In this document: positions 1-64,000 of the stretch, in pieces
Layout of the letters: every line of letters starts with the position of its first letter
How positions within the stretch are numbered: position 1 is the first letter of the stretch
DNA from: a virus
Length of the DNA: 64,000 nt
Reading direction: 5' to 3' (one strand)
Virus record (IMG/VR): IMGVR_UViG_3300021960_000027
Span: 1 to 64,000 of that record
The notes under the pieces: model-generated
What the model was told of the DNA's origin: nothing
Database searches by the model: none
The model's input: the letters and a program-made list of their open reading frames with translations, nothing else
Made by a program: the position numbers and the translations under genes

Positions 1-374
1 ACGGGGAGTTTGATGCAGTGCTGTTTGACCCACCGTACAAGTTGAATGGTTCGTCGCATGGCTTTGCTAACGATGCGTCGTATGGCGTGGGCAATAAAAA
101 GCCAGTGAGCATTCAGAACAGATACCAACTGATCTTCGATGGCATGTCAGAGTGTGCGCGTGTGAGTTCTCGCTCGCTCATTGTGAAGTGCCAAGATCAG
201 GTGTCGTCTGGCAAGGTGCAGTGGCAAAGTCGAACCTTCGCTGATTACGGAGAGTCACTTGGCTTCAGGCTTGCTGACATGCTGTTTGTTTCTGGTAGCA
301 GGAAGCAACCGGCTGGTCGCAGGCAGATTCATGCTCGTCGTGATTATTCGACCGCCCTTGTCTTCCTTCGTTAG
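1..374 (+). CDS. DNA amino-methyltransferase (N6A/N4C), C-terminal part; gene begins before the window
   Basis: FDAVLFDPPY catalytic motif IV, followed by 'SECARV...LIVKCQD' and 'Q.HARR.YS.ALVF', typical of small phage MTases. Confidence 0.7.
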   Translation, partial: GEFDAVLFDPPYKLNGSSHGFANDASYGVGNKKPVSIQNRYQLIFDGMSECARVSSRSLIVKCQDQVSSGKVQWQSRTFADYGESLGFRLADMLFVSGSRKQPAGRRQIHARRDYSTALVFLR

Positions 375-380
375 CAGTTG

Positions 381-410
381 TTGACACACGCTTGAGTCTT
401 GATGTAGTGT
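381..410 (+). promoter_or_regulatory. sigma70-like promoter
   Basis: TTGACA(381-386)-N18-TAGTGT(405-410). Confidence 0.5.
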
Positions 411-448
411 TCAATTTGTTGTTGTGCTTGCTAATACAACAGTCAATG

Positions 449-500
449 AAAGACCCTCGCTCCGGTGCTACTAACACCGGAACCAGCGGGGGTCTTTTTA
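449..500. terminator. bidirectional intrinsic terminator with inner hairpin
   Basis: AAAGACCCTCGCT ... AGCGGGGGTCTTTTT stem enclosing CCGGTG-CTACTAA-CACCGG; lies between convergent genes. Confidence 0.7.
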
Positions 501-507
501 TAAATGG

Positions 508-726
508 CTAACGCTCAAGTGCGTAGCGTGCGTATCGGATGAGGTCGTGGTCATCTGGGATGCGTTCACATCGCAGGACTTCTTCTGCCAGTGTCTTGAT
601 AACCATCCGCAGTTCAGAAAGTTTGTCGTCCTTCTCTTCACTGATTCGTTGCATCTCATAGAACTTTGCCCAACCGACTTTTCGGCTGGCTTCGATGAGT
701 GCGATGGGTTGCTGTGGACATTTCAT
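508..726 (-). CDS. hypothetical protein
   Basis: 72-aa ORF with AAGGA RBS; ends at the terminator. Confidence 0.6.
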   Translation of the reverse strand: MKCPQQPIALIEASRKVGWAKFYEMQRISEEKDDKLSELRMVIKTLAEEVLRCERIPDDHDLIRYARYALER

Positions 727-807
727 TTTGGTTCCTTTCGGTGGGGTACGAAGGGGCTGACGTTAGATGGGCATCTTTTGCACGGTTATTTTTGAAGTTT
801 TTTATTC

Positions 808-836
808 TTGACTCGGATGTTGGTTTCAGGTAACAT
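808..836 (+). promoter_or_regulatory. sigma70-like early promoter, probably leaderless mRNA
   Basis: TTGACT-N17-TAACAT, 6 nt before ATG 843, AT-rich upstream tract, no SD. Confidence 0.75.
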
Positions 837-842
837 AGAAGT

Positions 843-1628
843 ATGACGAAGACACCAGCCCCGCAAATCGTTCTCCCCGACTGCCCCGTGTGCAACGGCA
901 CTGGTCGGGATGAAGACTTCAACTCGCCTTGCAACTGCGCCACGATTCAAGGTGCGTTCGTTCGCCCTGCATTCCGCATGACACTCAACGAGGTGACTAC
1001 GGCTACTCGCTCGGGCAACGGCAACGGCACTGGATCAAGCACCCGTCCTGAGCGTGTCTCAGGCGACGAAGTGAAGGCTCTCGCTGAATGGCTTGCTACT
1101 CAGACTTGGTCAGACTTCGCAGTGTCGATCTCCAACTTCTACTTCGACCGTGGCTACCTCAGCCAGAAGCAGTTCGATTCGGCATCAAAGATGAAGGCGA
1201 AGTGTGATGCTCGCAAGCCTGCTCCCGTCGTTGAAGAGCCAAAGGAAGTTGCTGTCGACGGAATTCCTACGGCACCTTGCGCCATCGGAACATTTACTCT
1301 TACCACCGAGTACGGTCACCGCACTTTCCGTACGGCAGTCCAGCCTGCTGATGCAAAGTTTGCTCCGGGCGAAACGATCATCTCTTACCTCGCAGGTTCA
1401 GACAACGAGTCTGACTATGTCGGGTTCGGGTTTGTCAAGCAGGGTGGTGTTGTCAAGGTGTGGAAGCGGTTCAGCGAGAATGCAGAACTTCTCCGTGAGG
1501 CAGAGGTTGCGCTCGCTGGTGGCGACGACGTTCAGTTCGCACAGCGGTGTTTGATGTGCAACCGAATGCTGACCACTCCATCAAGCATTTCTAACCTCAT
1601 CGGTCCCGAGTGCGCCAAGAAGTTGTAG
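843..1628 (+). CDS. DUF6011-like Zn-finger domain protein
   Basis: C-terminal CxxCxRxLTxPxSIxxxIGPECAKK; GSDNESDY motif; N-terminal CPVCNGTG. Confidence 0.7.
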   Translation: MTKTPAPQIVLPDCPVCNGTGRDEDFNSPCNCATIQGAFVRPAFRMTLNEVTTATRSGNGNGTGSSTRPERVSGDEVKALAEWLATQTWSDFAVSISNFYFDRGYLSQKQFDSASKMKAKCDARKPAPVVEEPKEVAVDGIPTAPCAIGTFTLTTEYGHRTFRTAVQPADAKFAPGETIISYLAGSDNESDYVGFGFVKQGGVVKVWKRFSENAELLREAEVALAGGDDVQFAQRCLMCNRMLTTPSSISNLIGPECAKKL

Positions 1629-1642
1629 TTGGTTGGCCGACA

Positions 1643-1678
1643 CTGTCGATAGCAAAGATATTGCAGTAAAGAAGAGAT
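1643..1678 (+). promoter_or_regulatory. putative phage late promoter (CTGTC...AAGAAGAGAT)
   Basis: matches a motif found nine times upstream of structural and polyprotein genes. Confidence 0.55.
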
Positions 1679-1693
1679 CAATGGGAGATTTCT

Positions 1694-3127
1694 GTGGCTA
1701 GAGAAGACGGAAAAATTAGATGCAACTGGTGCAAGAAGTACAAGCCTGCTGATGAAACCCATCCAGTTTCGGTATCTGGTGGTGCGAACTACAAGAGAAG
1801 CGGTCGTCCTTACGAATCTAACGTTTGCCGTCAATGCTGTATTGATGTTGCCGATTCCACTCGCGCATCTAGATACGCTAACCCACACGGTGTCCGAGAC
1901 GATGAAGTAGTCGTTTATGGGGAACGTCTTGGTGGGATCAAAGAGGCTTGCGAATATTTTGGTGTTCCAGTCGATGATTTACCTAACGAAGACAGCGACG
2001 ACGGATATGCAAATCAGGATAAGTATTCAAAACCAAAACATCCGATTGATTTTTCTATCTTTGCTAAACAATACCAGCCCGGTGATGTTGAGAAAATTAA
2101 GGCGTACTGGCGTTCAATAGGAGCAGTTGCAAGCATGAACAAGTCATCAAAGTTCAAACCAGAAAAGTTCAATCCAGACCCTGACAGCAAGACCGAGCAG
2201 TGGATTAGCGATTGGCTTCGCAGTAACCGGATTGGTCAGACTGGTGCGAGAGCAATCCGAAATTACCAAACGTACATTTACAACTACGAAAAGGCAAAGG
2301 CTGAGGGCGACTACGAAAGTGCAGAAGTGTTGCGTGGTGAGGCAATGAGAATTAGACCGCCATATTTCAGCGAGTATGAGTGGACTCAGTTTCGTGAGGA
2401 TGTTCTTCGCCAAGTTCTCAAAACAGCAAAGAAGGCAAGCATGAACGAACAAAATACGCTTTCGGACGTTGAAGTCGTTGAAATTGCAGAAGAGATGGGG
2501 ATTAAGTACGAAGGACGAATCGATAAGTTGGAATACTGGTCTATCCTTGGCTACGAAATCGTGCGTAACTACCAGACCGGCGATTATCAGATCAAAAACA
2601 GTGGCGATGTCCTTGCTGAAGGTAAAGGTGCCTCAATTAAAAATGCGCTCCGTGACTTCATCAATAATTTTGGATATTCGACAGCAAAGAATGCAAGCAT
2701 GAACAAGTCACCCAATTTCAGTTTCTTTGGTTCGGTAGATGTAGACAAGGTCAGCCTGTTTGATGAGCCAATTTCATCGACGGCATCATTGGACGAGTTC
2801 GACCCAGATGAGCCTCTGTTTGACCAACACGGTTGGCTAAATCGTCCTTGGGCGGTTGACGGGAATGACACTGATGGGTATGGGGAATCAAGGGGGCAAG
2901 CGTTGGACGATGGGTACTACCATTGCAGTGCATGTGGTTTAAAACCAGTGCCACTGGATGGCTCTGCTTATGCGTATGTGGGAGACTCTTACCCACAAAC
3001 ACAGACAGAAGATTATGCAGACGTTATTCTTTGCGAGAAGTGTAACAACGACGATCAGATTGTTAGTTGGGCGATCAAACAAGCGTCCAATATCAACGGA
3101 TATCATGGGTTTGCAGTTGAAGCGTGA
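1694..3127 (+). CDS. multi-domain polyprotein with three ASMN(K/E) linkers
   Basis: 477 aa; GCAAGCATGAAC at 2129, 2435 and 2693; CxxC domains at both ends. Confidence 0.7.
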   Translation: MAREDGKIRCNWCKKYKPADETHPVSVSGGANYKRSGRPYESNVCRQCCIDVADSTRASRYANPHGVRDDEVVVYGERLGGIKEACEYFGVPVDDLPNEDSDDGYANQDKYSKPKHPIDFSIFAKQYQPGDVEKIKAYWRSIGAVASMNKSSKFKPEKFNPDPDSKTEQWISDWLRSNRIGQTGARAIRNYQTYIYNYEKAKAEGDYESAEVLRGEAMRIRPPYFSEYEWTQFREDVLRQVLKTAKKASMNEQNTLSDVEVVEIAEEMGIKYEGRIDKLEYWSILGYEIVRNYQTGDYQIKNSGDVLAEGKGASIKNALRDFINNFGYSTAKNASMNKSPNFSFFGSVDVDKVSLFDEPISSTASLDEFDPDEPLFDQHGWLNRPWAVDGNDTDGYGESRGQALDDGYYHCSACGLKPVPLDGSAYAYVGDSYPQTQTEDYADVILCEKCNNDDQIVSWAIKQASNINGYHGFAVEA

Positions 3128-3188
3128 GTAAGTCCGTTTGAAGCGTTTGATGTGTAATATTGTTCTATCTGGTTAACTGGGAGGGAAA

Positions 3189-3446
3189 ATGAATAGAAAA
3201 CTGACAGAAGAAGAGTTTCAGGCTCTTGGGGTTGATCGGGTAGAGGTCAATCGGATTCTTGCAAGCCCACACATCGTTTCTTGCTACCGAGGTAGCAGTA
3301 TTGCCTACTATGGTCCTTTCAATAATTACAATGAAGCGATCAGGTGGACTGAGAAGCGGATGGGCGAGTTCGCTATCTTGCCTTTGCGTGACCCACACAA
3401 AGAGCCACCGAGATCAATCGCTGGCGAAGTTTTACTGGGAGAGTAA
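3189..3446 (+). CDS. hypothetical protein
   Basis: GGGAGGG RBS; YGPF motif. Confidence 0.65.
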   Translation: MNRKLTEEEFQALGVDRVEVNRILASPHIVSCYRGSSIAYYGPFNNYNEAIRWTEKRMGEFAILPLRDPHKEPPRSIAGEVLLGE

Positions 3447-3448
3447 AT

Positions 3449-3682
3449 ATGTCAAACAAAACCAAACAGAAGGCTCGCGTTAAGGGCGAGTGCCTGCACA
3501 TTGATATTCTGGGCAACAACGTTAAGGCTTGGGTGGCTTCTCCAACGGGAGACTCAACAGATTCTTTAATCTTCGATATCCCATGTCTGGATAGTGTTCA
3601 GGCAGAGTTTGTTGCCAACATTTGGAAGGACGCGTGGGAGTTGAATGAGAACAACGAAGAAGAGGATTCTTCATCCGAATAA
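3449..3682 (+). CDS. hypothetical protein
   Basis: tightly coupled ORF with GGAG RBS. Confidence 0.6.
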   Translation: MSNKTKQKARVKGECLHIDILGNNVKAWVASPTGDSTDSLIFDIPCLDSVQAEFVANIWKDAWELNENNEEEDSSSE

Positions 3683-3700
3683 AATTATCTGAGAAAATAC

Positions 3701-3730
3701 TTGCAAAATAGTTTTATCTCAAGTTAAAAT
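3701..3730 (+). promoter_or_regulatory. sigma70-like promoter
   Basis: TTGCAA-N18-TAAAAT upstream of AAGGAGG RBS. Confidence 0.6.
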
Positions 3731-3768
3731 ACGAGTAGCCCCAGCAACCAAGACCAAGGAGGTCACAA

Positions 3769-4668
3769 ATGGGTTACATGCTTTCAACAAAGCACAAGTA
3801 TGAGGATGGCATCAACGCCATCGACGCGGCTCTTGATGCCAATGCTCTTTTTGAGCCACAGAGGGTGGGCACCATCCTCCCCAACAGGACGGAAGATGAT
3901 GAAACTTTCACCATTTACCGTGAGTACGCTGACGGCAGTCAGGTTGTCCTCAACTCTGGTGTGAGCAAGAACTATTACTCTGGCTCATACAAGTCGCTTC
4001 TCAACACTGCCGAGGCGATGTTCCCAGAGAGCGTCACCAACATGCAGACTTGGAATCACGGTGCGGTTCTTGTCTTCACACAAGACATTGACGAGCCTTA
4101 CACCTTCGCTGATGGTGACGAGGTCACTCGCTCAATCATGTACACCGCCAGCATGAACAGTGCATTCCCCACCCGTGCAATCGGGTTCACCTTCCGTGCT
4201 TTCTGCACCAACCAAGAAGGTCAGGGCGAACTTCAGTTGTCTCAGAGGCGTTCAAAGAATCACGACGAGATGCTGTTCAGCAAGTCACAGATTCTTGCCG
4301 AGGCCGCGAATCGGTTCAGCCTGTTCGTGTCGAACGCAACGATGCTCAAGGGTCTTGAGATGACTCCTTCGCTCTACCGTCGAATCTTGGACGAAGTTGC
4401 TCCGCTGGTAACTGACCCCACCGCACACGGCAAGAAGGTCATCAGCGCACAGAAGCGTCGTGACGGCATCAACTACTTCTACGGAGTTGAATCAGATACG
4501 TTCGGCAAGAACGCTTTCAGCCTGTACCAAGCGGTTCAGTCGTACGAGTTCCACTCAGCAACCTCTGGCAAGTTCCAAGAGTTCAAGCAGGCAAAGATCG
4601 TGAGCGAGCCTGAGAAGAATCAGACGCTCACCAATCGCACGGTGGAGATGCTTCTCGCCAGCGTCTAG
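3769..4668 (+). CDS. DUF932/DUF945 family phage-plasmid protein
   Basis: VSKNY, RAFCTNQ and NAFSLYQAV motifs; ~300 aa; strong RBS. Confidence 0.7.
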   Translation: MGYMLSTKHKYEDGINAIDAALDANALFEPQRVGTILPNRTEDDETFTIYREYADGSQVVLNSGVSKNYYSGSYKSLLNTAEAMFPESVTNMQTWNHGAVLVFTQDIDEPYTFADGDEVTRSIMYTASMNSAFPTRAIGFTFRAFCTNQEGQGELQLSQRRSKNHDEMLFSKSQILAEAANRFSLFVSNATMLKGLEMTPSLYRRILDEVAPLVTDPTAHGKKVISAQKRRDGINYFYGVESDTFGKNAFSLYQAVQSYEFHSATSGKFQEFKQAKIVSEPEKNQTLTNRTVEMLLASV

Positions 4669-4739
4669 TTCCATAGCAGGGAGGCTGGGCACCCTTCCCA
4701 ACAAAACTGCCCACCCAACACACTCAACAGGGAGTAGGA

Positions 4740-5048
4740 ATGGATCACAAATTAATCTTCAAGCAGAACCAGTCACTGAACGGAAGCCTCACTGACTACA
4801 GTGGCTCCAGCCCAGTCCGTGCCACTATCAGGCGTAACGCCTACGACAATCAGTCATACGGCATTTCAGAAGTGTGGGAGAGCCAAGGATGGGTCACCAT
4901 TCAGCAGTTCCCTATCCAGAACCTTTCGGTATCAAGCGTGTCGTACGTTGCGAGAGACGGCGAGTGGGAGGCTTTGATGGAGGCTGACCTCAATGAACTT
5001 ATTGCATACGCACATGAGCATTTAGCGTTGGCACAGGGGGACGACTGA
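4740..5048 (+). CDS. hypothetical protein
   Basis: RBS; IRRNAYDNQSY motif seen in phage hypotheticals. Confidence 0.65.
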   Translation: MDHKLIFKQNQSLNGSLTDYSGSSPVRATIRRNAYDNQSYGISEVWESQGWVTIQQFPIQNLSVSSVSYVARDGEWEALMEADLNELIAYAHEHLALAQGDD

Positions 5049-5049
5049 C

Positions 5050-5349
5050 ATGCGTCTTCCAGCGTGGGCGGTGAAAGCCCGTAAGATTAACGAAGATAAC
5101 AACCACCATTGGTTCAGCCCAGACAGCATCCGATTCTTTGGAACAAAGTTTCATGGGGAGCCAAACGAAGATGGGGTGTTCATCACTTCGGAGTGGACGG
5201 GGTTCGACCGCACTGATCGGGCATTCAATGTTCGTCAACTTGTCTACGGGGGTGCAAGCGTTAAGACGCTCAGTGACTTTACGAACCCCTTGGAGACTCT
5301 GGCAGAAGCGAAAGCATTTATTAACGGCTTAACGGTAAAGGACAACTGA
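5050..5349 (+). CDS. conserved phage hypothetical protein (HWFS..SIRFF / FITSE)
   Basis: recognisable small phage protein motif. Confidence 0.65.
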   Translation: MRLPAWAVKARKINEDNNHHWFSPDSIRFFGTKFHGEPNEDGVFITSEWTGFDRTDRAFNVRQLVYGGASVKTLSDFTNPLETLAEAKAFINGLTVKDN

Positions 5350-5350
5350 C

Positions 5351-5530
5351 ATGGCATTACCCACCTACAAATTCAAAATTAACGACGAAGGTAGTGAGTC
5401 GCTGACATTCACATTCAACCCAGACGGCATCATCATCAACCTTTACAACGAACCATTCGGTGGCGAACTAGTTTGCTCGTTTGCAAAGACGTACGAGGAA
5501 GTTGCCGAGATGGTCAGGGGAGACAACTGA
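5351..5530 (+). CDS. 59-aa hypothetical protein (not in ORF track)
   Basis: MALPTYKFKINDEG...VRGDN*; AAGGA RBS; fills the gap between neighbours exactly. Confidence 0.65.
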   Translation: MALPTYKFKINDEGSESLTFTFNPDGIIINLYNEPFGGELVCSFAKTYEEVAEMVRGDN

Positions 5531-5531
5531 C

Positions 5532-5753
5532 ATGAAACGCGGCAATCACCATCCAAAATTTGATACAAGTTATTCATACAAGAACGAAAAAACAGTGTGG
5601 TCTGGGGAGCCGTCAGGCGACACGCCGGTTCAAGAAGGCACTGATGTTAAGTGCGACCACGACTGCGAATGGGATCACTGGTTCGATGAGGACAGCAGTT
5701 TGGGCGATTACTACACATGTACCCAATGCGGTGAATTGACGCAGGTTGGATGA
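5532..5753 (+). CDS. small Zn-ribbon protein
   Basis: ATG 5532 after GGAG; CDHDC...CTQCG. Confidence 0.55.
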   Translation: MKRGNHHPKFDTSYSYKNEKTVWSGEPSGDTPVQEGTDVKCDHDCEWDHWFDEDSSLGDYYTCTQCGELTQVG

Positions 5754-5964
5754 AATGAAGCACATTGTTCATGTTCACCAGCAGAAAATTAAAAAGGGTG
5801 AGCCTGCGATCATTGACAGGACATACAAAGGTTCGACTCATCATCGAAGGGTTCGTATCGACGGTCCATGTACGATTGTTCAGTCTGATGTCCCTGATAG
5901 GTGCGGAGCAAGGGTGTGGATTGAGACTGAGTCTGAAGTGATCTACTTAGACAGTGGTGAGTAG
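5746..5964 (+). CDS. conserved phage protein (HVHQ..I / CGARVWIET)
   Basis: motif widespread in aquatic phages. Confidence 0.65.
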   Translation: MDEMKHIVHVHQQKIKKGEPAIIDRTYKGSTHHRRVRIDGPCTIVQSDVPDRCGARVWIETESEVIYLDSGE

Positions 5965-5975
5965 ATTTAGAAATA

Positions 5976-6251
5976 ATGTTGTCGTATCCCGAAGGAGGTG
6001 GGAAGTTGACAAATGAGAAATTGCAGGAGTTGAGGGATACTGAAAAGTATCCGCTGACGAACGAAGAGTACATGTGCCTTGTTATCCGAGAGTGCAACAC
6101 TCGCAGTTGGTCTGGGGAGAACAACCCAACTCACCGCCGTGATTGCAGGTTCTGCGCGGAGATTCTTTTTTCCGCAAGAGAGTTGCGCGATCGTGGTATG
6201 ATTTTGAATGAGCAGGGGCAACCAGTCCCAAGGGAGGGGAAGACAAGTTGA
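5976..6251 (+). CDS. hypothetical protein (start may be TTG 6006)
   Basis: AGGAGG RBS; CRFC motif. Confidence 0.55.
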   Translation: MLSYPEGGGKLTNEKLQELRDTEKYPLTNEEYMCLVIRECNTRSWSGENNPTHRRDCRFCAEILFSARELRDRGMILNEQGQPVPREGKTS

Positions 6252-6547
6252 CGTTAGATAACGCAAGCAATATCGCTATCAAGACTGAGTATCAGGGGAT
6301 GAGCAATGTTGTTGACGGTGCGACAGTTATCAGTGACCTCGGAACACCACATGTGTGGATTACTGAAGTAACAGCAACCACTGAGGGTGTCACCATCAGC
6401 CTTTGGGATAACCCTGCTTATCCCAAGGAACCAGATTTGCCAGAAGACGATGGTGATGAACTTAACGAACCGTATCGGTGCATCCGAATTGATTTTGAAG
6501 ACCTTCTGAAAGACAACTGGAAAGAGTTGTTAAGGACTCTGGACTAA
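6248..6547 (+). CDS. hypothetical protein
   Basis: 4-nt overlap with the previous gene; acidic ORF. Confidence 0.55.
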   Translation: MTLDNASNIAIKTEYQGMSNVVDGATVISDLGTPHVWITEVTATTEGVTISLWDNPAYPKEPDLPEDDGDELNEPYRCIRIDFEDLLKDNWKELLRTLD

Positions 6548-6562
6548 GGGTCGATTATTTCT

Positions 6563-7012
6563 ATGCAAACTTTTGCTCCAGAGGGTAGAAGGATCGAAGA
6601 CGGGTTTCGTGTTCTTGATTACAAGCGGTTGGGTAAACAACGAGTTGAGGCTTGGCAAATTCTCAACGTATTGCGTGGCGTAGACAACGAAGGCAAACCC
6701 AAAAATCACAAGGGTTGGGTTAACCACCCTGCCACCAAGATGTGGCGTGGTCATGTGACTGCGCTCGCGTTCTACGGCGTAAAGTGCTGTGAAGAGTGGC
6801 TGGCACGGGGTTACAACGACACCATGCTCCCGCGATTCCAGTCAGTTCTTGATGACTTGATTAGCAAAGGTGGCGATCCAACTCCACCTGAGTTTCTTGA
6901 TATGATTTTTCTTTCGCATCAGAGCAATTTGATTCGTAAATCTCCAGAGTACTATCGAACTATCTATCCAGATGTACCGGATGACATTCCGTACACTTGG
7001 CTGGATGACTAG
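6563..7012 (+). CDS. MSMEG_6728 family / pyrimidine-dimer DNA glycosylase (DenV-like)
   Basis: MQTF, LDYKRLGKQRVEAWQIL, NHPATKMW, SHQSNLIRK.PEYY motifs. Confidence 0.85.
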   Translation: MQTFAPEGRRIEDGFRVLDYKRLGKQRVEAWQILNVLRGVDNEGKPKNHKGWVNHPATKMWRGHVTALAFYGVKCCEEWLARGYNDTMLPRFQSVLDDLISKGGDPTPPEFLDMIFLSHQSNLIRKSPEYYRTIYPDVPDDIPYTWLDD

Positions 7013-7090
7013 GGGCAGATTGGTTTAGCCCGTGTTGAAAGCCGCATGTCGGAACTTCACGGTACGAGGGTTCGATTCCCTCCTGCTCCA
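7012..7090 (+). ncRNA. mini-tmRNA / tRNA-like-domain-only RNA (Ala identity)
   Basis: acceptor GGGGCAG/CTGCTCC with G3-U70 and A73; T-arm GAGGG-TTCGATT-CCCTC; no D stem; CCGTG/CACGG P2a-like helix; no mRNA-like domain. Confidence 0.75.
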
Positions 7091-7242
7091 CAATGAGCCA
7101 GTTTCCAAACCTTAACGACGACTTCCCTAAGCGTTTTATAAAGGCAACCTTGGTCTGGTTCGCCGCGCTGTTTGTAGTTCTTTTGTTATTGAACTGAACT
7201 GTGTTAAGTTTTTAGTTTTTAGGGAGGAAGGTTTAAGTTGAA

Positions 7243-7482
7243 ATGATTGGTCAAGATTCGCGCAAAACACATGTTGGGGATTTTCTTGTGTCTTCGGTTA
7301 GGGGCGACGATGAGTATGGTTTTGGTTCATTGAACGAAACTTGTGTGTTCTATTGCCCGAACGGTTTTACTGCCGTTGACAGCGATTCTTTGGTCGTGGG
7401 TTCGTACAGCGACCACGATTCTGTTGTCTCTGCCATTTCATTTGCCATGAAGTGTTTTGGACAGGTAAACGCAAGTGCCTGA
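7243..7482 (+). CDS. hypothetical protein
   Basis: GGAGG upstream; 79 aa. Confidence 0.5.
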   Translation: MIGQDSRKTHVGDFLVSSVRGDDEYGFGSLNETCVFYCPNGFTAVDSDSLVVGSYSDHDSVVSAISFAMKCFGQVNASA

Positions 7483-7774
7483 TGTGTCCGCAACCAAGGA
7501 GGTTATTGACATGACAGTTGATGAGAAACAGCAAGAGCAGAACAACAAGGCAACTTTAAGGCTTGCTCAAATGTGGATGGACTTGGAAGAATGCCATTTC
7601 AGTCTTACCCACCAAAAGGAAGATACGGAAGCCAGAGGGCGGGAGTATCTTGACCAAAAGCAGATCGCTGAACGGATTCAGTCTGTAATGGACGTTCTTT
7701 ACCACGCGGCTCACTGTGAGCAGGAGCCAGACGAATACTGTCAGCGTTGCAATCCGGTGGTTTCAACACAATAG
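7475..7774 (+). CDS. hypothetical protein (start probably ATG 7511)
   Basis: AAGGAGG RBS; HC...CQRC. Confidence 0.6.
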   Translation: MPDVSATKEVIDMTVDEKQQEQNNKATLRLAQMWMDLEECHFSLTHQKEDTEARGREYLDQKQIAERIQSVMDVLYHAAHCEQEPDEYCQRCNPVVSTQ

Positions 7775-7781
7775 TTTCTCA

Positions 7782-7817
7782 CTGTCATAGTCCCCCTCTC
7801 TCCGCTTTAAGAGACAG
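7782..7817 (+). promoter_or_regulatory. putative late promoter
   Basis: CTGTC(7782)-N22-AAGAGACAG(7809). Confidence 0.65.
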
Positions 7818-7849
7818 ACACGATTCTTTGTTTGGAACATGGAGAAACA

Positions 7850-9415
7850 ATGGGTATTCGCCGGACTAAAAAGGTTGCATACATGTCGCATTCGTTTGAC
7901 GACGTTGAGCGTGGGTTTGGCGATGCTAAGGATGGCAAAGAACGTCTCCCCGGCGAATCATGGGAATATCTAGTTGGATACGACGCTGTTCTTGACGGCA
8001 AGTCGTTCAATCAGGCGATGGATGAGGCCGAGGCTGGCTGGGACAAAGAAGAGGCTATGTATGGTCGGGGTGGAATGAACTCTGGCTACGGTCCGACGAC
8101 GATCACTCCAAATTCTTCTCGTAAGACCGCAAGTATTGTTGATGATGCAATCGATGCATACAAAAGAGGGGAATTTGCATCTCTTTCTACCGAAGAACTT
8201 GCGATGCTGTGGAACTCAGTAAATTTTAAATTTTTTGATACTTCTGAGAAACGCTGGTGGGATGCCAACATTATGAGCAAGGCGCACGAAGAACTTATTG
8301 CCCGCGGATATTTCACAAGCAGTGCTACTGCCTCTGCTCGTAAGACCGCAAGTAATTACAACTTCCCCACTGTAACCAACGCAGAGATTCAAAAGTTTAA
8401 GAAGTTGCTGGATGCGATTGGTTACGGTGGCGAACCCGACGACGAACTCCACGACATTCTTCTTGCCAATGGTGGGTTTAAAAAGGCAATGGATAGGGCT
8501 GGGATTGTCAATGATGCCTACAACGATGCCAGAGGTGCTGGCGGTCTTGAGATAGAAGACGGCTGGGGTCTTTCTGTCCTGATCGAAACAACCAGTGGGG
8601 GAGATGTTGCCAGCGGATTTACTGGTGGATACCTCTCTTACAAGGCTTCTGATGAAGAGCGATTGGCAATTCTTGATGCCATCGTTGGTAAGTATCGAAG
8701 CAAAGAGTTTATCGAATCAGCCCAACTAAGAAAAAAATGGATTCTTGAAGAAATGAACAAGACTTCTTCTCGCAAGAACGCTGGTGTGGAGGACGTAGAT
8801 CGTTGGAACTCACTTTGGAAGTGCGACGAGTGTTGGCGTAAGGAAACCATGTACCATCCCGACACGGGTCAGGTTGACGAAGCCGAGAGCCGTGGGTGGG
8901 TTATCGAATACGACGATAATGAAGATATTGATTGGGTACTTTGTCCAGAATGTGCGGGTAATCAAAAGACTTCTTCTCGCAAGACATCTGCAACGTCAGG
9001 TGAGGTTGAGGCGATCATTGGCAAGTTTGATGGTGACCACAAGTCGCGTGTTCAAGCAATGGCAGACCTCATGGAGTACGGTCCGAATTACAACCGCAGT
9101 GTGACGGAGCATGTTCTCACCGCAATGCGCTTCCAAGGCGATGAGCGTGAATGGTTTGTTCGTCGTGCAGAAGCACAGGCAAATCTTGCTCGCACGGGCG
9201 AGTGGTTGCCTCCTATTCATCCGAGCGAAAGCGGTCAGCAGTTGACGCTGGACATTGAGTCTTCTTTTAATGGATGTATGTGTGAGCAAAAGTGTGGGCG
9301 AATTGCGTCTGTTATTGCAAGTTGCCGAACATCGGATGGCATAGAGGGTCAGTATTGTCTTGTCTGTGCAAATGCGCTTGATTTTAAAATCTCTCGTAGA
9401 AAGATTGATTCGTGA
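7850..9415 (+). CDS. polyprotein with SRKTA linkers (putative virion cargo)
   Basis: ATG 7850 after GGAG; linkers KKVA, SSRKTAS, SARKTAS, SSRKNAG and SSRKTSA separate unrelated segments. Confidence 0.75.
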   Translation: MGIRRTKKVAYMSHSFDDVERGFGDAKDGKERLPGESWEYLVGYDAVLDGKSFNQAMDEAEAGWDKEEAMYGRGGMNSGYGPTTITPNSSRKTASIVDDAIDAYKRGEFASLSTEELAMLWNSVNFKFFDTSEKRWWDANIMSKAHEELIARGYFTSSATASARKTASNYNFPTVTNAEIQKFKKLLDAIGYGGEPDDELHDILLANGGFKKAMDRAGIVNDAYNDARGAGGLEIEDGWGLSVLIETTSGGDVASGFTGGYLSYKASDEERLAILDAIVGKYRSKEFIESAQLRKKWILEEMNKTSSRKNAGVEDVDRWNSLWKCDECWRKETMYHPDTGQVDEAESRGWVIEYDDNEDIDWVLCPECAGNQKTSSRKTSATSGEVEAIIGKFDGDHKSRVQAMADLMEYGPNYNRSVTEHVLTAMRFQGDEREWFVRRAEAQANLARTGEWLPPIHPSESGQQLTLDIESSFNGCMCEQKCGRIASVIASCRTSDGIEGQYCLVCANALDFKISRRKIDS

Positions 9416-10470
9416 GCAAAGAACAACTGTACAAATTAGAAAACGAAGTCGAAATGTTGATGGACTTTTTTGAAGAAAACAAAGTCCCAAATGCTCTTCT
9501 TGATGTGTACGAAGGGAACATTCGTAAGGCTTTGAAGCGGGTTGATCCAGCCCTGTTTGGCGACTACGCACTGACGGGTGGAGATTTCCCAAGCATTCTT
9601 TCTGAAGCACTTTTCGTCTCTGCTAACCACGACCCGTACAATGCCTTCAACTCCATTGTTTGGAGCGACACGGTCACTGTTGTTTCTTCTTGGGTTGACA
9701 AGTTGAACAAAGAGAAGGACATGATTGTGTCACGGGGCGATGAAGTTCGTAACGAACTCTGGTCAGACCCAGTTTCCCGTGCCGTCTCATCCCGAAAGAC
9801 CGCTTCACCAAAGCCGTATCGGGGCACCTACGTCTCCGAGTATGACACCATTCGCGATATGTATCGGCGCGCCCTTGAAGACCAAGAAGATGCTGTCCGA
9901 GGGTCTACTGACGAGTATTACGAAATGTCAGATGACGAATGGGACTATGTGTGGGATTCGATGATTAGTAGCGTGGAAGATACTTTTACGATGGACATCG
10001 GAAAATATGCTGATGAGATCGTGGAGGATTTTATTGGTGTCCGACCGGGAGATTTGGCAGGCACTAGCAGTTCCATTGACATTGACATGACTCTTGACGA
10101 ATGGAACAAGCAGTTTGAGAAAGAGTCTTCTCGTAAAATTGCTTATTCCAGTTGGCTCAATGAGCAACAAGAAATTCTTCGCGTCAATGATTACAGGGCA
10201 GAAGACTCGGAGCGGAAATCGTGGCTGAAGGATTCTGGGACTGTTAGAGATGGCGTAAAAGTTGTCTACATTAACCTTGATGAAGAATCTGAGAATATCT
10301 ACTGGAGGGTTGAGAGTTTCGCCCCCGGTTGGGATTCTGACGAAGTGACGCTTGAGGCAGAGGGAGTGGAACGCTCTCTGAAAGACGTATGGCCTCAAAC
10401 CGACCGAATTACTCATCCAGAATTTTTTGGAAAAGAGTCTTCCAGTATTGATTACTGGGGATCAATCTAA
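9412..10470 (+). CDS. polyprotein with SRKTA linkers
   Basis: SSRKTAS, KESSRKIAY and KESSS; GTGA overlap with the previous gene. Confidence 0.75.
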   Translation: MSKEQLYKLENEVEMLMDFFEENKVPNALLDVYEGNIRKALKRVDPALFGDYALTGGDFPSILSEALFVSANHDPYNAFNSIVWSDTVTVVSSWVDKLNKEKDMIVSRGDEVRNELWSDPVSRAVSSRKTASPKPYRGTYVSEYDTIRDMYRRALEDQEDAVRGSTDEYYEMSDDEWDYVWDSMISSVEDTFTMDIGKYADEIVEDFIGVRPGDLAGTSSSIDIDMTLDEWNKQFEKESSRKIAYSSWLNEQQEILRVNDYRAEDSERKSWLKDSGTVRDGVKVVYINLDEESENIYWRVESFAPGWDSDEVTLEAEGVERSLKDVWPQTDRITHPEFFGKESSSIDYWGSI

Positions 10471-10513
10471 CGAAAGGTTTGGTAGCAGAGTCCACCTCCT
10501 GCTTTGCTACCAC

Positions 10514-10553
10514 GGGGGGAGCCGAGCGTTGGGTTCGGCTCCCCCCACTTTTT
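10514..10553 (+). terminator. intrinsic terminator
   Basis: GGGGGGAGCCGAGC ... GTTCGGCTCCCCCC followed by ACTTTTT. Confidence 0.8.
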
Positions 10554-10564
10554 AAGGAAACAAA

Positions 10565-10765
10565 ATGCAAATCATCCAGTGGACTATCGAATTTAACGAA
10601 CAAGATGGTGAGTCTGGTTGGGATGTGTTTTTTGATAACAGGGTTGTGGAGTATGCGCTTCCAGAAGAGGATGATGCGCTGGATGTCGTGAGGCAACGTG
10701 CAGGTTCCCCAACTACTGTTCTCATTATTGATGAGTTCGACGGTGAACGTCAGGTCGTTGCTTGA
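10565..10765 (+). CDS. hypothetical protein
   Basis: AAGGA RBS; 66 aa. Confidence 0.6.
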   Translation: MQIIQWTIEFNEQDGESGWDVFFDNRVVEYALPEEDDALDVVRQRAGSPTTVLIIDEFDGERQVVA

Positions 10766-10767
10766 GC

Positions 10768-10802
10768 CTGTCTTTGCGTCTGGCAATCCTCCGAAAGAGA
10801 TG
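10768..10802 (+). promoter_or_regulatory. putative late promoter, near-leaderless
   Basis: CTGTC-N22-AAGAGATG directly before ATG 10805. Confidence 0.7.
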
Positions 10803-10804
10803 AC

Positions 10805-12856
10805 ATGGCATTTACAAAGTTCGCTCGTTCAAGTGTATTAGAGGCTGAAGTCGCTGGTCGTTCCGGTGGCTTGATGAAGAACGCTCACCGACATACGTTT
10901 GATTACACCCCACGGGAGGGATACTTGTATGTTCGGTCTAGGGCGATTTCTTCCAGAACGAACGACAACTTTGACACGTTCCCTTCTGAAGAAATCAAGA
11001 AGGCGTGGGCTACGTTTGTAGGTAAGCCAGTTTTTGTTAACCACCACAATGACGATCATCGTCGTGCGCGTGGTGTTGTTATTGACGCGGCTCTGCATGA
11101 GGACATCGCTCCAGACGGCACAGATGACACTTGGGTTGAGGTGCTGATGGAAATTGATGCCATCACGTTCCCCAAGTTGGCGAAAGCAATTCTTGCTGGC
11201 GATATTGAGCGGACAAGCATGGGTTGCGACGTTGCTTTTTCTGTGTGTTCTGTGTGTGGCAACAAGGCGACGACTCCGATGGAGTATTGCTCTCATATTC
11301 CTCGCATGAAAGGTCAGCGCATTCGTCGCAGGACAGCGTCTGGTTCTGGCACTGAGGATGTGCTTGTCCATGAGTTGTGTCATGGGCTGTCGTTCTTTGA
11401 GAACAGTGTGTTAGTCGAAGACCCTGCTGACCCGACTGCATATTTTATTGGTGTTGATGATCGTGGTGTCGGGGGTGGCTACACGGGCACGGTTACCAAA
11501 GCCGCGTCTAAGGCTGATGCTAAGAACGATGGTGATTTATGTTCTCAAGTTTCTCTTGGCACAACCGCCAGTGAGTTTGGCTCATACGAGTCAAAACTGT
11601 CTCTGTTTATCGGTATGGCAGAAGAGACGATGAAACGGCAGGGACTGACTGGTCGGAAAATTGAGTTGCCAGTCGGTCGCCAAGACGATCCGCAATATCA
11701 GCGTGCTATCGGTATCTGGAATGAATGGGCAAGGAAAGTCTCTGGGCTTGGTGTTATCTACATCCGTACAGGTACATCGTATGACACAGATTACGGTTAT
11801 TTAAAAAACAATCAGGCGTTTTACCAAAACGGCACGATTGTTGCTCGCCAATCAACAGATGAATTGACGCTATTGCATGAGATTGCCCATGCGATCCAAT
11901 TTAATGAAGGGCTTGAGGCTGGGGGGCACAACGTCGACTTTGCTCGCATTGCAAGCAATTTGTACCACAAGCACTTAGGCAAACAGGCAGGGGATTTGTT
12001 TGACGAGGTGTCCGCTTGGAAAGACTTTGAGTCTGGCAAGTTGTCTAGCAAGAGTGCATCTAAGCCTAAGGTTGATGTTGAGGCCGTCCCCCTAGCAATA
12101 AGTGGCTTTGACCTGCGTTCGTTCACAGTCAACGGGGAGAACTACAGCATAAGCACGGGTGGAGATGCTGTTGGGGGTGGACAGTACAACGGATATCTCG
12201 TTGCGTACGATTCAGGTGGGCGCAAGGCTGGCTACATCGATTACATGCAGTTGGGCGATGAGGTACAGATTGCGATGATTGAGGTAGAGCCTGAGTTCCG
12301 CAGAAAAGGTATTGCAACAGGTCTGCTAGGTGCCCTGAAGGTTCACACAGGATCAGAAAAAATTGATTCTGGCATGCTGACAGACGATGGCGGTAAGTGG
12401 TGGAATTCAGTCAATTCTTCAAGGCGTGATCGGTACTCAAACATGTACTCCGCTTCGCTTATCAAGAAGAAAGCGTTGACTGAGGATTCCAAGCCCGGTG
12501 TTTGGGCATCATCGATGCTTGATGTGGCTATTAACGCTTCAAATGGTGACGGAGATTGCTTTCCCTCGGCGGTAGCCACGGCACTAAAGTTTGAATCTAA
12601 AAATCCCTTGATTTGTCATGGACAGCCAATCTTCAAGGGGAATGGCGAGATGAACGGACAGCCATACGACCATGCTTGGGTTGAAATTGGCTCTACTGTT
12701 GTTGACCGCTCAAATGGACGAAAGGGCGACGGCGAGTTCCCTAAAGAACTGTATTACGATGTGGGGAACATTGACGGTGCCTCTGTTCGTCGTTACACGA
12801 TTGAAGAGGCGATGCTCAAAATCAGTTCTAATGGTCACTGGGGACCGTGGCGATGA
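10805..12856 (+). CDS. capsid maturation protease fused to zincin (HEIAH), GNAT and transglutaminase-like domains
   Basis: N-terminus YLYVRSRAISSRTNDNFD, KPVFVNHHN, TSMGC, FFENS...DPADPTA (Bxz1/E3-type protease); later LLHEIAH, IEVEPEFRRKGIAT and GDCF...HAWVE..D. Confidence 0.85.
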   Translation: MAFTKFARSSVLEAEVAGRSGGLMKNAHRHTFDYTPREGYLYVRSRAISSRTNDNFDTFPSEEIKKAWATFVGKPVFVNHHNDDHRRARGVVIDAALHEDIAPDGTDDTWVEVLMEIDAITFPKLAKAILAGDIERTSMGCDVAFSVCSVCGNKATTPMEYCSHIPRMKGQRIRRRTASGSGTEDVLVHELCHGLSFFENSVLVEDPADPTAYFIGVDDRGVGGGYTGTVTKAASKADAKNDGDLCSQVSLGTTASEFGSYESKLSLFIGMAEETMKRQGLTGRKIELPVGRQDDPQYQRAIGIWNEWARKVSGLGVIYIRTGTSYDTDYGYLKNNQAFYQNGTIVARQSTDELTLLHEIAHAIQFNEGLEAGGHNVDFARIASNLYHKHLGKQAGDLFDEVSAWKDFESGKLSSKSASKPKVDVEAVPLAISGFDLRSFTVNGENYSISTGGDAVGGGQYNGYLVAYDSGGRKAGYIDYMQLGDEVQIAMIEVEPEFRRKGIATGLLGALKVHTGSEKIDSGMLTDDGGKWWNSVNSSRRDRYSNMYSASLIKKKALTEDSKPGVWASSMLDVAINASNGDGDCFPSAVATALKFESKNPLICHGQPIFKGNGEMNGQPYDHAWVEIGSTVVDRSNGRKGDGEFPKELYYDVGNIDGASVRRYTIEEAMLKISSNGHWGPWR

Positions 12857-13854
12857 ACGAATTTTTTCCTCAGGAAGAGTGGGAAATTGGGGAAAAGTTT
12901 ATCCCAGTTGACGGCATCAATAAGACCGCCGACCAGCGTGACCATGAATGGCTAGAGGGCTATCGGGACGCTATTAAGTACGGCAACAACACAAGTGTTC
13001 TTGAGGCACGCTACGACAGGGGTTGGCGTTATCAAGCAGGCTTTTCAAAAGGTCTTTCGGACAGAAAGACAAGTTGGGATAGCAGTAGCAGGTTGGTCGA
13101 ACAAGAATATCAACGTGTTTTAAGGTCTGACGACCCCGACGACCGATGGCTTAGGCAGAAGATGCGCTCCGAGATGCGATATTCAGCCGGTCGGTCAGGT
13201 TTGTTTTGGAGAGTCCACGACAAGAGCAGACCTTTTACTATTGAGCAGGCATATTCGGTTGGCAATAACCCGTGGAGTCAATCCGATGATTTTTTGCGTA
13301 GTTCGTTCTACCGGCTTGGGTTCTCTGCCATTGATGATCCGTGGAGCCTGTGGGCGTATGTGATGGCTTACGGTTGGTACTGGTCGGGCTTGGTTCAGGA
13401 CGACTACGTCATCCAGTTCTCTGGTCGCCAAACAACGAAGGCTGATATGAGAAAAGTGTTTGAGGAAGACGAATTTTCGGGTGGTTTTTCTGAACAAGAA
13501 ATTCAGTACCGTCTTTCTTATTTAAGCGATCCAGTGACCGGACCGGACGGCGAGTTCTGTGTCATTCCTGATTTCTCTACGGTGAGCAAAATGTCGTGGA
13601 ATGACTTTGAAGATTTGCTTATACGCACACCGCTTCCATCTCGCCCTTCTGGTCATGGCAACGCAAAAATTATGCCGACTTGGGATGCGTACATCGGTGA
13701 GTTGTGGTCGCACTCTCAAAAACGTGGGCTAAAGCCGGGGCGTGTGCTTGAACACGCACATCGTCTGGTTTTTGGCAAGTCTTCTTCAATCAATGATCCA
13801 ATTATGGCAACCGCACTGTTGCCTTCTGTCAAAGACCTCAATAAGAGTTGGTGA
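12853..13854 (+). CDS. two-segment protein with a possible ADP-ribosyltransferase-like domain
   Basis: NKTA and RYSA linkers; FWRVH...GFSA...GPDGEFCV resembles an R-S-E ART core. Confidence 0.5.
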   Translation: MNEFFPQEEWEIGEKFIPVDGINKTADQRDHEWLEGYRDAIKYGNNTSVLEARYDRGWRYQAGFSKGLSDRKTSWDSSSRLVEQEYQRVLRSDDPDDRWLRQKMRSEMRYSAGRSGLFWRVHDKSRPFTIEQAYSVGNNPWSQSDDFLRSSFYRLGFSAIDDPWSLWAYVMAYGWYWSGLVQDDYVIQFSGRQTTKADMRKVFEEDEFSGGFSEQEIQYRLSYLSDPVTGPDGEFCVIPDFSTVSKMSWNDFEDLLIRTPLPSRPSGHGNAKIMPTWDAYIGELWSHSQKRGLKPGRVLEHAHRLVFGKSSSINDPIMATALLPSVKDLNKSW

Positions 13855-13860
13855 GACTGT

Positions 13861-15189
13861 ATGGCTGAAAAGAAAGAATTTTGGGAAAAGAAAAATCCCA
13901 AAGAAAAATCAAAGAAACTTACTCCTGAGCAAAAAGCAAAGGCGAAACGTCGTGCCAAGGAGAACGGTCGTCCGTACCCGAACATGGTGGATAATGCGTG
14001 GGCATCAAAGGAAGGCTCGGTAGACATAGAAGATTCTTCTATGAAAAGTCTTGCTTATGGAGAATTGACTGCTCCAGAAAACGTCGACACACTTCGCCTT
14101 AAAGACTGCCCTGTTTGTGGTGAGGATGATTCTTGGGATAGCGATGGACGTTGCCGTGTTTGTGGTCACATTCCACCCCCAGAACCATTCCAAGAGCCGA
14201 ATTTAGATATTGCACAAAAAGCAGACATGCGATCCGGTCCGATTAATCCAAATCTCTTTAAATCTCCTGCCTTTGAGGAAGAGGAAGAAGAAGAGGATGA
14301 GGATGATGAAGAAGAAGTTGGCGGTAACACTGTCAACGCCACGTTAAATCCACGGAAGACACAGAAGTTCTACCGTCGTCAACAAGGAGAGCGTTCAATG
14401 CGCCATACGGCTTCGACCAACAAAATGCGTAGCATCATTCAGGCTCAGGCAAATCAGATTGCTGAGTTGCAGGGACAGAATGATTCTTTGCGCCGTCGTC
14501 TAGCAGTTGCTAATCGTCGTTCAGCACAACTTCGTCGTCGTGCAGACATCGACAACCCAGCACAGCCTTGGGCAGAGGGTGCAGAAGAGGCACCAGCCGC
14601 GACCACAGAAGGAACCATCCCATCGGCTCAGAATTCTGACGTTGATGTGACGACTCCGGGTGGTTGGCAGGATGCTCCTGAAGCGATGAGCGTTGATGTA
14701 ACCGAGGCCGGTGGCGTTTCAATGGCAGAGCCTGCTGTTGACCAAGATGTTACCGCCCCAGTTGCTGGTGGTGTTGACCACGCCATTGAAGACCTTCGCA
14801 CTGAAGTTGATGTGAATGCTGATGGAGAGGGTATGGGCGAGGTCGCCTACGCCGATGGCGAGTGGGCAACAGATGCAACAACCGCATCAAAGCGCACCTT
14901 TGCTTCACTCCGTCTTGCTCGCCTCCGCATTGAGGCTGGAATTGACAGCGGTGATGACATTACGCTTGCAGAAAAGATTGCTAAGAGCAACGTTACTACT
15001 GCACAGATTCGCAACGAAATCAGCACTCTGTCAAAGGTTCAGAGTGTTTCGGCTTCTCGTCGTACGGCATCTCGTCCGCAAGCAAATGTTGTCCGCAACG
15101 TTCCTTCGCTTGTTTCGACTGCCGCGCCTGTCGTTCATGTTCCGGCTCCTTCAATTAGCCCGAACAACGACGAGTTCTTGTTCATCTGA
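13861..15189 (+). CDS. scaffold-like protein (N-terminal basic domain, Zn ribbon, scaffold); internal start at 14398
   Basis: GRPYPNMVDN domain; AYGE..AP..VDTLR..CPVCG; ASLRLARLRIEAG; position before capsid genes. Confidence 0.7.
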   Translation: MAEKKEFWEKKNPKEKSKKLTPEQKAKAKRRAKENGRPYPNMVDNAWASKEGSVDIEDSSMKSLAYGELTAPENVDTLRLKDCPVCGEDDSWDSDGRCRVCGHIPPPEPFQEPNLDIAQKADMRSGPINPNLFKSPAFEEEEEEEDEDDEEEVGGNTVNATLNPRKTQKFYRRQQGERSMRHTASTNKMRSIIQAQANQIAELQGQNDSLRRRLAVANRRSAQLRRRADIDNPAQPWAEGAEEAPAATTEGTIPSAQNSDVDVTTPGGWQDAPEAMSVDVTEAGGVSMAEPAVDQDVTAPVAGGVDHAIEDLRTEVDVNADGEGMGEVAYADGEWATDATTASKRTFASLRLARLRIEAGIDSGDDITLAEKIAKSNVTTAQIRNEISTLSKVQSVSASRRTASRPQANVVRNVPSLVSTAAPVVHVPAPSISPNNDEFLFI

Positions 15190-15204
15190 TAAAAGGAAGC
15201 AATC

Positions 15205-15423
15205 ATGCCTGATTTCAAGTCTCTCGGTCTTCGTCTCGCCTCAGTTTTCGCGGCGAGCGCAATTCCAAACATTTTGGCTGGCGCACTTGTTGATGTTGCC
15301 GTGTGGAAGTCCAGCGTTATGGCTGGAGCCATCGCAGTCCTCGCAGTTGTTCAAAAACTGGCAGTTGGACTTCGTGACGGAAACCTTTCCTCGGCTGAAA
15401 TCACTGACGCTTTCGGAGAGTGA
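15205..15423 (+). CDS. holin-like membrane protein
   Basis: two TM segments; DGNLSSAEI..AF tail; next to endolysin. Confidence 0.65.
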   Translation: MPDFKSLGLRLASVFAASAIPNILAGALVDVAVWKSSVMAGAIAVLAVVQKLAVGLRDGNLSSAEITDAFGE

Positions 15424-15429
15424 TCTTTT

Positions 15430-15711
15430 ATGCCCCTCCTAAAAAATAGGGGCATGATTAAAGACATCTTTGTTCGCATTTTTGCGACGTTTGCCATGTC
15501 CTCTCTCGGCATCTTGTCTGGTGCATCTATTGTCGGCGGTATTCCGTTGTGGAAAGCCGCGGCTCTTGCGGGTTTTGTTGCGGTTGCTCAGGTTTTGGAG
15601 CGACTTGCCGCGGCATCTCTTGATGGCGAACTGACGCAAGAGGAAATTAACGAAGCCTTCCTTGGTGCGCGTGTCGTACGAAGCACCTCAGAAACAACAC
15701 AGGAGAAATAA
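15430..15711 (+). CDS. holin-like membrane protein (paralog of the previous gene)
   Basis: two TM segments; DGELTQEEINEAF. Confidence 0.65.
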   Translation: MPLLKNRGMIKDIFVRIFATFAMSSLGILSGASIVGGIPLWKAAALAGFVAVAQVLERLAAASLDGELTQEEINEAFLGARVVRSTSETTQEK

Positions 15712-15716
15712 TTATC

Positions 15717-16763
15717 ATGGGCTACCCCTGCATCAAGTTGCAAATGCCATCAGCGATGAATGGCCTGAAGAATGGTCAGTTGCCAGAGTCTATGCTTGCT
15801 CGCGTTAAGACGGGTGGGCGTATGTACGCTCCTGTCGTTGAAGAGTTCAACAAGATGTATGACGCGGCTCTCGCGGCAGGACACAAACTCCGTAACGTTG
15901 GTGATTACCGTTCGTTCCAAAGCCAGTTGAACATGTTCATGGATCGCTATTCGACTACCGACTTTGGTCGTTCGCCACAGGTTGCTCGCCAATATGAAGG
16001 CAAGACTTGGTATCTCAAGCCCGGTAAGGCACCGTCCGCTGTTCCAGACCCGACCGGAACCAAGGGTTCCAACCACGGTTGGGGACTTGCTATTGACCTT
16101 GCGTATGAGGACAGTGCTGGCAAACTCCGCGGCATGGGTGGAGCCTGTTTCGACTGGCTCTGCGAGAATGCGCCAAAGTACGGCTTCTATCTTCAGACTT
16201 CTGACCGTAACTCTAAGTGGTGGGAAGCATGGCACTGGCAATATTGCTTGGGTGACGCAAAACCTGACCCTAACGCACAGCCAGAGGTTGAAAGTCTTCC
16301 AGCAGAGGCACAGGGCAACCAGTCTCTTCGTAAGGGAGCAAGGGGTGAAGCAGTCAAAGAAATCCAAAAGATTGTTGGGGCAAGCCCAGTAGACGGTGAC
16401 TGGGGTTCAAAGACTGATATCGCAGTTAAGGCTTGGCAAAAGAAGCACGGTCTACAAGCGGATGGTGTATGGGGCAACATGTCCAGCGAGCATGCCGCGA
16501 ACTGTGATTGCAATAAGAAGTCAACGCCTGCTCCTGCTCCTGCTCCTAAGGTCAGTTCACATCCGTATCCCGGCAAATCAATTCGTCGTGGTAGCAAGGG
16601 TGAAAGCGTCAAACTTGTTCAGGCAAAGGTTGGGGCAAAACCGGATGGAGATTTCGGACCGGCAACTGAGCGTTCAGTCAAGGCTTGGCAAAGCAAGCAC
16701 CCAGAGTGCGGTCCGAGCGATGGAGTAGTTGGTCCGAAAACTTGGGGAGTGATGTTTTCGTGA
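15717..16763 (+). CDS. endolysin: M15 (VanY-like) peptidase plus two PG-binding domains
   Basis: YRS...SNHGWGLAID...EAWHW; DG.WG..T and DG.FGP.T repeats. Confidence 0.9.
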   Translation: MGYPCIKLQMPSAMNGLKNGQLPESMLARVKTGGRMYAPVVEEFNKMYDAALAAGHKLRNVGDYRSFQSQLNMFMDRYSTTDFGRSPQVARQYEGKTWYLKPGKAPSAVPDPTGTKGSNHGWGLAIDLAYEDSAGKLRGMGGACFDWLCENAPKYGFYLQTSDRNSKWWEAWHWQYCLGDAKPDPNAQPEVESLPAEAQGNQSLRKGARGEAVKEIQKIVGASPVDGDWGSKTDIAVKAWQKKHGLQADGVWGNMSSEHAANCDCNKKSTPAPAPAPKVSSHPYPGKSIRRGSKGESVKLVQAKVGAKPDGDFGPATERSVKAWQSKHPECGPSDGVVGPKTWGVMFS

Positions 16764-16984
16764 AAGATAAAACCATGTATGTACTGTCCGTTGGTGTCAT
16801 TATTGCCATCCTCGCGGCGATTGTTGGCGACTATGTCGTTGCCGCGATTGAGACGCAAACGACCAATGAAGCGGTTGAAGTCTCATCGGATGTGATGACG
16901 CTTGTCCAAACTGCCCTCGGCGGTGTTATTGGTATCCTTGGAGGTTACTTTGGTGCGAAGGGCATGAAGAAAGATGATGAATAA
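16760..16984 (+). CDS. small two-TM membrane protein (lysis accessory?)
   Basis: GTGA overlap; GGVIGILGGYFG. Confidence 0.6.
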   Translation: MKDKTMYVLSVGVIIAILAAIVGDYVVAAIETQTTNEAVEVSSDVMTLVQTALGGVIGILGGYFGAKGMKKDDE

Positions 16985-17008
16985 TGCCCTCGCATTTGAT
17001 GTAGAACG

Positions 17009-18616
17009 GTGAAAAGAAAACTTGCTTTTTTAAGTAAGTTTTTATTTGCTTCTGTTCTAGCCCTTGCTTGGCTATCTCCATCTCCTGCTTACGCATTCGC
17101 TTACACGGTCACTGAAGAGTCTGACTGGTATTTCACCATTGATAACGACAGCACTCTTGTTGTTATCTACGGAAACAGCAACGAGTCATGCGAAGCAGTC
17201 ACGACCGACCCATATCTGTGGCTGTATGACGACAACCCTGAATCAACGGGTGATCTGATCGCCCAGAATGATGACGGCAACCACAACTCCAATGACCAGT
17301 GTGTGTCGTCGAAAATCTACACGACCTTGAACGCTGGCGACTATAGATTGCGCGCAGGCTACTGCTGTTCTCAGGTAGGTCTTGGTAATACGAATGATTG
17401 GGGTGACGGTACATACGAAATCGTCACGGATTTAACGTTTGATGGTGCTTCACCGAACGTCCCTACAACGACCACCACAAGTACGTCAACAACCACTAGC
17501 ACAACCACCTCTACTACAACTACGACAACCGAACCTCAAACAATCGGACCGCCGATGAATTTGGTGGCAGAGTTAACTAGCGAGGGTGTGTTGCTTGATT
17601 GGGATGCACCAAACATTGGCAACGTTGACCCTGAGCGTTACGCAATATCTTGGAGAATTCCACCCGATGCTGGCTGGGGTGTTGCCACAGGAAATGTGGG
17701 CGACGAAAACGCTCTCAATACTGAAATTACCCTTGGATTTAATTTGTTTGAATCGACTGGTGGTTTAGACAAAACGTATGTTTTCGATGTTCGTTCAGAC
17801 AACGACACTTTGTCAATGTACTCTGGCTGGTCAAACCAAGTTGAGTTATCCGTTTCTGCTCCAGTGGTTACAACTACTTCAACTACCACCAGCACAACAA
17901 CAAGTACCACTACCAGCACTACCAGCACTACTACCACCAGCACTACTACAACAACCACCACTGTCCCCCCAACAACTACTCTGCCCCCAACAACAACGAT
18001 ATGGATACCACCAACAACGACAACTATTGCCCCGGTAGTGACCTCTACCACAGTCGCTCCAACAACACTTCCACCAACGACGGTTCCGACAACTACGTCT
18101 TTACCCCCGTCAACATCAACCAGCACCATTCCACCATCGACATCTACGACGACTACTATTTTGCCAACTACTACGACGGTGCGTGTGATAAGCACCTCAT
18201 CAACCTCCACCACAACTACGACTGAAGTTCCTAAAACGGTAGTTGTTTCAGAAAGTCAAGAAATCGTCTTAGAGAAAATTGAAGACGAAGAATTGTACGA
18301 AGAGGTTGTTTCGGTTCTTCAAGATGATGTTTCTGTGGAAGACGTTGTCGCCCTTGTAACAGACGAGGGATTTGAGGATTTGGATGACGGAGTTTTGGTA
18401 ATTGTCGCAGAAGCACTGTCGGATGCGCCAAAAGAGGTTAAAGAAGAGTTTGAAGATCAAGTTGATATTTTTGGAAACGATGCTTTTAATTCTTACGTTC
18501 CAGCGGACAGTAAAGTTCCAGTAAGTACAAGAAGAAGCATTATTGCCGTAACAGCCGCGGTGACAGCCAGCAGTTCCATTTCAGGAGGATCAGTACAGAG
18601 AAGAACGAAGCATTAA
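17009..18616 (+). CDS. secreted Thr-rich protein (signal peptide, PPC-like domain, FN3-like domain, mucin-like stalk)
   Basis: AYA signal peptide; DPYLWL..NDDG; PPMNL...LDWDAP; long T/S/P tracts. Confidence 0.75.
   Translation: MKRKLAFLSKFLFASVLALAWLSPSPAYAFAYTVTEESDWYFTIDNDSTLVVIYGNSNESCEAVTTDPYLWLYDDNPESTGDLIAQNDDGNHNSNDQCVSSKIYTTLNAGDYRLRAGYCCSQVGLGNTNDWGDGTYEIVTDLTFDGASPNVPTTTTTSTSTTTSTTTSTTTTTTEPQTIGPPMNLVAELTSEGVLLDWDAPNIGNVDPERYAISWRIPPDAGWGVATGNVGDENALNTEITLGFNLFESTGGLDKTYVFDVRSDNDTLSMYSGWSNQVELSVSAPVVTTTSTTTSTTTSTTTSTTSTTTTSTTTTTTTVPPTTTLPPTTTIWIPPTTTTIAPVVTSTTVAPTTLPPTTVPTTTSLPPSTSTSTIPPSTSTTTTILPTTTTVRVISTSSTSTTTTTEVPKTVVVSESQEIVLEKIEDEELYEEVVSVLQDDVSVEDVVALVTDEGFEDLDDGVLVIVAEALSDAPKEVKEEFEDQVDIFGNDAFNSYVPADSKVPVSTRRSIIAVTAAVTASSSISGGSVQRRTKH
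17461..18225 (+). repeat. Thr/Ser-coding low-complexity ACN repeats
   Basis: two (ACN)n tracts at ~17461-17530 and ~17870-18225. Confidence 0.8.
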
Positions 18617-18626
18617 GGAAGCATCC

Positions 18627-18785
18627 ATGAAGTACATCAAAGAGTTATTAGCACTGGGATTTACTATCGGTGGAACCCTTCTCGTTCTCCTGACGCTCTC
18701 TGGGTCTACTTTGACTTGGGCTATCTGGATTTCTATTTGCTCCCTTGTCGCTCACATGATTTCGGTTGGAATGCCAGAAGATTGA
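18627..18785 (+). CDS. 52-aa two-TM protein (not in ORF track)
   Basis: MKYIKELLALGFTIGGTLLVLLTLSGST...; AAGGA RBS. Confidence 0.65.
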   Translation: MKYIKELLALGFTIGGTLLVLLTLSGSTLTWAIWISICSLVAHMISVGMPED

Positions 18786-18815
18786 GTTGTATTTAAAAAA
18801 ACTTTTGTCGTGACA

Positions 18816-18848
18816 CTGTCTGAGGTGTGCAAACTCACTCAAGGATGT
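18816..18848 (+). promoter_or_regulatory. putative late promoter
   Basis: CTGTC-N20-AAGGATGT upstream of the capsid operon. Confidence 0.55.
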
Positions 18849-18906
18849 GGAGAGGCACTTCCGCTGATCCATTTCCATTCACTGAGATTTAGAAGGGATA
18901 CGGCGC

Positions 18907-19449
18907 ATGCTTCGTACATCGCTTGACAAGGCGTACATCAAGCGCACGCTTCGCCCCCTCTACGCGTGGTCGCAGGCAACTCCGGTTGATTGCGAGTTGG
19001 ATTCGTCATGGGCAAAAGGTTCGGATATTTATCCGGGCATGGTTGCTATGCGAGCCAACAGTGCCGCGAGTGGAGCAAGCGAAGTTGTGACGCTACTGGA
19101 CGGGACTGGGACTCCGTTTGGTTTGTTCGGTCTTTACATTGCACCAACCTACGGTATTGATGAGGTTGCCGATCAGGGCGTTAACAGCGTTCCTGTTTGG
19201 GTTCTCTCGCCAGACGCAGAGTTTGAGGTTGATGCTCCTGCATTTGATTCATCGGCTACTTGGACGTTCCCGACCAACGGCACAGACCTTTTGGTTCATG
19301 CTTACACGGGTGCATCTTCAACCGATGCTGGTGTTCTTTGCCCTGCCGGTGCTACTGGTGCTTCGGCAAAGCCTGTTGCACGGGCGGTTCGTCGTCCTAG
19401 CACCAACACCCTTGTTATCCGCGGACTCGGCACCTCTGGTGCATACTGA
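18907..19449 (+). CDS. capsid decoration / minor capsid protein
   Basis: KRTLRPLYA..QATP and IYPGMV motifs; immediately before the MCP as in Bxz1/E3-type phages. Confidence 0.7.
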   Translation: MLRTSLDKAYIKRTLRPLYAWSQATPVDCELDSSWAKGSDIYPGMVAMRANSAASGASEVVTLLDGTGTPFGLFGLYIAPTYGIDEVADQGVNSVPVWVLSPDAEFEVDAPAFDSSATWTFPTNGTDLLVHAYTGASSTDAGVLCPAGATGASAKPVARAVRRPSTNTLVIRGLGTSGAY

Positions 19450-19466
19450 TCTGAGAGGAAAGAATA

Positions 19467-20456
19467 ATGAGTAACCTTAACCTCGCAGGCGGTTTGAAGC
19501 CCCGTGTTGCTAAGAAGAGCGACGATTACGTTTCAGAGATTCTGAAGCGTCGTGGCAACAACGAAGGGACTGGCCTTTCAACCGAGGCCAAGATGAAGAA
19601 GATGGCTCTCATCCTTAGCGATGAGTCAAATGGCATCCGTCGTCTTGGCGTTGGAATGATCGGTCCAATCCAGTTGAAGTTGCGTTATCAGGGTATCGTC
19701 CGCAACGTTCTCATCGAAGACCCGGTGACCCCCGGTACTCCGGTTGAGTACGATGTGTTTGACGATCTTGGTCAGGCATACATCATGTCTGGTACTGACG
19801 GCGAAGTTCGCATTCAGCCATTTGAGGGCAAGCGTGTGCCAGTGCGGTTCTTCCGTATTGCTTCACAGCCTGCAATCCGTAAGGAAGACCTCTACTACCT
19901 CCGTATTAATGCGGTGGAGCAGGCGCAGGATGAGACGAAGCAGGCAATTATGAAGCAGGAAGATGCTCGTCTGATGACGCTTCTCGCTTCGGCTCTGTCT
20001 GACTATGGTAGCCGTTCGGATCACTCTGTCTCACCGACCCACACGGTCACCGAGACTGGTTCGTACTTCTCGCCAGACACGCTGTACAGCACTGTTTCGC
20101 TGATTGACCAGCACGAACTTGAGGCTTCACGGCTTCTCGTTTCACCTTCGGACTACCGTGACTTCTATCGTTGGAGCATCAACGAGACGGGCTGGGCGTT
20201 CAAGGATCGTGTTGTCGCAGGCGAAAAGGTCACGACCTTCGGTGAATTCCAGATCGCTCGTTCGATCATGGTTGACGCTGGTTCGATGTGGCTCCTGCCT
20301 TCACCAGAATTCCTCGGTGTCTTCCCCGTCCTCTACTCGTTGGACGTTGAAGAGAACCATCAGGTGGAATCCTTCTGGAAGGGCTGGGTCTTTGACGAGA
20401 TGGTGTCAATGGCTATCCTCAACCCTCGCGGTATTGCGAAGATGGTCAAGCCCTGA
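19467..20456 (+). CDS. major capsid protein
   Basis: RVAKKSDDYV, MIGPIQLKLRYQGIVRNVL, GWVFDEMVSMAILNPRG; strongly biased codons. Confidence 0.9.
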   Translation: MSNLNLAGGLKPRVAKKSDDYVSEILKRRGNNEGTGLSTEAKMKKMALILSDESNGIRRLGVGMIGPIQLKLRYQGIVRNVLIEDPVTPGTPVEYDVFDDLGQAYIMSGTDGEVRIQPFEGKRVPVRFFRIASQPAIRKEDLYYLRINAVEQAQDETKQAIMKQEDARLMTLLASALSDYGSRSDHSVSPTHTVTETGSYFSPDTLYSTVSLIDQHELEASRLLVSPSDYRDFYRWSINETGWAFKDRVVAGEKVTTFGEFQIARSIMVDAGSMWLLPSPEFLGVFPVLYSLDVEENHQVESFWKGWVFDEMVSMAILNPRGIAKMVKP

Positions 20457-20500
20457 TCGTTTAGGTCAGTAATCCCCTAGTCGTTGGGTAATCGACTAAT

Positions 20501-20546
20501 GAAGGGTCACTCTTGGTTTTACTGAGAGTGACCCTTCTGATTTTCT
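20501..20546 (+). terminator. intrinsic terminator after the MCP
   Basis: GAAGGGTCACTCT/AGAGTGACCCTTC 13-bp stem followed by TGATTTT. Confidence 0.75.
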
Positions 20547-20555
20547 CTGGTCACA

Positions 20556-20590
20556 CTGTCTTTGTGACCTCAACTGCATACAAGTAATGG
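20556..20590 (+). promoter_or_regulatory. putative late promoter
   Basis: CTGTC-N21-AAGTAATG. Confidence 0.55.
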
Positions 20591-20623
20591 AATCCGTTCT
20601 TCAACACAACACGGGAGTGCGAA

Positions 20624-21181
20624 ATGGCACAGATTGTTCAAGTTAAAGCAGGTCAGGATGAGGTTCGCCTTCCAGACCGTGTTACACACACTGCTACCGA
20701 CAAGGTTCTTCTAACTGATGCTCAGTTTGATTCACTCAATTCTGGTGCATTTACTTCAGTTTTGACTGACCTCGGACCGGGCATTATGGCCGCGGTTGTT
20801 GACTTGACTGACGCAGATGCAGACGCAAAGACCATTGCTACGTTCACTCCGGGCTTTGCCGGTGTCATCCGTAGCGTTGTTGCCATCGTTTCGACCGCGG
20901 CAACGACTTCAGGTAAGTCAGCAACGGTTGGTGTTTTTGTTGATGGAACCGAGATCAACGGTGGTCGCATTGCGCTCACTTCAGCAAATGCGACTCCAGT
21001 CGGCACGGTTCTTGGTGCAACCAATGTGACCTTCTCGTCGGCTAACCCGAACAACTTTAGTTCTACAGATTCGATTACAATTAAGACGGTTGCCGCGCCC
21101 ACAACTTTTGCTGAGGGAACGGTTGCTTTCGTGGTGTTCCTTGAGCCGACTGTGGCGAAGAACACTTTCGTAATTGACTGA
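20624..21181 (+). CDS. virion structural protein (head fibre/decoration-like)
   Basis: beta-rich, Thr/Ala-rich; follows the MCP. Confidence 0.6.
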   Translation: MAQIVQVKAGQDEVRLPDRVTHTATDKVLLTDAQFDSLNSGAFTSVLTDLGPGIMAAVVDLTDADADAKTIATFTPGFAGVIRSVVAIVSTAATTSGKSATVGVFVDGTEINGGRIALTSANATPVGTVLGATNVTFSSANPNNFSSTDSITIKTVAAPTTFAEGTVAFVVFLEPTVAKNTFVID

Positions 21182-21268
21182 TAAAATCGCTCCCCGACTG
21201 GTACTTTGGCTGGTTGGGCACCAGTCGGGGAGCAAACCAGCAAGCCCTACAGCCAAGGAGAAAATGCT

Positions 21269-21652
21269 ATGCCAGTAGCAGTGCGTAACTTGAAGAATAC
21301 GGTAACAACCTTTAATGATCCACCTTCAAAAGTGAATCTTGAGTGGGCACCGAAGGAAGACAAGAATGGAAATGACATTCAAGTTGTTCCAGATGCAGTT
21401 CTGGAGCATCCGTCATTTCTGCGTGCAGTTGGTATCGGAATCTTTGAAATTGTTGAAGATGACGATGCAATTAAGGAGTCAGTCGCGGCGCAAGCAAGCC
21501 GTTACGCCTCCAGCCAGAGCAAGGAACAGGATGCTCTTGCTGGCTTGATTGATCGGTCGCAAGACGGTCGTGACATCGTTATTTCAGAAGAGGACATGCA
21601 GACGCACATTAGTCGCATGAGCAAGGGACAAGGAACGAATCTTGATGTCTGA
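21269..21652 (+). CDS. conserved structural-region protein
   Basis: AAGGAG RBS; EW.P..D.NG.DIQ.VP motif. Confidence 0.65.
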   Translation: MPVAVRNLKNTVTTFNDPPSKVNLEWAPKEDKNGNDIQVVPDAVLEHPSFLRAVGIGIFEIVEDDDAIKESVAAQASRYASSQSKEQDALAGLIDRSQDGRDIVISEEDMQTHISRMSKGQGTNLDV

Positions 21653-21860
21653 TGGAGTTGTTGGTACAGTAGGAGCAACACCGGCTTACCCAGATGGGGA
21701 TAACACCCCCATCCAGTCTGTGGCTGTTGAAGAAGTAGAAGTGGTCGCTGAGACGGTTGTTGCTGAAGAGCCTGCCGTTGAGGAAGTTGCAGATGCTCCT
21801 GCGGAAGTTTCCGAAGAAACTGTCGCTGAGAAGCCTGCGAAGAAGACCACCAAGAAGTGA
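21645..21860 (+). CDS. small acidic protein with basic tail
   Basis: E/A/V-rich; KPAKKTTKK. Confidence 0.55.
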   Translation: MSDGVVGTVGATPAYPDGDNTPIQSVAVEEVEVVAETVVAEEPAVEEVADAPAEVSEETVAEKPAKKTTKK

Positions 21861-21897
21861 TCTTCGCGGCTTCTCCTAGTATTGGGGAGCAAGCAAA

Positions 21898-22578
21898 ATG
21901 CCAAGTGTAAGTGCAAGATTGGGTCTAAGCCGACCTCTATCTAGCGATGCCTTTGCTACGACAGATTTCTACGACAACTACACGTTGTTGGACAACTATC
22001 CGGGTACTTACATTTGTACCTCAAGTACGCGTCCAACAACGTGGGGTAGTTCTCAGACAGGGATGGAAATCTTTGAAACAGATAGCCTTCTTCGTTGGTA
22101 TTGGTCTGGCACGGCATTCGTTAGGCATTCAGCCGAGGGCGTTCTTGGTCAGTCTGATGTGACTTCAGATTTTAGTACCACAGCAACTTCATCTACCTCT
22201 ACTTCCCCATCTCCTACTGCAATCACCACGACAGTAACTGTTCCTGCAACACATTCGACTTCTACAACGAAGAGAATTCGTGTTACAGCGTCGTTCTATC
22301 GAATCGATAATACTGCTGGAGTAGCAAACGCTACTATCTATGCAGATAGCGATTTGCTTTTTAGTGCTTCGGTTCGTGGAAAGACGGATGCGGAAACAGA
22401 CCCTATGGATTGGGCAAGTGGTGGTACTTTTGTTGCATACCATGCGCCCGCTGTTGCAGGTGGTTCAATAACCTACACGTTTAGGATTAACTCTCTCGCG
22501 GCATCTACGGGAACAACTACGCTAAGGGCATCTGCCACGGCTCCTGCCTTCCTCACTGTAGAGGAAGTTGGGGTCTAA
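21898..22578 (+). CDS. minor structural / fibre protein
   Basis: RLGLSRP, CTSSTRP and GMEIFETD motifs. Confidence 0.6.
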   Translation: MPSVSARLGLSRPLSSDAFATTDFYDNYTLLDNYPGTYICTSSTRPTTWGSSQTGMEIFETDSLLRWYWSGTAFVRHSAEGVLGQSDVTSDFSTTATSSTSTSPSPTAITTTVTVPATHSTSTTKRIRVTASFYRIDNTAGVANATIYADSDLLFSASVRGKTDAETDPMDWASGGTFVAYHAPAVAGGSITYTFRINSLAASTGTTTLRASATAPAFLTVEEVGV

Positions 22579-23424
22579 ATGGCGAATTTCCTGTTTGTCT
22601 CTCGCTACAGCATTGCGAACGCTGACCTAACTGTTATTAACGGTTCAGGGGCAATCGTTGATGCTGATAGCGATTCAGTTACTGGAGCGTTACACAATTA
22701 CGGTGACGATTCAGAAATCTTTTCTCGCTCTGCGGTCAAGATTGACACTGGTATTTACCGAATCACTCTTTCTTCGGTTGAGACAAACACGCCCGGATTG
22801 TTCTATCTTAAGTTTTCGTACACTCTTGGGTCTGCTCAGGAGTACAGAACTGATGTAGAAATTCCTCAGACTTCTGCCCCATTGTATGAGGCTTTGTCGG
22901 AGGGCATGCGAGACATTATTGAGTCTGTTTGGATGCGTTTCTCTGACCTGTTCGATAGCGCAGTCGGCGGTCCGCACCTGAAAGAATATTCTCAATCTAA
23001 CTTTGGTCGTGAGCGCATTGCAGAGTTGCTTCGTGTCGCGGTAGGCAGGCTTAACACGGTCAGTCAGCCATATCAATCGTATGGGATTACGGGCGACAGC
23101 GAATTCCCGATTGTGCAGTGGGGAGCGTTGCTGGAGCAGGCGACAATGGTTGAGGCGATTAAGCATCTTATGCGTTCGTACGTTGAACAGCCGAGTGCCC
23201 AAGGCATTCAGTCTGCTCGTCTTGACCGACGAGATTATTTGAATCGTTGGGAAACAGTGTTGCGGATTGAAGAGTCGACGCTGACCTCTCAATTAGACAT
23301 TTTCAAGATGGCAAGCATGAATCTTGGACAGCCTTCAATTATGGTTGCTGGTGGTGTGTACGGAAATCTCCGTCGAAACGCACCTCCTGCTCGCCCACAC
23401 CACAGACCGCCTATTGTTTACTGA
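22579..23424 (+). CDS. head-tail adaptor / neck protein
   Basis: RFSDLFDS..GGP, HLMRSYVEQP, DRRDY..RW; position. Confidence 0.7.
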   Translation: MANFLFVSRYSIANADLTVINGSGAIVDADSDSVTGALHNYGDDSEIFSRSAVKIDTGIYRITLSSVETNTPGLFYLKFSYTLGSAQEYRTDVEIPQTSAPLYEALSEGMRDIIESVWMRFSDLFDSAVGGPHLKEYSQSNFGRERIAELLRVAVGRLNTVSQPYQSYGITGDSEFPIVQWGALLEQATMVEAIKHLMRSYVEQPSAQGIQSARLDRRDYLNRWETVLRIEESTLTSQLDIFKMASMNLGQPSIMVAGGVYGNLRRNAPPARPHHRPPIVY

Positions 23425-23434
23425 GGTGGTGTAA

Positions 23435-24073
23435 GTGCCTAGACCACCACTTCAAAACAGACACGCTTACGCTAGGGATCAGGAGCAGTTACGGCACGAT
23501 GATGCCGCGAACTGGTTCGGGGAAATGACCGCCTTTATTTTGTGGTGGTCAATTATTGATTTTGAGAACGGCGATGTAGAACGTTGTTCTACCTGCTACA
23601 CGCCACTTGGTGACATCGCTGATGTGTACAAGCAGGCATCAGAGTCGCATTGCACAAACTGTTATGGGACAACATTTGAGGGCGGTTACCGTGCCCTTAT
23701 TTATCGACCGGCGTTGTGGAATATTGACGATTCGTCTGAGGAAGTCAGAAAGCGTGGTCTTGCGACATCACGTTCTTGCACAATCCAGCCAGTCGGTGGA
23801 ATTCGCTTTAGAGACAATGACATAGCGGTTCGTTCAGATGGAACTAGGTGGCGTTTTAACCAGCCACAGGTTTCTCTGTTGACAACTGGGTTCGGTCCGA
23901 ACTCTGTGTATACCGACCAAATTGGTTCAGTGCTTTCTGGGTACATGGATGACGAAACAATGCCATCTCATCTGCCAACTGTTGACATGATTTTTTTGCA
24001 AAACTCTGGTTGGAATCCAGAATTGCCCTATCCATCAACTCCACCTGATGTCATCAGAGGGAGCCTTCTTTGA
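23435..24073 (+). CDS. head closure / neck protein
   Basis: RC..C...C..CYGTTFEGGY. Confidence 0.65.
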   Translation: MPRPPLQNRHAYARDQEQLRHDDAANWFGEMTAFILWWSIIDFENGDVERCSTCYTPLGDIADVYKQASESHCTNCYGTTFEGGYRALIYRPALWNIDDSSEEVRKRGLATSRSCTIQPVGGIRFRDNDIAVRSDGTRWRFNQPQVSLLTTGFGPNSVYTDQIGSVLSGYMDDETMPSHLPTVDMIFLQNSGWNPELPYPSTPPDVIRGSLL

Positions 24074-24074
24074 T

Positions 24075-24794
24075 ATGCAGTTTGTCAACTTTCCTGATCG
24101 AATTGTTATGGGGGTTCCGGGCGTTGATGAAACGCTTGCTCGCGCACTTGCAATTAACGCCACTCGCCAAGCGAGAATGTTCGCTCCAAAACTGACCGTT
24201 CAGTCGTCCAGTAACTTTGTCCCAATCTGGGGAGAAGGATGGTTCGGCATCCGCTGGGAGCATCAATACATTTGGTTTCAGGAGGCTGGAATCAAGCCGT
24301 TTACAATGCGCTCTCTTGCAGGGAAAGTAATCCCGATGTGGGTGGATGACACAGACGGTTCTGAAGCATCAAAACAAAAGCAACCAAAAACTAGAACAAC
24401 TGCCTCTGGTCGACAGCAAACATTGATCTTTCGTCGCGCGGCTCGCATTGGGCAAAGAAAAGATGTGTGGCGCAACGTGGGGGGCAGAATGGTTAAGGTC
24501 AATGTTCCAGCGTCGTATCCCGGCGCACCCGGTCGTATCGCAGTCAATCGTTCGCGAGGTTTGATTCGTCAGGGGGATGTAAGTCCCGGCGTTGGAAATC
24601 CCGGCCAGATTGCAAAGGGAAACGTTGGTGTGCGGTGGAGGCACCCCGGCCTTAATCCAAGTAGGTTTTTGGCAAGGGGAGTTCATGCCGCGGCGGTTCA
24701 GTATGGAATTCCTGTGGGGGCAGTTTCATACAGGGGCAGGGTTGCAAATGCGTCTGATCCGTCATTTATTAGGATTGTGTATTCGGGAGGCTAA
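24075..24794 (+). CDS. neck / tail completion protein
   Basis: GIKPFTM.SLAGK.IPMW, IFRRAA, WRHPGL. Confidence 0.6.
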   Translation: MQFVNFPDRIVMGVPGVDETLARALAINATRQARMFAPKLTVQSSSNFVPIWGEGWFGIRWEHQYIWFQEAGIKPFTMRSLAGKVIPMWVDDTDGSEASKQKQPKTRTTASGRQQTLIFRRAARIGQRKDVWRNVGGRMVKVNVPASYPGAPGRIAVNRSRGLIRQGDVSPGVGNPGQIAKGNVGVRWRHPGLNPSRFLARGVHAAAVQYGIPVGAVSYRGRVANASDPSFIRIVYSGG

Positions 24795-24799
24795 CAAAG

Positions 24800-25423
24800 A
24801 TGTATCTGGTAAAAACAAAAACTCTTTTGACTAAGGCTCTTCGTACTGTTTTTGACGACTCTGCTCCAGAAACAGATTTTCAGAACCTTCACATTTCTAT
24901 TGAATACCCAGTCGATAAGCAACATTACCCTTCAATTTGGGTTGATTTTGACCCGTCTGGTTCGTTGAGAATTGCTGGTATCGGTCATTTTGAGCAGACC
25001 GATTCTGAGTTGGCGACATCACCAGAGTTGTATCGATGGAGATTTTCTGGGATGGCGACCATGACCATTGCCGCGCTGACATCTCTGGAGCGTGACCGCC
25101 TATTTGATGCTGTCGTAAGGGTGCTTGGGTTTGGCGATAGGTCTAATAATTTAGGTCGTTTTAGGACAATGATTGAGAACAACGATTTGATTGCAATCAA
25201 CATTGACTTTGACGAAATTGAACAGCGTGGATTTGCCGCGTCTCAGGGCACTCCTTGGGGGACAGATGAGATGATTTATGAAGCAACTATTGCGATGGAA
25301 GTCATCGGAGAGTTCACTGTGGACAACACGCAGGCTCTTGTCGCCCTAGATAATGTTGAGGTTTCTTTCTGGATTGACCCAAATGAAAATGACCCAACTA
25401 CCGGCGATGGCTGGATTGGCTAG
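24800..25423 (+). CDS. tail terminator
   Basis: ISIEYP, ALTSLERDRLFD, GTPWG; precedes the sheath. Confidence 0.65.
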   Translation: MYLVKTKTLLTKALRTVFDDSAPETDFQNLHISIEYPVDKQHYPSIWVDFDPSGSLRIAGIGHFEQTDSELATSPELYRWRFSGMATMTIAALTSLERDRLFDAVVRVLGFGDRSNNLGRFRTMIENNDLIAINIDFDEIEQRGFAASQGTPWGTDEMIYEATIAMEVIGEFTVDNTQALVALDNVEVSFWIDPNENDPTTGDGWIG

Positions 25424-25432
25424 TTTTTTACC

Positions 25433-25468
25433 CTGTCTTGTGGGCAAGTTCACCCTCTGTAAGAGGTG
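25433..25468 (+). promoter_or_regulatory. putative late promoter
   Basis: CTGTC-N23-AAGAGGTG. Confidence 0.6.
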
Positions 25469-25498
25469 GAGAAGTGCCGTTTTAACAATGAGGTATCC

Positions 25499-26959
25499 GT
25501 GAGCGATTTGATTTACAACCCACCCGGTGTTTATGTCAACGAAGACAGTCTTTCTGTACCCAATATTGGTGCGGTAGTCGCCCTTCCCGCGAGTCGGTTG
25601 GCGATTGTCGGACCGGCGTTTGGTTATCAGACTGCAACAGAGGCGATTGCACTAACAGGAACAGACGCAGTTACCCTACAAAACCTTGGCATTGATGCTA
25701 CTTCTATCACTGTCACATCACTCAGTGGAACGTCGTACGTTGCAAGTGGTGTAGATGAAGAAGATACTCCATTTACCAACTGGATTGCGACTCAAACACC
25801 AACCGAGGGTGGCTCAGAGGCTACAACCACTATTGAACGAGCCAGTTCAAGTGTCATTGTCTCTGGTGAAACCGTTTACGTTTCTTACCGATACACCGAT
25901 TCATCGTACTATCTTCCATTCCTTTCATCTGACTATGACGAGATTCAATCTCGTTTTGGTTCAGCGTTTAATGTTTCTACTGGTGCAATTTCATCTCCGC
26001 TTACCCTTGCCGCGAAGATCGCAATGGAGCAAGGTTTGAGAGAGGTTGTTCTTGTTCCGACTGCTGGAACGGGCGTTACGTCGGTTTCTCGTACCAATTT
26101 GAGTGATGCCTATGAACATTTGGAGGCTCGCTCAGACATTGGTGTTGTTGTTCCAATGCCAGTTGGTATTGAGGGCACGGATTTGGTTGAAGGAGAAACA
26201 GTCAATATTGGTGATGACCTTGCTTCACATGTGACTAACGCCTCAGCGGATGGCAATTATCGGATTGGCGTTCTTGGTCTGGCAAAGGGAGCAGATCGAA
26301 GCCACGATGTTCTTGCTGGAGACATTGCATCAAGCCGAGTCATTCTTGCGTTCCCGAATGCGTTGACATACTACAACGGATACCTGAACACAACGATTGA
26401 TTTGGATGGTTTCTACCTTGCGGTTGCAATGGGGGCAATGATTGCTTCTCGTAACCCACAGGAGCCTCTGACTCGTAAATCTATTCGTTCATTCACTGCT
26501 ATTCCGTCACGGATTCTTTCAACGATGACTCCGACATTCAAGAATAATCTTTCGGAAAACGGTGTTGCAGTAGCAGAGCAAACGTATGACTCACGAATTG
26601 TTGTTCGTCACGGCGTTGCGACCGATACGACAAGCGTGTTTACACGGGAAGTTTCCATTACCAGAGCAAAAGACACGATGATTCGTTTGATTAATCGTTC
26701 GATTGAGAACTCTGGATTGATTGGCTCTGCTACAAGCGCAGAAACTCCGCTTCGTGTTCGTTCACTTGTTGAGGGCGTTCTTGAGCAGGCGACAAGCACC
26801 GACATGATTGTCGATTACAGCAACTTGAGTGTCCGTACCAGCCCGTCAGACAACACTGCAATCCAAGTTAAGTTTGCTTACCGTCCTGCATACCCGTTGA
26901 ATTTTGTCAACGTTTCATTCTCTATCAACACTCTGACCGGAAATACCGCGGAGGTCTAA
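25499..26959 (+). CDS. tail sheath protein
   Basis: Y.PPGVYV N-terminus, VRHGVAT, PAYPLNFV.V.F C-terminus. Confidence 0.9.
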   Translation: MSDLIYNPPGVYVNEDSLSVPNIGAVVALPASRLAIVGPAFGYQTATEAIALTGTDAVTLQNLGIDATSITVTSLSGTSYVASGVDEEDTPFTNWIATQTPTEGGSEATTTIERASSSVIVSGETVYVSYRYTDSSYYLPFLSSDYDEIQSRFGSAFNVSTGAISSPLTLAAKIAMEQGLREVVLVPTAGTGVTSVSRTNLSDAYEHLEARSDIGVVVPMPVGIEGTDLVEGETVNIGDDLASHVTNASADGNYRIGVLGLAKGADRSHDVLAGDIASSRVILAFPNALTYYNGYLNTTIDLDGFYLAVAMGAMIASRNPQEPLTRKSIRSFTAIPSRILSTMTPTFKNNLSENGVAVAEQTYDSRIVVRHGVATDTTSVFTREVSITRAKDTMIRLINRSIENSGLIGSATSAETPLRVRSLVEGVLEQATSTDMIVDYSNLSVRTSPSDNTAIQVKFAYRPAYPLNFVNVSFSINTLTGNTAEV

Positions 26960-26962
26960 TTC

Positions 26963-27463
26963 ATGCCACAGTCAAGCATTCGCGTTGTTGGTTCAACCTT
27001 CACCACACTTCGGTGGAGGGGTTCCGCTATCGCATACCTAGAAGCATTTACTGACAGTGGGGTGTCGCCTATTGCTAACCCACAGGCTATTCAGCCGTTG
27101 GATTCGTTGCATCCAACCGAGTTTGTTACCCCCCGTGCATTGAACGGTGGAACACTTTCTTTTACCATCCGTGAGTTGTGGGACAAACCTGTCTGGCAAC
27201 ATTTCAGTGGATTGGCAAATGCGAACAACATCGTTGATATTTGGACAGCAATCGCTGATCTTGCTGATCCAATTACATGTCAAACAATTATTAAGCCACC
27301 TACCGGCAACGTTTGGCGAACCAAGACATACCACAATGTTATAGTTTCTGACATCGATGATTCAGAGTCTGTTTCTATCGGTGCGCTTTCTGTTTCCCGT
27401 CAGGTGACCGCACAATACACACACGCCACTCGCGGAACACTGACCCCAAGCGAAACACAGTAA
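26963..27463 (+). CDS. tail tube protein
   Basis: 166 aa after the sheath; IQPLD..HP.E, ELW..PVW. Confidence 0.8.
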   Translation: MPQSSIRVVGSTFTTLRWRGSAIAYLEAFTDSGVSPIANPQAIQPLDSLHPTEFVTPRALNGGTLSFTIRELWDKPVWQHFSGLANANNIVDIWTAIADLADPITCQTIIKPPTGNVWRTKTYHNVIVSDIDDSESVSIGALSVSRQVTAQYTHATRGTLTPSETQ

Positions 27464-27519
27464 TAATCTGAGACTTACGCAAAGCGTTTAGTCAATGAGA
27501 ACCAGCCACAAACCAGCAA

Positions 27520-28095
27520 GTGAATCAGCCAATGGATAACGAAGACAAACTTATTGAACAGCCAACCCCGTTTATTGAAGACGATTTAGCAGAAGCAGTA
27601 AGTGAGGAAGAGTACCCTCCTTTTGCAGACGATGGATCGCCCGCTCATATTCAGGAGCAACCAGTCCAAGAAATGCCTAAGTCCTTTGACGAAAAGCACA
27701 AACTTGACTTTGAGGGGCTTCTTTACATCGGTTATCTAACTCACGAATTCGTTTGGATGGGTCACCGATTTAAAATTAGGACGATCACAACAAATGAATA
27801 TCTTGAAGTGGCACTTCTCCACAAACGCTTCAAGGATTCGATTGGAGACGTTCGGGCATACACCGCGGCTGTTGTTTCGGCTTGCATTGAGACGGTAGAT
27901 GGAAAAACCCTTCCCCTTCCTCTTGACCGGCGTTCGGTTGAGTCTTCCGTCGAATATGCATTTCGCTACATCATCGATCACTGGTATCCGTGGGTTATTG
28001 ATGCGGTTTACGAGCAGTTCAGGAGTCTTGAGGGGCGCGTAGAGTCCGTGATGGAAGAAATGGGAAAAGGGGTTTCCGATTCGGACGCTTTATAG
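27520..28095 (+). CDS. tail assembly chaperone (short form)
   Basis: between tube and tape measure; ends ...MGK at a slippery site. Confidence 0.8.
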   Translation: MNQPMDNEDKLIEQPTPFIEDDLAEAVSEEEYPPFADDGSPAHIQEQPVQEMPKSFDEKHKLDFEGLLYIGYLTHEFVWMGHRFKIRTITTNEYLEVALLHKRFKDSIGDVRAYTAAVVSACIETVDGKTLPLPLDRRSVESSVEYAFRYIIDHWYPWVIDAVYEQFRSLEGRVESVMEEMGKGVSDSDAL

Positions 28096-28481
28096 ACGGT
28101 TACGTTGAACGGTGTGTTCGGTCGGCAAACAAGAGGGGAATCTTAAACCAGAAAAATTTATCGCTCTTACAAAAGGAATGCTTGGACATCATGCTGTTCT
28201 TGGAATCAAAAGAGAAAGAAGATGCAAAGTATGAGCAATTCCGTCTTGCAATGCTTTCTGGGGCACCTCAATACGCAAATAAATTTTTCCCTGAATATTT
28301 CCCAGAGCAGGTCGAAGAGGCTGTTTCTGAAGAAGAAATTGATAATGCATTAAATCAAAGTTCTGGCACCACCCGCTTCCAAGAAATGGATAGCGCAGAT
28401 GCTGAAGAAATTATCAAAATGCTAGGGGCATCTGTAAAAATGAGCCTTGATGATCTATCTGAAGTAGACGAAAATGGCTGA
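28062..28481 (+). CDS. tail assembly chaperone, -1 frameshift extension
   Basis: G GGA AAA at 28062-28068; the -1 frame is open without stops through to 28481. Confidence 0.8.
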   Translation, partial: GKRGFRFGRFIDGYVERCVRSANKRGILNQKNLSLLQKECLDIMLFLESKEKEDAKYEQFRLAMLSGAPQYANKFFPEYFPEQVEEAVSEEEIDNALNQSSGTTRFQEMDSADAEEIIKMLGASVKMSLDDLSEVDENG

Positions 28482-31053
28482 TCGCATTCCACCAATATCT
28501 TCTGCTCGTCCAGATACATCGGTGGGTATGGCTGGAACCCCGTTTGCTCCACCAGTTTCAGAAATTAGCACCGCTATCGCGGCGGGTTTCTCATCTGTCA
28601 TACATGACATGAGGGCAATGCACGCTGAAATGGTCAACATGAGCAGGACGATTGCTCAAAATGCAGATATCTCTGCTCGCAGGTATTCGACGGCATCTGC
28701 CATTCCAGATGGTCAGGGTGGCCTTTCTTCGCCCTCTGGAATGTCTCAAGAAGGCGCGGCGTACAGTGCAGGTCGTGCCCGTGCGGTAGCAACTGTTGCA
28801 GGGAGCCTCCCTATTGCCCCTCCTGTGGACAATGTTAGTAGGGATGCAAATGCTTTTTCCGATGCGTACGCCCGTGCAAGCAGTGGGGGAGTATTGCAAG
28901 ATGCCCGTGCGGGATTGGCTAATCGAATTGCGGAAAGGGCGCAGAACTGGGCGGGTCCGCAACCAATTCAAGACCCTCGCGATCCAAATGTTTTTTATCG
29001 TTTTGATCCAAACGTGTCGTGGAACGAAGCGGCTGGCCGTTGGCAAAACAGGGTAACCAAGCAATTTGTATCTCAATCAAGCATGGACGCAACAAGAATT
29101 GTCCAAACGCCGGGATTTAAGCAGTTGCCAAATGGCAGTTGGCAGAATATTGCAACTGGAAAGTTTGCGAGTATTTCTGAGGTAAAAGCCGCGGCAACTG
29201 GTTTGGACGAAATGGCGAGGATTGCAAGTCGTCAAAGGACTGCTGGTGCAATTAGTTCTGCTACAAATGCCTTTGCATCTGGTCAACCGCTTGGAAAGTC
29301 CTTGCTCGCGGCTCTCCCAGCAGAAAGCGCGGCAACAGTTGGTCGGGTAGCGGGAACTGCCGCGGCTGTGTACGGGATGTACCGTCAGGGCGCGGCAAAG
29401 TCACAAGAATTGTACGCAAAAGGTCAGGCGATATCGCAGTACACAGGCGGTTCTGCTTTTGAGGGCTACAAGGAAAGTTTGCGGGATGACTTCCGCTCAT
29501 ACCTTGCAGGATTTAACCTTTTTGGTCCGGGTGCGGGCGACATGAGGGCGTTACTGGGTCAAGCCAATCAGTTGGGCATGCGAGGTCAACGAAAAGACGA
29601 GTTTGTTAGTTACGGCATGGACATGATGGGCGACCTAAAGATGGGTAGCCAAGAAGTGACAAGAATTATGTCGGCAGTCATTCTGGCTGGAGATAGTTTG
29701 GGCGGGCTTTCTCAAAACCTTCAGCAACTTAATGTCGCGGCGAGAGAAGCGGGACGTTCAACGCTACAGGCAAGAGATGATTTCTTAAAGGTTTACAACT
29801 CGTATCAAACCGGAGTTCTGGCTGGTTCTGAAGGGGCAAAGGGAATTGCGTCAAGCCTTGTTTCGGAGTCACTTGGACTTGGAGAAGGGTCTGCTCAAAT
29901 TGGACTTTCAGCAACTACTGCATCTATTCAGGCGGTTGCTGGTCGATCTGGCTCCACCTATGCAGAAATAGCAACTGGGCTAAGAGGAACTGGAACTGCT
30001 CAGGCAAATGCGGTTTCTCAGTTTTACGCGTCTGCTAAACAACTTCTTGATAATCACACTGGAACTTCTGGAATATCCTTTGGTCAGTTTGCACGGCAAT
30101 GGCTAAGGGATTGGTCAGAAAACCATAAAAGAGACGCTGATTACGATGAGAATAATCCTTTTGGCAAAGTATTTACTGAACAAGTATTTAGAAATCAGGC
30201 TATTGATGCCGCGCTAAATGCCGGATTCAGAATTGAAATTATAACCCGAATCATGCAATCCGCAGGATTCACTACAGACCAGCCCAATGATGCAACAATG
30301 TTTGTGGTTGCAATTAATGTTTACTCGGATGAAATTGCAGGAGAACTAGGCGCAACATCTTCTACTGCGACTGCTGGCTCAACATTGGGACAATCTGCCG
30401 CGGCACAGCAACAGCGAATTGCCCCAACGGAAACTTCTGCAAGTGGTGGAATAGAAACATTTGGAAATTACAACGAGGCTGGCGGTCGCGCACTTGATTA
30501 TGCAATCGCCCAATACGCGAACTATGGAACCGGCAATTTTGATCCTCTAGTAAATTATCTTGGAAGTCAGGGCATCGTTCCTGAGGGGACAAATCGTGAG
30601 GACGTTGTTTCTGCTTTGCAATCGGGAACGGGCAGTAGGAGTTTCATCTTTGAGCAACTTATGACCGACGTTGGATTGTCTAGTGGTGAATTGAAGGGGA
30701 ATCTTGATGATCGGATGGTTGATTACGGGGAAGAGGGTTTTGCCGGTCTAAAGGTTGAAGTGGGCGGTCAAGAGTACACGATTGGTGAGGCCGCGATGAA
30801 CAGTGATGTTATCGCGGCTATCCAGCGTGGAGAAGGCACAATAAAAACCGGAGATCAGGCAAGTAGAACCATCAGTGAACTGTATGGAATGCCAGAGGGT
30901 GGGTATCCAAATGCTTCTGGCTCAACCGTTCAAATAAGGCTTACTCCGTGGGCAGAACGCTTTTTTGAAATTGACTCTTCATTGGTTACAACTAACTCCC
31001 CAGTTTCTTGGGATGGAAACGCCAATACGACGGCGGGGGCTAATACACGATGA
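28474..31053 (+). CDS. tape measure protein
   Basis: 859 aa, Ala/Gly-rich helical; follows the chaperone. Confidence 0.8.
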   Translation: MADRIPPISSARPDTSVGMAGTPFAPPVSEISTAIAAGFSSVIHDMRAMHAEMVNMSRTIAQNADISARRYSTASAIPDGQGGLSSPSGMSQEGAAYSAGRARAVATVAGSLPIAPPVDNVSRDANAFSDAYARASSGGVLQDARAGLANRIAERAQNWAGPQPIQDPRDPNVFYRFDPNVSWNEAAGRWQNRVTKQFVSQSSMDATRIVQTPGFKQLPNGSWQNIATGKFASISEVKAAATGLDEMARIASRQRTAGAISSATNAFASGQPLGKSLLAALPAESAATVGRVAGTAAAVYGMYRQGAAKSQELYAKGQAISQYTGGSAFEGYKESLRDDFRSYLAGFNLFGPGAGDMRALLGQANQLGMRGQRKDEFVSYGMDMMGDLKMGSQEVTRIMSAVILAGDSLGGLSQNLQQLNVAAREAGRSTLQARDDFLKVYNSYQTGVLAGSEGAKGIASSLVSESLGLGEGSAQIGLSATTASIQAVAGRSGSTYAEIATGLRGTGTAQANAVSQFYASAKQLLDNHTGTSGISFGQFARQWLRDWSENHKRDADYDENNPFGKVFTEQVFRNQAIDAALNAGFRIEIITRIMQSAGFTTDQPNDATMFVVAINVYSDEIAGELGATSSTATAGSTLGQSAAAQQQRIAPTETSASGGIETFGNYNEAGGRALDYAIAQYANYGTGNFDPLVNYLGSQGIVPEGTNREDVVSALQSGTGSRSFIFEQLMTDVGLSSGELKGNLDDRMVDYGEEGFAGLKVEVGGQEYTIGEAAMNSDVIAAIQRGEGTIKTGDQASRTISELYGMPEGGYPNASGSTVQIRLTPWAERFFEIDSSLVTTNSPVSWDGNANTTAGANTR

Positions 31054-31571
31054 GCGCAAGTATTGCAGGAATTCCCTTTGACATAGACCCGACTTCAATT
31101 TCTTGGGATTTTAAAATAAAAATGAATTCAGAGAAAACACTGGGTGGGAAAGTCATCCAGATATTTGGGTCTTCGTTAGGTGACCTTACCATCTCTGGTC
31201 AATCTCGTAGCCAAAAGGAACACCTTGCTTTCTTTAAAGCAATGAAGGGCTTGGTCAACAACCAAGTTCCCTCAGCAACTAATGAACTACCTGCTCCTGT
31301 TCAGTTTTTGTGGACAAGCAGAGGGTGGGATTTTTTTGTGTACATCAAATCTCTGACTCAGGATGGGGCTTCAACTTCGTACAAAGCGACCAATAAAGAT
31401 TTTGCCCCAAAATGGACTATGACTATGTTTATTGATCGTGACAACGGGGATGTCACTCGCCTAGCCGCGGAAAATGCGAAGTCAGTTTACATCAACCGCA
31501 TAAGTCAGGGTTTGGGCTGGTCGCAAACAGATTGGAACGGACCGCTTGGGAATTACGCAGATGACGAATAA
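31050..31571 (+). CDS. tail tube initiator / baseplate protein
   Basis: DP.SISW..., TLGGKVIQI. Confidence 0.65.
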   Translation: MSASIAGIPFDIDPTSISWDFKIKMNSEKTLGGKVIQIFGSSLGDLTISGQSRSQKEHLAFFKAMKGLVNNQVPSATNELPAPVQFLWTSRGWDFFVYIKSLTQDGASTSYKATNKDFAPKWTMTMFIDRDNGDVTRLAAENAKSVYINRISQGLGWSQTDWNGPLGNYADDE

Positions 31572-31764
31572 TCGGAGAATGGTTAGAAAAGATTGGGGAG
31601 CAAACACCCGCATATCTCTTCCTGTTGCTCCAGCCGAAAGAAGAGTTGTCAAATTAGGTGCAGGTTTTGCATTTTCAGAAAACGGTTTAGTTTTTGATGT
31701 CTCAGAATCTGAAGTTGAAGAAATGTCTATCCCACCGTTCTCTCCTGACGGCGAGGCTTTCTGA
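31561..31764 (+). CDS. hypothetical tail-region protein
   Basis: overlaps both neighbours. Confidence 0.5.
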   Translation: MTNNRRMVRKDWGANTRISLPVAPAERRVVKLGAGFAFSENGLVFDVSESEVEEMSIPPFSPDGEAF

Positions 31765-32369
31765 TGGCAATCGGTAACCCAAAGCACAATGCCACTCTGA
31801 AATGGAAAGGGAAAGAAACCTTTAATCTTGTTGTGACCGAACTGGGTCACGGCATGAATTTTATTTCTTCCGAATCAGAGGCTAGAGCAAAGAAATCTTT
31901 TTACCCAAAGGTTAGAACTTCGGGTGAGTGGTACGTTGTGTGCCAGTTTTACTCTTACAAAAAATTAAATCAGGACGGGGAGACGTACACAACCCTTTCT
32001 GGCTACGAGGCGTACAGAGAGTTCATTGATTGGATGGCTTTGTACATGAGTGCCATTACTGAGCCTGCCTACTCTTCTCCTTCAGCACTAGAACTAGATG
32101 TTCCATCTCAAAATTTTAAGAAAAGTGGTTTTCCTAAATTCGCAGTCGATTACGGTGATTCGTTTGGGAAGTTTATTTACACATGTCGTGTAGCACTTTC
32201 ATCTGCCTCAGACCCAATCAATCCGTATCTTGAAGCATCTAAATACGTTGCTCCCAAGAACGATGTTCAGGCAAAGTATTTTTATCCTGCTGGAACGCAA
32301 AGCGGAACCATAGTTTATGACCCAACTGTTCCCTACTATCCGTGGGACTGGGGAATCGGACCGCAATAA
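31764..32369 (+). CDS. baseplate / tail protein
   Basis: coupled ORF in the tail operon. Confidence 0.55.
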   Translation: MAIGNPKHNATLKWKGKETFNLVVTELGHGMNFISSESEARAKKSFYPKVRTSGEWYVVCQFYSYKKLNQDGETYTTLSGYEAYREFIDWMALYMSAITEPAYSSPSALELDVPSQNFKKSGFPKFAVDYGDSFGKFIYTCRVALSSASDPINPYLEASKYVAPKNDVQAKYFYPAGTQSGTIVYDPTVPYYPWDWGIGPQ

Positions 32370-34909
32370 TGGCAGACCTAATTTATACCCCCGGAATTAG
32401 TGTCATTATTGATAGTGCTTATTACGGCATTATTGATGTCTCTGACGACATTGTGGATGCAAATTTAAGCCTGAACGAGAATAGACCACACTCATTTAGG
32501 GTAACGCTCTCCAATACTCGTAGGAAATACGACTCTTCTTTTGCCCCCGGCGACAGAATTTCTGTCAGGATGAAAAGGGTTCAATGGGTTCAGGTGTTTA
32601 GCGGATATCTGACTGTAACACCATACTTCAGTGCATTTCCTAAGCCCGTCACTCTTGAAGCAGAATGCACTCTCAGAAATTTAAAAAACTTTTTGTGGGA
32701 TTCTGCTTCCGTAAAATCGATGGATTTTATTAATCAGATAATTAATGAAGACCCTCAAAATGAAGCAAATATTCCAAAAGTTGTTAAGGAGTTGATGCAC
32801 AGAGTTGCAGGTTGGAAAAGGGATAAAACCCATATTGGAAAGATTCCAGAAGACTGGGCAAAGAAGTTTGACCGGATTTATGCTTCTTTGGCAGAAGCGG
32901 CAGATGCTCGCGGAGCCTCACGATCTATTGGAACTGGAGGCGACATTGGCGACACAACCGCAGGCAATGTCCCATCGCTATTCACAGATAACGCAATCCT
33001 AAATGACAATCTTGTTTGGTCGAACAGCGACATGGACATTGTGCTGTCAACGATCAGATACTTGGAATCTAGGGGTGATTACACGGCACAGGCTCGTTCT
33101 GCCTCTGCATCTGGTGCCTATCAATTTGTTGACTCAACGTGGAACAACTACGGTGGGTATGTTCACGCTAAAGATGCGCCACCTTCTGTTCAAGACGAAA
33201 AGGCTCGCCAACACATCTTAGACATCGTTGAACAGCGAGGATGGACACTGTTAGCCATACCTTACACTTGGTATTATCCCGCTGTTTTTCGTGATGCCAG
33301 TTGGCTGGACAAGGTTCCGTATCCAGAAGGTAACTCTCTTACTGTTCGTGAATATGGCGCACGATGGATTGAACAGTACAAAAAGGAATACAAAGAAGCG
33401 ACTGGCAGGAATGTCACTCCCCCCGTAGGTGAAACTGGACCGAACTTTAACCGTGGTAGGGGAGGAAGTACAAATCGGGCGAGCAGTAGTGGCACTGTAA
33501 ATACGGTAAGTACCGCAAGGGGGGTTCTTTATCCTATTCCTGAAGGAGTAACGCGACTCACTAACGCAACCTCTTCTTGGGGAGGTTTTTCAAACGGCAA
33601 AATTCCGTCCAGCGCATTGAGATATTCTTCTTCTGGAGCGTACGACTCTGGTGCATTTCAGGTCGCTGGTGAAGCGTATGAGTTAATGTATGAGGCCGCG
33701 CTAGCACAGGGCTTAGACATTCAGGCATCTTGTTATAGGTCATTTGAAAACCAGCAGAAACTTTACGATGTCAATCCAGACTTTTCTGCTACGCCGGGAA
33801 CCTCAAACCACGGATGGGGGCTGGCGTTTGACATTGGAGAACTTGTTTCCCGTTACAGCACAAAGTACAACGGGTATGACAAGGCACAGATGTTCCAGAC
33901 CCCCGAGTATCTTTGGCTAAAACAAAATGCATACAAATATGGGTTTGGTCATCCAACTTGGGCGCAAGAGGGTGGTAGTCGACCAGAGCCTTGGCACTGG
34001 GAGTTCTTTGCGTTTTCAAATTACAGAAACGGTGATCCCCCAGAGGGAACTGCCGGTGTAAATCCATTTACTGGTTTAACCGACGAGTTTTTTGGGACAG
34101 CGTCTGGAAGTGCTTATGACGCGCTACAGAATTTTTTCTACTTGCAAGGGGAGGCCGAGCAAGAACAGGCTGAACTACTGAGCGGTCCACTTGCCCTTGC
34201 AAACGATGAACCCCTTCTTTCAATCATTGAAAGGTTTTTAAAAGCAAGCGGAAGAAATTTCTGTAGTGCCCCAAACGGAGACTTCATCGCTTGGTTCCCC
34301 GACTACTTTTTTGAGTACGGTGTTTCTGGAGCGATGGACGTTCAATTAATTGAATTAATGGACTTTACTGTTTCTTGGTCTGACGACACCCTTATTACCC
34401 ACCAGTATGTGACTGGAGTTTTGCTAAACAGCGATATTGGGAACACGCCATCTGGGAGTGTGTACAAGTCTCTTTTAGACACACACGGTGTTGTCACTAT
34501 TGATACCGCAGGAATGCTTACCGCGATTATCGGTGACTTAAGTGGAAGCAACTTCCCGTGGATGTCGAACCCAGAAGAAATTTTGGCTCGCTTTGGTGCG
34601 CGTGTGAGCAATGAAAAAATTGGAACTATTGTCGGCGGTGAACAAGAGTTTTGGTATGCCGTCAACAAATTCCAACGGGCGTGGGCGGGTCAATTTACAT
34701 GCTCTGCTCCAACAACATTTATGCCAGAACTTTTCCCCGGCATGGCGTTGAGAATCCCAGAACTTGGTGTTCAGTTTTACATCTCAAGCGTTTCCCACAG
34801 CATTGACATGAACGGCGGGTTCAGAACGAATGCGACACTGATGGCTCCAAGTCGGATTGGGGAAGGTGGCATTTTTATGTTGCCGAAAGGGGGTTCTTCT
34901 GATGGCTAG
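32369..34909 (+). CDS. baseplate hub with lysozyme-like and M15 peptidase domains
   Basis: ES.GDY.A...SASGAYQF..STW; YRS...TSNHGWGLAFD...EPWHWE; FMPELFPGM. Confidence 0.85.
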   Translation: MADLIYTPGISVIIDSAYYGIIDVSDDIVDANLSLNENRPHSFRVTLSNTRRKYDSSFAPGDRISVRMKRVQWVQVFSGYLTVTPYFSAFPKPVTLEAECTLRNLKNFLWDSASVKSMDFINQIINEDPQNEANIPKVVKELMHRVAGWKRDKTHIGKIPEDWAKKFDRIYASLAEAADARGASRSIGTGGDIGDTTAGNVPSLFTDNAILNDNLVWSNSDMDIVLSTIRYLESRGDYTAQARSASASGAYQFVDSTWNNYGGYVHAKDAPPSVQDEKARQHILDIVEQRGWTLLAIPYTWYYPAVFRDASWLDKVPYPEGNSLTVREYGARWIEQYKKEYKEATGRNVTPPVGETGPNFNRGRGGSTNRASSSGTVNTVSTARGVLYPIPEGVTRLTNATSSWGGFSNGKIPSSALRYSSSGAYDSGAFQVAGEAYELMYEAALAQGLDIQASCYRSFENQQKLYDVNPDFSATPGTSNHGWGLAFDIGELVSRYSTKYNGYDKAQMFQTPEYLWLKQNAYKYGFGHPTWAQEGGSRPEPWHWEFFAFSNYRNGDPPEGTAGVNPFTGLTDEFFGTASGSAYDALQNFFYLQGEAEQEQAELLSGPLALANDEPLLSIIERFLKASGRNFCSAPNGDFIAWFPDYFFEYGVSGAMDVQLIELMDFTVSWSDDTLITHQYVTGVLLNSDIGNTPSGSVYKSLLDTHGVVTIDTAGMLTAIIGDLSGSNFPWMSNPEEILARFGARVSNEKIGTIVGGEQEFWYAVNKFQRAWAGQFTCSAPTTFMPELFPGMALRIPELGVQFYISSVSHSIDMNGGFRTNATLMAPSRIGEGGIFMLPKGGSSDG

Positions 34910-35489
34910 GCGATTTCAAAATTCATCCCAACCACTATCTCCGTCAATGGCAAGTTCAAAAATCGTTTTTGTTTCTTCAGTCGACCGTGGGTCTTATCTG
35001 GAAAAGAAAAATCGGGTTTCAGTTATCGATGTTGCATCTGGAGCAACGTTAATTGTTCCCCTCAGTCGTTCATCAAGGTTTTTCCCACGGGAGGGTGAGG
35101 TTTGGCTAATTGAGCGGTCAGAAGGAGGATGGCGATTTAATTCGATGGTTGGTGATCGAAGAAATCCAGTTGTTTCTAATTGGCTTCAGACTGGAGATTT
35201 TTTAGAAGAGTCAGGATTGTTGACTCATTCAATATTTGCGGGAAACTCTTCGTTTAACCATCCGCAGTCTAAGTCTGGTGGTTACATCGGAGAGATTAGA
35301 ACTATTTCTTACACAGTTTCTTTACCCCCCGATGGGTGGCTTCTGTGTAATGGTGCCACCTACTACAAGTGGTGGTATCCAGTTTTGTATTCGGTTATCA
35401 ACAACTATTACGGGGTTTCAACCGACGCGACATTTAGCGTTCCGTCCTTTGGTAGTTCAACTGTCAAGTACATCATTTGTGCTTATTAA
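34902..35489 (+). CDS. baseplate spike-like protein with tail-collar domain
   Basis: P.EGEVW; IGEI...PPDGWLLCNG..Y..LYSVI...F.VP. Confidence 0.7.
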   Translation: MARRFQNSSQPLSPSMASSKIVFVSSVDRGSYLEKKNRVSVIDVASGATLIVPLSRSSRFFPREGEVWLIERSEGGWRFNSMVGDRRNPVVSNWLQTGDFLEESGLLTHSIFAGNSSFNHPQSKSGGYIGEIRTISYTVSLPPDGWLLCNGATYYKWWYPVLYSVINNYYGVSTDATFSVPSFGSSTVKYIICAY

Positions 35490-35497
35490 GGAGAGAG

Positions 35498-35932
35498 ATG
35501 AAGACGTTTGCTCTTGAATCCGGTGACCTAGTTGTATCTAACGGTTCTTATATGACTGTCTCTGGCGCGCAACGAATGCAACAGCAAATCGGACTCTCTC
35601 TGATGGAGCCGACCGGCATAGATCGATTTCACCCTCAGTGGGGTTCGATTCTTGACCAACTCATTGGTACTTCTATGACATCTGACATTACAGAGCGAGT
35701 AAAAACTGAAGTTTACCGAGTCATAAAAAACATTGCCGCGCTTCAAAACTCGGCAATCCAGCGAAGTGCAACTGTTGGGTCAAAGCCACAAGTAACTCCT
35801 GATGAACTCATCACTGGGGTTACTGGGGTTTCTGTCGAACAAGTCCGTGACGCAATCAACGTAAAAATTTCTCTTTCAACTGCTGGACGAGAAACCGTAA
35901 CTGTCAATACTTCTATTGACGGAGGAATCTGA
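35498..35932 (+). CDS. baseplate wedge protein (gp25-like)
   Basis: GDLV, EP.G.DRFHP.WGS.L..LIG. Confidence 0.8.
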   Translation: MKTFALESGDLVVSNGSYMTVSGAQRMQQQIGLSLMEPTGIDRFHPQWGSILDQLIGTSMTSDITERVKTEVYRVIKNIAALQNSAIQRSATVGSKPQVTPDELITGVTGVSVEQVRDAINVKISLSTAGRETVTVNTSIDGGI

Positions 35933-35933
35933 A

Positions 35934-38459
35934 ATGCCTACTCCATCTGACATTGTTTCCCAAATGCGAACATCGCTTTCGATTAGCGAACCTGATTTGG
36001 ATACGTCCATTGGGACACCGATTAGAAAGATTCTTGATGTTGTCGGAGAGGCAATCGCAGAGGCGTACATTGACAGTTACCTAACTTCGTATCAATATGA
36101 CATTGATGCTCGCTCAGGCTCTGACCTAGATAGTTTTGTCTCACTGTTCGGATTTTCCCGACAGCAGGCGCGTAGGTCAACGGGAACTGTTGTGCTACAG
36201 CGTAACTCACCTGCCGAATCAGCGTTTTTGATTCCTGTTGGGACGCAGTTCGCTACTTCGACCTCGCCGGTTTACGTTGTTCAAACATTGTCTGCAAACG
36301 TATTTCCTCAGGGTGCGACAAGCATTTCGGTAACCGTGCAGGCATCTGTTGCTGGTGCTACCGGCAACATCACGGCGAACTCTTTGACCAGAAGCGTGAC
36401 GAGTCTTTCTGGTATTACCGCTCTCACAAACCCAGCACCATTGTCTGGTGGTTCTGACGCTGAGTCCGATGAGCAGTTGCGCGATCGCTTTAAGAAGTCA
36501 GTGTTCCGCAACCTTTCTGGAACCGAAGACATGTTTTTGGGTGTTGCCCTTGACGATGAGGACACGATTGCCGCGACCGTTATCGGACCATCTGAAAATT
36601 GGACGGAACAAATTGAAATGGTTTCTGGCGTTGCAACTTCTATCGCGGCTCCAGTTCTTGCAAAGTACAAACTTCAAAATGTCAACAGTGTCGTTACCGG
36701 AACGGTCAATCTTGTTACAGCAGATCACGTTTTGTCTGTTGGGGATACCGTTCGTATCTATGGCATAACCTCAACTAATAGTTCGGATGTATTGCCCAAT
36801 GGTTCTTGGATTATTAGAGATGTTGGTGGTGGGGCAGGAACTGAGGCTGATATTTACTTGCAATCGCTAGATGGCGAAACTGTATGGTATGAAACGCTGG
36901 CTGGAACAATCGGTGTTGCTGATGCGTATTTGGAGAAACTTGACCGGATTAAATACATTTACCCAAGTGGATATGCATTTGGTGCCGACCTTAAGGGCGG
37001 GGATTTTTTGACCCCAAACGTGCATTATCAGTTTGATTACACGGCGGTTCCCCCGACTGTTACCAGTTTAGATTCCGACAACTGCCCAGATGGTATCTAC
37101 GAACTTTCATTTAACTATGTCCCCCAATCTTCGCGAAGCAATCCCCCTCAGGGGATTAGTAACACGGTAGACATTTACGTTTCTGGACAGCGTTCTGTTC
37201 AAGGTACTGAAATTGCAATTATTGACGGACGGGTGGTTGCGGAACTTCCATCTGAAACCAACTCATACAAGAATTTCACTAGAAACGATGGTTCGTTTGC
37301 TGAAGCGGGAAATGCGATTGCTCGCCTTTCCTTCCAGCCAACCATTAATCTTCCAAGCACACTGACTGTTCACTCTTCAACCTTGCAGTTAAACACAGAT
37401 TATTGGGCTGTTTCTGACCGAACCGTGACTTCTGGAGCATGGGATTCTTTTGGTGGAATTGAGTTTAGTGCAAGTTCTCTGCCGTTATCAGCAGAAATTT
37501 CTTCATCAACTAACGCATCTCCGATTGTTATCACCACCAATGCCTCTCATACATTTTTAACAGGAATGCGAGTTTTGGTAGAGAACCATGACAACACGGG
37601 AGCGAATGGAATTTTTACTGTCCAAGCGGTAACAAGTACAACCATCACCCTTGCTGATTCAACGGGAACTGGAACTGGAACTGCAACAGGGAACGTTTAT
37701 TTGTATCAGCCAGTAACGGTTCAGTATGACTACAACGAGATTCCGCGTGATGTTCAGTCAGAGGCAGAGTCTTGGCGAATGATTACTACAGACGTAATGG
37801 TTCACTACGGCAATCCGATTCTGTTAAAAATGAATCTTGCTGTCATTCTTCGTCCCGGCTATTCACTGTCTAGTGTTCAAAGCGCAGTTGAAAACAGCAT
37901 TAATACATATCTTGATAGCCTTGAATTTGGCGGTCAGGCTCAGATAAGTGACTTACTGAATGTGATAGGTGACGTTACCGGAATTGATGCAGTACGAATT
38001 CTTTCTTCTAGGGATGTAGATTCACTGCCCATTTCTTCCGTTGACGGAAACACATCAAGTCTTCTCAACACTGGAACTATCGACATTACTTTTTCTTCTG
38101 CCCACGGACTCAGTGAAGGAGACACCGTTTATGTCTCAGAAGCACTTTTTAACTACAACGCTGGTGGGTCTTACTATCCGATTGACGGAGCATGGGTTGT
38201 TGAATCTGTACCCGACAGCGTAACTATTCGCATGTCTGGAGACATTGGCATTTATGGTTATTTAAGTGGTGGAACGGTTTACACCGAAGACTTTGGTATC
38301 CAGCGAATGAACATAGATGGCTCTCCATCTAAAGTTCTTTATGTTACAGAAGATGCCCCTCATCGTGCCACTGACATTTTGTCTAACGGTAGAGAGTTCT
38401 TTGACCTTCACTCCGTGGTAATGACTGTGAAAGCGGCCAATACTTGGGGGAGCGCGTGA
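35934..38459 (+). CDS. baseplate J-like protein
   Basis: R..A..STG.V, IPVGT, G..GN, GG.DAESDEQLR.R. Confidence 0.85.
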   Translation: MPTPSDIVSQMRTSLSISEPDLDTSIGTPIRKILDVVGEAIAEAYIDSYLTSYQYDIDARSGSDLDSFVSLFGFSRQQARRSTGTVVLQRNSPAESAFLIPVGTQFATSTSPVYVVQTLSANVFPQGATSISVTVQASVAGATGNITANSLTRSVTSLSGITALTNPAPLSGGSDAESDEQLRDRFKKSVFRNLSGTEDMFLGVALDDEDTIAATVIGPSENWTEQIEMVSGVATSIAAPVLAKYKLQNVNSVVTGTVNLVTADHVLSVGDTVRIYGITSTNSSDVLPNGSWIIRDVGGGAGTEADIYLQSLDGETVWYETLAGTIGVADAYLEKLDRIKYIYPSGYAFGADLKGGDFLTPNVHYQFDYTAVPPTVTSLDSDNCPDGIYELSFNYVPQSSRSNPPQGISNTVDIYVSGQRSVQGTEIAIIDGRVVAELPSETNSYKNFTRNDGSFAEAGNAIARLSFQPTINLPSTLTVHSSTLQLNTDYWAVSDRTVTSGAWDSFGGIEFSASSLPLSAEISSSTNASPIVITTNASHTFLTGMRVLVENHDNTGANGIFTVQAVTSTTITLADSTGTGTGTATGNVYLYQPVTVQYDYNEIPRDVQSEAESWRMITTDVMVHYGNPILLKMNLAVILRPGYSLSSVQSAVENSINTYLDSLEFGGQAQISDLLNVIGDVTGIDAVRILSSRDVDSLPISSVDGNTSSLLNTGTIDITFSSAHGLSEGDTVYVSEALFNYNAGGSYYPIDGAWVVESVPDSVTIRMSGDIGIYGYLSGGTVYTEDFGIQRMNIDGSPSKVLYVTEDAPHRATDILSNGREFFDLHSVVMTVKAANTWGSA

Positions 38460-41400
38460 GTGACTTAATCCGTTACCAAACGGGCAATCAGGCTTCTCCC
38501 ACTCCAGTTGGGTTTACTGAAGTAACTAATCCACTACATCCAGCGCAAAGAATCGCTTCTCGCCTCGCGCATTTTCCAGAAAACTATAACCTGAACGCAG
38601 AATCTCACCTCAGCAAGTTGCTCAAGGTTCTTCTGGGAGATAGCGGTGTGGGTTCACTACACAAGCGAATGATGTTGACTCGCCTTCAATCGCATCTTGG
38701 TTCAACCCACTTGTTTGACCTTGATGCTTTTTACGGATCAATTTTTGGCGCATACCGACGTTCTGATGAAGACATATTGGTTGACCCAATGCTTGAGGCT
38801 CAGTCTCCAGCACAATGGGATCAAACTGTTATTCGTGATGCTTCCTATCGAAGCCGAGTAGAGCAATTTGCTAAGGCAGTAAACCTTGGGGCAACAAAGG
38901 ATGGCATTGAGGTTGCCGCGGAAGCACTGCTTGGCGTTGATGTTGAAGTTCGTGAGTCTTGGATTATCGATGACCTCATCACCAATAGGTGGAGTTCTCT
39001 TGATGGAATAAATTATTCAGTTCTAAGCGAAAATACTTATCGCCAACATGAATCATCTGCTCCGCTCTATTCGCTGTCAGCAATTCGCACTACCGGACCG
39101 ATTAAGAATCGCCATCAAATTCGTATTTTCCCAAAGAGAAAACTTTCACTTGAGGAACGTTGGGACACAGCACGGGTTTTGGATCGTATCAAGCCAGCAG
39201 GTTCAGTGGTTGAAATTGATGATTCCGGCTTTGATGCTTACTCCGATGTTCGCATCGCCTCTGTTGTTTCTGATAGCGAACACTGGAAGATAAGGACTCT
39301 TATCTCTAATTCGCTAATCGATGGAATCAATTTGTACGACGAATTGAGTGATTCGTCTGGAGAATACTCTGAGAAGCCGTACACCCCGTGGGGGGAATAC
39401 CAAGGCGAGGCGTGGTCGTACATTACTAATGCCCCAACTGCGGTTGCGTTTACTGCTAATTCCGATTTTTCTGACTCAGAAAGGGTCGATCCTTCTTCCA
39501 GCGCATTGACCGTTCAGCGGAGCATTACAGCATCTGGAACAATTAACTTTTTGCCAGAATATTCTCTTTTGCCGATTCAAAGCCTTCTTTCTGGCAGATC
39601 AGTTTCAGAGGGAGTATCTGCTTCAAACCCATATTCTGGCCTAAGAAACTCTTCTGGTTCCTCAACTGCCCCCTCTGTTTTAATTGATGGAGCAAAATCA
39701 AGTGCATTAAGCAAGGTTGCTCCGCTTAAAGAATCAATCAATAAATTGGGGGCACGATTCTGGGTTACGCCAGACAGGGACTGGTGGGACACTGCACGCG
39801 ACGCACTAGAGATTCGTTTTGCAAACCCTGAATGGGTTAACTACATCGATGGTTATGTATCAAAATTCCCGTCGAATTTTAAGGTTCAGGCGTGGGACGA
39901 AATTGAGGGAACTTGGCGAACTGTTCTGACTCGCAGAATTGTAGATTCAAACCCATCTTCTGTATTTAGCCTTCCGCACGAAGGTGAGTCGGGTGAGCAT
40001 TCAAGTTATCCAGAACACTGGCGCAGAATTAATATCAAAATTTCGCCCGTTTACACATCGCACGTTCGCATCGTGTTTTCCCGTTTTGGAGAGTTTGTGA
40101 ACGGCTATCCTCACATTACTCAAATTACTGGGACTGAGTATGGTGTATGGAAAATTGAAGGCTCTGTCCACAAAGTCCTTGTCAGCATGGATGAAAATCT
40201 TTCAATTTCTGCGCTGGAAGATAAGTACCTTTCAGGTGGGGCACTGGTCAATCCAGAGGCAGAGAAAACTCGCCTGAAGGATTTTTCCCGTCAAATATGT
40301 CGCCCACCAAAAAACAGGGGAGGGGACAACGTTGCATATTCGCTGGCAGTTAAAAATGTAGATATTGGTTTCCGATTGGCATCACTAAACGATGTCCCAT
40401 TTTCGTTCACCAACTTGAACGCCCCCGTTGCCACAGTCAAAAACATTGCAGGTCAATCGGTTAATCATTACATTGAGCGTTACCCAGCCAAAAACATTCT
40501 TTCCAATGCGGGAACATTTTGGAAGTGTTCCCCGCAGATTTCTGGTAACGCTATTGCCAACCTTTATTTAGATGTTCGGGATATTGACGGGAACGCCCAG
40601 ACAGTTTCCGCATTTGACGTTGACCCAATTACCGTTGGGGCGACGGTCAACATTTACTACAGCAACACTGAAGAGAACATTGACTTCACCAATGGTGTTC
40701 CAGACGACTCCAATATTGATCCACTATTTGTCCACGGCAACATTCTTCCCCCTCTTGAGGGCGAGCCATTTACATTCCCAATAACAGATAATGCTTGGAT
40801 TGATGTAAGCAACAGTGGAACTCAGTGGAATCCGACCACACAAAGTTGGTGGTCTGGAGTTCAGTTTGTTGCTCAAGCAGATTCGACAGCGTTTACCGAC
40901 TCAACCCCGTGGACGGCAGGAACTGGGTATTCGTCTTGGCTGGGAGAGGTTGGAACAGCAATTTCCTCTGGCTCAATCATATTTAGAGTCAACGATGTTT
41001 CTGCTTCGGGTTCAATAACTTTTTCTGAGGGTGACACCGTCACGTTTACCACAACATGTGTTGTTGGTTCCGGTAGTGAAATTAGCCTGACTCTGCGCTA
41101 TTCGGTTAATGACGGCGAAGCCACTGTTGTCACATCTTCAGGAACTTCATCACTGAACTTGTCGCCATCTTTTATTAGATTCGGGCATTCATCGAATGAC
41201 GATCTGTTAGATGCCCCGTTCCCAGCAACACTCAATCATTTCTGCCTGCAATATGGAACCGCTCCAGCAGAGTTTTTGAACACGCCAAGTCTTTGGACTC
41301 GCAACGTGATCGGATCAGATAACTTTTTCGATAACGACAACCCGTCCAGCAACATTTTGGGTTCTCTCATTCGTTTGTCTGGGGCAAACGTTTCTGATAC

Positions 41401-43315
41401 ATCGACCTTTACTCGCTCAAGCAACAAGTGGGGAATTGTTGGTGGCGCACTCAACATCTTTGACCAGATGTCTTGGACACCTATCCCCAGAGACTATGTG
41501 GTGCGACGAGGAATCCTTCGCATCCCGTCTACCCCAGCACAATTCTTTAAAATGGAATTCAGTTCGCTTAACCCAGAGCCATTTGAACCATTTTTGAAAA
41601 TCAATCGTCGTGTTAAAACAATGCCATCTTTGGGTACGGCACAGCCGGGAACGTCCGGGGTTGAGCAAACAGAACAGCAGAAAACTGCACTTGCTTTGTC
41701 AAGCCGTTCACGATTTTCTGACACCATTTTCCAGTCGTTTGGGCAATCATATTCTGGCGTTCGCCTGCCAACTGCTGGTTTTTCTTCAGACAGTCTTGAG
41801 GTTTCTGCTGATCTTCGTAGAAACGGGGGCTTCGCCTACAACATGGTTCAGTGGCAACCAAATCCGATTGCCATCACAAACCATCAGTCGGGGGTTCACT
41901 CATACAACGTCGACACTGTCCCTCACGAAAATAAGGTTGCATTTTTTGTAGCAATCAAGAGCATTAAGGCTTTGCGCTCGGACTACTCGGTTCCAGATAA
42001 CACATCCACCTACGAAGATTTGTATTGGGATACGCGATCAGTAGACGAATCACTGACTGACATGACTCACTATTCTAGTGGCTACTACTCAACTGGCAGT
42101 GATCCTGCACCACTGTTGTTGACTAACTCAGAGACTGTTCGTGGAAAAGTTTTTGAGTCACAACAGCCAGTTGTTGCAGTTCAATTCGCTACCCACCAAT
42201 CAGATTCTGTTCAAGTAATTGAAGACGACCTTTTTAAGAACCCTGAATTGTACGAATATGATTTTGACAACACGGACAGTTGGCACTCAGTTGGCAACGG
42301 GTTTGTCTATTACGACACCGATGCACGATGCGCTACTGTTGTTCGCGGTGGAAGTACGTCCTCTACAATTTTGAATGGGTCGTCGGATACGGTTGAAACC
42401 GGAAGCGTCACGATTGGCGGTATCCAGTCAAAACTCGTACCTGTTTCACCAAGCGGAATGCTTTCGGTGGCATGCCGAGTTGTTTGCCCTAAGTCGTTGC
42501 GCTCTCCGCTGTACATCCAAATTGTTGGCTCTGACTCTTCTACTGTTATTTCAGAAAAAGAGTTCACGCCAACCGCTAACTCAATTTGGGAAGAAACACA
42601 CCAGTACATTTTGGGTGCATATCCATCGCTAGACCAGTCGGTTCACGTTCGGGTTGTTCAAAAAGAGTCTTATCAAGACTCTTGGCAGGTGTTTGCCATT
42701 TCACTTTTTGACGATTCTTGTCTATGGGAGTTCAGCAACACCTCTGGCGACACTTGGGTTCCTGCCTATGGAATACGAAATAACCAGAACGGAATCATTC
42801 GATTCCCCACTCCCGGCGCATCGTTGACGTATCGATTTACGGCACACAGGAAGAACATCAACTTGTCGTATGTCAAAATTAAGCCGTGGTATCAGGGTCG
42901 TGTTTTAGGAAAGAAATCGTTCCCACAGCGTGGACCAAACATGAGCATTTACGATGACCAGTTGCCTATCACTAGCGACCCAGACTTTACGACATGGACA
43001 AATCCTGTTCCTCAATCTTGGTTCACTCGTTACGAGCGAATCTTCAACGTAGAAACAGAAACCCTCTTTGGTAATACCAGATACCTGTCGGCTTACCGTC
43101 GTGAAGCAGGCGAAACAGTATCTGTTGCGGATCAAAGCATTGTTGATTCATCTCAACTCATTCGCTCCCCACAAGAGAACGTTGGGGTCACAGATACTTC
43201 TGTCAGAACCGCACATTACACTCGCAATGCATCAGAGTCGATTACCACCTCTGATGAGTCGTCCTTCTACCTACACACGGATGGAATTGCGACTGACCCA
43301 GTTGAGCCGGTCTGA
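38456..43315 (+). CDS. large baseplate wedge / tail protein
   Basis: 1623 aa; DLD.FYG, D.SYRSR, G.T..GI, RIKPAG. Confidence 0.75.
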   Translation: MSDLIRYQTGNQASPTPVGFTEVTNPLHPAQRIASRLAHFPENYNLNAESHLSKLLKVLLGDSGVGSLHKRMMLTRLQSHLGSTHLFDLDAFYGSIFGAYRRSDEDILVDPMLEAQSPAQWDQTVIRDASYRSRVEQFAKAVNLGATKDGIEVAAEALLGVDVEVRESWIIDDLITNRWSSLDGINYSVLSENTYRQHESSAPLYSLSAIRTTGPIKNRHQIRIFPKRKLSLEERWDTARVLDRIKPAGSVVEIDDSGFDAYSDVRIASVVSDSEHWKIRTLISNSLIDGINLYDELSDSSGEYSEKPYTPWGEYQGEAWSYITNAPTAVAFTANSDFSDSERVDPSSSALTVQRSITASGTINFLPEYSLLPIQSLLSGRSVSEGVSASNPYSGLRNSSGSSTAPSVLIDGAKSSALSKVAPLKESINKLGARFWVTPDRDWWDTARDALEIRFANPEWVNYIDGYVSKFPSNFKVQAWDEIEGTWRTVLTRRIVDSNPSSVFSLPHEGESGEHSSYPEHWRRINIKISPVYTSHVRIVFSRFGEFVNGYPHITQITGTEYGVWKIEGSVHKVLVSMDENLSISALEDKYLSGGALVNPEAEKTRLKDFSRQICRPPKNRGGDNVAYSLAVKNVDIGFRLASLNDVPFSFTNLNAPVATVKNIAGQSVNHYIERYPAKNILSNAGTFWKCSPQISGNAIANLYLDVRDIDGNAQTVSAFDVDPITVGATVNIYYSNTEENIDFTNGVPDDSNIDPLFVHGNILPPLEGEPFTFPITDNAWIDVSNSGTQWNPTTQSWWSGVQFVAQADSTAFTDSTPWTAGTGYSSWLGEVGTAISSGSIIFRVNDVSASGSITFSEGDTVTFTTTCVVGSGSEISLTLRYSVNDGEATVVTSSGTSSLNLSPSFIRFGHSSNDDLLDAPFPATLNHFCLQYGTAPAEFLNTPSLWTRNVIGSDNFFDNDNPSSNILGSLIRLSGANVSDTSTFTRSSNKWGIVGGALNIFDQMSWTPIPRDYVVRRGILRIPSTPAQFFKMEFSSLNPEPFEPFLKINRRVKTMPSLGTAQPGTSGVEQTEQQKTALALSSRSRFSDTIFQSFGQSYSGVRLPTAGFSSDSLEVSADLRRNGGFAYNMVQWQPNPIAITNHQSGVHSYNVDTVPHENKVAFFVAIKSIKALRSDYSVPDNTSTYEDLYWDTRSVDESLTDMTHYSSGYYSTGSDPAPLLLTNSETVRGKVFESQQPVVAVQFATHQSDSVQVIEDDLFKNPELYEYDFDNTDSWHSVGNGFVYYDTDARCATVVRGGSTSSTILNGSSDTVETGSVTIGGIQSKLVPVSPSGMLSVACRVVCPKSLRSPLYIQIVGSDSSTVISEKEFTPTANSIWEETHQYILGAYPSLDQSVHVRVVQKESYQDSWQVFAISLFDDSCLWEFSNTSGDTWVPAYGIRNNQNGIIRFPTPGASLTYRFTAHRKNINLSYVKIKPWYQGRVLGKKSFPQRGPNMSIYDDQLPITSDPDFTTWTNPVPQSWFTRYERIFNVETETLFGNTRYLSAYRREAGETVSVADQSIVDSSQLIRSPQENVGVTDTSVRTAHYTRNASESITTSDESSFYLHTDGIATDPVEPV

Positions 43316-43350
43316 TAGACACAATCTTTCTAAATTGATACCATAACTTA

Positions 43351-44886
43351 ATGCCGCTTTACTTTTCTGATCGCGGTTTGTACCCATTTCAGGCCGACCA
43401 CATTGCTGTCGCCATGACACGCCCAAATAACTTGATGGCTTGGGATACAGGATTGGGTAAAACTCACGGGGCAATGGCTACTGCATCTTTTCTTATTGAA
43501 GATGGAGTTATTGACTATTTGCTGATGGTTGTTGAGCGCAACAAAATGAAGGAATGGGCAGAAGACTTTAGGGCATTTACTGATCTTGAAGTTGCTATTT
43601 ACGACGGGACACCTAAGCGAAGACAAAAACTCTTAGTCGAACTCCCTCAGGTTCTCATTGCGACGTATGAAACTGCTCGCCAAGACATGGTCAAGAAAGA
43701 CCCTGCGGATTCTCGCAAACTTTCACCCAACGTGTTGACTGATGCTTACTTAGGTAAGCGAATCATGGTCGCATACGACGAGATGGCAAAGTTGGGCAAC
43801 CGAAAGAGCCTTCTTCATCGGGCGCACTCACTTGCCATTAAGAACTGGAGGGAATCAGGAGAGTGCAGAGTCCTTGGATTGACGGCAACACCAATGGAAA
43901 GAAACCCTGTCAACTACTACAACCTTGGCAGAATCCTAACTCCAGACACGATTGGCACAGTAAGCCAATTCACAAAAGAACACGTTTTGGACTACGACAT
44001 GTTTGGCAACCCTAACAAGTTCTTCAATTTGCCTTCGCTGGCTAAGAAAATGGAGCCGGTCTTGCTTCGTAAAAGAAAGACTGACCCAGATGTCATTGAC
44101 CAGTTCCCCAAAATGGTTGAGCGATTTTCGTACATTGACATGGAGCCAGAGCAAAAGCGTTTTTACGATGAGGTAAAAGATTATTTGATTTATCAGGACG
44201 ACCCATTGCTAGACCAAGTTGGATTTACCGTGCTACGAATGATCGCAGGGCACCCAGCCTCGCTTCTCTCATCGGAAGGCGAACTCGCTAATCAGTTCGT
44301 CCAATCGGTGGGAGTCGAAGCAATCAAAGGAATGGGTTCGGCAAAAATCGATGCGCTAGTCGATCATTTAAATGAGGTTGTTGTTGGTCAGGGAGCGCAG
44401 GTTGTTGTTTTCTCTTACTATGTTTCTATTATCGAACTGATTGCAAAAACTTTGAAAAAAGAAGGAATCTCTTTCTCCGTCAACCACGGGCAGATGTCTT
44501 CAACAGCAAGAGAGCAGTCAAAGAGTGAATTTCGCAGTGGCGCAGTTAATGTGTTTCTTACCAGTAGTGCTGGCGAGCGAGGAATCAATCTTCCAGAGGC
44601 AACGTACGTTGTAAACTTTGATTTGCCGACTAAGCACACTTCTTACCTTCAGCGTCTCAATCGCATCAGTCGAATTGGTAACGTAAAAAGCGACATTGTT
44701 GTCGCCCATTCGTACATTGTTAGAGACAGCATTGAAGAAGGTATTGCCAAATTGTGGCTCGGCAGAAACTATCAAAGTGACATTTTGCTTGATGGCGACC
44801 ACGACGATTTAGAGGATGAATCATTTATCTCATCTTCTGACAGAAGGGCACTGCTTCGCACCGCCGAACTCCAAGGGAAGAAGTGA
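43351..44886 (+). CDS. SNF2-family helicase
   Basis: DTGLGKT, YDEMA, LTATP, GINL, QRLNRISRIG. Confidence 0.9.
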   Translation: MPLYFSDRGLYPFQADHIAVAMTRPNNLMAWDTGLGKTHGAMATASFLIEDGVIDYLLMVVERNKMKEWAEDFRAFTDLEVAIYDGTPKRRQKLLVELPQVLIATYETARQDMVKKDPADSRKLSPNVLTDAYLGKRIMVAYDEMAKLGNRKSLLHRAHSLAIKNWRESGECRVLGLTATPMERNPVNYYNLGRILTPDTIGTVSQFTKEHVLDYDMFGNPNKFFNLPSLAKKMEPVLLRKRKTDPDVIDQFPKMVERFSYIDMEPEQKRFYDEVKDYLIYQDDPLLDQVGFTVLRMIAGHPASLLSSEGELANQFVQSVGVEAIKGMGSAKIDALVDHLNEVVVGQGAQVVVFSYYVSIIELIAKTLKKEGISFSVNHGQMSSTAREQSKSEFRSGAVNVFLTSSAGERGINLPEATYVVNFDLPTKHTSYLQRLNRISRIGNVKSDIVVAHSYIVRDSIEEGIAKLWLGRNYQSDILLDGDHDDLEDESFISSSDRRALLRTAELQGKK

Positions 44887-45212
44887 TGACAACCAACTTA
44901 ATCGAACAAGCAAGTGCTTCTATTAACCAACTGGTAAACAGGCACTCGCTGGGTGACGATATTTATTGGAGTCTTTCCCCAATGCTGGTTCCTACTCCAA
45001 ACGGACCGCAAGCCGTCTACGGGTTGATGATGCACATGCGATCCCCAGTGATTGGCAACACTCTCACAACGTTCTCCATCATTGAAAACCCGCTTGACCT
45101 GTTAAACGATGATGAATTGGAACGACACGTTCAGACCGTTTGTGAAGGACTGAAGGAAAGTCGTTCTGAAATGCTCTCTTCGACCAGCCCATTACAATCG
45201 GAGATGAAATGA
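44883..45212 (+). CDS. hypothetical protein
   Basis: coupled ORF. Confidence 0.6.
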   Translation: MMTTNLIEQASASINQLVNRHSLGDDIYWSLSPMLVPTPNGPQAVYGLMMHMRSPVIGNTLTTFSIIENPLDLLNDDELERHVQTVCEGLKESRSEMLSSTSPLQSEMK

Positions 45213-45571
45213 CACAACGAATCACGACGATGATGGCTGAAATTGTTTGCGAGGTTGCCCAAAGGGGAATCTTAAATAGCGATTCTTTTTCTTACGAAGT
45301 TGGAGTCGGTCCGATGCCAACGTTTGATGAGGAAGAGGGCATGCAGTACGACATGCAGGCGTGGACGATTCTTCGACTTGATGAAGAAGAATCAAATACC
45401 TGCTCAACTATCTGCCTCGCCACTCCACTAGAAATTCTTTCCGAAGAGAACTTTCGGTCTGCCATTGAGAAGGCAGTCGTTGAAATCGAATTCAGTCGAC
45501 TCGCCTCGTCAATTATGGACGAGGAAGAGTTGATGGAGGTTGAGTTAATTATCTACGAAGATGAGGACTGA
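45209..45571 (+). CDS. hypothetical acidic protein
   Basis: ATGA overlap; GGAG RBS. Confidence 0.6.
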   Translation: MTQRITTMMAEIVCEVAQRGILNSDSFSYEVGVGPMPTFDEEEGMQYDMQAWTILRLDEEESNTCSTICLATPLEILSEENFRSAIEKAVVEIEFSRLASSIMDEEELMEVELIIYEDED

Positions 45572-46134
45572 TTGCGAGCCTTCGCCTCGCGAGCCTTAGC
45601 CATCCGCTCAACCAGAATCGCACGCTGTTCTGGAGTAAGTTCACGCTTCTTCCGTGGGGCGGTGAACTTGACCTTGAGTTTCTTGAACTCTGCCTTAAGG
45701 CTGTCGTGGGCTTCTTTGCCCATGAAGTGACGGACAAGATCAAGTTCAACCTGACAAAACCTCCAGTTGTGCTTGTTGTGCAAGCCAGCCAAGTGGTGAG
45801 CAACTTCGTGGATGACGACAAACTCTTGCCTGCCCCAAATTCCTAGCGAGATAGTTTTAACTCCCCACTCGTCGCGTGCCATCCCACCGCTTTTACCCGC
45901 TACAACCCGAATGCTCTTGCCCCACCGGATAATGCCCGAAGAGTCGTACTTCCTCTGGACGTACTTTGATGTCAGGATTTTGTCGACCATCTTCTGGCAC
46001 TCTTCGATGGTCATCGGCTGAATCTCTCGGTTGCCTACTGAACCGTACGCCGTCTTCCGATATACGGACTGCTGAATGCCAGCGTTCCGCTCTGCCTTGT
46101 AAACCTTGCTTCTCTGGCTATCTCGCTGTGACAT
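45553..46134 (-). CDS. HEXXH metallohydrolase (TIGR04338/Rv0185-like)
   Basis: RDSQRSKVYKAE, VVIHEVAHHL...H..RF; GGGAGGG RBS. Confidence 0.8.
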   Translation of the reverse strand: MSQRDSQRSKVYKAERNAGIQQSVYRKTAYGSVGNREIQPMTIEECQKMVDKILTSKYVQRKYDSSGIIRWGKSIRVVAGKSGGMARDEWGVKTISLGIWGRQEFVVIHEVAHHLAGLHNKHNWRFCQVELDLVRHFMGKEAHDSLKAEFKKLKVKFTAPRKKRELTPEQRAILVERMAKAREAKARNQSSSS

Positions 46135-46165
46135 CTTCCCTCCCGATGTGTTGGTTGATACAATG

Positions 46166-46194
46166 ATATTATCACATGGAAAAATCTGAGTCAA
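46166..46194 (-). promoter_or_regulatory. sigma70-like promoter
   Basis: minus strand TTGACT-N17-TAATAT. Confidence 0.7.
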
Positions 46195-46249
46195 ATTGTA
46201 GAATGCCGTTCGCTACCAATGATTGCTGGTACGCTGTGCTAAACAATAC

Positions 46250-46278
46250 TTGCACTGACTGTCAGGGAATGCTAAAGT
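46250..46278 (+). promoter_or_regulatory. sigma70-like promoter (extended -10)
   Basis: TTGCAC-N17-TAAAGT with TGn. Confidence 0.65.
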
Positions 46279-46299
46279 CGTCTCAGGAGGACAACCAAC

Positions 46300-46644
46300 A
46301 TGATGTACGATCCAAAGGCAATGCTCGTTTTGACCAAGCGATTGGTCGGGGAAATGAAGGGCAAGTTTTCTTCAACCCTTGACCCAGACTCAAGGCAGTA
46401 TCTCAAGGAGACGCTGGAGAATCTTTCTTCACTGAGTGGAGATCGTCAGTGCGTAAAGGTCGACCTAGAGTTCGTTACGTTCATCGACCAAGCAATGTGT
46501 CAGTGGATTGAAGAGCAGATCAGCGAGTTGTACGGCAACTACAGCGTGTCTTCAACCAAGATGCTCAACCATTTTCGTCAAGTGAAAAGCGATCTTGACG
46601 AGTCAGTCTTGGACTGGGCACGGACAGCAATTTTTACCGACTGA
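46300..46644 (+). CDS. hypothetical protein
   Basis: AGGAGG RBS. Confidence 0.65.
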   Translation: MMYDPKAMLVLTKRLVGEMKGKFSSTLDPDSRQYLKETLENLSSLSGDRQCVKVDLEFVTFIDQAMCQWIEEQISELYGNYSVSSTKMLNHFRQVKSDLDESVLDWARTAIFTD

Positions 46645-46670
46645 GAATCAACTGGGGGAAAGGAGGAACA

Positions 46671-46889
46671 GTGGCAAAAAACAATCAGCCATCAATCAAA
46701 AAGGACGTACGGAAAGTCATTCGTCGTGCTGAGGAAAGTGGATGGGTTGTTGAGTACACCCGAAATGGTCACATTAAGTGGGTGGCTCCAGACGGAGTTA
46801 CGATATTGATTTGTCCGTCAACCGGCTCTAGTCGGTCATGGAAGAATCATCTTGCTCGCTTGCGTCGACACGGGATCACAGAAAAATAA
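46671..46889 (+). CDS. HicA-like (dsRBD-fold) protein
   Basis: ..GW.V..TRNGHIKW..PDG......STGS..; 72 aa, basic; AGGAGG RBS. Confidence 0.7.
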   Translation: MAKNNQPSIKKDVRKVIRRAEESGWVVEYTRNGHIKWVAPDGVTILICPSTGSSRSWKNHLARLRRHGITEK

Positions 46890-46903
46890 TCTGTGATTTG
46901 TAT

Positions 46904-47320
46904 GGGAAGACATTCCGCGTGGTAATGTCGTCCCGTGGTTCTCAACCTCATTGGTACATCACCTTCACTCCGGTGGTCGGGGTTCGCCCGTTATAGCGAC
47001 GTACGGTCGTGGGAGGTCGTTACACCCCACCGAAAGGCTAGTCGTACCTATCAGCCATAACGAGTCGATCACCAGCGTCGGGTTCCAAGGCGTGCCCGTT
47101 CCCCGACACTGATACGAGAACCATGCTGAGTCGACATATACCGGCAACGGATGTAAAACACGGTCATCATTGACTGTGGGGTAAAGCAGGGAAACCTGTG
47201 TGACACATCTCTGGGCTGACGGGAACCCATGCGGAGTTCAGCCCCAGACCCTCTGAGCGCGAAACCAGCCAGAGAAAGATTTATCTTTCTTTGTCGCGTT
47301 CAGGGGGGTCTGGGCACCCC
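46904..47320 (+). ncRNA. large structured non-coding element (unclassified)
   Basis: about 10 helices including long-range pairings, G-U pairs and GNRA loops (GAAA x2, GCAA). Confidence 0.65.
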
Positions 47321-47344
47321 ATCGGAGTTCAAGGGTAAGAGATA

Positions 47345-47378
47345 CTGTCAATAAGATTCTTTCTACTTCTAAGAGATG
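47345..47378 (+). promoter_or_regulatory. putative late promoter
   Basis: CTGTC-N21-AAGAGATG. Confidence 0.7.
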
Positions 47379-47404
47379 TAAGTATTTAAGTCTTTGGAGT
47401 TCTG

Positions 47405-47782
47405 ATGCCTGTTGTTCGTAATTTGGTTCGTAGTGCGTCTGGTGAAACCTATTATCATGCTTCTTTGTATGAATTCCGTCAGGGTGAGATCGTGAAGCCT
47501 GCGTCTCAGGGGTTGAAGGCGAATTGGAACGAGACGAATCCTGAGTATGCGTATGCGATGAAGTCTCTTGATGATGCGTGGCGGTGGGCTGATAAGGGTC
47601 ATCAGAATCATGTGTATTACGATCATCAGGGCGAGTATTTGGCTTGTATGCATTGGCCGATGGTGTTTGAGGTGGTTGCGGTGAATCCTGCGGATGTTGT
47701 GGATGAGGATATGCCGTGGAGTGGTGTGATGTCGAAGTCTGGGTTTCGGGTAGTTCGCCAGATGCCTGATCCTGATTTGTGA
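47405..47782 (+). CDS. Arr-like (H-Y type) ADP-ribosyltransferase
   Basis: YYHAS...GEIVKP...AYAM..LDDA..WA...VFEV...S..GFRVV; basic N-terminal leader VRSAS. Confidence 0.65.
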   Translation: MPVVRNLVRSASGETYYHASLYEFRQGEIVKPASQGLKANWNETNPEYAYAMKSLDDAWRWADKGHQNHVYYDHQGEYLACMHWPMVFEVVAVNPADVVDEDMPWSGVMSKSGFRVVRQMPDPDL

Positions 47783-47784
47783 TA

Positions 47785-47819
47785 CTGTCTGCGTGGTAGT
47801 TTTAACTGGATAAGAGTTG
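47785..47819 (+). promoter_or_regulatory. putative late promoter
   Basis: CTGTC-N22-AAGAGTTG. Confidence 0.7.
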
Positions 47820-47842
47820 TACCGCACAACCTTGAGGTCTTT

Positions 47843-49252
47843 ATGAAAACATTGTTTGATCTGATTCCTGAACCCAACGAAAGTCGTTCTGCTTCGCTCA
47901 AAACTGCGATTAGCGTTCCAAAAGATTTTCCTGTTCAGCCAGACCCAAACGGTAATGCGACTTGTGGTGTGTGTGGGTTGTCTTGGGATGACGATGTTGT
48001 GACATCGTTTACGCCCGTTCCCGCTGGTCGTTGTCCTTTTGAATATTTCCATGAAGATTGGGACGAAGAGGACGATGAGGACGATGAGTTTTCGTCTTAT
48101 GCTTCGCGCAAGACGGCGGGTGATTATTCTCATTGGAATGAAGAAGCAGATCGAATGCGGTATTTGGATGAGAAGGATTACGAGCCAGACCCGTATGACT
48201 CTTATGAATCTTCTGGCGGTTATGACCATTGGGACGAAGAGGACGAAGATGACATTGAGTCACTGAGTTCTCGCAAAGTTGCTGGCGATGCTCCCGTGTG
48301 TCAAATCTGTAGTGGCACGGGTGCAGGAGTACAATTTTCTATGTTTCCTCAGGTTGAGGGATATTCGTTTGGTGAGATTTGCGTTGATTGTGAAGAGCGG
48401 TTGGCGATTGAGCAGTCGGAACTTTCAGCGGATGACGATCTTTCTTTGATGTACGGTGCGTCACGCAAGACTGCTGGCGCAATGCTTCAGATTGTTTGGG
48501 AAAACGATAAGGGTGACCCAGAAGTCCACAGGGCTGGTTGCGGTAATCTTGCTAAGTACAAGAGGGGCGTTGACAATCCGACGGAGTATGCGTCACTGAA
48601 AGATGTGACGTTTGATATCTATCCTCCCGATGATTTTGGGTATGACGAGGGCGATTGGGAGATTTATGCTCCGAAGGTTCACAGTTGCGTGAAAGGATTG
48701 CCGAAGACTGCCGGTCTGCTTATCTACAAGATTGAGACACCTAAGGGTGTTCTTCCTTACGATTTTGAGACTGAGCAAGATGCCAAAGATTTTGCGATGG
48801 CAAGTTTGTCTTGGACAGGAACGAAGTATCGAATCATCAAGAAGCGCAGGGTCGCCGGTAGTAAAGTTTCTGCTTGGGATGCGCCTTCTGAAAATGACCA
48901 GTATGACGCACCGATGCATTCAAAGATGTATCCAGAGATTGTGATTTATGCTCCGGGCACAATGGCCGCGACAATTATTGTCCCCGATTATTACGCAGAT
49001 AAGTGGATTCCAAAAGAATTGCTTATTTCTCCAAGCGTTACTCGCGTGAAGGCTGGAGCGCATTTTGATGTCTATCCAATCAGTGTTGATGGATACGCTT
49101 TCTCTGAGGGTATGCCAATCGATATCCCTCTAGCGTTCATTCCCGGTTTGGCTGATGAGTGGAGCGGAAGTTCTCAGCAGTGGCATTTGGATGAAATGAA
49201 TCGTCTGTATGGCACTGATTACAAGTTTAAGACTGTTGCGAAGCGGAGGTAA
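47843..49252 (+). CDS. polyprotein with SRKTAG linkers
   Basis: SLKTA, ASRKTAG x2, SSRKVAG, PKTAG and RRVAG separate ~30-90 aa modules. Confidence 0.75.
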   Translation: MKTLFDLIPEPNESRSASLKTAISVPKDFPVQPDPNGNATCGVCGLSWDDDVVTSFTPVPAGRCPFEYFHEDWDEEDDEDDEFSSYASRKTAGDYSHWNEEADRMRYLDEKDYEPDPYDSYESSGGYDHWDEEDEDDIESLSSRKVAGDAPVCQICSGTGAGVQFSMFPQVEGYSFGEICVDCEERLAIEQSELSADDDLSLMYGASRKTAGAMLQIVWENDKGDPEVHRAGCGNLAKYKRGVDNPTEYASLKDVTFDIYPPDDFGYDEGDWEIYAPKVHSCVKGLPKTAGLLIYKIETPKGVLPYDFETEQDAKDFAMASLSWTGTKYRIIKKRRVAGSKVSAWDAPSENDQYDAPMHSKMYPEIVIYAPGTMAATIIVPDYYADKWIPKELLISPSVTRVKAGAHFDVYPISVDGYAFSEGMPIDIPLAFIPGLADEWSGSSQQWHLDEMNRLYGTDYKFKTVAKRR

Positions 49253-49255
49253 GCA

Positions 49256-49546
49256 GTGGCTAACTATGAGGTTTTGAAATCAAAGCATGCTTCGTTGTCT
49301 ACTACTAACGAGGATGTTGTGACGGTGCTTGGTTCGATTCGCACGATTACCGTGCTGAACCACGATGCGTCAAACCTTTTGTATTTCAATGTTGGTGCAG
49401 TTGATCCGGGTGCAGTTACTTCTGCCGCGGACAATTCTTACTGTGTTCCCGTGAGCGGTGAGGTGACTGTTAAGTTGTCTTCACACGGTGCGGTTGTCCG
49501 TCTTATTGGAAGCGGAAACGCTTACTCTGTTCAAGCAATTCAATAA
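49256..49546 (+). CDS. small beta-sandwich structural-like protein
   Basis: 96 aa; ITVLN..., YSVQA. Confidence 0.6.
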   Translation: MANYEVLKSKHASLSTTNEDVVTVLGSIRTITVLNHDASNLLYFNVGAVDPGAVTSAADNSYCVPVSGEVTVKLSSHGAVVRLIGSGNAYSVQAIQ

Positions 49547-49557
49547 AGGAATACCTA

Positions 49558-50142
49558 ATGGCTCTTAAATTAGTTCATGCAGGTCAAAATAATAATTTGA
49601 CCATGACGGTCACTTCACAAGGTTCTTCCTTGGTAGTTGTCAATTTGACTCCCGACTTTGGTCAAATGCTTCCAAGTGGCAGTTCTTTTAGTAACAGTAT
49701 TGCTCTTGATCGGAGCAAGGGTGCCGATTTCAACGTCAAGTATGTTTTGGACATTCTTGAGAAAGAATTGCGAGCAGTTTTTTCTAAAAACGAAGAGGGT
49801 TCAACGACTGCCTCTCGCAAAACTTCAGCACAGGCCGACCAGTTTTATCAAGACCTGTTCGTCACCGCGATGGAGGGTGGAGTTAATTTTTGGGCAGAGG
49901 TACAGGACTACGATCCGAGCAATCTTACTGCCACTCTGATTGACCTCATGGACGGGAAGAAGTACGAGGTAAATCGTTCAACTCTTCTTAAAGGGTACAA
50001 GTTGGCTCAAAATACTCCTTCTCACTGGTGGTCAATCGACAACAAGCCCCCAATGATTCCTAATGAAGAATGGGATTATGACGCTTGGGATGCCAACCTC
50101 GTTGTTCAGTTGGGTCTGTTTGAAGACATGGTGTACGGCTAA
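49558..50142 (+). CDS. two-module protein with ASRKTSA linker
   Basis: second module TAMEGG.N.WA...DA.DA..VVQLGLF...VYG. Confidence 0.7.
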   Translation: MALKLVHAGQNNNLTMTVTSQGSSLVVVNLTPDFGQMLPSGSSFSNSIALDRSKGADFNVKYVLDILEKELRAVFSKNEEGSTTASRKTSAQADQFYQDLFVTAMEGGVNFWAEVQDYDPSNLTATLIDLMDGKKYEVNRSTLLKGYKLAQNTPSHWWSIDNKPPMIPNEEWDYDAWDANLVVQLGLFEDMVYG

Positions 50143-50144
50143 CC

Positions 50145-50387
50145 ATGTTTACTGCTCCCCGTCCATCTTTTTCTGGGGAGACAGCATGGCTAGGTTTAAT
50201 TGCTTACGTCTTTGCGTATGACATCATTGCGCTTAGGTCTGGAAGGTCAACGTTAAGCGCGGCGTTCTACAACGGTGTTCAAAAGAAGCATTCTGCGTTT
50301 CTTTTGATCTTGGCGTGGGGCGCACTCACAGGTCACCTGTTCCATCTCATCCCCAGAAAGTACGATGTGTTCCACATCCTTGATTGA
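50145..50387 (+). CDS. small membrane protein
   Basis: AW...YD...TLS.AF...L..HL...YD; two TM segments. Confidence 0.65.
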   Translation: MFTAPRPSFSGETAWLGLIAYVFAYDIIALRSGRSTLSAAFYNGVQKKHSAFLLILAWGALTGHLFHLIPRKYDVFHILD

Positions 50388-50392
50388 TTGCC

Positions 50393-50527
50393 ATGAAGTC
50401 GTTTATCACATTCAAAGTTGATGCCCCGAAGAAAAAGCGTCCCGGCGTTCACGCCAAACGCGGTCAATCAGCAATGCCTGCATCGAAGAAGTACAAGAAG
50501 AAGTACCGAGGTCAGGGGCGACCGTAG
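50393..50527 (+). CDS. 44-aa highly basic peptide (KKYRGQG type)
   Basis: MKSFITFKVDAPKKKRPGVHAK...KKYRGQGRP*. Confidence 0.6.
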   Translation: MKSFITFKVDAPKKKRPGVHAKRGQSAMPASKKYKKKYRGQGRP

Positions 50528-50528
50528 T

Positions 50529-50774
50529 TCAGCGTAAGTGCCTTTCGATGCATTCACGACAACAGCGGGGATGAAGATCACCTAGCCGAGTTCCCTTTTT
50601 ATGGATAACTGGCGATACTTCTGTGTCAAGCCGGAGGCTCTTGTTGCACCTTGCGTATCGGTCTTTCCCAACCATGTTGACAATGTGATATGTTTCGTCC
50701 CAGTGGGATGCAGATGCCCAACGAGAACGTTCGGCAGGTAGAAGCCGAATCTGTTTGTAAGTTAGGTCGTTCAT
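50529..50774 (-). CDS. hypothetical Zn-binding protein
   Basis: YH...ARC...CCREC; TTGACA upstream at 50807-50812. Confidence 0.55.
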   Translation of the reverse strand: MNDLTYKQIRLLPAERSRWASASHWDETYHIVNMVGKDRYARCNKSLRLDTEVSPVIHKKGTRLGDLHPRCCRECIERHLR

Positions 50775-50842
50775 AATCCAAAAGTTTGATAGAACATTCT
50801 TGATCTTGTCAAGCGCAGTTAGTAGCGACTACCAGCAATGAT

Positions 50843-50871
50843 TTGCACATAGGGTCTAAGGGGGGTAACAT
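50843..50871 (+). promoter_or_regulatory. sigma70-like promoter, leaderless
   Basis: TTGCAC-N17-TAACAT, 7 nt before ATG 50879. Confidence 0.7.
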
Positions 50872-50878
50872 CTTGACC

Positions 50879-52813
50879 ATGACAACCGCCGAACTCGTTT
50901 CATATCTTGATGCAATCGGCATCATCGCCAACGCAATGCCAGTCTACGAAGAGCGACCAGAGCAAAACCAACTTGCTCAATCTATTGAATCTGCGCTGGC
51001 AGACGAAGTTACACTGATCGCCCAAGGCGGGTGCGGGGTCGGCAAATCATTTGCCTCTCTTCTTCCAGCAATCGTGTCTCGCAAAAAGACTGTGTATGCA
51101 ACAGCGACCAAGGCTTTGCAAGATCAAATCGCCAACAAAGACTTGCCGTTCCTCTCCCAGCATTTCGATTTCAACTTTGCAATCGTCAAAGGTAGGTCGA
51201 ACTACGTCTGCATGAACGAAGTTCACAACTTGGACGACGAGTTATTGAAGTCTTCAGTCCTGAATAGCATCGAATCGAACCCAGACATGGAGGGTGTCGA
51301 AGCAGACTTTCCGAACATTGATATGGGTGAATGGAAAGACCTCACCGTTTCTGCCGAAGATTGCCTTGGCTCTGCCTGCCCATTTTTTGAAAATTGTTTT
51401 TCAGAGCGTGCCCGTCAGCGAGCAAAGACTGCCGACATCGTTGTGGTCAATCACTCGGTGCTTGTCTTTGATGCGCTCGTCGCTTCTCTGGGGGTGACCG
51501 CAAGCGGAGAGCGGTTGGGCATGATTGGCGATTACGACCAACTTATTGTTGATGAGGCTCACGAACTTGAGTCATACACAACGAACGCTCTTGGGTCGTC
51601 GCTTTCTGAGGGGACATTCTCTCAACTGTGTTCTTCGTACAACTCTGCGATGCATCGTGTTGATGAAGATGTGTCAAAGAGCGTTGGTCAAATTATGGAC
51701 TTGGTAAAGCGACTGTTTAAGTCTTTGCCAGAGGGACGGGTTACGTCTGAGTTTGCTGAAACCAAGCGCGGTCTTGTTGAGGAACTTTGCGAGTGCCTGA
51801 CTAACTCGGCAGAGAAACTTTCTCAGTCAGTACCTGTCGGTGCGCCGTCAACTGTTTCAAATCGCGTCAAGCAACTTCGGCGCAGGTTTGATTCGGCGGT
51901 GCAAAAGTTGCGTTTCTTTATTGATGGTGACGACGACAAGATTGTTCGCTTTGTAGAGATCGACCGAAACGAAAACGCCCGACTTGAAATTAAGCCCATT
52001 CACGTTGGCGAGTGGCTTAACGATTTTGTGTGGAGCCAATGCACTCCTGTTTTGATGTCTGCGACAATTCTTATCGATGGGTCACCGACATACATCGCTG
52101 ATCGGCTTGGAATCGAATCTGGTCGTGCTGTCGATTCTGGTTCTCCGTTTGATTGGAGCCGTCAAGGAATCTTGTATGTTCCGTCAACTGACGATATCTG
52201 TGAGCCACTTGGTGAGCGAGTTGCCAACTGGCGACAGCAGTCAATCAAGGTGATGGGAGAATTGATTGAAGAATCGGACGGGGGTGCGCTCGTCCTCTTT
52301 ACTTCGTACACAGATATGAAGAATGCGTATGAGGCTCTTGCTGATTCGATTCCTCACCGAGTCTTGATGCAAGGTGATGCTCCTGTCGTTCAACTTGCAG
52401 ACGAATTCCGCAAGGACAGGAACTCTGTTCTGTTCGCTACTCGCTCGTTTTTTACTGGCATGGACATTCAAGGGGATTCTCTCCGTCTTGTCATCATCAG
52501 CAAGATGCCGTTTCCCGTTCCAACTGAGCCGGTGTTTGAGGCTCGCTGTAGCCAGATTGAGCGAAACGGTGGCAACGCTTTCTTTGACATGTCTATCCCA
52601 GAGATGTCTCTTGTTCTTCAGCAGGGGTTTGGTCGGCTGATTCGCTCAAAGAATGATGACGGAGTCGTCGCCATTCTTGATCCTCGCCTGAAAACAAAGC
52701 GGTATGGCTCAACTGTACTGCGCTCCCTTCCCCCAGTTTCTATGACATCAGACCTGAACGTGACCAAGGCATACCTTCGCTCACTGTCGGGAAAAGATAG
52801 TTCTATGATTTGA
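50879..52813 (+). CDS. dinG: DinG/YoaA-family Fe-S helicase
   Basis: GVGKS, KGRSNYVC, C...CP...CF, DEAH, QGFGRLIR. Confidence 0.9.
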   Translation: MTTAELVSYLDAIGIIANAMPVYEERPEQNQLAQSIESALADEVTLIAQGGCGVGKSFASLLPAIVSRKKTVYATATKALQDQIANKDLPFLSQHFDFNFAIVKGRSNYVCMNEVHNLDDELLKSSVLNSIESNPDMEGVEADFPNIDMGEWKDLTVSAEDCLGSACPFFENCFSERARQRAKTADIVVVNHSVLVFDALVASLGVTASGERLGMIGDYDQLIVDEAHELESYTTNALGSSLSEGTFSQLCSSYNSAMHRVDEDVSKSVGQIMDLVKRLFKSLPEGRVTSEFAETKRGLVEELCECLTNSAEKLSQSVPVGAPSTVSNRVKQLRRRFDSAVQKLRFFIDGDDDKIVRFVEIDRNENARLEIKPIHVGEWLNDFVWSQCTPVLMSATILIDGSPTYIADRLGIESGRAVDSGSPFDWSRQGILYVPSTDDICEPLGERVANWRQQSIKVMGELIEESDGGALVLFTSYTDMKNAYEALADSIPHRVLMQGDAPVVQLADEFRKDRNSVLFATRSFFTGMDIQGDSLRLVIISKMPFPVPTEPVFEARCSQIERNGGNAFFDMSIPEMSLVLQQGFGRLIRSKNDDGVVAILDPRLKTKRYGSTVLRSLPPVSMTSDLNVTKAYLRSLSGKDSSMI

Positions 52814-52838
52814 CTCTGTCACACCCATCCTGTACTAT
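52810..52838 (+). promoter_or_regulatory. sigma70-like promoter
   Basis: TTGACT-N17-TACTAT. Confidence 0.7.
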
Positions 52839-52868
52839 TTGAATATGACACAAAAAGGAGACACCAGC

Positions 52869-53534
52869 ATGAATGCAACCACCGCCATCGAAGCCGTCGA
52901 AAAGGGCACGATTCCCTTTGGAGATTTTCTCCGTACGGTCGCTAAGAAAGAATCATCTGTTGAAACTTCTGTCGACCTTCCTTCACCAACGGTCATCTCA
53001 CCTGAGGTTCGTGCAGAAATTGTCAAGTTTGTTTCTGAAACTCTCGGAAACGGAATCACCCCATCTGAGCGTCGCCCGCTGACGGCAGAAGAAGTGGTGT
53101 CGCTCATGGAAGAGCGTTTGATGATTGACAAGATTGATTCAATCATTAAGGATCGCAAAGACTCTCATCGGAGTGCAATCTTCAACCACATGGACATTGA
53201 AGACGAGTCCGTTGGCAACTTTGGTGAGCGCGACAGCAAGGGTCATCTCTTGAACAAGTCCGCTGTCATTGCAAGTGGCACTGGCAAGAAGTTCACCCGT
53301 GAGATTCGTACCTCATCTCCTTCGCTCTCTGCGGAAGACCTTGAGCAGATGGTCAACGACCCATCGGTTGATTTCACTCACGACGACTACCTTGCCTGCA
53401 CCACTCAGGTTCGTGCGCTGGATGAGGCAAAGGTTTTGCTTCACCTTCGCAAGCGTCCAGAAATTGTTGACGCTCTTGCAAAGGCGACAAAGGTCGGCTC
53501 GCAAACGAGCGCACTTTACGTTCGTAAGGGTTAG
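52869..53534 (+). CDS. hypothetical protein
   Basis: AAGGAG RBS; RDSKGH motif. Confidence 0.7.
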   Translation: MNATTAIEAVEKGTIPFGDFLRTVAKKESSVETSVDLPSPTVISPEVRAEIVKFVSETLGNGITPSERRPLTAEEVVSLMEERLMIDKIDSIIKDRKDSHRSAIFNHMDIEDESVGNFGERDSKGHLLNKSAVIASGTGKKFTREIRTSSPSLSAEDLEQMVNDPSVDFTHDDYLACTTQVRALDEAKVLLHLRKRPEIVDALAKATKVGSQTSALYVRKG

Positions 53535-53641
53535 TCCACTGGCGACATTTGTCGCAGTGCATTATTCTCGGCGTAGTGGGAGGTGTTTCAGTCTTCTACC
53601 TCCCACTACGTCGATTTTGTAGATCAGTCAGTGAGGGAAAT

Positions 53642-54004
53642 GTGAAGTCAGTAGAGCGGATGTTGATTCAGCCAGAGGGCATTGATCCATCCACCATGAT
53701 GTTTGAAAGTTTGTCAGAATCAGCAAAGCAACCGACGTTTACTACAGGAGAGGTTGCAAAATTATTCTTCGGTCGTTCAGTGCATTGGTTTCGTTGGAGA
53801 ATTCGTAAGGGCGACACCATGCTTGATGGAGTAGAGGTTGAAGTTCATCGCGATGAGTCAACAAAGATTCGTGCATACTCACTGAGCGACATTGAGAAGA
53901 TTGCTCACGGGCTGGCATCCAACAGTGCTATTAGCCCAACTCAACTGATTCAATGCCTTCGCATTTTGCGAGCGCAGGGAATCCTTCACGATTTAATTTA
54001 TTAA
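53642..54004 (+). CDS. MerR-like HTH DNA-binding protein
   Basis: FTTGEVAKLFFGRS.HW.RW, R.YSL.DIE. Confidence 0.65.
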   Translation: MKSVERMLIQPEGIDPSTMMFESLSESAKQPTFTTGEVAKLFFGRSVHWFRWRIRKGDTMLDGVEVEVHRDESTKIRAYSLSDIEKIAHGLASNSAISPTQLIQCLRILRAQGILHDLIY

Positions 54005-54014
54005 GGAGAAGCAG

Positions 54015-54590
54015 ATGGTTTCAGAATCACAGAAGTTGCCCGGACCGAGATGTAGAGAAATGGTTGACGGTGGTGTCATGTCATTTCCATGCATGCTTGA
54101 CTTGGGGCACATCGGTCCGCACGAAGCAGTAGAGGTTCCTGCGTCTGGTCGTCGTCGTCAACTTTGGCTTGAGGAAAATGTTTCTGAGCAACAGCCTGTT
54201 ACCGCAAGTCAGCCACAACAAGAACAGCCCAGCCCTAGCGTGGACATTAGGCAAACGGTCATTGACCTTTTAATGAATGATGCCAGTGTTCGTCAGATTG
54301 CTAACGGAGAGGTTTCTCATCCAGTATTAGACATTGAACACATCAACCCACAGCATGTGCGAGAGCAGGCTGTTATGGCTGTCCTCAATAATCGTGACAT
54401 TAATGCTCTTCCCGCGGCAGTTTCTTCTTGGGCGACGGGTATGGTTTCAATGACCAGCCTGTCTGCACTTTGGATGATGGCTCAAGAACACTTTAACAAT
54501 GGGCACTCCGCTGTTGTTTTAACAAAGGAATTCGTTGAGAAACTTGTTCCAACACAAATTCGACCAGCACAAACTGACGAAGGAGAATAG
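54015..54590 (+). CDS. hypothetical protein
   Basis: AAGGAG RBS; C...C...GH.GPH. Confidence 0.65.
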   Translation: MVSESQKLPGPRCREMVDGGVMSFPCMLDLGHIGPHEAVEVPASGRRRQLWLEENVSEQQPVTASQPQQEQPSPSVDIRQTVIDLLMNDASVRQIANGEVSHPVLDIEHINPQHVREQAVMAVLNNRDINALPAAVSSWATGMVSMTSLSALWMMAQEHFNNGHSAVVLTKEFVEKLVPTQIRPAQTDEGE

Positions 54591-55006
54591 TGAAACATTT
54601 CGACACTGAGTTAGACAAACAGTCTTCTTACCGCCGAGTAGTCGAAAAGGAAATCGTTCAGGAAGTAAAGCCTGAGCCACAGATCAAGCAGTCGTTTGTT
54701 GCGCCCAGCAACTCTCAGACTCACGCCTTTTCTCATCCAGAACAATGGAACTGGGAGCAATTACGAGATTACGTTGTGTCTCAAATTGAGCAACGCTTTG
54801 GGGCATTCCCACGCGATCCGGTAGTAGAAGCATCAATCTTTCGCTCGTTCTACGGTCGGTGGAAAGAGAAGTCTGGATTAATTGCTGTCGCGGCATTTGA
54901 GGCGCATGGTGGGTACTGGCGTTCTGCCCCGATTACGGTCAGTCGTTTTACCAAGGGTTCGGATGATTATTTTGCAAGCATCATTGCATCTAATATTTCC
55001 GCATGA
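54590..55006 (+). CDS. hypothetical replication-region protein
   Basis: WNW..LRDYV, IF.SF..RW, RF.K.SD.YFA. Confidence 0.65.
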   Translation: MKHFDTELDKQSSYRRVVEKEIVQEVKPEPQIKQSFVAPSNSQTHAFSHPEQWNWEQLRDYVVSQIEQRFGAFPRDPVVEASIFRSFYGRWKEKSGLIAVAAFEAHGGYWRSAPITVSRFTKGSDDYFASIIASNISA

Positions 55007-55830
55007 AACTCGCCCCAATCCCAAATCATATTTTGCTTCCGTCCGACATGGAGTTGAGACGGATTGCATCCAACCATCGGATTCGCAAACCAGATGACTG
55101 CAACACTTGTGGTGGTCAAAAGACTTTTAGGTTTTGGAACGAGGACAGAACAGAGGTAGTTGACTGGGAGTGCAACTGTGAGGATCAGTATGTTCTCTCG
55201 TTGTATTTTGCAAGCCGTGGAATTTCACGCAGGGACTCCACCATTTCTTGGGCTGACATGACCGCAGTTCCACAGGCAGGCATTGAGTGGCGAAACAATT
55301 ATCTTTCAAATGCAGATGCATTTGTTCGCAATGGGTTTGGTGCCGTTCTTATTGGTGATTCAGGAACTGGTAAGTCTGCATTGGTCAATCTCATGCTTCG
55401 CACACTGATGTTTTTGGGTTACGACGGATATTTCATCCGTTACCCATCTTTGCTTGATTGGGTTCCAAAGACTTGGCAAGACGAAGAGGAAGACCACTTC
55501 TTTAAGAAGAGGGTTGTTAACGCTGGGGTACTGGTCATTGATGACTTGGGTGGCTCAACTTCAGAGATTGAAAAATCTTCCCCAGAGTTTGCGATGAGGG
55601 CAATCGACAACATCCTTCGACATCGACTGAGCGTAGGCGTTCCAACATTTATTACATCTCGCCTATCGGCAGACAAATTGCAGTCAATCTTTGGTCAATC
55701 AATCAGCGACCTCATTCGTGAATCATCCAGCATTCATGTTCTTCGTGGAGAATCTTTCCGTCATACGGGGGAAGACCCGTTTGTTGCTGATATCAAGAAT
55801 GGTATGTCTCGTCCGGTGGTGTTTGGCTGA
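55003..55830 (+). CDS. dnaC: DnaC/IstB-like helicase loader
   Basis: CxxC..CxC, GDSGTGKS, LVIDDLG, PTFITS. Confidence 0.85.
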   Translation: MKLAPIPNHILLPSDMELRRIASNHRIRKPDDCNTCGGQKTFRFWNEDRTEVVDWECNCEDQYVLSLYFASRGISRRDSTISWADMTAVPQAGIEWRNNYLSNADAFVRNGFGAVLIGDSGTGKSALVNLMLRTLMFLGYDGYFIRYPSLLDWVPKTWQDEEEDHFFKKRVVNAGVLVIDDLGGSTSEIEKSSPEFAMRAIDNILRHRLSVGVPTFITSRLSADKLQSIFGQSISDLIRESSSIHVLRGESFRHTGEDPFVADIKNGMSRPVVFG

Positions 55831-57137
55831 TGGCAACACAGTTTGAAAAGGTTTTCATTCAGCACCTCACAATTTCAGAGTCGATGGAAAAGATTGTGGA
55901 GATGGGCGTTTCTCCAGATGTCTTTGTCGATCACGAACTCAAGGCAATCTATTCATTCGCACTCCAGTATTGGCATCAGGATCATTCGGGTGGTATTGCT
56001 CCATCTTCGGATGCGCTTAAGACTCACTTTTCAAACGTGCTGGCAGAACATGAGATTGACGTTGAGTACGAGCCAGAAGATTCTTTGGAATGGTCGGTAG
56101 AGGCTCTTCGTGGTTCCTTTATTGACCGTCAGTGGCAGTCATGGGTGCGTGATTTTGCTACCGACATGTCAGGGGCAGACATTCTTGATAAGCCTGAGGT
56201 TTTGACCGAAGCACTTGACCGTCTTATGGGAATCCAAACTGCAATGTCACGAAAGACAGAGCAGGTTGACATCAGGGACGGCATGTCAGACAGGCTTACC
56301 GAGTATCTTCGTCGTGAGTCCGAGCGGGGCAACAATGTCATTCGTGGCATTCCGTTTGGAATGGAGCAAATCGATTCTCATACAAACGGTATTCTTCCCG
56401 GGGAACTCTGTGTTCTCGCGGCCGGTCCGAAAACGGGTAAATCGTTTATGCTCCTTTATTCAGCACTTCAGTATTGGAAGGCTGGTGGAGTGCCAGTCCT
56501 TTTTACGCTGGAGAACTCTGTTGAGATGACGCAAGACAGACTTGCCTGCATGGAACTCGGTATTGACGCTCGTCGTTGGAATCGGGGAGAGTGCGACGAA
56601 GGTGAACTTCAAAGAATTCGTGAGTGGACAGATGCTCTTCGCAACTCTGAGCGACCATTTTGGATTCTCCAGCCTGAACCCGGAAAGCGGACGGTCGACT
56701 TAATGATTCGTCAAGCGCGAGTTCTTGGCAACGCCGCGTTCATTGACCAGTTAACTTTTGTTGATGTACCAAAAGCAAGCGACCGCTCTCCACGGCACAT
56801 TCAAATCAGAGACATTCTCCATGACTTAAAGTCGATTATTTCTTCCGGCAATCGGATTCCATGTTTGATGGCTCATCAGATTAATCGTGAGGGAGTAAAG
56901 TCAGCAGAGCGAAGTGGGAAGTTGGAGATGTACCACTTGGCAGAATCTGCTGAGGTTGAAAGAACTGCCGACTGGGTTTTTGGACTTTGGCAGGGCGAAG
57001 GTTTGAGGCAGGCTGGTCGTGCGTACATCCAGATGCTCGCGGCTCGTCGTGAAGACCTTGTCGATTGGGAAGCAGTTTGGCGACCTCATATTGGTCAGAT
57101 TGCAGTCCGTGGTCAAGTAGATTTGAGTCAGGTGTGA
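55830..57137 (+). CDS. dnaB: DnaB-like replicative helicase
   Basis: AGPKTGKS, FTLE, FIDQL, HQINR, ERTAD. Confidence 0.9.
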   Translation: MATQFEKVFIQHLTISESMEKIVEMGVSPDVFVDHELKAIYSFALQYWHQDHSGGIAPSSDALKTHFSNVLAEHEIDVEYEPEDSLEWSVEALRGSFIDRQWQSWVRDFATDMSGADILDKPEVLTEALDRLMGIQTAMSRKTEQVDIRDGMSDRLTEYLRRESERGNNVIRGIPFGMEQIDSHTNGILPGELCVLAAGPKTGKSFMLLYSALQYWKAGGVPVLFTLENSVEMTQDRLACMELGIDARRWNRGECDEGELQRIREWTDALRNSERPFWILQPEPGKRTVDLMIRQARVLGNAAFIDQLTFVDVPKASDRSPRHIQIRDILHDLKSIISSGNRIPCLMAHQINREGVKSAERSGKLEMYHLAESAEVERTADWVFGLWQGEGLRQAGRAYIQMLAARREDLVDWEAVWRPHIGQIAVRGQVDLSQV

Positions 57138-58156
57138 CAAAATTTTCTCACCTTCCTGATGGCGAGAAAAAGCGTCTTTGTCTTGACCTGTTGCGTGAAT
57201 TCAACGCAAAGAACATTCGTGAATCGGGGGATGAGTTAATCCATTCCTGCCCTCTTCCATTTGGCATGCACAGAAATGGCGACTCAAATCCTTCAGCATC
57301 TTTGAACTGGCAGAAGTTGGTTTTTAATTGCTTGGGGTGCGGTGGCAAAGGCTCATTGCTTTGGTTCATCTCTGTCATGCGCGGAGAATCCACCGAAGAT
57401 GCAAGGGGATGGCTTTCCGCTCAAACTGGAGTAAACGGTGTTCAGGAAATCGGTGCGTTGATGCAGTTTCTTGATTCATTGAATGAGTCACCAGAGGATA
57501 ACGACCACTCGGTCATGCCACGCTACAACTCTCGTATCTTGGAACCGTGGCTGGTAGATCACCCATACTTTTCTTTTCGTCGCCTGCCAGAACAAAATGT
57601 CAAAGATTCAAAAATTGGATTCGATGGCTCAAGCATTATCATTCCACACTTCTGGAATGAAGAACTTGTCGGCTGGCAAGCAAGACGGTTAGTCAAGGAT
57701 CAGGGACCGAAATACAAATCGACCCCAGAGTTTCCACGGGATAGAACCCTCTACAACTACAATCGCCATTCAGACACAGTGGTGGTAGTTGAGTCTCCAA
57801 TGTCTGTCATCTCTAAGCGTCACCTCTTCCACCTAGAGGCAACATTTGGCGCGGCAGTTACCACTAAACAATGTTCTCTTATTGCAAACCATCGTGGTCG
57901 TATCATTTTGTTTTTTGATAACGATGAGGCTGGGTGGAAGGCAACAACAACGGTTGGTGATTGGCTTTGCCAACGTCAAAGCAACGTGTTCGCCGTTGAC
58001 AATCCGTACGCGGCTGACCCTGCCGACATGAGCGATGAGATGTTCAGCAGACTTGTATCAAATAATGTAGTACCGTATGTTCTTTGGAGCAGACCGTCTA
58101 GTTTAAAGGAAATGGATGATGGGTTTCACCAAGTACAGTCGTGGGAAAGTTCTTAA
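57134..58156 (+). CDS. dnaG: DNA primase (CHC2 Zn finger plus TOPRIM)
   Basis: CP...H..D.NPS...FNCLGCG; KY; VVES; FDNDEAG; DPAD. Confidence 0.9.
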   Translation: MTKFSHLPDGEKKRLCLDLLREFNAKNIRESGDELIHSCPLPFGMHRNGDSNPSASLNWQKLVFNCLGCGGKGSLLWFISVMRGESTEDARGWLSAQTGVNGVQEIGALMQFLDSLNESPEDNDHSVMPRYNSRILEPWLVDHPYFSFRRLPEQNVKDSKIGFDGSSIIIPHFWNEELVGWQARRLVKDQGPKYKSTPEFPRDRTLYNYNRHSDTVVVVESPMSVISKRHLFHLEATFGAAVTTKQCSLIANHRGRIILFFDNDEAGWKATTTVGDWLCQRQSNVFAVDNPYAADPADMSDEMFSRLVSNNVVPYVLWSRPSSLKEMDDGFHQVQSWESS

Positions 58157-58884
58157 GAGTGAAGAAGAGTCATCCGATAATCAGGATGGATCAGAGCAAG
58201 AAAGACTCCAAAGAATTACGGATGCTCTTGCAGAAGACGGCGAGGGAACAGAGGACTGAACCCTTTCTTGTTGGGGGTCAGCCTTGGTTTTCTTCCAGCA
58301 CGGCAATAGAGCCACTTAGATTTGTTTGGGACACCAATAGTTTTTACAGAAGGCTCGGTGTTGAACCCAGCGCAACCCGTGGAGAAATTGGCGTTGCGTA
58401 TCGCGATAATCCGAATCGTGATGATCCCTACCTAACCCATATTGCCAAGACTCTAGTGGATAAGAGCATTAGGCTTCGTTACGACTGGACTCCACTCGGT
58501 ATGTTCTGGTCAGACGACCAACGGCTACAGCACGCCATTGAAGAGGCGTTAGATCAATCCGGTGAAATTGAATCCCTAGAAACTGCAACGGGGAGTGTTG
58601 CAGAGTGGGGATTTTTTGTTCTTGGAGTTGACCAAAACGATGTAGAAGAGTCTTCTGTTGTGCTGTGGCGAAGTGCGGTTATTGAGTGCCTATCTCAATT
58701 TACTGAAGTACCTCCCATCGCTGTTGGGATTGGGGCGCAGTCTTCCGACCCGACCATTGTGGTTCGGGACAAAAGAATTATTTTTTTCGCACCGAACATG
58801 CTTGACGATCAACTTGCTAGGCAGTATGCTTCAGATGTCGTCGCGTCCGTGGCGACAATCGACCCAGAATCACTCACCAATTAG
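58141..58884 (+). CDS. DnaJ-like domain protein (start uncertain)
   Basis: WD.N.FYRRLGV.P.AT..EI..AY ... R.RYD; no HPD motif. Confidence 0.55.
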   Translation: MGKFLRVKKSHPIIRMDQSKKDSKELRMLLQKTAREQRTEPFLVGGQPWFSSSTAIEPLRFVWDTNSFYRRLGVEPSATRGEIGVAYRDNPNRDDPYLTHIAKTLVDKSIRLRYDWTPLGMFWSDDQRLQHAIEEALDQSGEIESLETATGSVAEWGFFVLGVDQNDVEESSVVLWRSAVIECLSQFTEVPPIAVGIGAQSSDPTIVVRDKRIIFFAPNMLDDQLARQYASDVVASVATIDPESLTN

Positions 58885-58896
58885 GGGGTAACCAAC

Positions 58897-59820
58897 ATGT
58901 CAGATTTTGACTTCCGCTCAGGTGCGGTAGCCGCGAAAGAATCATCGGAGAAGAAGTCTCCAAGTGGCTCTGCGAAGACCGAGTATTTCAACCTGAAAGA
59001 TGGTGAAAGCACCATCCTTCGTTTCTTGACCGACGTAGATGAAATCATCACTGTCGATCAGCACACTTTTGTGTCAACTCGCCCTGCTCCATCTGGATAC
59101 ACCGGCAAGTTTCCTCAGGCAATGAATGCCATTTGCCGTCGTGACCCTGCATTCGGTGGAACCTACGCAGATTGTTTTATCTGTGACCACCTTGCAATCG
59201 AAGAAAAGAAGTTCGCGGCAAAGCCCCGTGCATGGGCACTCGCGGCAGTTCGTGAACCAGTTTACGAAAACGGAACTCTCGTTGGTTTGCGCGATGCAGT
59301 GCGTCGTGTTCCAGAAGTTATTGATGGTCGTGAAACAGGTCGGGAGATTGAAGAAAAGGCAGTCGTCATTGTGAACATGGCGTTCCATAACTTCTTCTCC
59401 CATGTCTTTGGGCATGCCAACTCCGCGGCAAACGGTGGAACCTTGCTCAATCGTGACTATGAGATTCGTCGCTCAGGTAGCGGACTGCAAACGTCATACA
59501 CCATTACTGGACTTGACAAGATTACGATGGAAGACGGCAAGATTTATGACTTGCGTGATCCCGACATCATGGCTCGCTACCGTCCATATCCTGACTTGAC
59601 TCAGATTCTTGTTGATCGTTCATCTGATGATTACTATGCACGGTTCTTTGATACCCGTGTGCCTCACCCACAGCAGGGTGCTGGCTCTTCATCTTCATCC
59701 CCCAGTGGTGAGCAAGGAATGCGTTTTGCAGTGAGCGCACCAACCAACGACATGCCTACTATGCCGACGAGTGCATCGGCAGAGGACATCATGTCTCGCG
59801 TAACTGCACGCAATGCTTGA
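58897..59820 (+). CDS. single-stranded DNA-binding protein (gp32-like)
   Basis: YF.LKDGE...LRFL, C...C..C, RDY.I.R.G.G..T.Y. Confidence 0.75.
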   Translation: MSDFDFRSGAVAAKESSEKKSPSGSAKTEYFNLKDGESTILRFLTDVDEIITVDQHTFVSTRPAPSGYTGKFPQAMNAICRRDPAFGGTYADCFICDHLAIEEKKFAAKPRAWALAAVREPVYENGTLVGLRDAVRRVPEVIDGRETGREIEEKAVVIVNMAFHNFFSHVFGHANSAANGGTLLNRDYEIRRSGSGLQTSYTITGLDKITMEDGKIYDLRDPDIMARYRPYPDLTQILVDRSSDDYYARFFDTRVPHPQQGAGSSSSSPSGEQGMRFAVSAPTNDMPTMPTSASAEDIMSRVTARNA

Positions 59821-59918
59821 TTGAATGAAGGCGGTCATTTAATCAGGCAAAGAACGGTTTGCCCAGAGACACAAATCCCCCCCATCGTGTCTCTGGGCAG
59901 ACCAACCAAGGGGGCGTT

Positions 59919-62900
59919 GTGTATTTTGTAGTTGAGTCATTTTCCGTTGACAGAGTAACCAGTGGTTTACTGTCTGGTGTGCCAGTCCCCTCAGTAATTG
60001 AGGATGCTGATGGTGGCTACAGATGGTTACTTGTACCCGATGGTTTAGTCATTACATCTCATTGGGAAAATGCCTATCGATTGGGTGCGATGGGAGTTTT
60101 GTCTATTTCTGATGGGCAACTTTTCTTTGCAACGACGAATTCTGTTATGCAGTCAAGTGGAGGCTTTTCTTTTTCTGTCCCTTCTTCTGAACTGGTTGCT
60201 GTTGAGTCACTCCCATCTTCTTCCGATTTAGCGTTGTACGAATCTCGCTCTCCGATCATTTCTGAAAGTGGATTTGTTCACCTCCATGCCCATAGCGAAT
60301 TTTCCCCACTAGATGGATTGGCGACAGTTCAAGAAATGGTTGATGAGGCGGTTCGCCACAACCAGTCCGCTATTGCTGTTACCGATCACGGAGTTTGTGC
60401 CGCGCATCCAGAGTTGGCAAAGGTTGCTCGTCGCGCTGGCATCAAGCCGGTGTTTGGAATTGAGGCGAACTTTGTTAACCATCGCAGAGTCAAGGAATCG
60501 GTTGGAGATTATTATCACCTCATTCTTTGGGCGCAAAACGAGCGTGGGCTAAGGAATCTTTGGAGTGCTTCAAGTGAGGCATACAGAGATGGTTTTTACG
60601 GCAGGGCGAGAATGGATTGGGATACTCTTTCTCGCAACAACGATGGGGTTATGTGTTCAACAGCATGCCTGCGTGGTCCGCTTTCTGACATGATTTTGGA
60701 CGGGGATGAAGACGGTGTTCGTGCAAGCCTCTCTCGCCTACAGGCATTGTTCGGGGATCGCCTTTACGTCGAACTTCACACGAATCAGTTGCCACAACAA
60801 AGGGTTGTTAACGAGGCACTGGTGCAGTTGGCGCAGGAGTTTTCTCTTCCCACTATCGCTGTTGCTGACTCTCATTATGCGTGCCAGTCAGACCACAAAG
60901 CCCATAAGGTTTGGATCGCGGCACAGACAAACAAGTCGCTACAAGATGAAGGTGATTTGTTTGCTGGGGATGAGCATTATCACATTTCTTCAGTAGATGA
61001 AATCCGTCAGTCACTGAGTTACTTGCCACAGTCAGTGGTAGATGAATCTATCTTTCAGACATCTGTTGTCGCTGATCTTTGCAACGCTGGGTTAGAGTCT
61101 CGCAAGTCAACTCCTGTCTTTCACCGCAAGGGCGAAGACAGTGGTTCAGATAAAGATGCCAGAGTGCTTCGTCAGATGTGTTTGGACGCTTGGTCAAAAG
61201 TTGCTGATAAGCCGAATCAGGAAGAGTACGTCGAAAGACTGGAAGAAGAACTTGACCTGCTGGTATCAAAAAAATTCTGTGGCTACATCCTTCTTGTTGC
61301 CGACTATTGCCGTTGGTGTAAAGAGAACATGATTCTGATGGGACCGGGGCGTGGTTCTGCCGCGGGTTCCTTGGTTTGCTATCTCACTGGTATTACTGAG
61401 GTTGACCCGATTGATGCGAGGCTTTTGTTTGAGCGGTTTTTGACTCCGGGCAGAACTTCTCTTCCAGACATTGACTCAGACTTTCCAGCATCTAAGAGGG
61501 ATGTAATTACTCAGTACATTGTTGATCGCTGGGGAGAGGATCGTGTTGTACGGGTAGGGACTCATATTCGTCTTGCCAACCGTGGTGTGATGCGCGACCT
61601 TGCCCGTGTACTTAGGGACTCTCTTTCGATTGATTACCGAGATGTTGATGCTGTCTCAAAGATTATTGAAGACGCTGAGTCTGGTACTGCCGGTCTTGGT
61701 TTAAGTTGGGATGAGTTGTGGGGTCAGGTTGGAGATGAGTTGTCTCCATATCAACTTAAGTATCCAGAATGGTTTGAGTACGCAGACAAGTTTGTAGGTC
61801 GATTGAAGTCGTACGGCAAGCACGCGGCTGGGGTTGTAATTGACCCAGAGCGTTCAATTATTGACCGTCTTCCCCTTCGTGGTGGGGAAAGTGAACAACC
61901 AATTACTGAATTTGCGATGGAAGATTTAGAGGAACTTGGGTACGTCAAGTTTGACCTGCTGACTCTTCGTACTCTGGACACAATTCAGGTGTGTTTGGAT
62001 TCAATTCGTGAAGACGAAAAACTTTCGTTAGGTTCACCTAACATTTACGAATGGAACGAAGAATACAACGACCCTCAAGTTTGGGACATGCTGTGTGAGG
62101 GAGAGACGCTTGGCGTTTTTCAAATCGAAACATCTGCTGGCACGAAACTGACAAAGAGGTTCAAGCCACGTTCGATTGATGACCTCTGCGCCATTCTCAC
62201 GTTGGTACGACCCGGACCGATTAGGTCTGGACTAACCGAAACCTACTTGTCTAGGAGAAGTGGCTCTGAACCAGTTCTCTCAATGCACCCACTGTTGGAC
62301 AACGTTTTGGATAAGACGTATCAAACAATGATTTATCAAGAGGACATCATGGCTGTCTGCCGAACTCTTGGTGGTTACACGACCGAAGAGGCAGATGAAG
62401 TACGTTCAATTCTTGGCAAGAAAAAGGTGGACAAGGTCGAATCAGAGGGTCGGCGTTTCATCAGTCGTTGTGTAGAGAATGGCGTTGAGTCAGATATTGC
62501 AATTCGTCTTTGGGATCAAATGCAAGAGTTTGCTCGCTATGCGTTCAACAGATCACACTCATGGTCATACGCTCTTCTTGCTTACTGGACTGCGTGGCTC
62601 AAGTGTCATTATCCAGTTCACTTCAGCGCGGCGGTTTTGTCTACTGTTAAAAAAGAGCGCATTCCACAGTTTGTAGAAATGACTCGCAGAATGGGTTATC
62701 AGGTTCTTCCCCCAGACATCAACGAGTCAAAAGACGGGTTCACAATTAGTGCTGACCGTATGTCGATTAGGTACGGACTTGATTCAGTTAAGAATGTTGG
62801 CTCTTCCGCAATGCAGGCAGTTTTGGTTGGTCAACCTTACGAATCAATGGATGATTTTTTGGAGCGAAAGGGTCGTGCCTGCCACATGGGGCATGTTGAG

Positions 62901-63560
62901 TTGCTTGCCCAACTGGGTGCGTTTGACAAAATCAGCGGAATGCATCGCGCACAATTAGAGCAGTGGCTTAGTGATATTCGCTCTGGTAAATCGAAGGATT
63001 GTGCGTGGAAAGATGAATCAGTTACTGGTGCGCCAAACGATTTGCCATGTACGTTTGACTGGGCAACTGAGGTTCGTATCGGTAAATCTGGTAAGCCATT
63101 GAAGACAAAGCCAGTGCCAAAGCGGTGCGGTAAAACTTGCCGAAATTACACTGAGCGTTCTGATTCAGAAATGCCAGAAAATGTTCCAGTTCATTCTGAT
63201 GCTTTGATTCGTAATCGTGAGATGGACATGCTTGGCGTGTATTTGTCTAGCACTCCGTTTGATGATGTTGATAATGAAGTTAGATCATCCGTTGTTACAG
63301 CCCACCAGTTGGAGTCTCTTCCAACTGGAACCTACATCACTCTCGGAATTGTTACCGCTGTCCGCAAGAGGAACGATAAGGCAAACCGGCAAATGGCTTT
63401 TGTTGATATTTTGACTGAGCAGGGAACGTTGTCTACTGTCACCTTTTCGGGTGAGTGGGCGAGGTATCATGGGGACATTGTTGTTAGCAAAATGATGCTG
63501 GCAAGAGTTAAGACGAACAAGCGTGGAACACAAATTATTGATGTTGCACCAATCATTTGA
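59919..63560 (+). CDS. dnaE: DNA polymerase III alpha subunit
   Basis: FVHLHAHSEFS.LDG, TDHG, GRGSAAGSL, PDIDSDF, KHAAGVVI, KFDLL, YAFNRSH; OB fold. Confidence 0.95.
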   Translation: MYFVVESFSVDRVTSGLLSGVPVPSVIEDADGGYRWLLVPDGLVITSHWENAYRLGAMGVLSISDGQLFFATTNSVMQSSGGFSFSVPSSELVAVESLPSSSDLALYESRSPIISESGFVHLHAHSEFSPLDGLATVQEMVDEAVRHNQSAIAVTDHGVCAAHPELAKVARRAGIKPVFGIEANFVNHRRVKESVGDYYHLILWAQNERGLRNLWSASSEAYRDGFYGRARMDWDTLSRNNDGVMCSTACLRGPLSDMILDGDEDGVRASLSRLQALFGDRLYVELHTNQLPQQRVVNEALVQLAQEFSLPTIAVADSHYACQSDHKAHKVWIAAQTNKSLQDEGDLFAGDEHYHISSVDEIRQSLSYLPQSVVDESIFQTSVVADLCNAGLESRKSTPVFHRKGEDSGSDKDARVLRQMCLDAWSKVADKPNQEEYVERLEEELDLLVSKKFCGYILLVADYCRWCKENMILMGPGRGSAAGSLVCYLTGITEVDPIDARLLFERFLTPGRTSLPDIDSDFPASKRDVITQYIVDRWGEDRVVRVGTHIRLANRGVMRDLARVLRDSLSIDYRDVDAVSKIIEDAESGTAGLGLSWDELWGQVGDELSPYQLKYPEWFEYADKFVGRLKSYGKHAAGVVIDPERSIIDRLPLRGGESEQPITEFAMEDLEELGYVKFDLLTLRTLDTIQVCLDSIREDEKLSLGSPNIYEWNEEYNDPQVWDMLCEGETLGVFQIETSAGTKLTKRFKPRSIDDLCAILTLVRPGPIRSGLTETYLSRRSGSEPVLSMHPLLDNVLDKTYQTMIYQEDIMAVCRTLGGYTTEEADEVRSILGKKKVDKVESEGRRFISRCVENGVESDIAIRLWDQMQEFARYAFNRSHSWSYALLAYWTAWLKCHYPVHFSAAVLSTVKKERIPQFVEMTRRMGYQVLPPDINESKDGFTISADRMSIRYGLDSVKNVGSSAMQAVLVGQPYESMDDFLERKGRACHMGHVELLAQLGAFDKISGMHRAQLEQWLSDIRSGKSKDCAWKDESVTGAPNDLPCTFDWATEVRIGKSGKPLKTKPVPKRCGKTCRNYTERSDSEMPENVPVHSDALIRNREMDMLGVYLSSTPFDDVDNEVRSSVVTAHQLESLPTGTYITLGIVTAVRKRNDKANRQMAFVDILTEQGTLSTVTFSGEWARYHGDIVVSKMMLARVKTNKRGTQIIDVAPII

Positions 63561-63574
63561 GATAGGAGAACACG

Positions 63575-64000
63575 ATGGCTTCTTCGGCAAAGCAAAAGGC
63601 ACTTGAGGCTTTTATGGCTAAGGCAAGAAAGACGTACGGAGAGGAAACTTTTGTTCTGTCGCCAACGGTGACTGCTTACGATGTCATCCCGACTGGTTCA
63701 ATCACTTTGGATTACCACTTGTCTGTTGGTGGATGGACTGTTGGTCGGTTGCATGAAGTTTGGGGAGCAGAGGGTGTTGGCAAAACAACTTTGTGCTTGC
63801 TTTCTGTTGCAGAGGCTCAGAAGAAGTTCCCTGACAAGATTGTTGCTTGGATTGATGTCGAATACCGACTTGATAAGGCATGGGCGGTAAGTCACGGAGT
63901 TGATTTGGAACGCCTTCTGCATGTTCAACCAAAGGATGCAGAGGATGTCGCAGACCAAGTTAAAGACCTTTGCCGTTCTGAACTTGTTTCACTTATCGTT
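63575..64000 (+). CDS. recA: RecA-like recombinase, runs off the window end (not in ORF track)
   Basis: IPTGSITLD..LSVGG...GR..EVWGAEGVGKTT, AWIDVE..LD, GVD..RL...QP; AGGAG RBS. Confidence 0.9.
   Translation, partial: MASSAKQKALEAFMAKARKTYGEETFVLSPTVTAYDVIPTGSITLDYHLSVGGWTVGRLHEVWGAEGVGKTTLCLLSVAEAQKKFPDKIVAWIDVEYRLDKAWAVSHGVDLERLLHVQPKDAEDVADQVKDLCRSELVSLIV

Follow-up and report, generated by a model that had tools for sequence, protein, structure and literature searches.

The 79-nt element on the plus strand at positions 7012–7090 of the window, the whole 64,000-nt stretch of viral DNA analysed here, belongs to a phage RNA family that has been little studied; because the 'TLD only' tmRNA of Mycobacterium phage DS6A is already known, the element counts as a divergent addition to a known family. 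Our preferred explanation, to which we give a probability of roughly 0.7, is that it encodes a tag-less mini-tmRNA of the same family as the DS6A RNA, and that this RNA competes with the tmRNA of the host. The reading of the sequence as a mini-tmRNA is supported by covariance-model scores, by the match with DS6A and by an end-to-end alignment to the Rfam tmRNA model (RF00023), and in our analysis competition with host tmRNA, giving rescue without a degradation tag, is the most likely function.

Architecture of the element

All of the structural features that an earlier note on this DNA had described, from the acceptor stem to the absence of an encoded CCA, lie where that note had placed them. 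The two strands of the acceptor stem, GGGGCAG (7012–7018) and CTGCTCC (7083–7089), form seven of seven possible pairs, including G3-U70 (G7014-T7087), and are followed by a discriminator A (A73, position 7090). The next three bases are CAA, so that C74 alone is encoded and the CCA tail is not. An unpaired D-loop analogue, ATTGGTTTAGC (7019–7029, with GG at 7022–7023), replaces the D-arm. The 5' strand of the P2-like helix (7030–7037) comprises CCGTG (7030–7034), two U residues and G7037, and its 3' strand (7055–7062) comprises C7055, two U residues and CACGG (7058–7062); the CCGTG and CACGG strands are separated by 23 nt. The helix thus has 5 bp, two U-U mismatches, 1 bp (G7037-C7055) and a 3-bp hairpin cap, and the two mismatches count against our preferred explanation. 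The cap is a conserved apical hairpin, CCG-CATGT-CGG (7042–7052; stem CCG at 7042–7044 and CGG at 7050–7052), flanked by A-rich internal loops with GAAAG on the 5' side and AA on the 3' side; the GCATGTCGG tract (7044–7052), which the note had likened to part of tmRNA, is present and makes up the 3' part of this hairpin. A 3-nt link, TAC (7063–7065; GAC in most relatives), leads to a canonical T-arm (7066–7082) composed of GAGGG (7066–7070), TTCGATT (7071–7077) and CCCTC (7078–7082).

The minimum-free-energy fold is exactly the proposed structure (-28.6 kcal/mol), with a stability that by itself is not significant (z = -1.55; 13 of 200 shuffles equally or more stable). The element is nevertheless not a chance fold, and the basis for this statement is comparative, namely covariation and covariance-model membership.

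At the junction between D-loop and P2 the element departs from most of its family. The 3' end of its D-loop is of the minority AGC type, whereas the majority of the family has CGA, and AGC-type ends are paired with a TAC link in nine of ten distinct sequences. The base of P2 in the element has C opposite U at a non-canonical position where the tmRNA consensus has A opposite G, and the AGC/UAC combination, as against CGA/GAC, alters one of the two non-canonical P2-base positions of that consensus. In tmRNA, the D-loop/P2 junction is where SmpB binds; given the minority junction of the element, its binding of SmpB is therefore an assumption.

Of the parts that define a tmRNA, the tRNA-like domain (acceptor, D-loop, P2 base and T-arm) is present in the element, but the mRNA-like domain with its resume codon, tag reading frame and stop is missing, as are pseudoknots PK1–PK4, for which an RNA of 79 nt has no room. 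Both the fold and the alignment to RF00023 thereby bear out the description in the earlier note of a tRNA-like domain without mRNA-like domain, tag ORF or pseudoknots. A hidden tag frame was considered and rejected: in two distinct sequences, from three loci (L009/L042 and L096), an in-frame stop comes after the GCA of the apical hairpin, but in neither the window nor L037, the remaining sequences having been judged by eye.

RF00023 spans the element from end to end (model positions 1–374), matching positions 1–29 and 334–374 and replacing the 304 middle positions with 13 nt. In the comparison with Rfam tmRNA models that the earlier note had suggested, RF00023 gave the best match of clan CL00001 over the full span (lower-scoring clan matches being left out), but the element given alone scored 38.3 bits, under the gathering score of 47, a score reached by 17 of 22 relatives tested (for example L019 with 51.0 and L037 with 48.3 bits). 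An Rfam search of the window at gathering scores returned no match, and ARAGORN found no tRNA, tmRNA or tag peptide, whether run on the window or on all 117,937 bp of the genome. Members as divergent as this element escape standard annotation.

A conserved family of viral RNAs

Searches with covariance models collected 191 matches, corresponding to 142 distinct sequences, nearly all of them from viral contigs. Across these 142 sequences both length (mode, 79 nt) and structure are kept, G3-U70 is found in 140 and the discriminator A in 139. The conservation of the alanine identity pair recurs in a set of 37 distinct sequences gathered by a search pattern that left the acceptor free: G3-U70 was present in all 37, while the adjacent pair 4 was GC in 17, CG in 13, UA in six and GU in one. 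Acceptor pairs 4–6 covary among relatives. The GG columns of the D-loop are invariant in alignment A1, for which the search patterns had fixed those same bases.

The search for covariation proposed in the earlier note revealed strong compensatory change across relatives. In an alignment of 29 relatives made with MAFFT and not fitted to the structure (A2), 95.9% of cells pair, compared with 35–52% when the partners are slid, and the covariation score of 0.639 (0.05–0.11 when slid) was reached by none of 500 shuffles; both sides have changed in seven of seven P2 pairs and three of five T-stem pairs. In a model-fitted alignment of 60 distinct relatives, standard pairing at the three stem positions of the apical hairpin is seen in 52, 46 and 41 of them. 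With one search pattern, 63 viral stretches were recovered against two in cellular genomes.

Membership in the family does not depend on the element having shaped the model. Model R2, built without the window element and without any AGC-type relative, gives the element 73.5 bits (E = 2.7e-14), DS6A 63.5 bits and phage tRNA-Ala genes at most 44.3 bits; with R1 the element scores 83.8 bits, as the sole match in its genome, and DS6A 63.9 bits. The element has these structural and model-based features of the DS6A type: an acceptor stem with G3-U70 and A73, a stemless D-loop with GG, a canonical T-arm, a capped P2-like helix, and a score above those of tRNAs on a model made from other members only.

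The closest described counterpart is the DS6A tmRNA itself (tmID 11587, Phage__Mycobacterium.9, JN698994 28478–28557). It shares with the element a G3-U70 acceptor stem, a stemless D-loop, a P2-like helix, an A-rich internal loop, the CCG/CGG hairpin, a 3-nt link and the T-arm, and likewise lies between protein genes, where it is unannotated in its own record. The two differ in the acceptor strand (GGGGCCG in DS6A, GGGGCAG here), the end of the D-loop (CGAC and AGCC) and the link (CAC and TAC). Their genomes differ as well: DS6A is a 60.6-kb temperate actinophage with an integrase, and the element comes from a marine or estuarine phage of 118 kb that lacks an integrase; no protein synteny was detectable between the two or with other carriers.

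The kind of RNA is therefore already published, contrary to the novelty implied by the earlier note: a phage tmRNA of the 'TLD only' type has stood in the literature since 2009/2014, with accounts by Hudson, Lau and Williams in 2014 and in the 2025 tmRNA database paper, whose relevant passages list the DS6A tmRNA under that term (PMC4131195; PMC11915505). The same passages state that a molecule like that of DS6A, chargeable or not, strongly inhibits tmRNA, perhaps through titration of SmpB, a result traced to Mao et al. 2009 as cited there (PMC4131195; PMC11915505). Among main texts, our search for a published survey of TLD-only phage tmRNAs turned up these two papers alone, both of them naming DS6A (PMC4131195; PMC11915505).

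Other relatives are alike in part. Bacterial tmRNA (SsrA, RF00023) has the same alanine identity pair, stemless GG D-loop, T-arm and P2 helix in the place of the anticodon arm, but the element lacks the resume codon, tag reading frame and pseudoknots, and its CCA is not encoded. Organellar tmRNAs without a CDS, described in passages of two papers for jakobid and oomycete mitochondria and as plastid forms of about 65 bp in Mallomonadaceae, are likewise reduced to about the tRNA-like domain and still co-occur with SmpB (PMC11915505; PMC4131195). They are, however, the organelle's own, vertically inherited and served by a nucleus-encoded SmpB, whereas the element belongs to a virus and its RNA would work alongside the host's own intact tmRNA. 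Laboratory TLD fragments follow the same design, in which a short helix with a cap connects the 5' end of tmRNA to the 3' end, as in the T. thermophilus construct closed by a UUCG loop (PDB 2CZJ; PMC3929946). According to two reports, such fragments bind SmpB, are alanylated and enter the ribosome with EF-Tu (PMC3929946; PMC3895274); they differ in being engineered and in lacking the A-rich loop and CCG/CGG hairpin of the phage RNAs. Phage tRNA-Ala genes share the acceptor stem (in some exactly GGGGCAG/CTGCTCC), G3-U70, discriminator A and T-arm, but are 71–75 nt long, have a D-stem and an arm with a UGC or CGC anticodon, are called by ARAGORN, and reach no more than 44.3 bits with the mini-tmRNA models, compared with 73–84 bits for the window element.

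Genomic setting and dependence on the host

Upstream of the element on the plus strand lies an ORF of 149 aa (6563–7012) for a DenV-like pyrimidine-dimer DNA glycosylase (PF03013, E = 4.9e-21); the final G of its TAG stop is at the same time G1 of the RNA (7012). Downstream, a candidate ORF of 34 codons with a hydrophobic C-terminal half (7093–7197, plus strand) has its ATG 2 nt past the discriminator. Read-through of the TAG was also considered, as the upstream frame stays open for a further 36 codons across the element, and was given no weight because about one quarter to one third of equally long random stretches stay open. No promoter-like or terminator-like site was found beside the element.

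This arrangement is uncommon in the family. The upstream stop codon abuts the element in four of 63 non-redundant contexts, and in the other 59 the gap is 4–200 nt or an upstream ORF is lacking. An upstream stop codon also adjoins the element in its three nearest relatives (L019, L024 and L037). When 1,471 flanking ORFs from 184 loci were clustered in search of a conserved partner protein, no family occurred in more than 20 loci. The commonest flanking families were replication, recombination and head genes, and no defence or anti-defence gene was consistently adjacent at the family loci.

The complete phage genome was searched for SmpB, Pth, an RF-1/ArfB domain and a CCA-adding enzyme, and none was found; SmpB was also absent from all five other near-complete (98–100%) carrier genomes tested. 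The RNA would therefore have to use the AlaRS, SmpB and EF-Tu of the host.

Among 50,697 phage records, no match was obtained by megablast or blastn with the region or by blastn with the element on its own. A neighbouring protein of 527 aa has no relative in viral contigs, and tblastn against the collected family loci, with the ORFs around the element and every ORF of at least 100 aa in the genome as queries, gave scattered distant matches without synteny. Judged by its DnaE-like polymerase, the nearest cultured phage is 32.9% identical. A relative about 92% identical, on contigs of other metagenomes (four DNA runs), covers positions 6945–7707 and has no indel inside the element. The public runs that contain the stretch are marine, estuary and mangrove DNA runs only, with no RNA run listed.

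Probable competition with host tmRNA and alternative explanations

Under the preferred explanation, a single transcript would carry the upstream denV-like message and the RNA. Cleavage by host RNase P at G1 and trimming on the 3' side would set the RNA free, and the host CCA-adding enzyme would finish its 3' end. Host AlaRS could then charge it with alanine through G3-U70 and A73, and host SmpB and EF-Tu would bind it, placing it in competition with host tmRNA for SmpB and stalled ribosomes. Nascent chains would receive no degradation tag, since the RNA has no resume codon or tag frame, and at most an added alanine; the net effect would be that trans-translation tagging by the host is blocked or bypassed during infection. 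Among the functions proposed in the earlier note, a decoy for SmpB and EF-Tu or a tag-less rescue RNA is probably to be preferred as the one with published backing.

The alanine identity pair is all but invariant, which suggests a natural role for charging, yet the published inhibition did not depend on charging; simple titration of SmpB may therefore not be the whole mechanism.

The alternative that survives best, although we consider it unlikely, is that the RNA helps rescue instead of inhibiting it. A charged mini-tmRNA with host SmpB would free ribosomes stalled on broken mRNAs, adding one or more alanines without a protease tag, and release would follow through host ArfA/ArfB, or through drop-off and Pth. 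The near-invariant AlaRS identity elements argue that charging, and hence ribosome entry, matters, and two reports describe TLD fragments that with SmpB accept the peptide on the ribosome and support template-free synthesis of polyalanine in vitro (PMC3929946; PMC3895274). However, the phage has no release factor-like protein or Pth with which to finish the reaction, SmpB is limited by the host, so that each use of the protein is at the expense of host tmRNA, and the sole in vivo result cited in the relevant passages of PMC4131195 is inhibition of tmRNA. A bolder version, which we regard as improbable, holds that natural mini-tmRNAs do more than soak up SmpB, being charged and acting on ribosomes by tag-free rescue or template-free alanine tailing, and that in this lineage production of the RNA also supplies the substrate on which it acts. 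If RNase P cut at G7012, the upstream TAG stop would lose its last base, each processed denV-like mRNA would become a non-stop message, and the denV-like product would escape ssrA tagging only with the mini-tmRNA present.

The position of the element would also be consistent with tRNA-like punctuation, whereby host RNase P and 3' trimming separate the denV-like message from the ORF that follows it in the polycistronic transcript and the excised RNA has no function. The overlap of the upstream TAG with G1, the ATG 2 nt past the discriminator, the abutting stop codons of L019, L024 and L037 and the lack of promoter-like or terminator-like sites at the flanks all point this way. RNase P and RNase Z require the acceptor/T-arm stack only, however, so that G3-U70, A73, the GG D-loop, the apical hairpin and the match to the tmRNA model are left unexplained, and abutting stop codons occur in just four of the 63 contexts; we consider this very unlikely.

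Marginally less probable still is a decoy that soaks up host toxins or defence systems directed at the acceptor end of tRNA or at its aminoacyl group, by which host tRNA-Ala or tmRNA would be spared. The element mimics the acceptor/T half of both, and the family is almost wholly viral, yet no defence or anti-defence gene is a consistent neighbour and nothing in the analysis indicates such a target. The wider proposal in the earlier note, of a decoy for tRNA-targeting toxins, loses the anticodon-targeting toxins, since without an anticodon loop the RNA is unlikely to attract them and anticodon nucleases could not be decoyed, and keeps other tRNA-targeting toxins as candidates.

Three further readings can be set aside almost entirely: an aberrant or degenerate gene for tRNA-Ala, a remnant of attP type from the 3' end of host ssrA, and one half of a two-piece (permuted) tmRNA. 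The earlier note had named a canonical tRNA, an attP-like remnant and a two-piece tmRNA as its possible undoing. In favour of these readings, four relatives with one distinct sequence receive a forced tRNA-Ala call from ARAGORN, and the permuted-tmRNA model RF04321 matches the element weakly and in part (26.5 bits where the threshold is 47, with the 3' end truncated). Against them, the element has neither the D-arm nor the anticodon arm with a 7-nt loop that ARAGORN and RF00005 expect of a tRNA, its acceptor strands lie in cis and covary, its T-arm is the sole GGTTCGANTCC motif and the RNA the one model match in the 117,937-bp genome, that genome has no tyrosine integrase, and length and structure are conserved in the 142 distinct sequences.

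Trans-translation is the main bacterial system of ribosome rescue and protein tagging, and a drug target. The element adds no new principle to its biology, because the DS6A 'TLD only' tmRNA and the inhibitory effect are already in print. It does extend the family to marine phages that are uncultured and to which no relationship with actinophages could be detected, and that family is large, with 191 matches, and almost confined to viruses, with 63 viral against two cellular matches for one pattern. The suggested importance of charging, for which titration as published has no need, offers a concrete, testable point for phage control of host translation. If the proposed function is true, a phage RNA cut down to its alanine-accepting end would be a natural tool to block or rewire trans-translation.

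Structure and tmRNA identity of the element

The 79-nt element lies at 7012-7090 on the plus strand of a virus record rated complete (117,937 bp, 127-bp terminal repeats, 47.8% G+C), of which the window covers the initial 64 kb, and every structural feature described in the earlier note matches the sequence exactly. These are a seven-pair acceptor stem, GGGGCAG/CTGCTCC, that includes G3-U70 (7/7 pairs), a discriminator A at 7090, an unpaired ATTGGTTTAGC at the D-arm position, a helix CCGTG/CACGG followed by a TAC link, and a canonical T-arm (GAGGG-TTCGATT-CCCTC), all on the same strand within 7012-7090. The minimum-free-energy fold (-28.6 kcal/mol) was the proposed structure, with an extra G7037-C7055 pair past two U-U mismatches and a small hairpin, CCG-CATGT-CGG, at 7042-7052; its stability by itself is unremarkable (z = -1.55; 13 of 200 shuffles were equally or more stable). 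The tag frame, resume codon and pseudoknot are all missing, confirming the reported absence of a tag ORF and a pseudoknot.

[quoted passage not shown] In the Infernal and ARAGORN checks proposed in the earlier note, the tmRNA model was the best of the tRNA/tmRNA clan, but its 38.3 bits fell under the 47-bit gathering score, no Rfam model matched in the window at gathering scores, and ARAGORN reported neither tRNA nor tmRNA, whether for the window or for the full genome. Relatives reached or exceeded the RF00023 gathering score at 17 of the 22 loci tested (6/7 and 11/15), including two of the nearest, L019 (51.0 bits) and L037 (48.3 bits); those of phage DS6A, L024, L180, L023 and L045 fell under it. 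A second covariance model, built from 25 sequences that included neither the window nor any relative of its subtype, scored the window at 73.5 bits, DS6A at 63.5 bits and phage tRNA-Ala genes at 44.3 bits or less. The mini-tmRNA interpretation of the element is supported by these comparisons.

Three other identities were rejected. An aberrant tRNA is contradicted by the ARAGORN result for the genome, and an attP-like remnant lacking covariation, as envisaged in the earlier note, by covarying acceptor strands within a covarying family and by a genome with no tyrosine integrase. One half of a two-piece tmRNA, also envisaged there, is ruled out because the genome has only one T-arm motif and one covariance-model match, and the two acceptor strands are encoded in cis.

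A covarying phage RNA family

Four pattern scans of a viral-contig collection and one of a cellular-genome collection were carried out. The first viral scan, with the window's acceptor stem and T-arm fixed, returned 47 loci, 21 with ordinary 71-75-nt tRNA-Ala genes and 26 with window-type elements of 75-89 nt; another, which left the acceptor stem unconstrained, gave at least 120 matches. Structure-blind MAFFT alignment of 29 sequences placed standard pairs in 95.9% of cells, versus 35-52% with partners slid, and yielded a covariation score of 0.639, versus 0.05-0.11 slid, that none of 500 shuffles reached. Two-sided changes occurred in all 7 pairs of the P2-like helix, which stands in place of the anticodon arm, and in 3 of 5 T-stem pairs, so that the covariation search in phage sequences suggested earlier revealed strong compensatory change. 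A covariance model from this alignment matched in three sets of loci (76, 62 and 53; 191 in total including the window, among the matches listed). These reduce to 142 distinct sequences, 75-100 nt long and most often 79 nt. The window scored 83.8 bits on this model and the family 45-93 bits, versus at most 43.9 bits for ordinary phage tRNA-Ala genes. Judged from sequence, fold and family exceed chance, and the family is large and covarying. The invariance of GGGG, G7, the D-loop GG and part of the T-arm reflects ascertainment, since the search patterns fixed these positions.

The 3' acceptor strand was constrained by the first scan pattern only. Among the matches listed, G3-U70 was found in 140 and the discriminator A in 139 of the 142 distinct sequences. 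The set from a pattern constraining only the hairpin, link and T-arm had G3-U70 in 37/37, beside a varied pair 4 (GC 17, CG 13, UA 6, GU 1) and pair 5 (CG 23, GC 13, UA 1), and the acceptor stem is therefore free to change compensatorily around a fixed G-U. This G-U pair is a recognition feature for alanyl-tRNA synthetase (AlaRS) in tRNA-Ala and tmRNA, and its constancy in an otherwise varying stem is the pattern that would be expected from selection for AlaRS recognition.

The window copy belongs to a minority subtype in which the D-loop analogue ends in AGC, not CGA, and the link is UAC, not GAC. Among the distinct sequences in the matches listed, AGC-type ends carried a UAC link in 9 of 10, and CGA-type ends a GAC link in 96 and a UAC link in 4. 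The RF00023 consensus has G opposite A and A opposite G at the two outermost P2 positions; the AGC/UAC subtype keeps the former, whereas the latter becomes C opposite U. The coupling of loop end and link points to a conserved contact in the D-loop/P2 junction, where SmpB binds. The closest RNAs (L019, L024 and L037/L038, ~90% identical by eye) lie directly upstream of scaffold and capsid genes in phages unrelated to the window's, and these loci have no protein in common with the window neighborhood. A ~92% identical relative spanning 6945-7707 was found in mangrove metagenome contigs, with no indel within the element.

This kind of RNA is already known from DS6A: the entry 'Mycobacterium phage DS6A (TLD only)' appears in a 2014 paper by Hudson, Lau and Williams (PMC4131195). 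The first covariance model matched DS6A at 28478-28557 (63.9 bits), where the record has no annotation between gp33 and gp34, and this RNA has the same architecture as the window element, including the A-rich loop and CCG/CGG hairpin. Our literature search, with supplements outside its scope, found no survey of TLD-only phage tmRNAs beyond PMC4131195 and a 2025 tmRNA database paper (PMC11915505), whose relevant passages make the same statements for 'Phage__Mycobacterium.9'. The element is thus, by sequence comparison, a divergent, unannotated addition to a known, little-studied phage RNA family.

Genomic setting, processing and distribution

The element is tightly packed: G7012 doubles as the last base of the TAG stop (7010-7012) of a denV-like gene (PF03013, E 4.9e-21), and a 34-codon ORF begins 2 nt past A7090, with no promoter-like or terminator-like site found beside the element. 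Were RNase P to cut 5' of G7012, the mRNA of the denV-like gene would end in UA, with an incomplete stop codon. Stop-codon abutment occurred in only 4 of 63 non-redundant family contexts, all of the AGC/UAC subtype; the stop overlap with G1 is common to L037/L038, and the TAA of L019 and L024 ends just before G1. CCA was encoded in 11 of the 63 contexts, and a C followed the discriminator in 56. A purely RNA-processing role, although consistent with the packing between ORFs, would leave the identity pair, the tmRNA-type junction and the conserved hairpin unexplained, and we consider it improbable.

Ribozymes occur near two relatives. Locus L126 has a Pistol ribozyme (RF02679, 6093-6154, minus strand, 51.9 bits versus a threshold of 34.5) on the same strand as, and ~100 nt upstream of, its mini-tmRNA (5908-5987, minus strand), which suggests that the ribozyme may help 5' processing there. 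L167, from a phage of the AGC/UAC subtype, has a type II hammerhead (RF02276, 5839-5903, plus strand, 39.7 bits versus a threshold of 37) ~1.4 kb upstream of its mini-tmRNA (7286-7362).

The hairpin-link-T-arm pattern matched 63 stretches in viral contigs versus 2 in the cellular collection (185,579 prokaryotic species, each represented by one genome). The two cellular matches are on metagenome-assembled-genome contigs, labeled Pseudonocardiaceae (L202, 19.9 kb) and Synechococcaceae (L203, 2.1 kb), and could derive from a phage or prophage whose DNA was binned together with that of the host. Of the neighboring gene families, none was seen at more than 20 of the 184 loci; replication, recombination and head genes were the most frequent. 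Other tRNA genes were present in 44 of 190 loci and absent from the window's genome; the mini-tmRNA of the large phages L094, L236, L244 and L048 lies within a tRNA gene array, and in L048 a tRNA begins 4 nt after the discriminator, directly past Rfam's extended match.

At L054, L088, L126, L238, L104, L249, L236 and L244, ARAGORN called 'tmRNAs' of 285-695 nt that share the mini-tmRNA's 3' end and have predicted tag peptides 9-30 residues long. At the six of these loci scanned with Rfam (L054, L126, L104, L249, L236 and L244), the tmRNA model covered only the ~80-nt element. The longer ARAGORN predictions, which could mislead annotation, probably pair the element falsely with a 5' end far upstream. 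Elsewhere in the window, a 683-aa ORF (10805-12856, plus strand) matches phrog_2774 and a head-maturation-protease family in its N-terminal region and also carries SprT-like and GNAT acetyltransferase signals, an unusual fusion.

Proposed action on host tmRNA

The complete genome revealed no SmpB, peptidyl-tRNA hydrolase, RF-1/ArfB-type domain or CCA-adding enzyme, and five further carriers with near-complete genomes (98-100%; 111-168 kb) likewise lacked SmpB. Structure, family membership and this absence of phage-encoded partners are demonstrated; the steps of action are those we infer as the most likely. Host RNase P and 3' trimming would excise the RNA from a polycistronic transcript, the host CCA-adding enzyme would complete its 3' end, host AlaRS would charge it, and host SmpB and EF-Tu would bind. 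Laboratory TLD fragments, as described in the passages concerned of PMC3929946 and PMC3895274, are charged, are bound by SmpB and EF-Tu, accept peptide on stalled ribosomes and also support template-free polyalanine synthesis. With no resume codon, the RNA of the phage could not direct addition of a degradation tag, and its competition with host tmRNA would thus let proteins made from broken messages go without a tag. Action as a decoy for tRNA-targeting toxins, as proposed in the earlier note, appears improbable.

According to the corresponding passage of PMC4131195, citing Mao et al. 2009, a molecule similar to the DS6A RNA strongly inhibits tmRNA whether or not it can be charged, perhaps through SmpB titration. 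This experiment supports inhibition by titration, and the near-invariant G3-U70 suggests that charging, and hence ribosome entry, may also be important.

Follow-up and report, generated by a model that had tools for sequence, protein, structure and literature searches.

The window analysed here is a stretch of 64,000 nt from the genome of an uncultured aquatic phage, which is 117,937 nt (~118 kb) in size. The longest non-coding gap of this genome lies at 46890-47404, two longer gaps being only apparent, and intergenic gaps of at least 40 nt sum to 5,985 of the 117,937 nt, in keeping with the preliminary description of the genome as gene-dense. The gap is a real, conserved, non-coding module, located within the replication region in an accessory island that is hypervariable. 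It lies between genes for an SNF2-type and a DinG-type helicase, with DnaB and DnaE genes downstream, and in a comparison of 30 relatives, whose GC content is mostly 55-71%, the island between the two helicases was a hot spot of gene turnover. The features of the locus are as follows.

46671-46889, plus strand: HicA-like gene of 72 aa, the last gene of the upstream unit, with a positive coding score in frame
46901-46937, plus strand: hairpin 12 nt past the HicA-like stop, with no U-tract following
46938-47127, no strand assigned: GC-rich core with local hairpins and ambiguous long-range pairings
47141-47200, plus strand: three small hairpins, CCG-GCAA-CGG, CACGGTCA-TCAT-TGACTGTG and GCAGG-GAAA-CCTGT
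47221-47240, plus strand: direct repeat, copy 1, GGGAACCCATGCGGAGTTCA, 20 nt, directly 5' of the long hairpin
47243-47314, plus strand: long two-tiered hairpin with 31 bp, one bulge and an internal loop of 7 nt
47312-47331, plus strand: direct repeat, copy 2, GGGCACCCCATCGGAGTTCA, 20 nt
47344-47378, plus strand: promoter-like bipartite motif ACTGTC-N21-TAAGAGAT, within the AT-rich tail 47321-47404
47405-47782, plus strand: ORF125, the first gene 3' of the element, with a positive coding score

The HicA-like gene matched Pfam HicA_toxin with an E value of 6.5e-4 (20.2 bits, under the 27-bit cut-off) and phrog_2089 with an E value of 2.6e-13; members of phrog_2089 are common orphan phage genes. 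ORF125 matched nothing but itself among 5.8 billion proteins. A search of the whole genome for HicB (PF15919 and PF05534, six frames, stops read through, E up to 1) gave no match, and the frames of 46890-47404 were without Pfam matches, so that the locus does not have the composition of a type II hicAB pair. The genome was likewise free of matches to the reverse transcriptase domain PF00078 that would mark a retron msr-msd, to PF07282, the sole domain family searched for a TnpB/IscB guide RNA (omega/reRNA, HEARO), and to the Ro60/TROVE domain PF05731 that would accompany a Y RNA. With zero matches for each of reverse transcriptase, TnpB, Ro60 and HicB, these partner-protein ideas were dropped.

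The coding status of the gap was assessed using a 3-periodic Markov score trained on 53 long ORFs, which scored the two flanking genes as positive in their proper frames. Over ~46780-47380 it was below zero in six frames, the sole exception being a value of +1.3 at 46900. Eight stop-to-stop frames of the gap gave nothing better than E 0.1 against Pfam and PHROG, tblastn with 13 frames of the gap returned nothing, and a 90-aa frame on the minus strand found nothing among 5.8 billion proteins. The earlier statement that there is no credible ORF here is thus borne out by the negative six-frame score and by the eight frames without a Pfam or PHROG match. A 71-aa frame on the plus strand gave three phmmer matches, which were rejected as an artefact: all were tandem-repeat proteins aligned over 7-18 weak stretches, and in one of these, compared pairwise (P0122), the stretches were worth ~24 bits each and summed up. 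The block at 46904-47320 has a GC content of 56.4% against 47.8% for the genome (sd 2.8%), which places it in the top 0.34% of 2,351 windows; neutral spacers usually show the opposite. The AT-rich tail at 47321-47404 has 34.5% GC, within the lowest 0.6% of 84-nt windows. The block is unique in the genome, occurring as a single copy.

The preliminary description had named twelve helices in the block, and all 12 complementary segments exist at their coordinates. As read from the sequence, they are the following.

Helix 1: GGGAAGACATT 46904-14 with AATGTCGTCCC 46924-34
Helix 2: GTGGTTCTC 46935-43 with GAGAACCAT 47116-24
Helix 3: GGTGGTCGG 46972-80 with TCGATCACC 47065-73
Helix 4: CGTTAT 46989-94 with ATAACG 47057-62
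Helix 5: GTACGG 47001-06 with TCGTAC 47042-47
Helix 6: GTGGG 47009-13 with CCCAC 47026-30
Helix 7: CAGCGTCGGG 47073-82 with CCCGACACTG 47102-11
Helix 8: CCG-GCAA-CGG, 47141-50
Helix 9: CACGGTCA with TGACTGTG, 47159-78
Helix 10: GCAGG-GAAA-CCTGT, 47187-47200
Helix 11: GGGCTGA 47214-20 with TCAGCCC 47238-44
Helix 12: long stem, 47243-47314

When 46895-47335 was folded, just six of the 12 helices (nos. 1, 6, 8, 9, 10 and 12) had a pair probability of at least 0.5; the six long-range or junction helices gave way to other pairings, and the long-range helices shifted with the choice of folded window. With the last hairpin excluded (46900-47240), the z-score was -1.23 on the plus strand, where 12 of 100 shuffles folded equally well, and -1.87 on the minus strand, where 3 of 100 did. 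In genome-wide plus-strand folding of 200-nt windows, those at 46901, 47001 and 47101 ranked 565, 730 and 337 of 1178, and the one at 47201 ranked 2. The fold is better than that of shuffled sequence for local parts only, these being the post-stop hairpin, 47128-47245 and 47243-47314. The proposal of a single 420-nt RNA with multiway junctions was therefore not upheld, as the 5' 200 nt fold much like shuffles on the plus strand and the junction helices depend on the window, and nothing pointed to a ribozyme-like nature. What survives of that observation is the segments, their non-coding character and the local hairpins, without the global multi-junction fold.

The hairpin at 46901-46937 has a predicted energy of -18.4 kcal/mol and a pair probability of ~0.9, with z-scores (tested as 46900-38) of -3.9 on the plus strand and -5.0 on the minus strand; lying right after the HicA-like stop, it could already be a transcription end. 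The core contains local hairpins at 46945-55 (ACC/GGT), 46978-90 (CGGG/CCCG) and 47009-30 (GTGGG/CCCAC). Folded as 46932-47127, it gave a z-score of -1.46 and -67.6 kcal/mol on the plus strand (15 of 200 shuffles as good) against -2.51 and -79.4 kcal/mol on the minus strand (2 of 200), the minus-strand fold being better by 12 kcal/mol. The opposite preference was found at 47128-47245, with a z-score of -2.44 and -41.5 kcal/mol on the plus strand versus +0.26 and -30.5 kcal/mol on the minus strand. The three small hairpins within it (47141-47200) have pair probabilities of 0.95-0.99, and two of them carry GNRA loops. The plus-strand preference claimed for the whole block consequently applies to the hairpins of the 3' half and fails for the core, and of the G-U pairs and GNRA loops cited in its favour, the 3' half has two GNRA-capped hairpins and three G.U pairs in the 31-bp stem.

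Tested as 47240-47318, this long stem gave a z-score of -8.3 and -47.4 kcal/mol on the plus strand, and -4.9 and -37.9 kcal/mol on the minus strand; its non-Watson-Crick oppositions comprise three G.U and no A.C. The sequence following it is GCACCCCATCGG, which contains no U-tract, and a terminator scan of 46890-47404 returned no terminator-like site. It thus has the stable G+C-rich hairpin of an intrinsic terminator and lacks the U-tract, which the genome's clear terminators (~448, 10515 and 69857) possess. The predicted structure, an imperfect duplex of at least ~20 bp with an internal loop, would also suit an RNase III site. We infer that 47243-47314 is a signal by which the upstream unit is ended, processed or insulated at its 3' side.

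The two 20-nt direct repeats (family D2) that flank this hairpin are 80% identical and spaced 91 nt apart. Copy 2 contains CCATCGGAGT, which is complementary to ACTCCGGTGG at 46967-76, and the resulting 10-bp helix (46967-76/47319-28) has a predicted probability of 0.93; by our estimate ~0.5 such 10-bp matches are expected by chance in 440 nt. Two pairings were noticed post hoc: ACUCCGGUGG at 46967-76 with CCAUCGGAGU at 47319-28 is a candidate closing pair for an RNA of ~370 nt, and GGAACCC at 47222-28 with GGGUUCC at 47080-86 is a candidate loop-loop contact within it.

The promoter-like motif sits 61 nt upstream of the ORF125 start, and its ACTGTC (47344) follows the end of the long hairpin by 30 nt. 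On the plus strand, 9 of 37 copies of ACTGTC fall within the 5,985 nt of intergenic DNA, where 1.88 are expected (Poisson P 1.5e-4), compared with 2 versus 1.22 expected for the reverse complement. Eight of the sites are located 42-69 nt upstream of start codons. A similar arrangement was found at 20555, where a U-tailed terminator hairpin is followed ~25 nt on by an ACTGTC...TAAGAGAT motif. For a separately transcribed RNA, no promoter was found.

The block had been described as being of unknown class, and comparison with Rfam covariance models gave no family match. Rfam 15, which includes GOLLD, ROOL, HEARO, RNase P, group I/II introns, tmRNA, 6S, riboswitches and self-cleaving ribozymes, had no matches in the 64-kb window at gathering thresholds; at E values up to 10, 46700-47500 gave three matches, all to eukaryotic families and none anywhere near threshold (snoZ199, DLEU1_2 and mir-4782, the last with 23 of 100 bits). 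ARAGORN found no tRNA or tmRNA in the window, in the whole genome, or in 46700-47500 at -ps80. The element had no match by blastn at distant settings among 50,697 GenBank phage records. Searches for related loci from three single proteins yielded none, and 30 IMG/VR loci were obtained using an alignment of 30 SNF2 helicases, namely the window's own protein (P0002) and 29 database matches hand-picked from the best 120 of 576. Closer relatives (P0003-P0008, SNF2 helicase 55-66% identical) are present in Logan/ENA assemblies only. Against these 30 loci, blastn and nhmmer gave nothing below E 0.06, and whole-record DNA comparison with five of the 30 records showed only chance matches of 19-26 nt. 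Exact k-mer scans, which are blind below ~90% identity, found nothing in IMG/VR (one 22-mer and one 20-mer). In JGI metagenomes, one 20-mer had no matches and a second had three with no likeness past 21 nt; in GTDB genomes, one 20-mer had none and a second had one chance match, a 24-nt identity with a terminator hairpin in an Izemoplasmatales MAG, with nothing else alike.

In contigs of related phages from four public runs, the block is 97-100% identical, and adjoining coding stretches fall to 85-90%. In X10, an RNA library, 6 of 202 nt differ in the contig that covers 46943-47144 of the element, compared with 18 of 121 nt in the HicA-like contig (46770-46890; Fisher P 1.3e-4), a divergence of ~3% versus ~15%. 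In X5, a DNA run, 2 differences are listed in 47156-47397 against 19 in 47398-47540; as the totals exceed the listed differences, a worst case was also computed, in which the element has 15/482, compared with 19/193 (P 7e-4). X8 had no differences in 253 nt and X9 had 3 in 225 nt. Contig cover was absent from most of the HicA-like gene in X5, and from 46891-46942 and 47145 onward in X10. Two listed substitutions fall within named stems (47070 C>T and 47242 C>T), both changing G-C to G.U on the plus strand, and the remainder are at loop positions. Compared with the best-kept coding flank, the element is no better preserved (8/242 versus 6/234 differences, P 0.79), so its conservation could reflect mosaic recombination among near-identical phages instead of constraint. 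Since the conserved block also takes in the AT-rich promoter region, part of any constraint may act on DNA. The 202-nt contig, from a metatranscriptomic library and entirely within the element, is a weak hint of transcription, with DNA carry-over as another possible source; k-mer depth in X10 was 2.8 for this contig and 3.6 for the HicA-like contig, giving no sign of an abundant stable RNA.

Several known systems resemble the block in part. GOLLD and ROOL are large, phage-associated structured RNAs of unknown function with families in Rfam, and share with it a length of several hundred nucleotides, absence of coding, GC enrichment relative to the genome, many hairpins, GNRA loops and carriage by phages. 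The block differs in that covariance models do not match it at E values as high as 10, that it has no homologue family and a length of ~420 nt only, and that its fold support is local only. In phage polycistronic RNAs, hairpins such as the R1.1-type sites of T7 and the lambda sib element serve in RNase III processing or retroregulation. The predicted long hairpin is like them in lying between genes, in having an imperfect stem longer than 20 bp, an internal loop and no U-tract, and in following a gene that may require control of its dose; it is unlike them in being preceded by ~340 nt more of non-coding sequence. In lytic phages such as the LUZ7-type Pseudomonas phages, small-RNA loci rich in hairpins are reported from the intergenic DNA that separates transcription units (Putzeys et al. 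2022, PMC9163698). The block shares with these loci a position in a gap of a packed genome, a hairpin that resembles a terminator and has a phage promoter behind it, and structured non-coding sequence, but its sequence is unrelated, its expression is putative, and its hairpin has no U-tract. In the hicAB operons of Lin et al. (2025, PMC11878559), an internal hairpin terminator with a UUU tract lies downstream of hicA and precedes hicB; from what is reported of these operons, a G/C-rich hairpin directly after a hicA-type gene is shared with our locus, where the U-tract and HicB are missing.

We favour, with a probability of about 0.45, the reading that the block is the plus-strand structured 3' tail of the HicA-like unit, or an RNA processed from it, ending in a hairpin. 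A short transcription unit would run from a promoter-like site at 46258 through a 114-aa gene and the HicA-like gene into a tail of ~430 nt (46900-47320), in which the post-stop hairpin, the GC-rich body, the three small hairpins and the 31-bp hairpin follow one another, and from which a stable RNA may be processed. The 31-bp hairpin would form or protect the RNA 3' end, or act as an RNase III-type processing site, and would insulate the HicA-like unit from the ACTGTC motif 30 nt downstream, which would drive ORF125. Inferred in this scheme are that the block is transcribed, in which direction its 5' half is read, that the hairpin forms the 3' end or is a place of processing, and that the RNA has any role in trans; the global multi-junction fold is left out of it. 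A further and unlikely possibility is that 46962-47334 is a discrete, undescribed phage RNA of ~370 nt, closed at its ends and held by a loop-loop contact, which as conserved island cargo would act in trans, with either the host or the takeover genes of the phage itself as its target. With respect to the preliminary interpretation, a block that is non-coding, unique, GC-rich, conserved and outside Rfam families stands, and the single multiway-junction RNA or ribozyme does not.

It is possible, though on balance doubtful, that only the ends of the gap are functional, as a composite regulatory spacer with a post-stop hairpin, an atypical terminator and the ORF125 promoter. The GC-rich body would then be a relic with no function, perhaps a fragment of foreign DNA of higher GC content, and would look conserved only through the comparison of near-identical mosaic phages. 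The restriction of fold support to local hairpins, with the body at chance, is consistent with this, as are the failure of the element to be better kept than the best coding flank, the turnover hot spot between the helicases, and the GC content of the relatives, which implies GC-rich donor DNA in the wider lineage. However, no peptide or nucleotide likeness to relatives or protein families marks a relic, 417 neutral nucleotides in the longest non-coding gap clash with the tight packing of the genome, and the three small hairpins of the body are specific to the plus strand, two having GNRA loops. Rather improbably, the gap may instead act as DNA in replication, as an origin, a protein-binding site or a recombination site. 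Origins of T4 and T7 are of the promoter-plus-unwinding-element type, and GC-rich palindromes beside an AT-rich region with a promoter resemble them; here a GC-rich and an AT-rich extreme adjoin between two helicase genes and upstream of DnaB and DnaE genes, folding of the core is at least as good on the minus strand, as expected for DNA palindromes, and the AT-rich part is conserved too. Against an origin, 46890-47404 contains no iterons or tandem repeats, no DnaA-box-like site was found within 25 kb, and cumulative GC skew rises near-monotonically with no extremum at 47 kb (a shallow dip at 37-45 kb comes after two large structural genes), while the 3' hairpins, with their G.U-only imperfections, point to selection at the RNA level.

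Much further down in probability is a MITE-like single-copy mobile element or palindromic insertion at 46962-47334, with the 72-nt hairpin and one flanking 20-nt repeat as a later insertion or duplication. The imperfect 16-nt inverted ends (CCTTCACTCCGGTGG at 46962-76 and CCATCGGAGTTCAAGG at 47319-34), the direct repeats about the hairpin and a GC content foreign to the genome would suit such an element, but chance would be expected to produce an inverted repeat as good as this one, no target-site duplication or direct repeat lies outside the ends, the genome holds a single copy, and the exact 20-22-mer scans of IMG/VR, JGI metagenomes and GTDB found no further one. We give least credence to an RNA antitoxin or partner that takes the place of the missing HicB beside the orphan HicA-like protein. 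The fold of HicA proteins is of the double-stranded-RNA-binding type, the element begins 12-15 nt past the HicA-like stop, and the whole genome is without a HicB-family frame even with stops read through. The 15% and 3% differences of gene and element in X10 speak against co-variation, though, and in a related locus (L008) a coding gene lies directly 3' of the HicA-like homologue. Moreover, 46890-47404 has two-copy short repeats and no tandem repeat of the ToxI kind, and phrog_2089 genes are commonly orphans in phages.

The block is thus best regarded as an orphan candidate. As no more than a spacer that carries a terminator and a promoter, it would be ordinary. If it is a functional RNA, it would be an orphan addition to the small set of large structured RNAs in lytic phages, none of which, to our knowledge, has a known function. 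Because of its position in an accessory island, beside a HicA-like RNase homologue and putative host-takeover genes, such an RNA would also be a candidate for a regulatory or decoy role in the conflict between phage and host. On the practical side, a hairpin followed by ACTGTC...TAAGAGAT marks the boundaries of transcription units in a lineage that has no cultured relative.

The virus record is 117,937 bp long and has exact terminal repeats of 127 bp, a GC content of 47.8% and nearly all of its genes on the + strand. Genes for the baseplate and other structural components extend to approximately 43 kb, after which comes a replication module that includes the following genes.

43351-44886, SNF2-type helicase
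50843-52813, DinG-type helicase
55830-57137, DnaB-like protein
59859-63560, DnaE

In the DinG helicase and DnaE, protein identity to the closest cultured phages is only about 30-33%, and among the matches listed, relatives of the SNF2 helicase at 55-66% identity were found only in Logan/ENA assemblies. Across 30 related loci from IMG/VR, genes keep the order 1623-aa protein, SNF2, variable stretch, DinG, and the inter-helicase stretch (2.5-6 kb) has almost no genes in common with this phage. By sequence comparison, the SNF2-DinG stretch (44887-50842) is a hypervariable island, with the element at 46904-47320 located inside it. Only two island genes recur among these loci, g44883 (in L002) and a - strand gene (in L005); a homologue of the HicA-like gene lies outside the island in a third locus (L008), about 3.4 kb upstream of the SNF2 gene. 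A 213-aa gene (45553-46194) is read from the - strand of this almost wholly + strand genome; it has no family in Pfam or PHROG, and was judged real because a similar - strand frame is present in L005 (40% identity over 172 aa, E 2e-36).

The element occupies most of a 515-nt gap (46890-47404) between a HicA-like 72-aa gene (46671-46889, +; Pfam E 6.5e-4, below the cut-off; phrog_2089 E 2.6e-13) and a 125-aa ORF, ORF125 (47405-47782, +), for which no relatives were found among 5.8 billion proteins. The preliminary description had seen no credible ORF here, and this was upheld: a 3-periodic Markov score was below 0 in all six frames across the gap, except for a single +1.3 at 46900, and above 0 in the correct frame of both neighbouring genes, and no gap frame matched Pfam, PHROGs, the related loci or the 5.8 billion proteins. 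Matches obtained with phmmer were rejected, being only to tandem-repeat proteins with many weak matches summed. No longer non-coding stretch appears to exist in the genome; ORF-free gaps of apparently greater or similar length at 57394-57845 and 34910-35235 were discounted since long ORFs span both. GC content is 56.4% in 46904-47320 (3 sd above the genome mean, top 0.34% of windows) and 34.5% in the 84 nt directly after it (lowest 0.6%). No tandem repeats were found in the gap.

The complementary segments from which a + strand RNA of 12 helices and multiway junctions had been proposed are all present in the sequence. Compared with shuffles, the whole gap gave z -4.19 (+) and z -3.82 (-), most of which is due to one hairpin with a 31-bp stem (47243-47314). 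With this hairpin left out, 46900-47240 gave z -1.23 (+) and z -1.87 (-), so that the excess of structure held for local parts and not for this longer stretch.

Folding of parts of the gap relative to shuffles
46900-38, hairpin: z -3.9 (+), z -5.0 (-)
46932-47127, core: z -1.46, -67.6 kcal/mol (+); z -2.51, -79.4 kcal/mol (-)
47128-47245, segment before the 31-bp hairpin: z -2.44 (+), z +0.26 (-)
47240-47318, 31-bp hairpin: z -8.3 (+), z -4.9 (-)
47318-47404, tail, unstructured on both strands: z -0.37 (+), z +1.54 (-)

The proposed preference for the + strand is thus borne out in the 3' half only, the core favouring the - strand. Three oppositions in the 31-bp hairpin are not Watson-Crick; read on the + strand, every one is G.U, and A.C does not occur. 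A genome-wide + strand scan (1,178 windows of 200 nt) placed the window at 47201 at rank 2 and three windows over the core at ranks 337 to 730. In a partition-function fold of 46895-47335, six of the 12 helices had a probability of at least 0.5, all of them local hairpins; the six long-range helices gave way to other pairings, among them a new 10-bp helix (46967-76 with 47319-28), and the multiway-junction architecture is therefore not fixed by sequence alone. Direct repeats of 20 nt (47221-47240 and 47312-47331) flank the 31-bp hairpin; each is complementary to 46967-76, a relation that could stem from alternative pairings or from a duplication long ago. The 7-nt segments GGGTTCC (47080-47086) and GGAACCC (47222-47228) are also complementary and lie, in one of several folds, each in a hairpin loop (46932-47127 centroid and 47128-47245 fold), making a loop-loop contact, noticed post hoc, possible.

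Homologues of the element were found in none of the collections searched (phage records, related loci, IMG/VR, JGI metagenomes and GTDB genomes). An exact 24-nt identity between the small hairpin 47155-47178 and a U-tailed terminator hairpin of an Izemoplasmatales MAG (L035:3540-3563) was judged to be chance, because the two sequences have no other likeness. Parts of the stretch are present in 11 sequencing runs from nine studies; four of these may be the source itself, and differences were counted in contigs of four others.

Differences from near relatives
46943-47144, X10 (RNA library): 6 in a 202-nt contig
46770-46890, HicA-like gene, X10: 18 in 121 nt
46916-47157, X5 (mangrove DNA): 8 in 242 nt
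47156-47590, X5: 26 in 435 nt
47563-47796, rest of ORF125, X5: 6 in 234 nt
46606-46653, X5: 4 in 48 nt
46988-47240, X8: 0 in 253 nt
47226-47450, X9: 3 in 225 nt

The two X10 contigs differ at P 1.3e-4. In X5 contig 47156-47590, two listed differences fall before 47398 and 19 within 47398-47540 (143 nt), which takes in the ribosome-binding region of ORF125 and its first 45 codons; by this comparison the ORF125 N-terminus is hypervariable in the X5 relative, beside a conserved upstream region. The block thus shows much stronger conservation than either the HicA-like gene or the first 45 codons of ORF125, and not significantly stronger than the remainder of ORF125 (P 0.79). This pattern fits purifying selection, but also a mosaic in which near-identical phages have two hypervariable genes. 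Two substitutions, at 47070 and 47242, fall in stems, both C>T opposite G and each giving G.U on the + strand; the others are in loops. The X10 contig hints only weakly at transcription; depth over the element (2.8) does not exceed that over the HicA-like gene (3.6).

The hexamer ACTGTC is enriched about 5-fold in + strand intergenic DNA (5,985 nt; 9 of 37 copies, 1.88 expected, P 1.5e-4); the reverse complement is not enriched there. Eight of these sites are found 42-69 nt upstream of a start codon and are followed, after N20-25, by a TAAGAGAT-like box, suggesting that the bipartite motif is a candidate phage-specific promoter.

1642, 7781 and 20555 in the window
46258, before a 114-aa gene and the HicA-like gene
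47344, before ORF125
47784, before a 469-aa ORF
74796 and 97276 in the genome, beyond the window

From these positions, the element comes between the final gene of one unit and the next candidate promoter, which begins 30 nt after the 31-bp hairpin; at 20555 a U-tailed terminator hairpin lies about 25 nt upstream of the same motif. Canonical intrinsic terminators, with a G-rich perfect stem and then a U-tract, occur at about 448-500, at 10515-10555 and at genome position 69857-69900 (approximate), showing that the phage or host polymerase uses ordinary terminators elsewhere in the genome. No U-tract follows the 31-bp hairpin, which is for this reason termed a 3'-end, processing or insulating signal and not a canonical terminator. 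Hairpins of about 59815-48 and 59857-59903, also without a U-tract, are followed by ACTGTC at 59969; all of these fall within the longest dnaE frame, at its 5' end, and dnaE may therefore actually start near 60005.

An Rfam search of the whole window gave no family at gathering thresholds, and one of 46700-47500 with E up to 10 gave nothing beyond three spurious matches to eukaryotic families, consistent with the "unknown class" of the preliminary description, and no tRNA or tmRNA was found even at a relaxed threshold. The genome has no frame for a reverse transcriptase, TnpB, Ro60 or HicB, which ruled out a retron RNA, an omega RNA, a Y RNA and a decayed hicB, respectively.

We tentatively read the element, at a probability of roughly 0.45, as a structured + strand RNA forming the 3' tail of the HicA-like unit; it may be processed to a stable RNA and would end with the 31-bp hairpin. 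Transcription would start from the candidate promoter at 46258 and run through the 114-aa and HicA-like genes into the element, where the hairpin would act as a 3'-end, processing or insulating signal ahead of the candidate ORF125 promoter. Given how near to chance the + strand core folds, it is possible, if rather doubtful, that the block is spacer in which only the end hairpins and the promoter function; the conservation of the block fits selection and mosaicism alike. A DNA-level element such as an origin is unlikely; the core's - strand folding stands beside the G.U oppositions of the 31-bp hairpin. Flanking repeats notwithstanding, a MITE-like insertion is very improbable, the element being single-copy in the genome, and an RNA partner of the adjoining HicA-like protein is the least probable reading.

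The preliminary observation is confirmed, and its interpretation supported, in part. In size and composition the element is similar to GOLLD and ROOL, which are large phage RNAs, and it differs from them in failing the family membership test. Its way of working would be nearest to that of the hairpin-rich intergenic RNA loci in lytic phages (PMC9163698, in its account of the small-RNA loci of LUZ7-type phages) and of RNase III or retroregulatory hairpins. Being absent from Rfam and the sequence collections, it is called undescribed; not demonstrably a new class, it is an orphan within a known kind, the phage non-coding RNA or structured UTR of unknown function.
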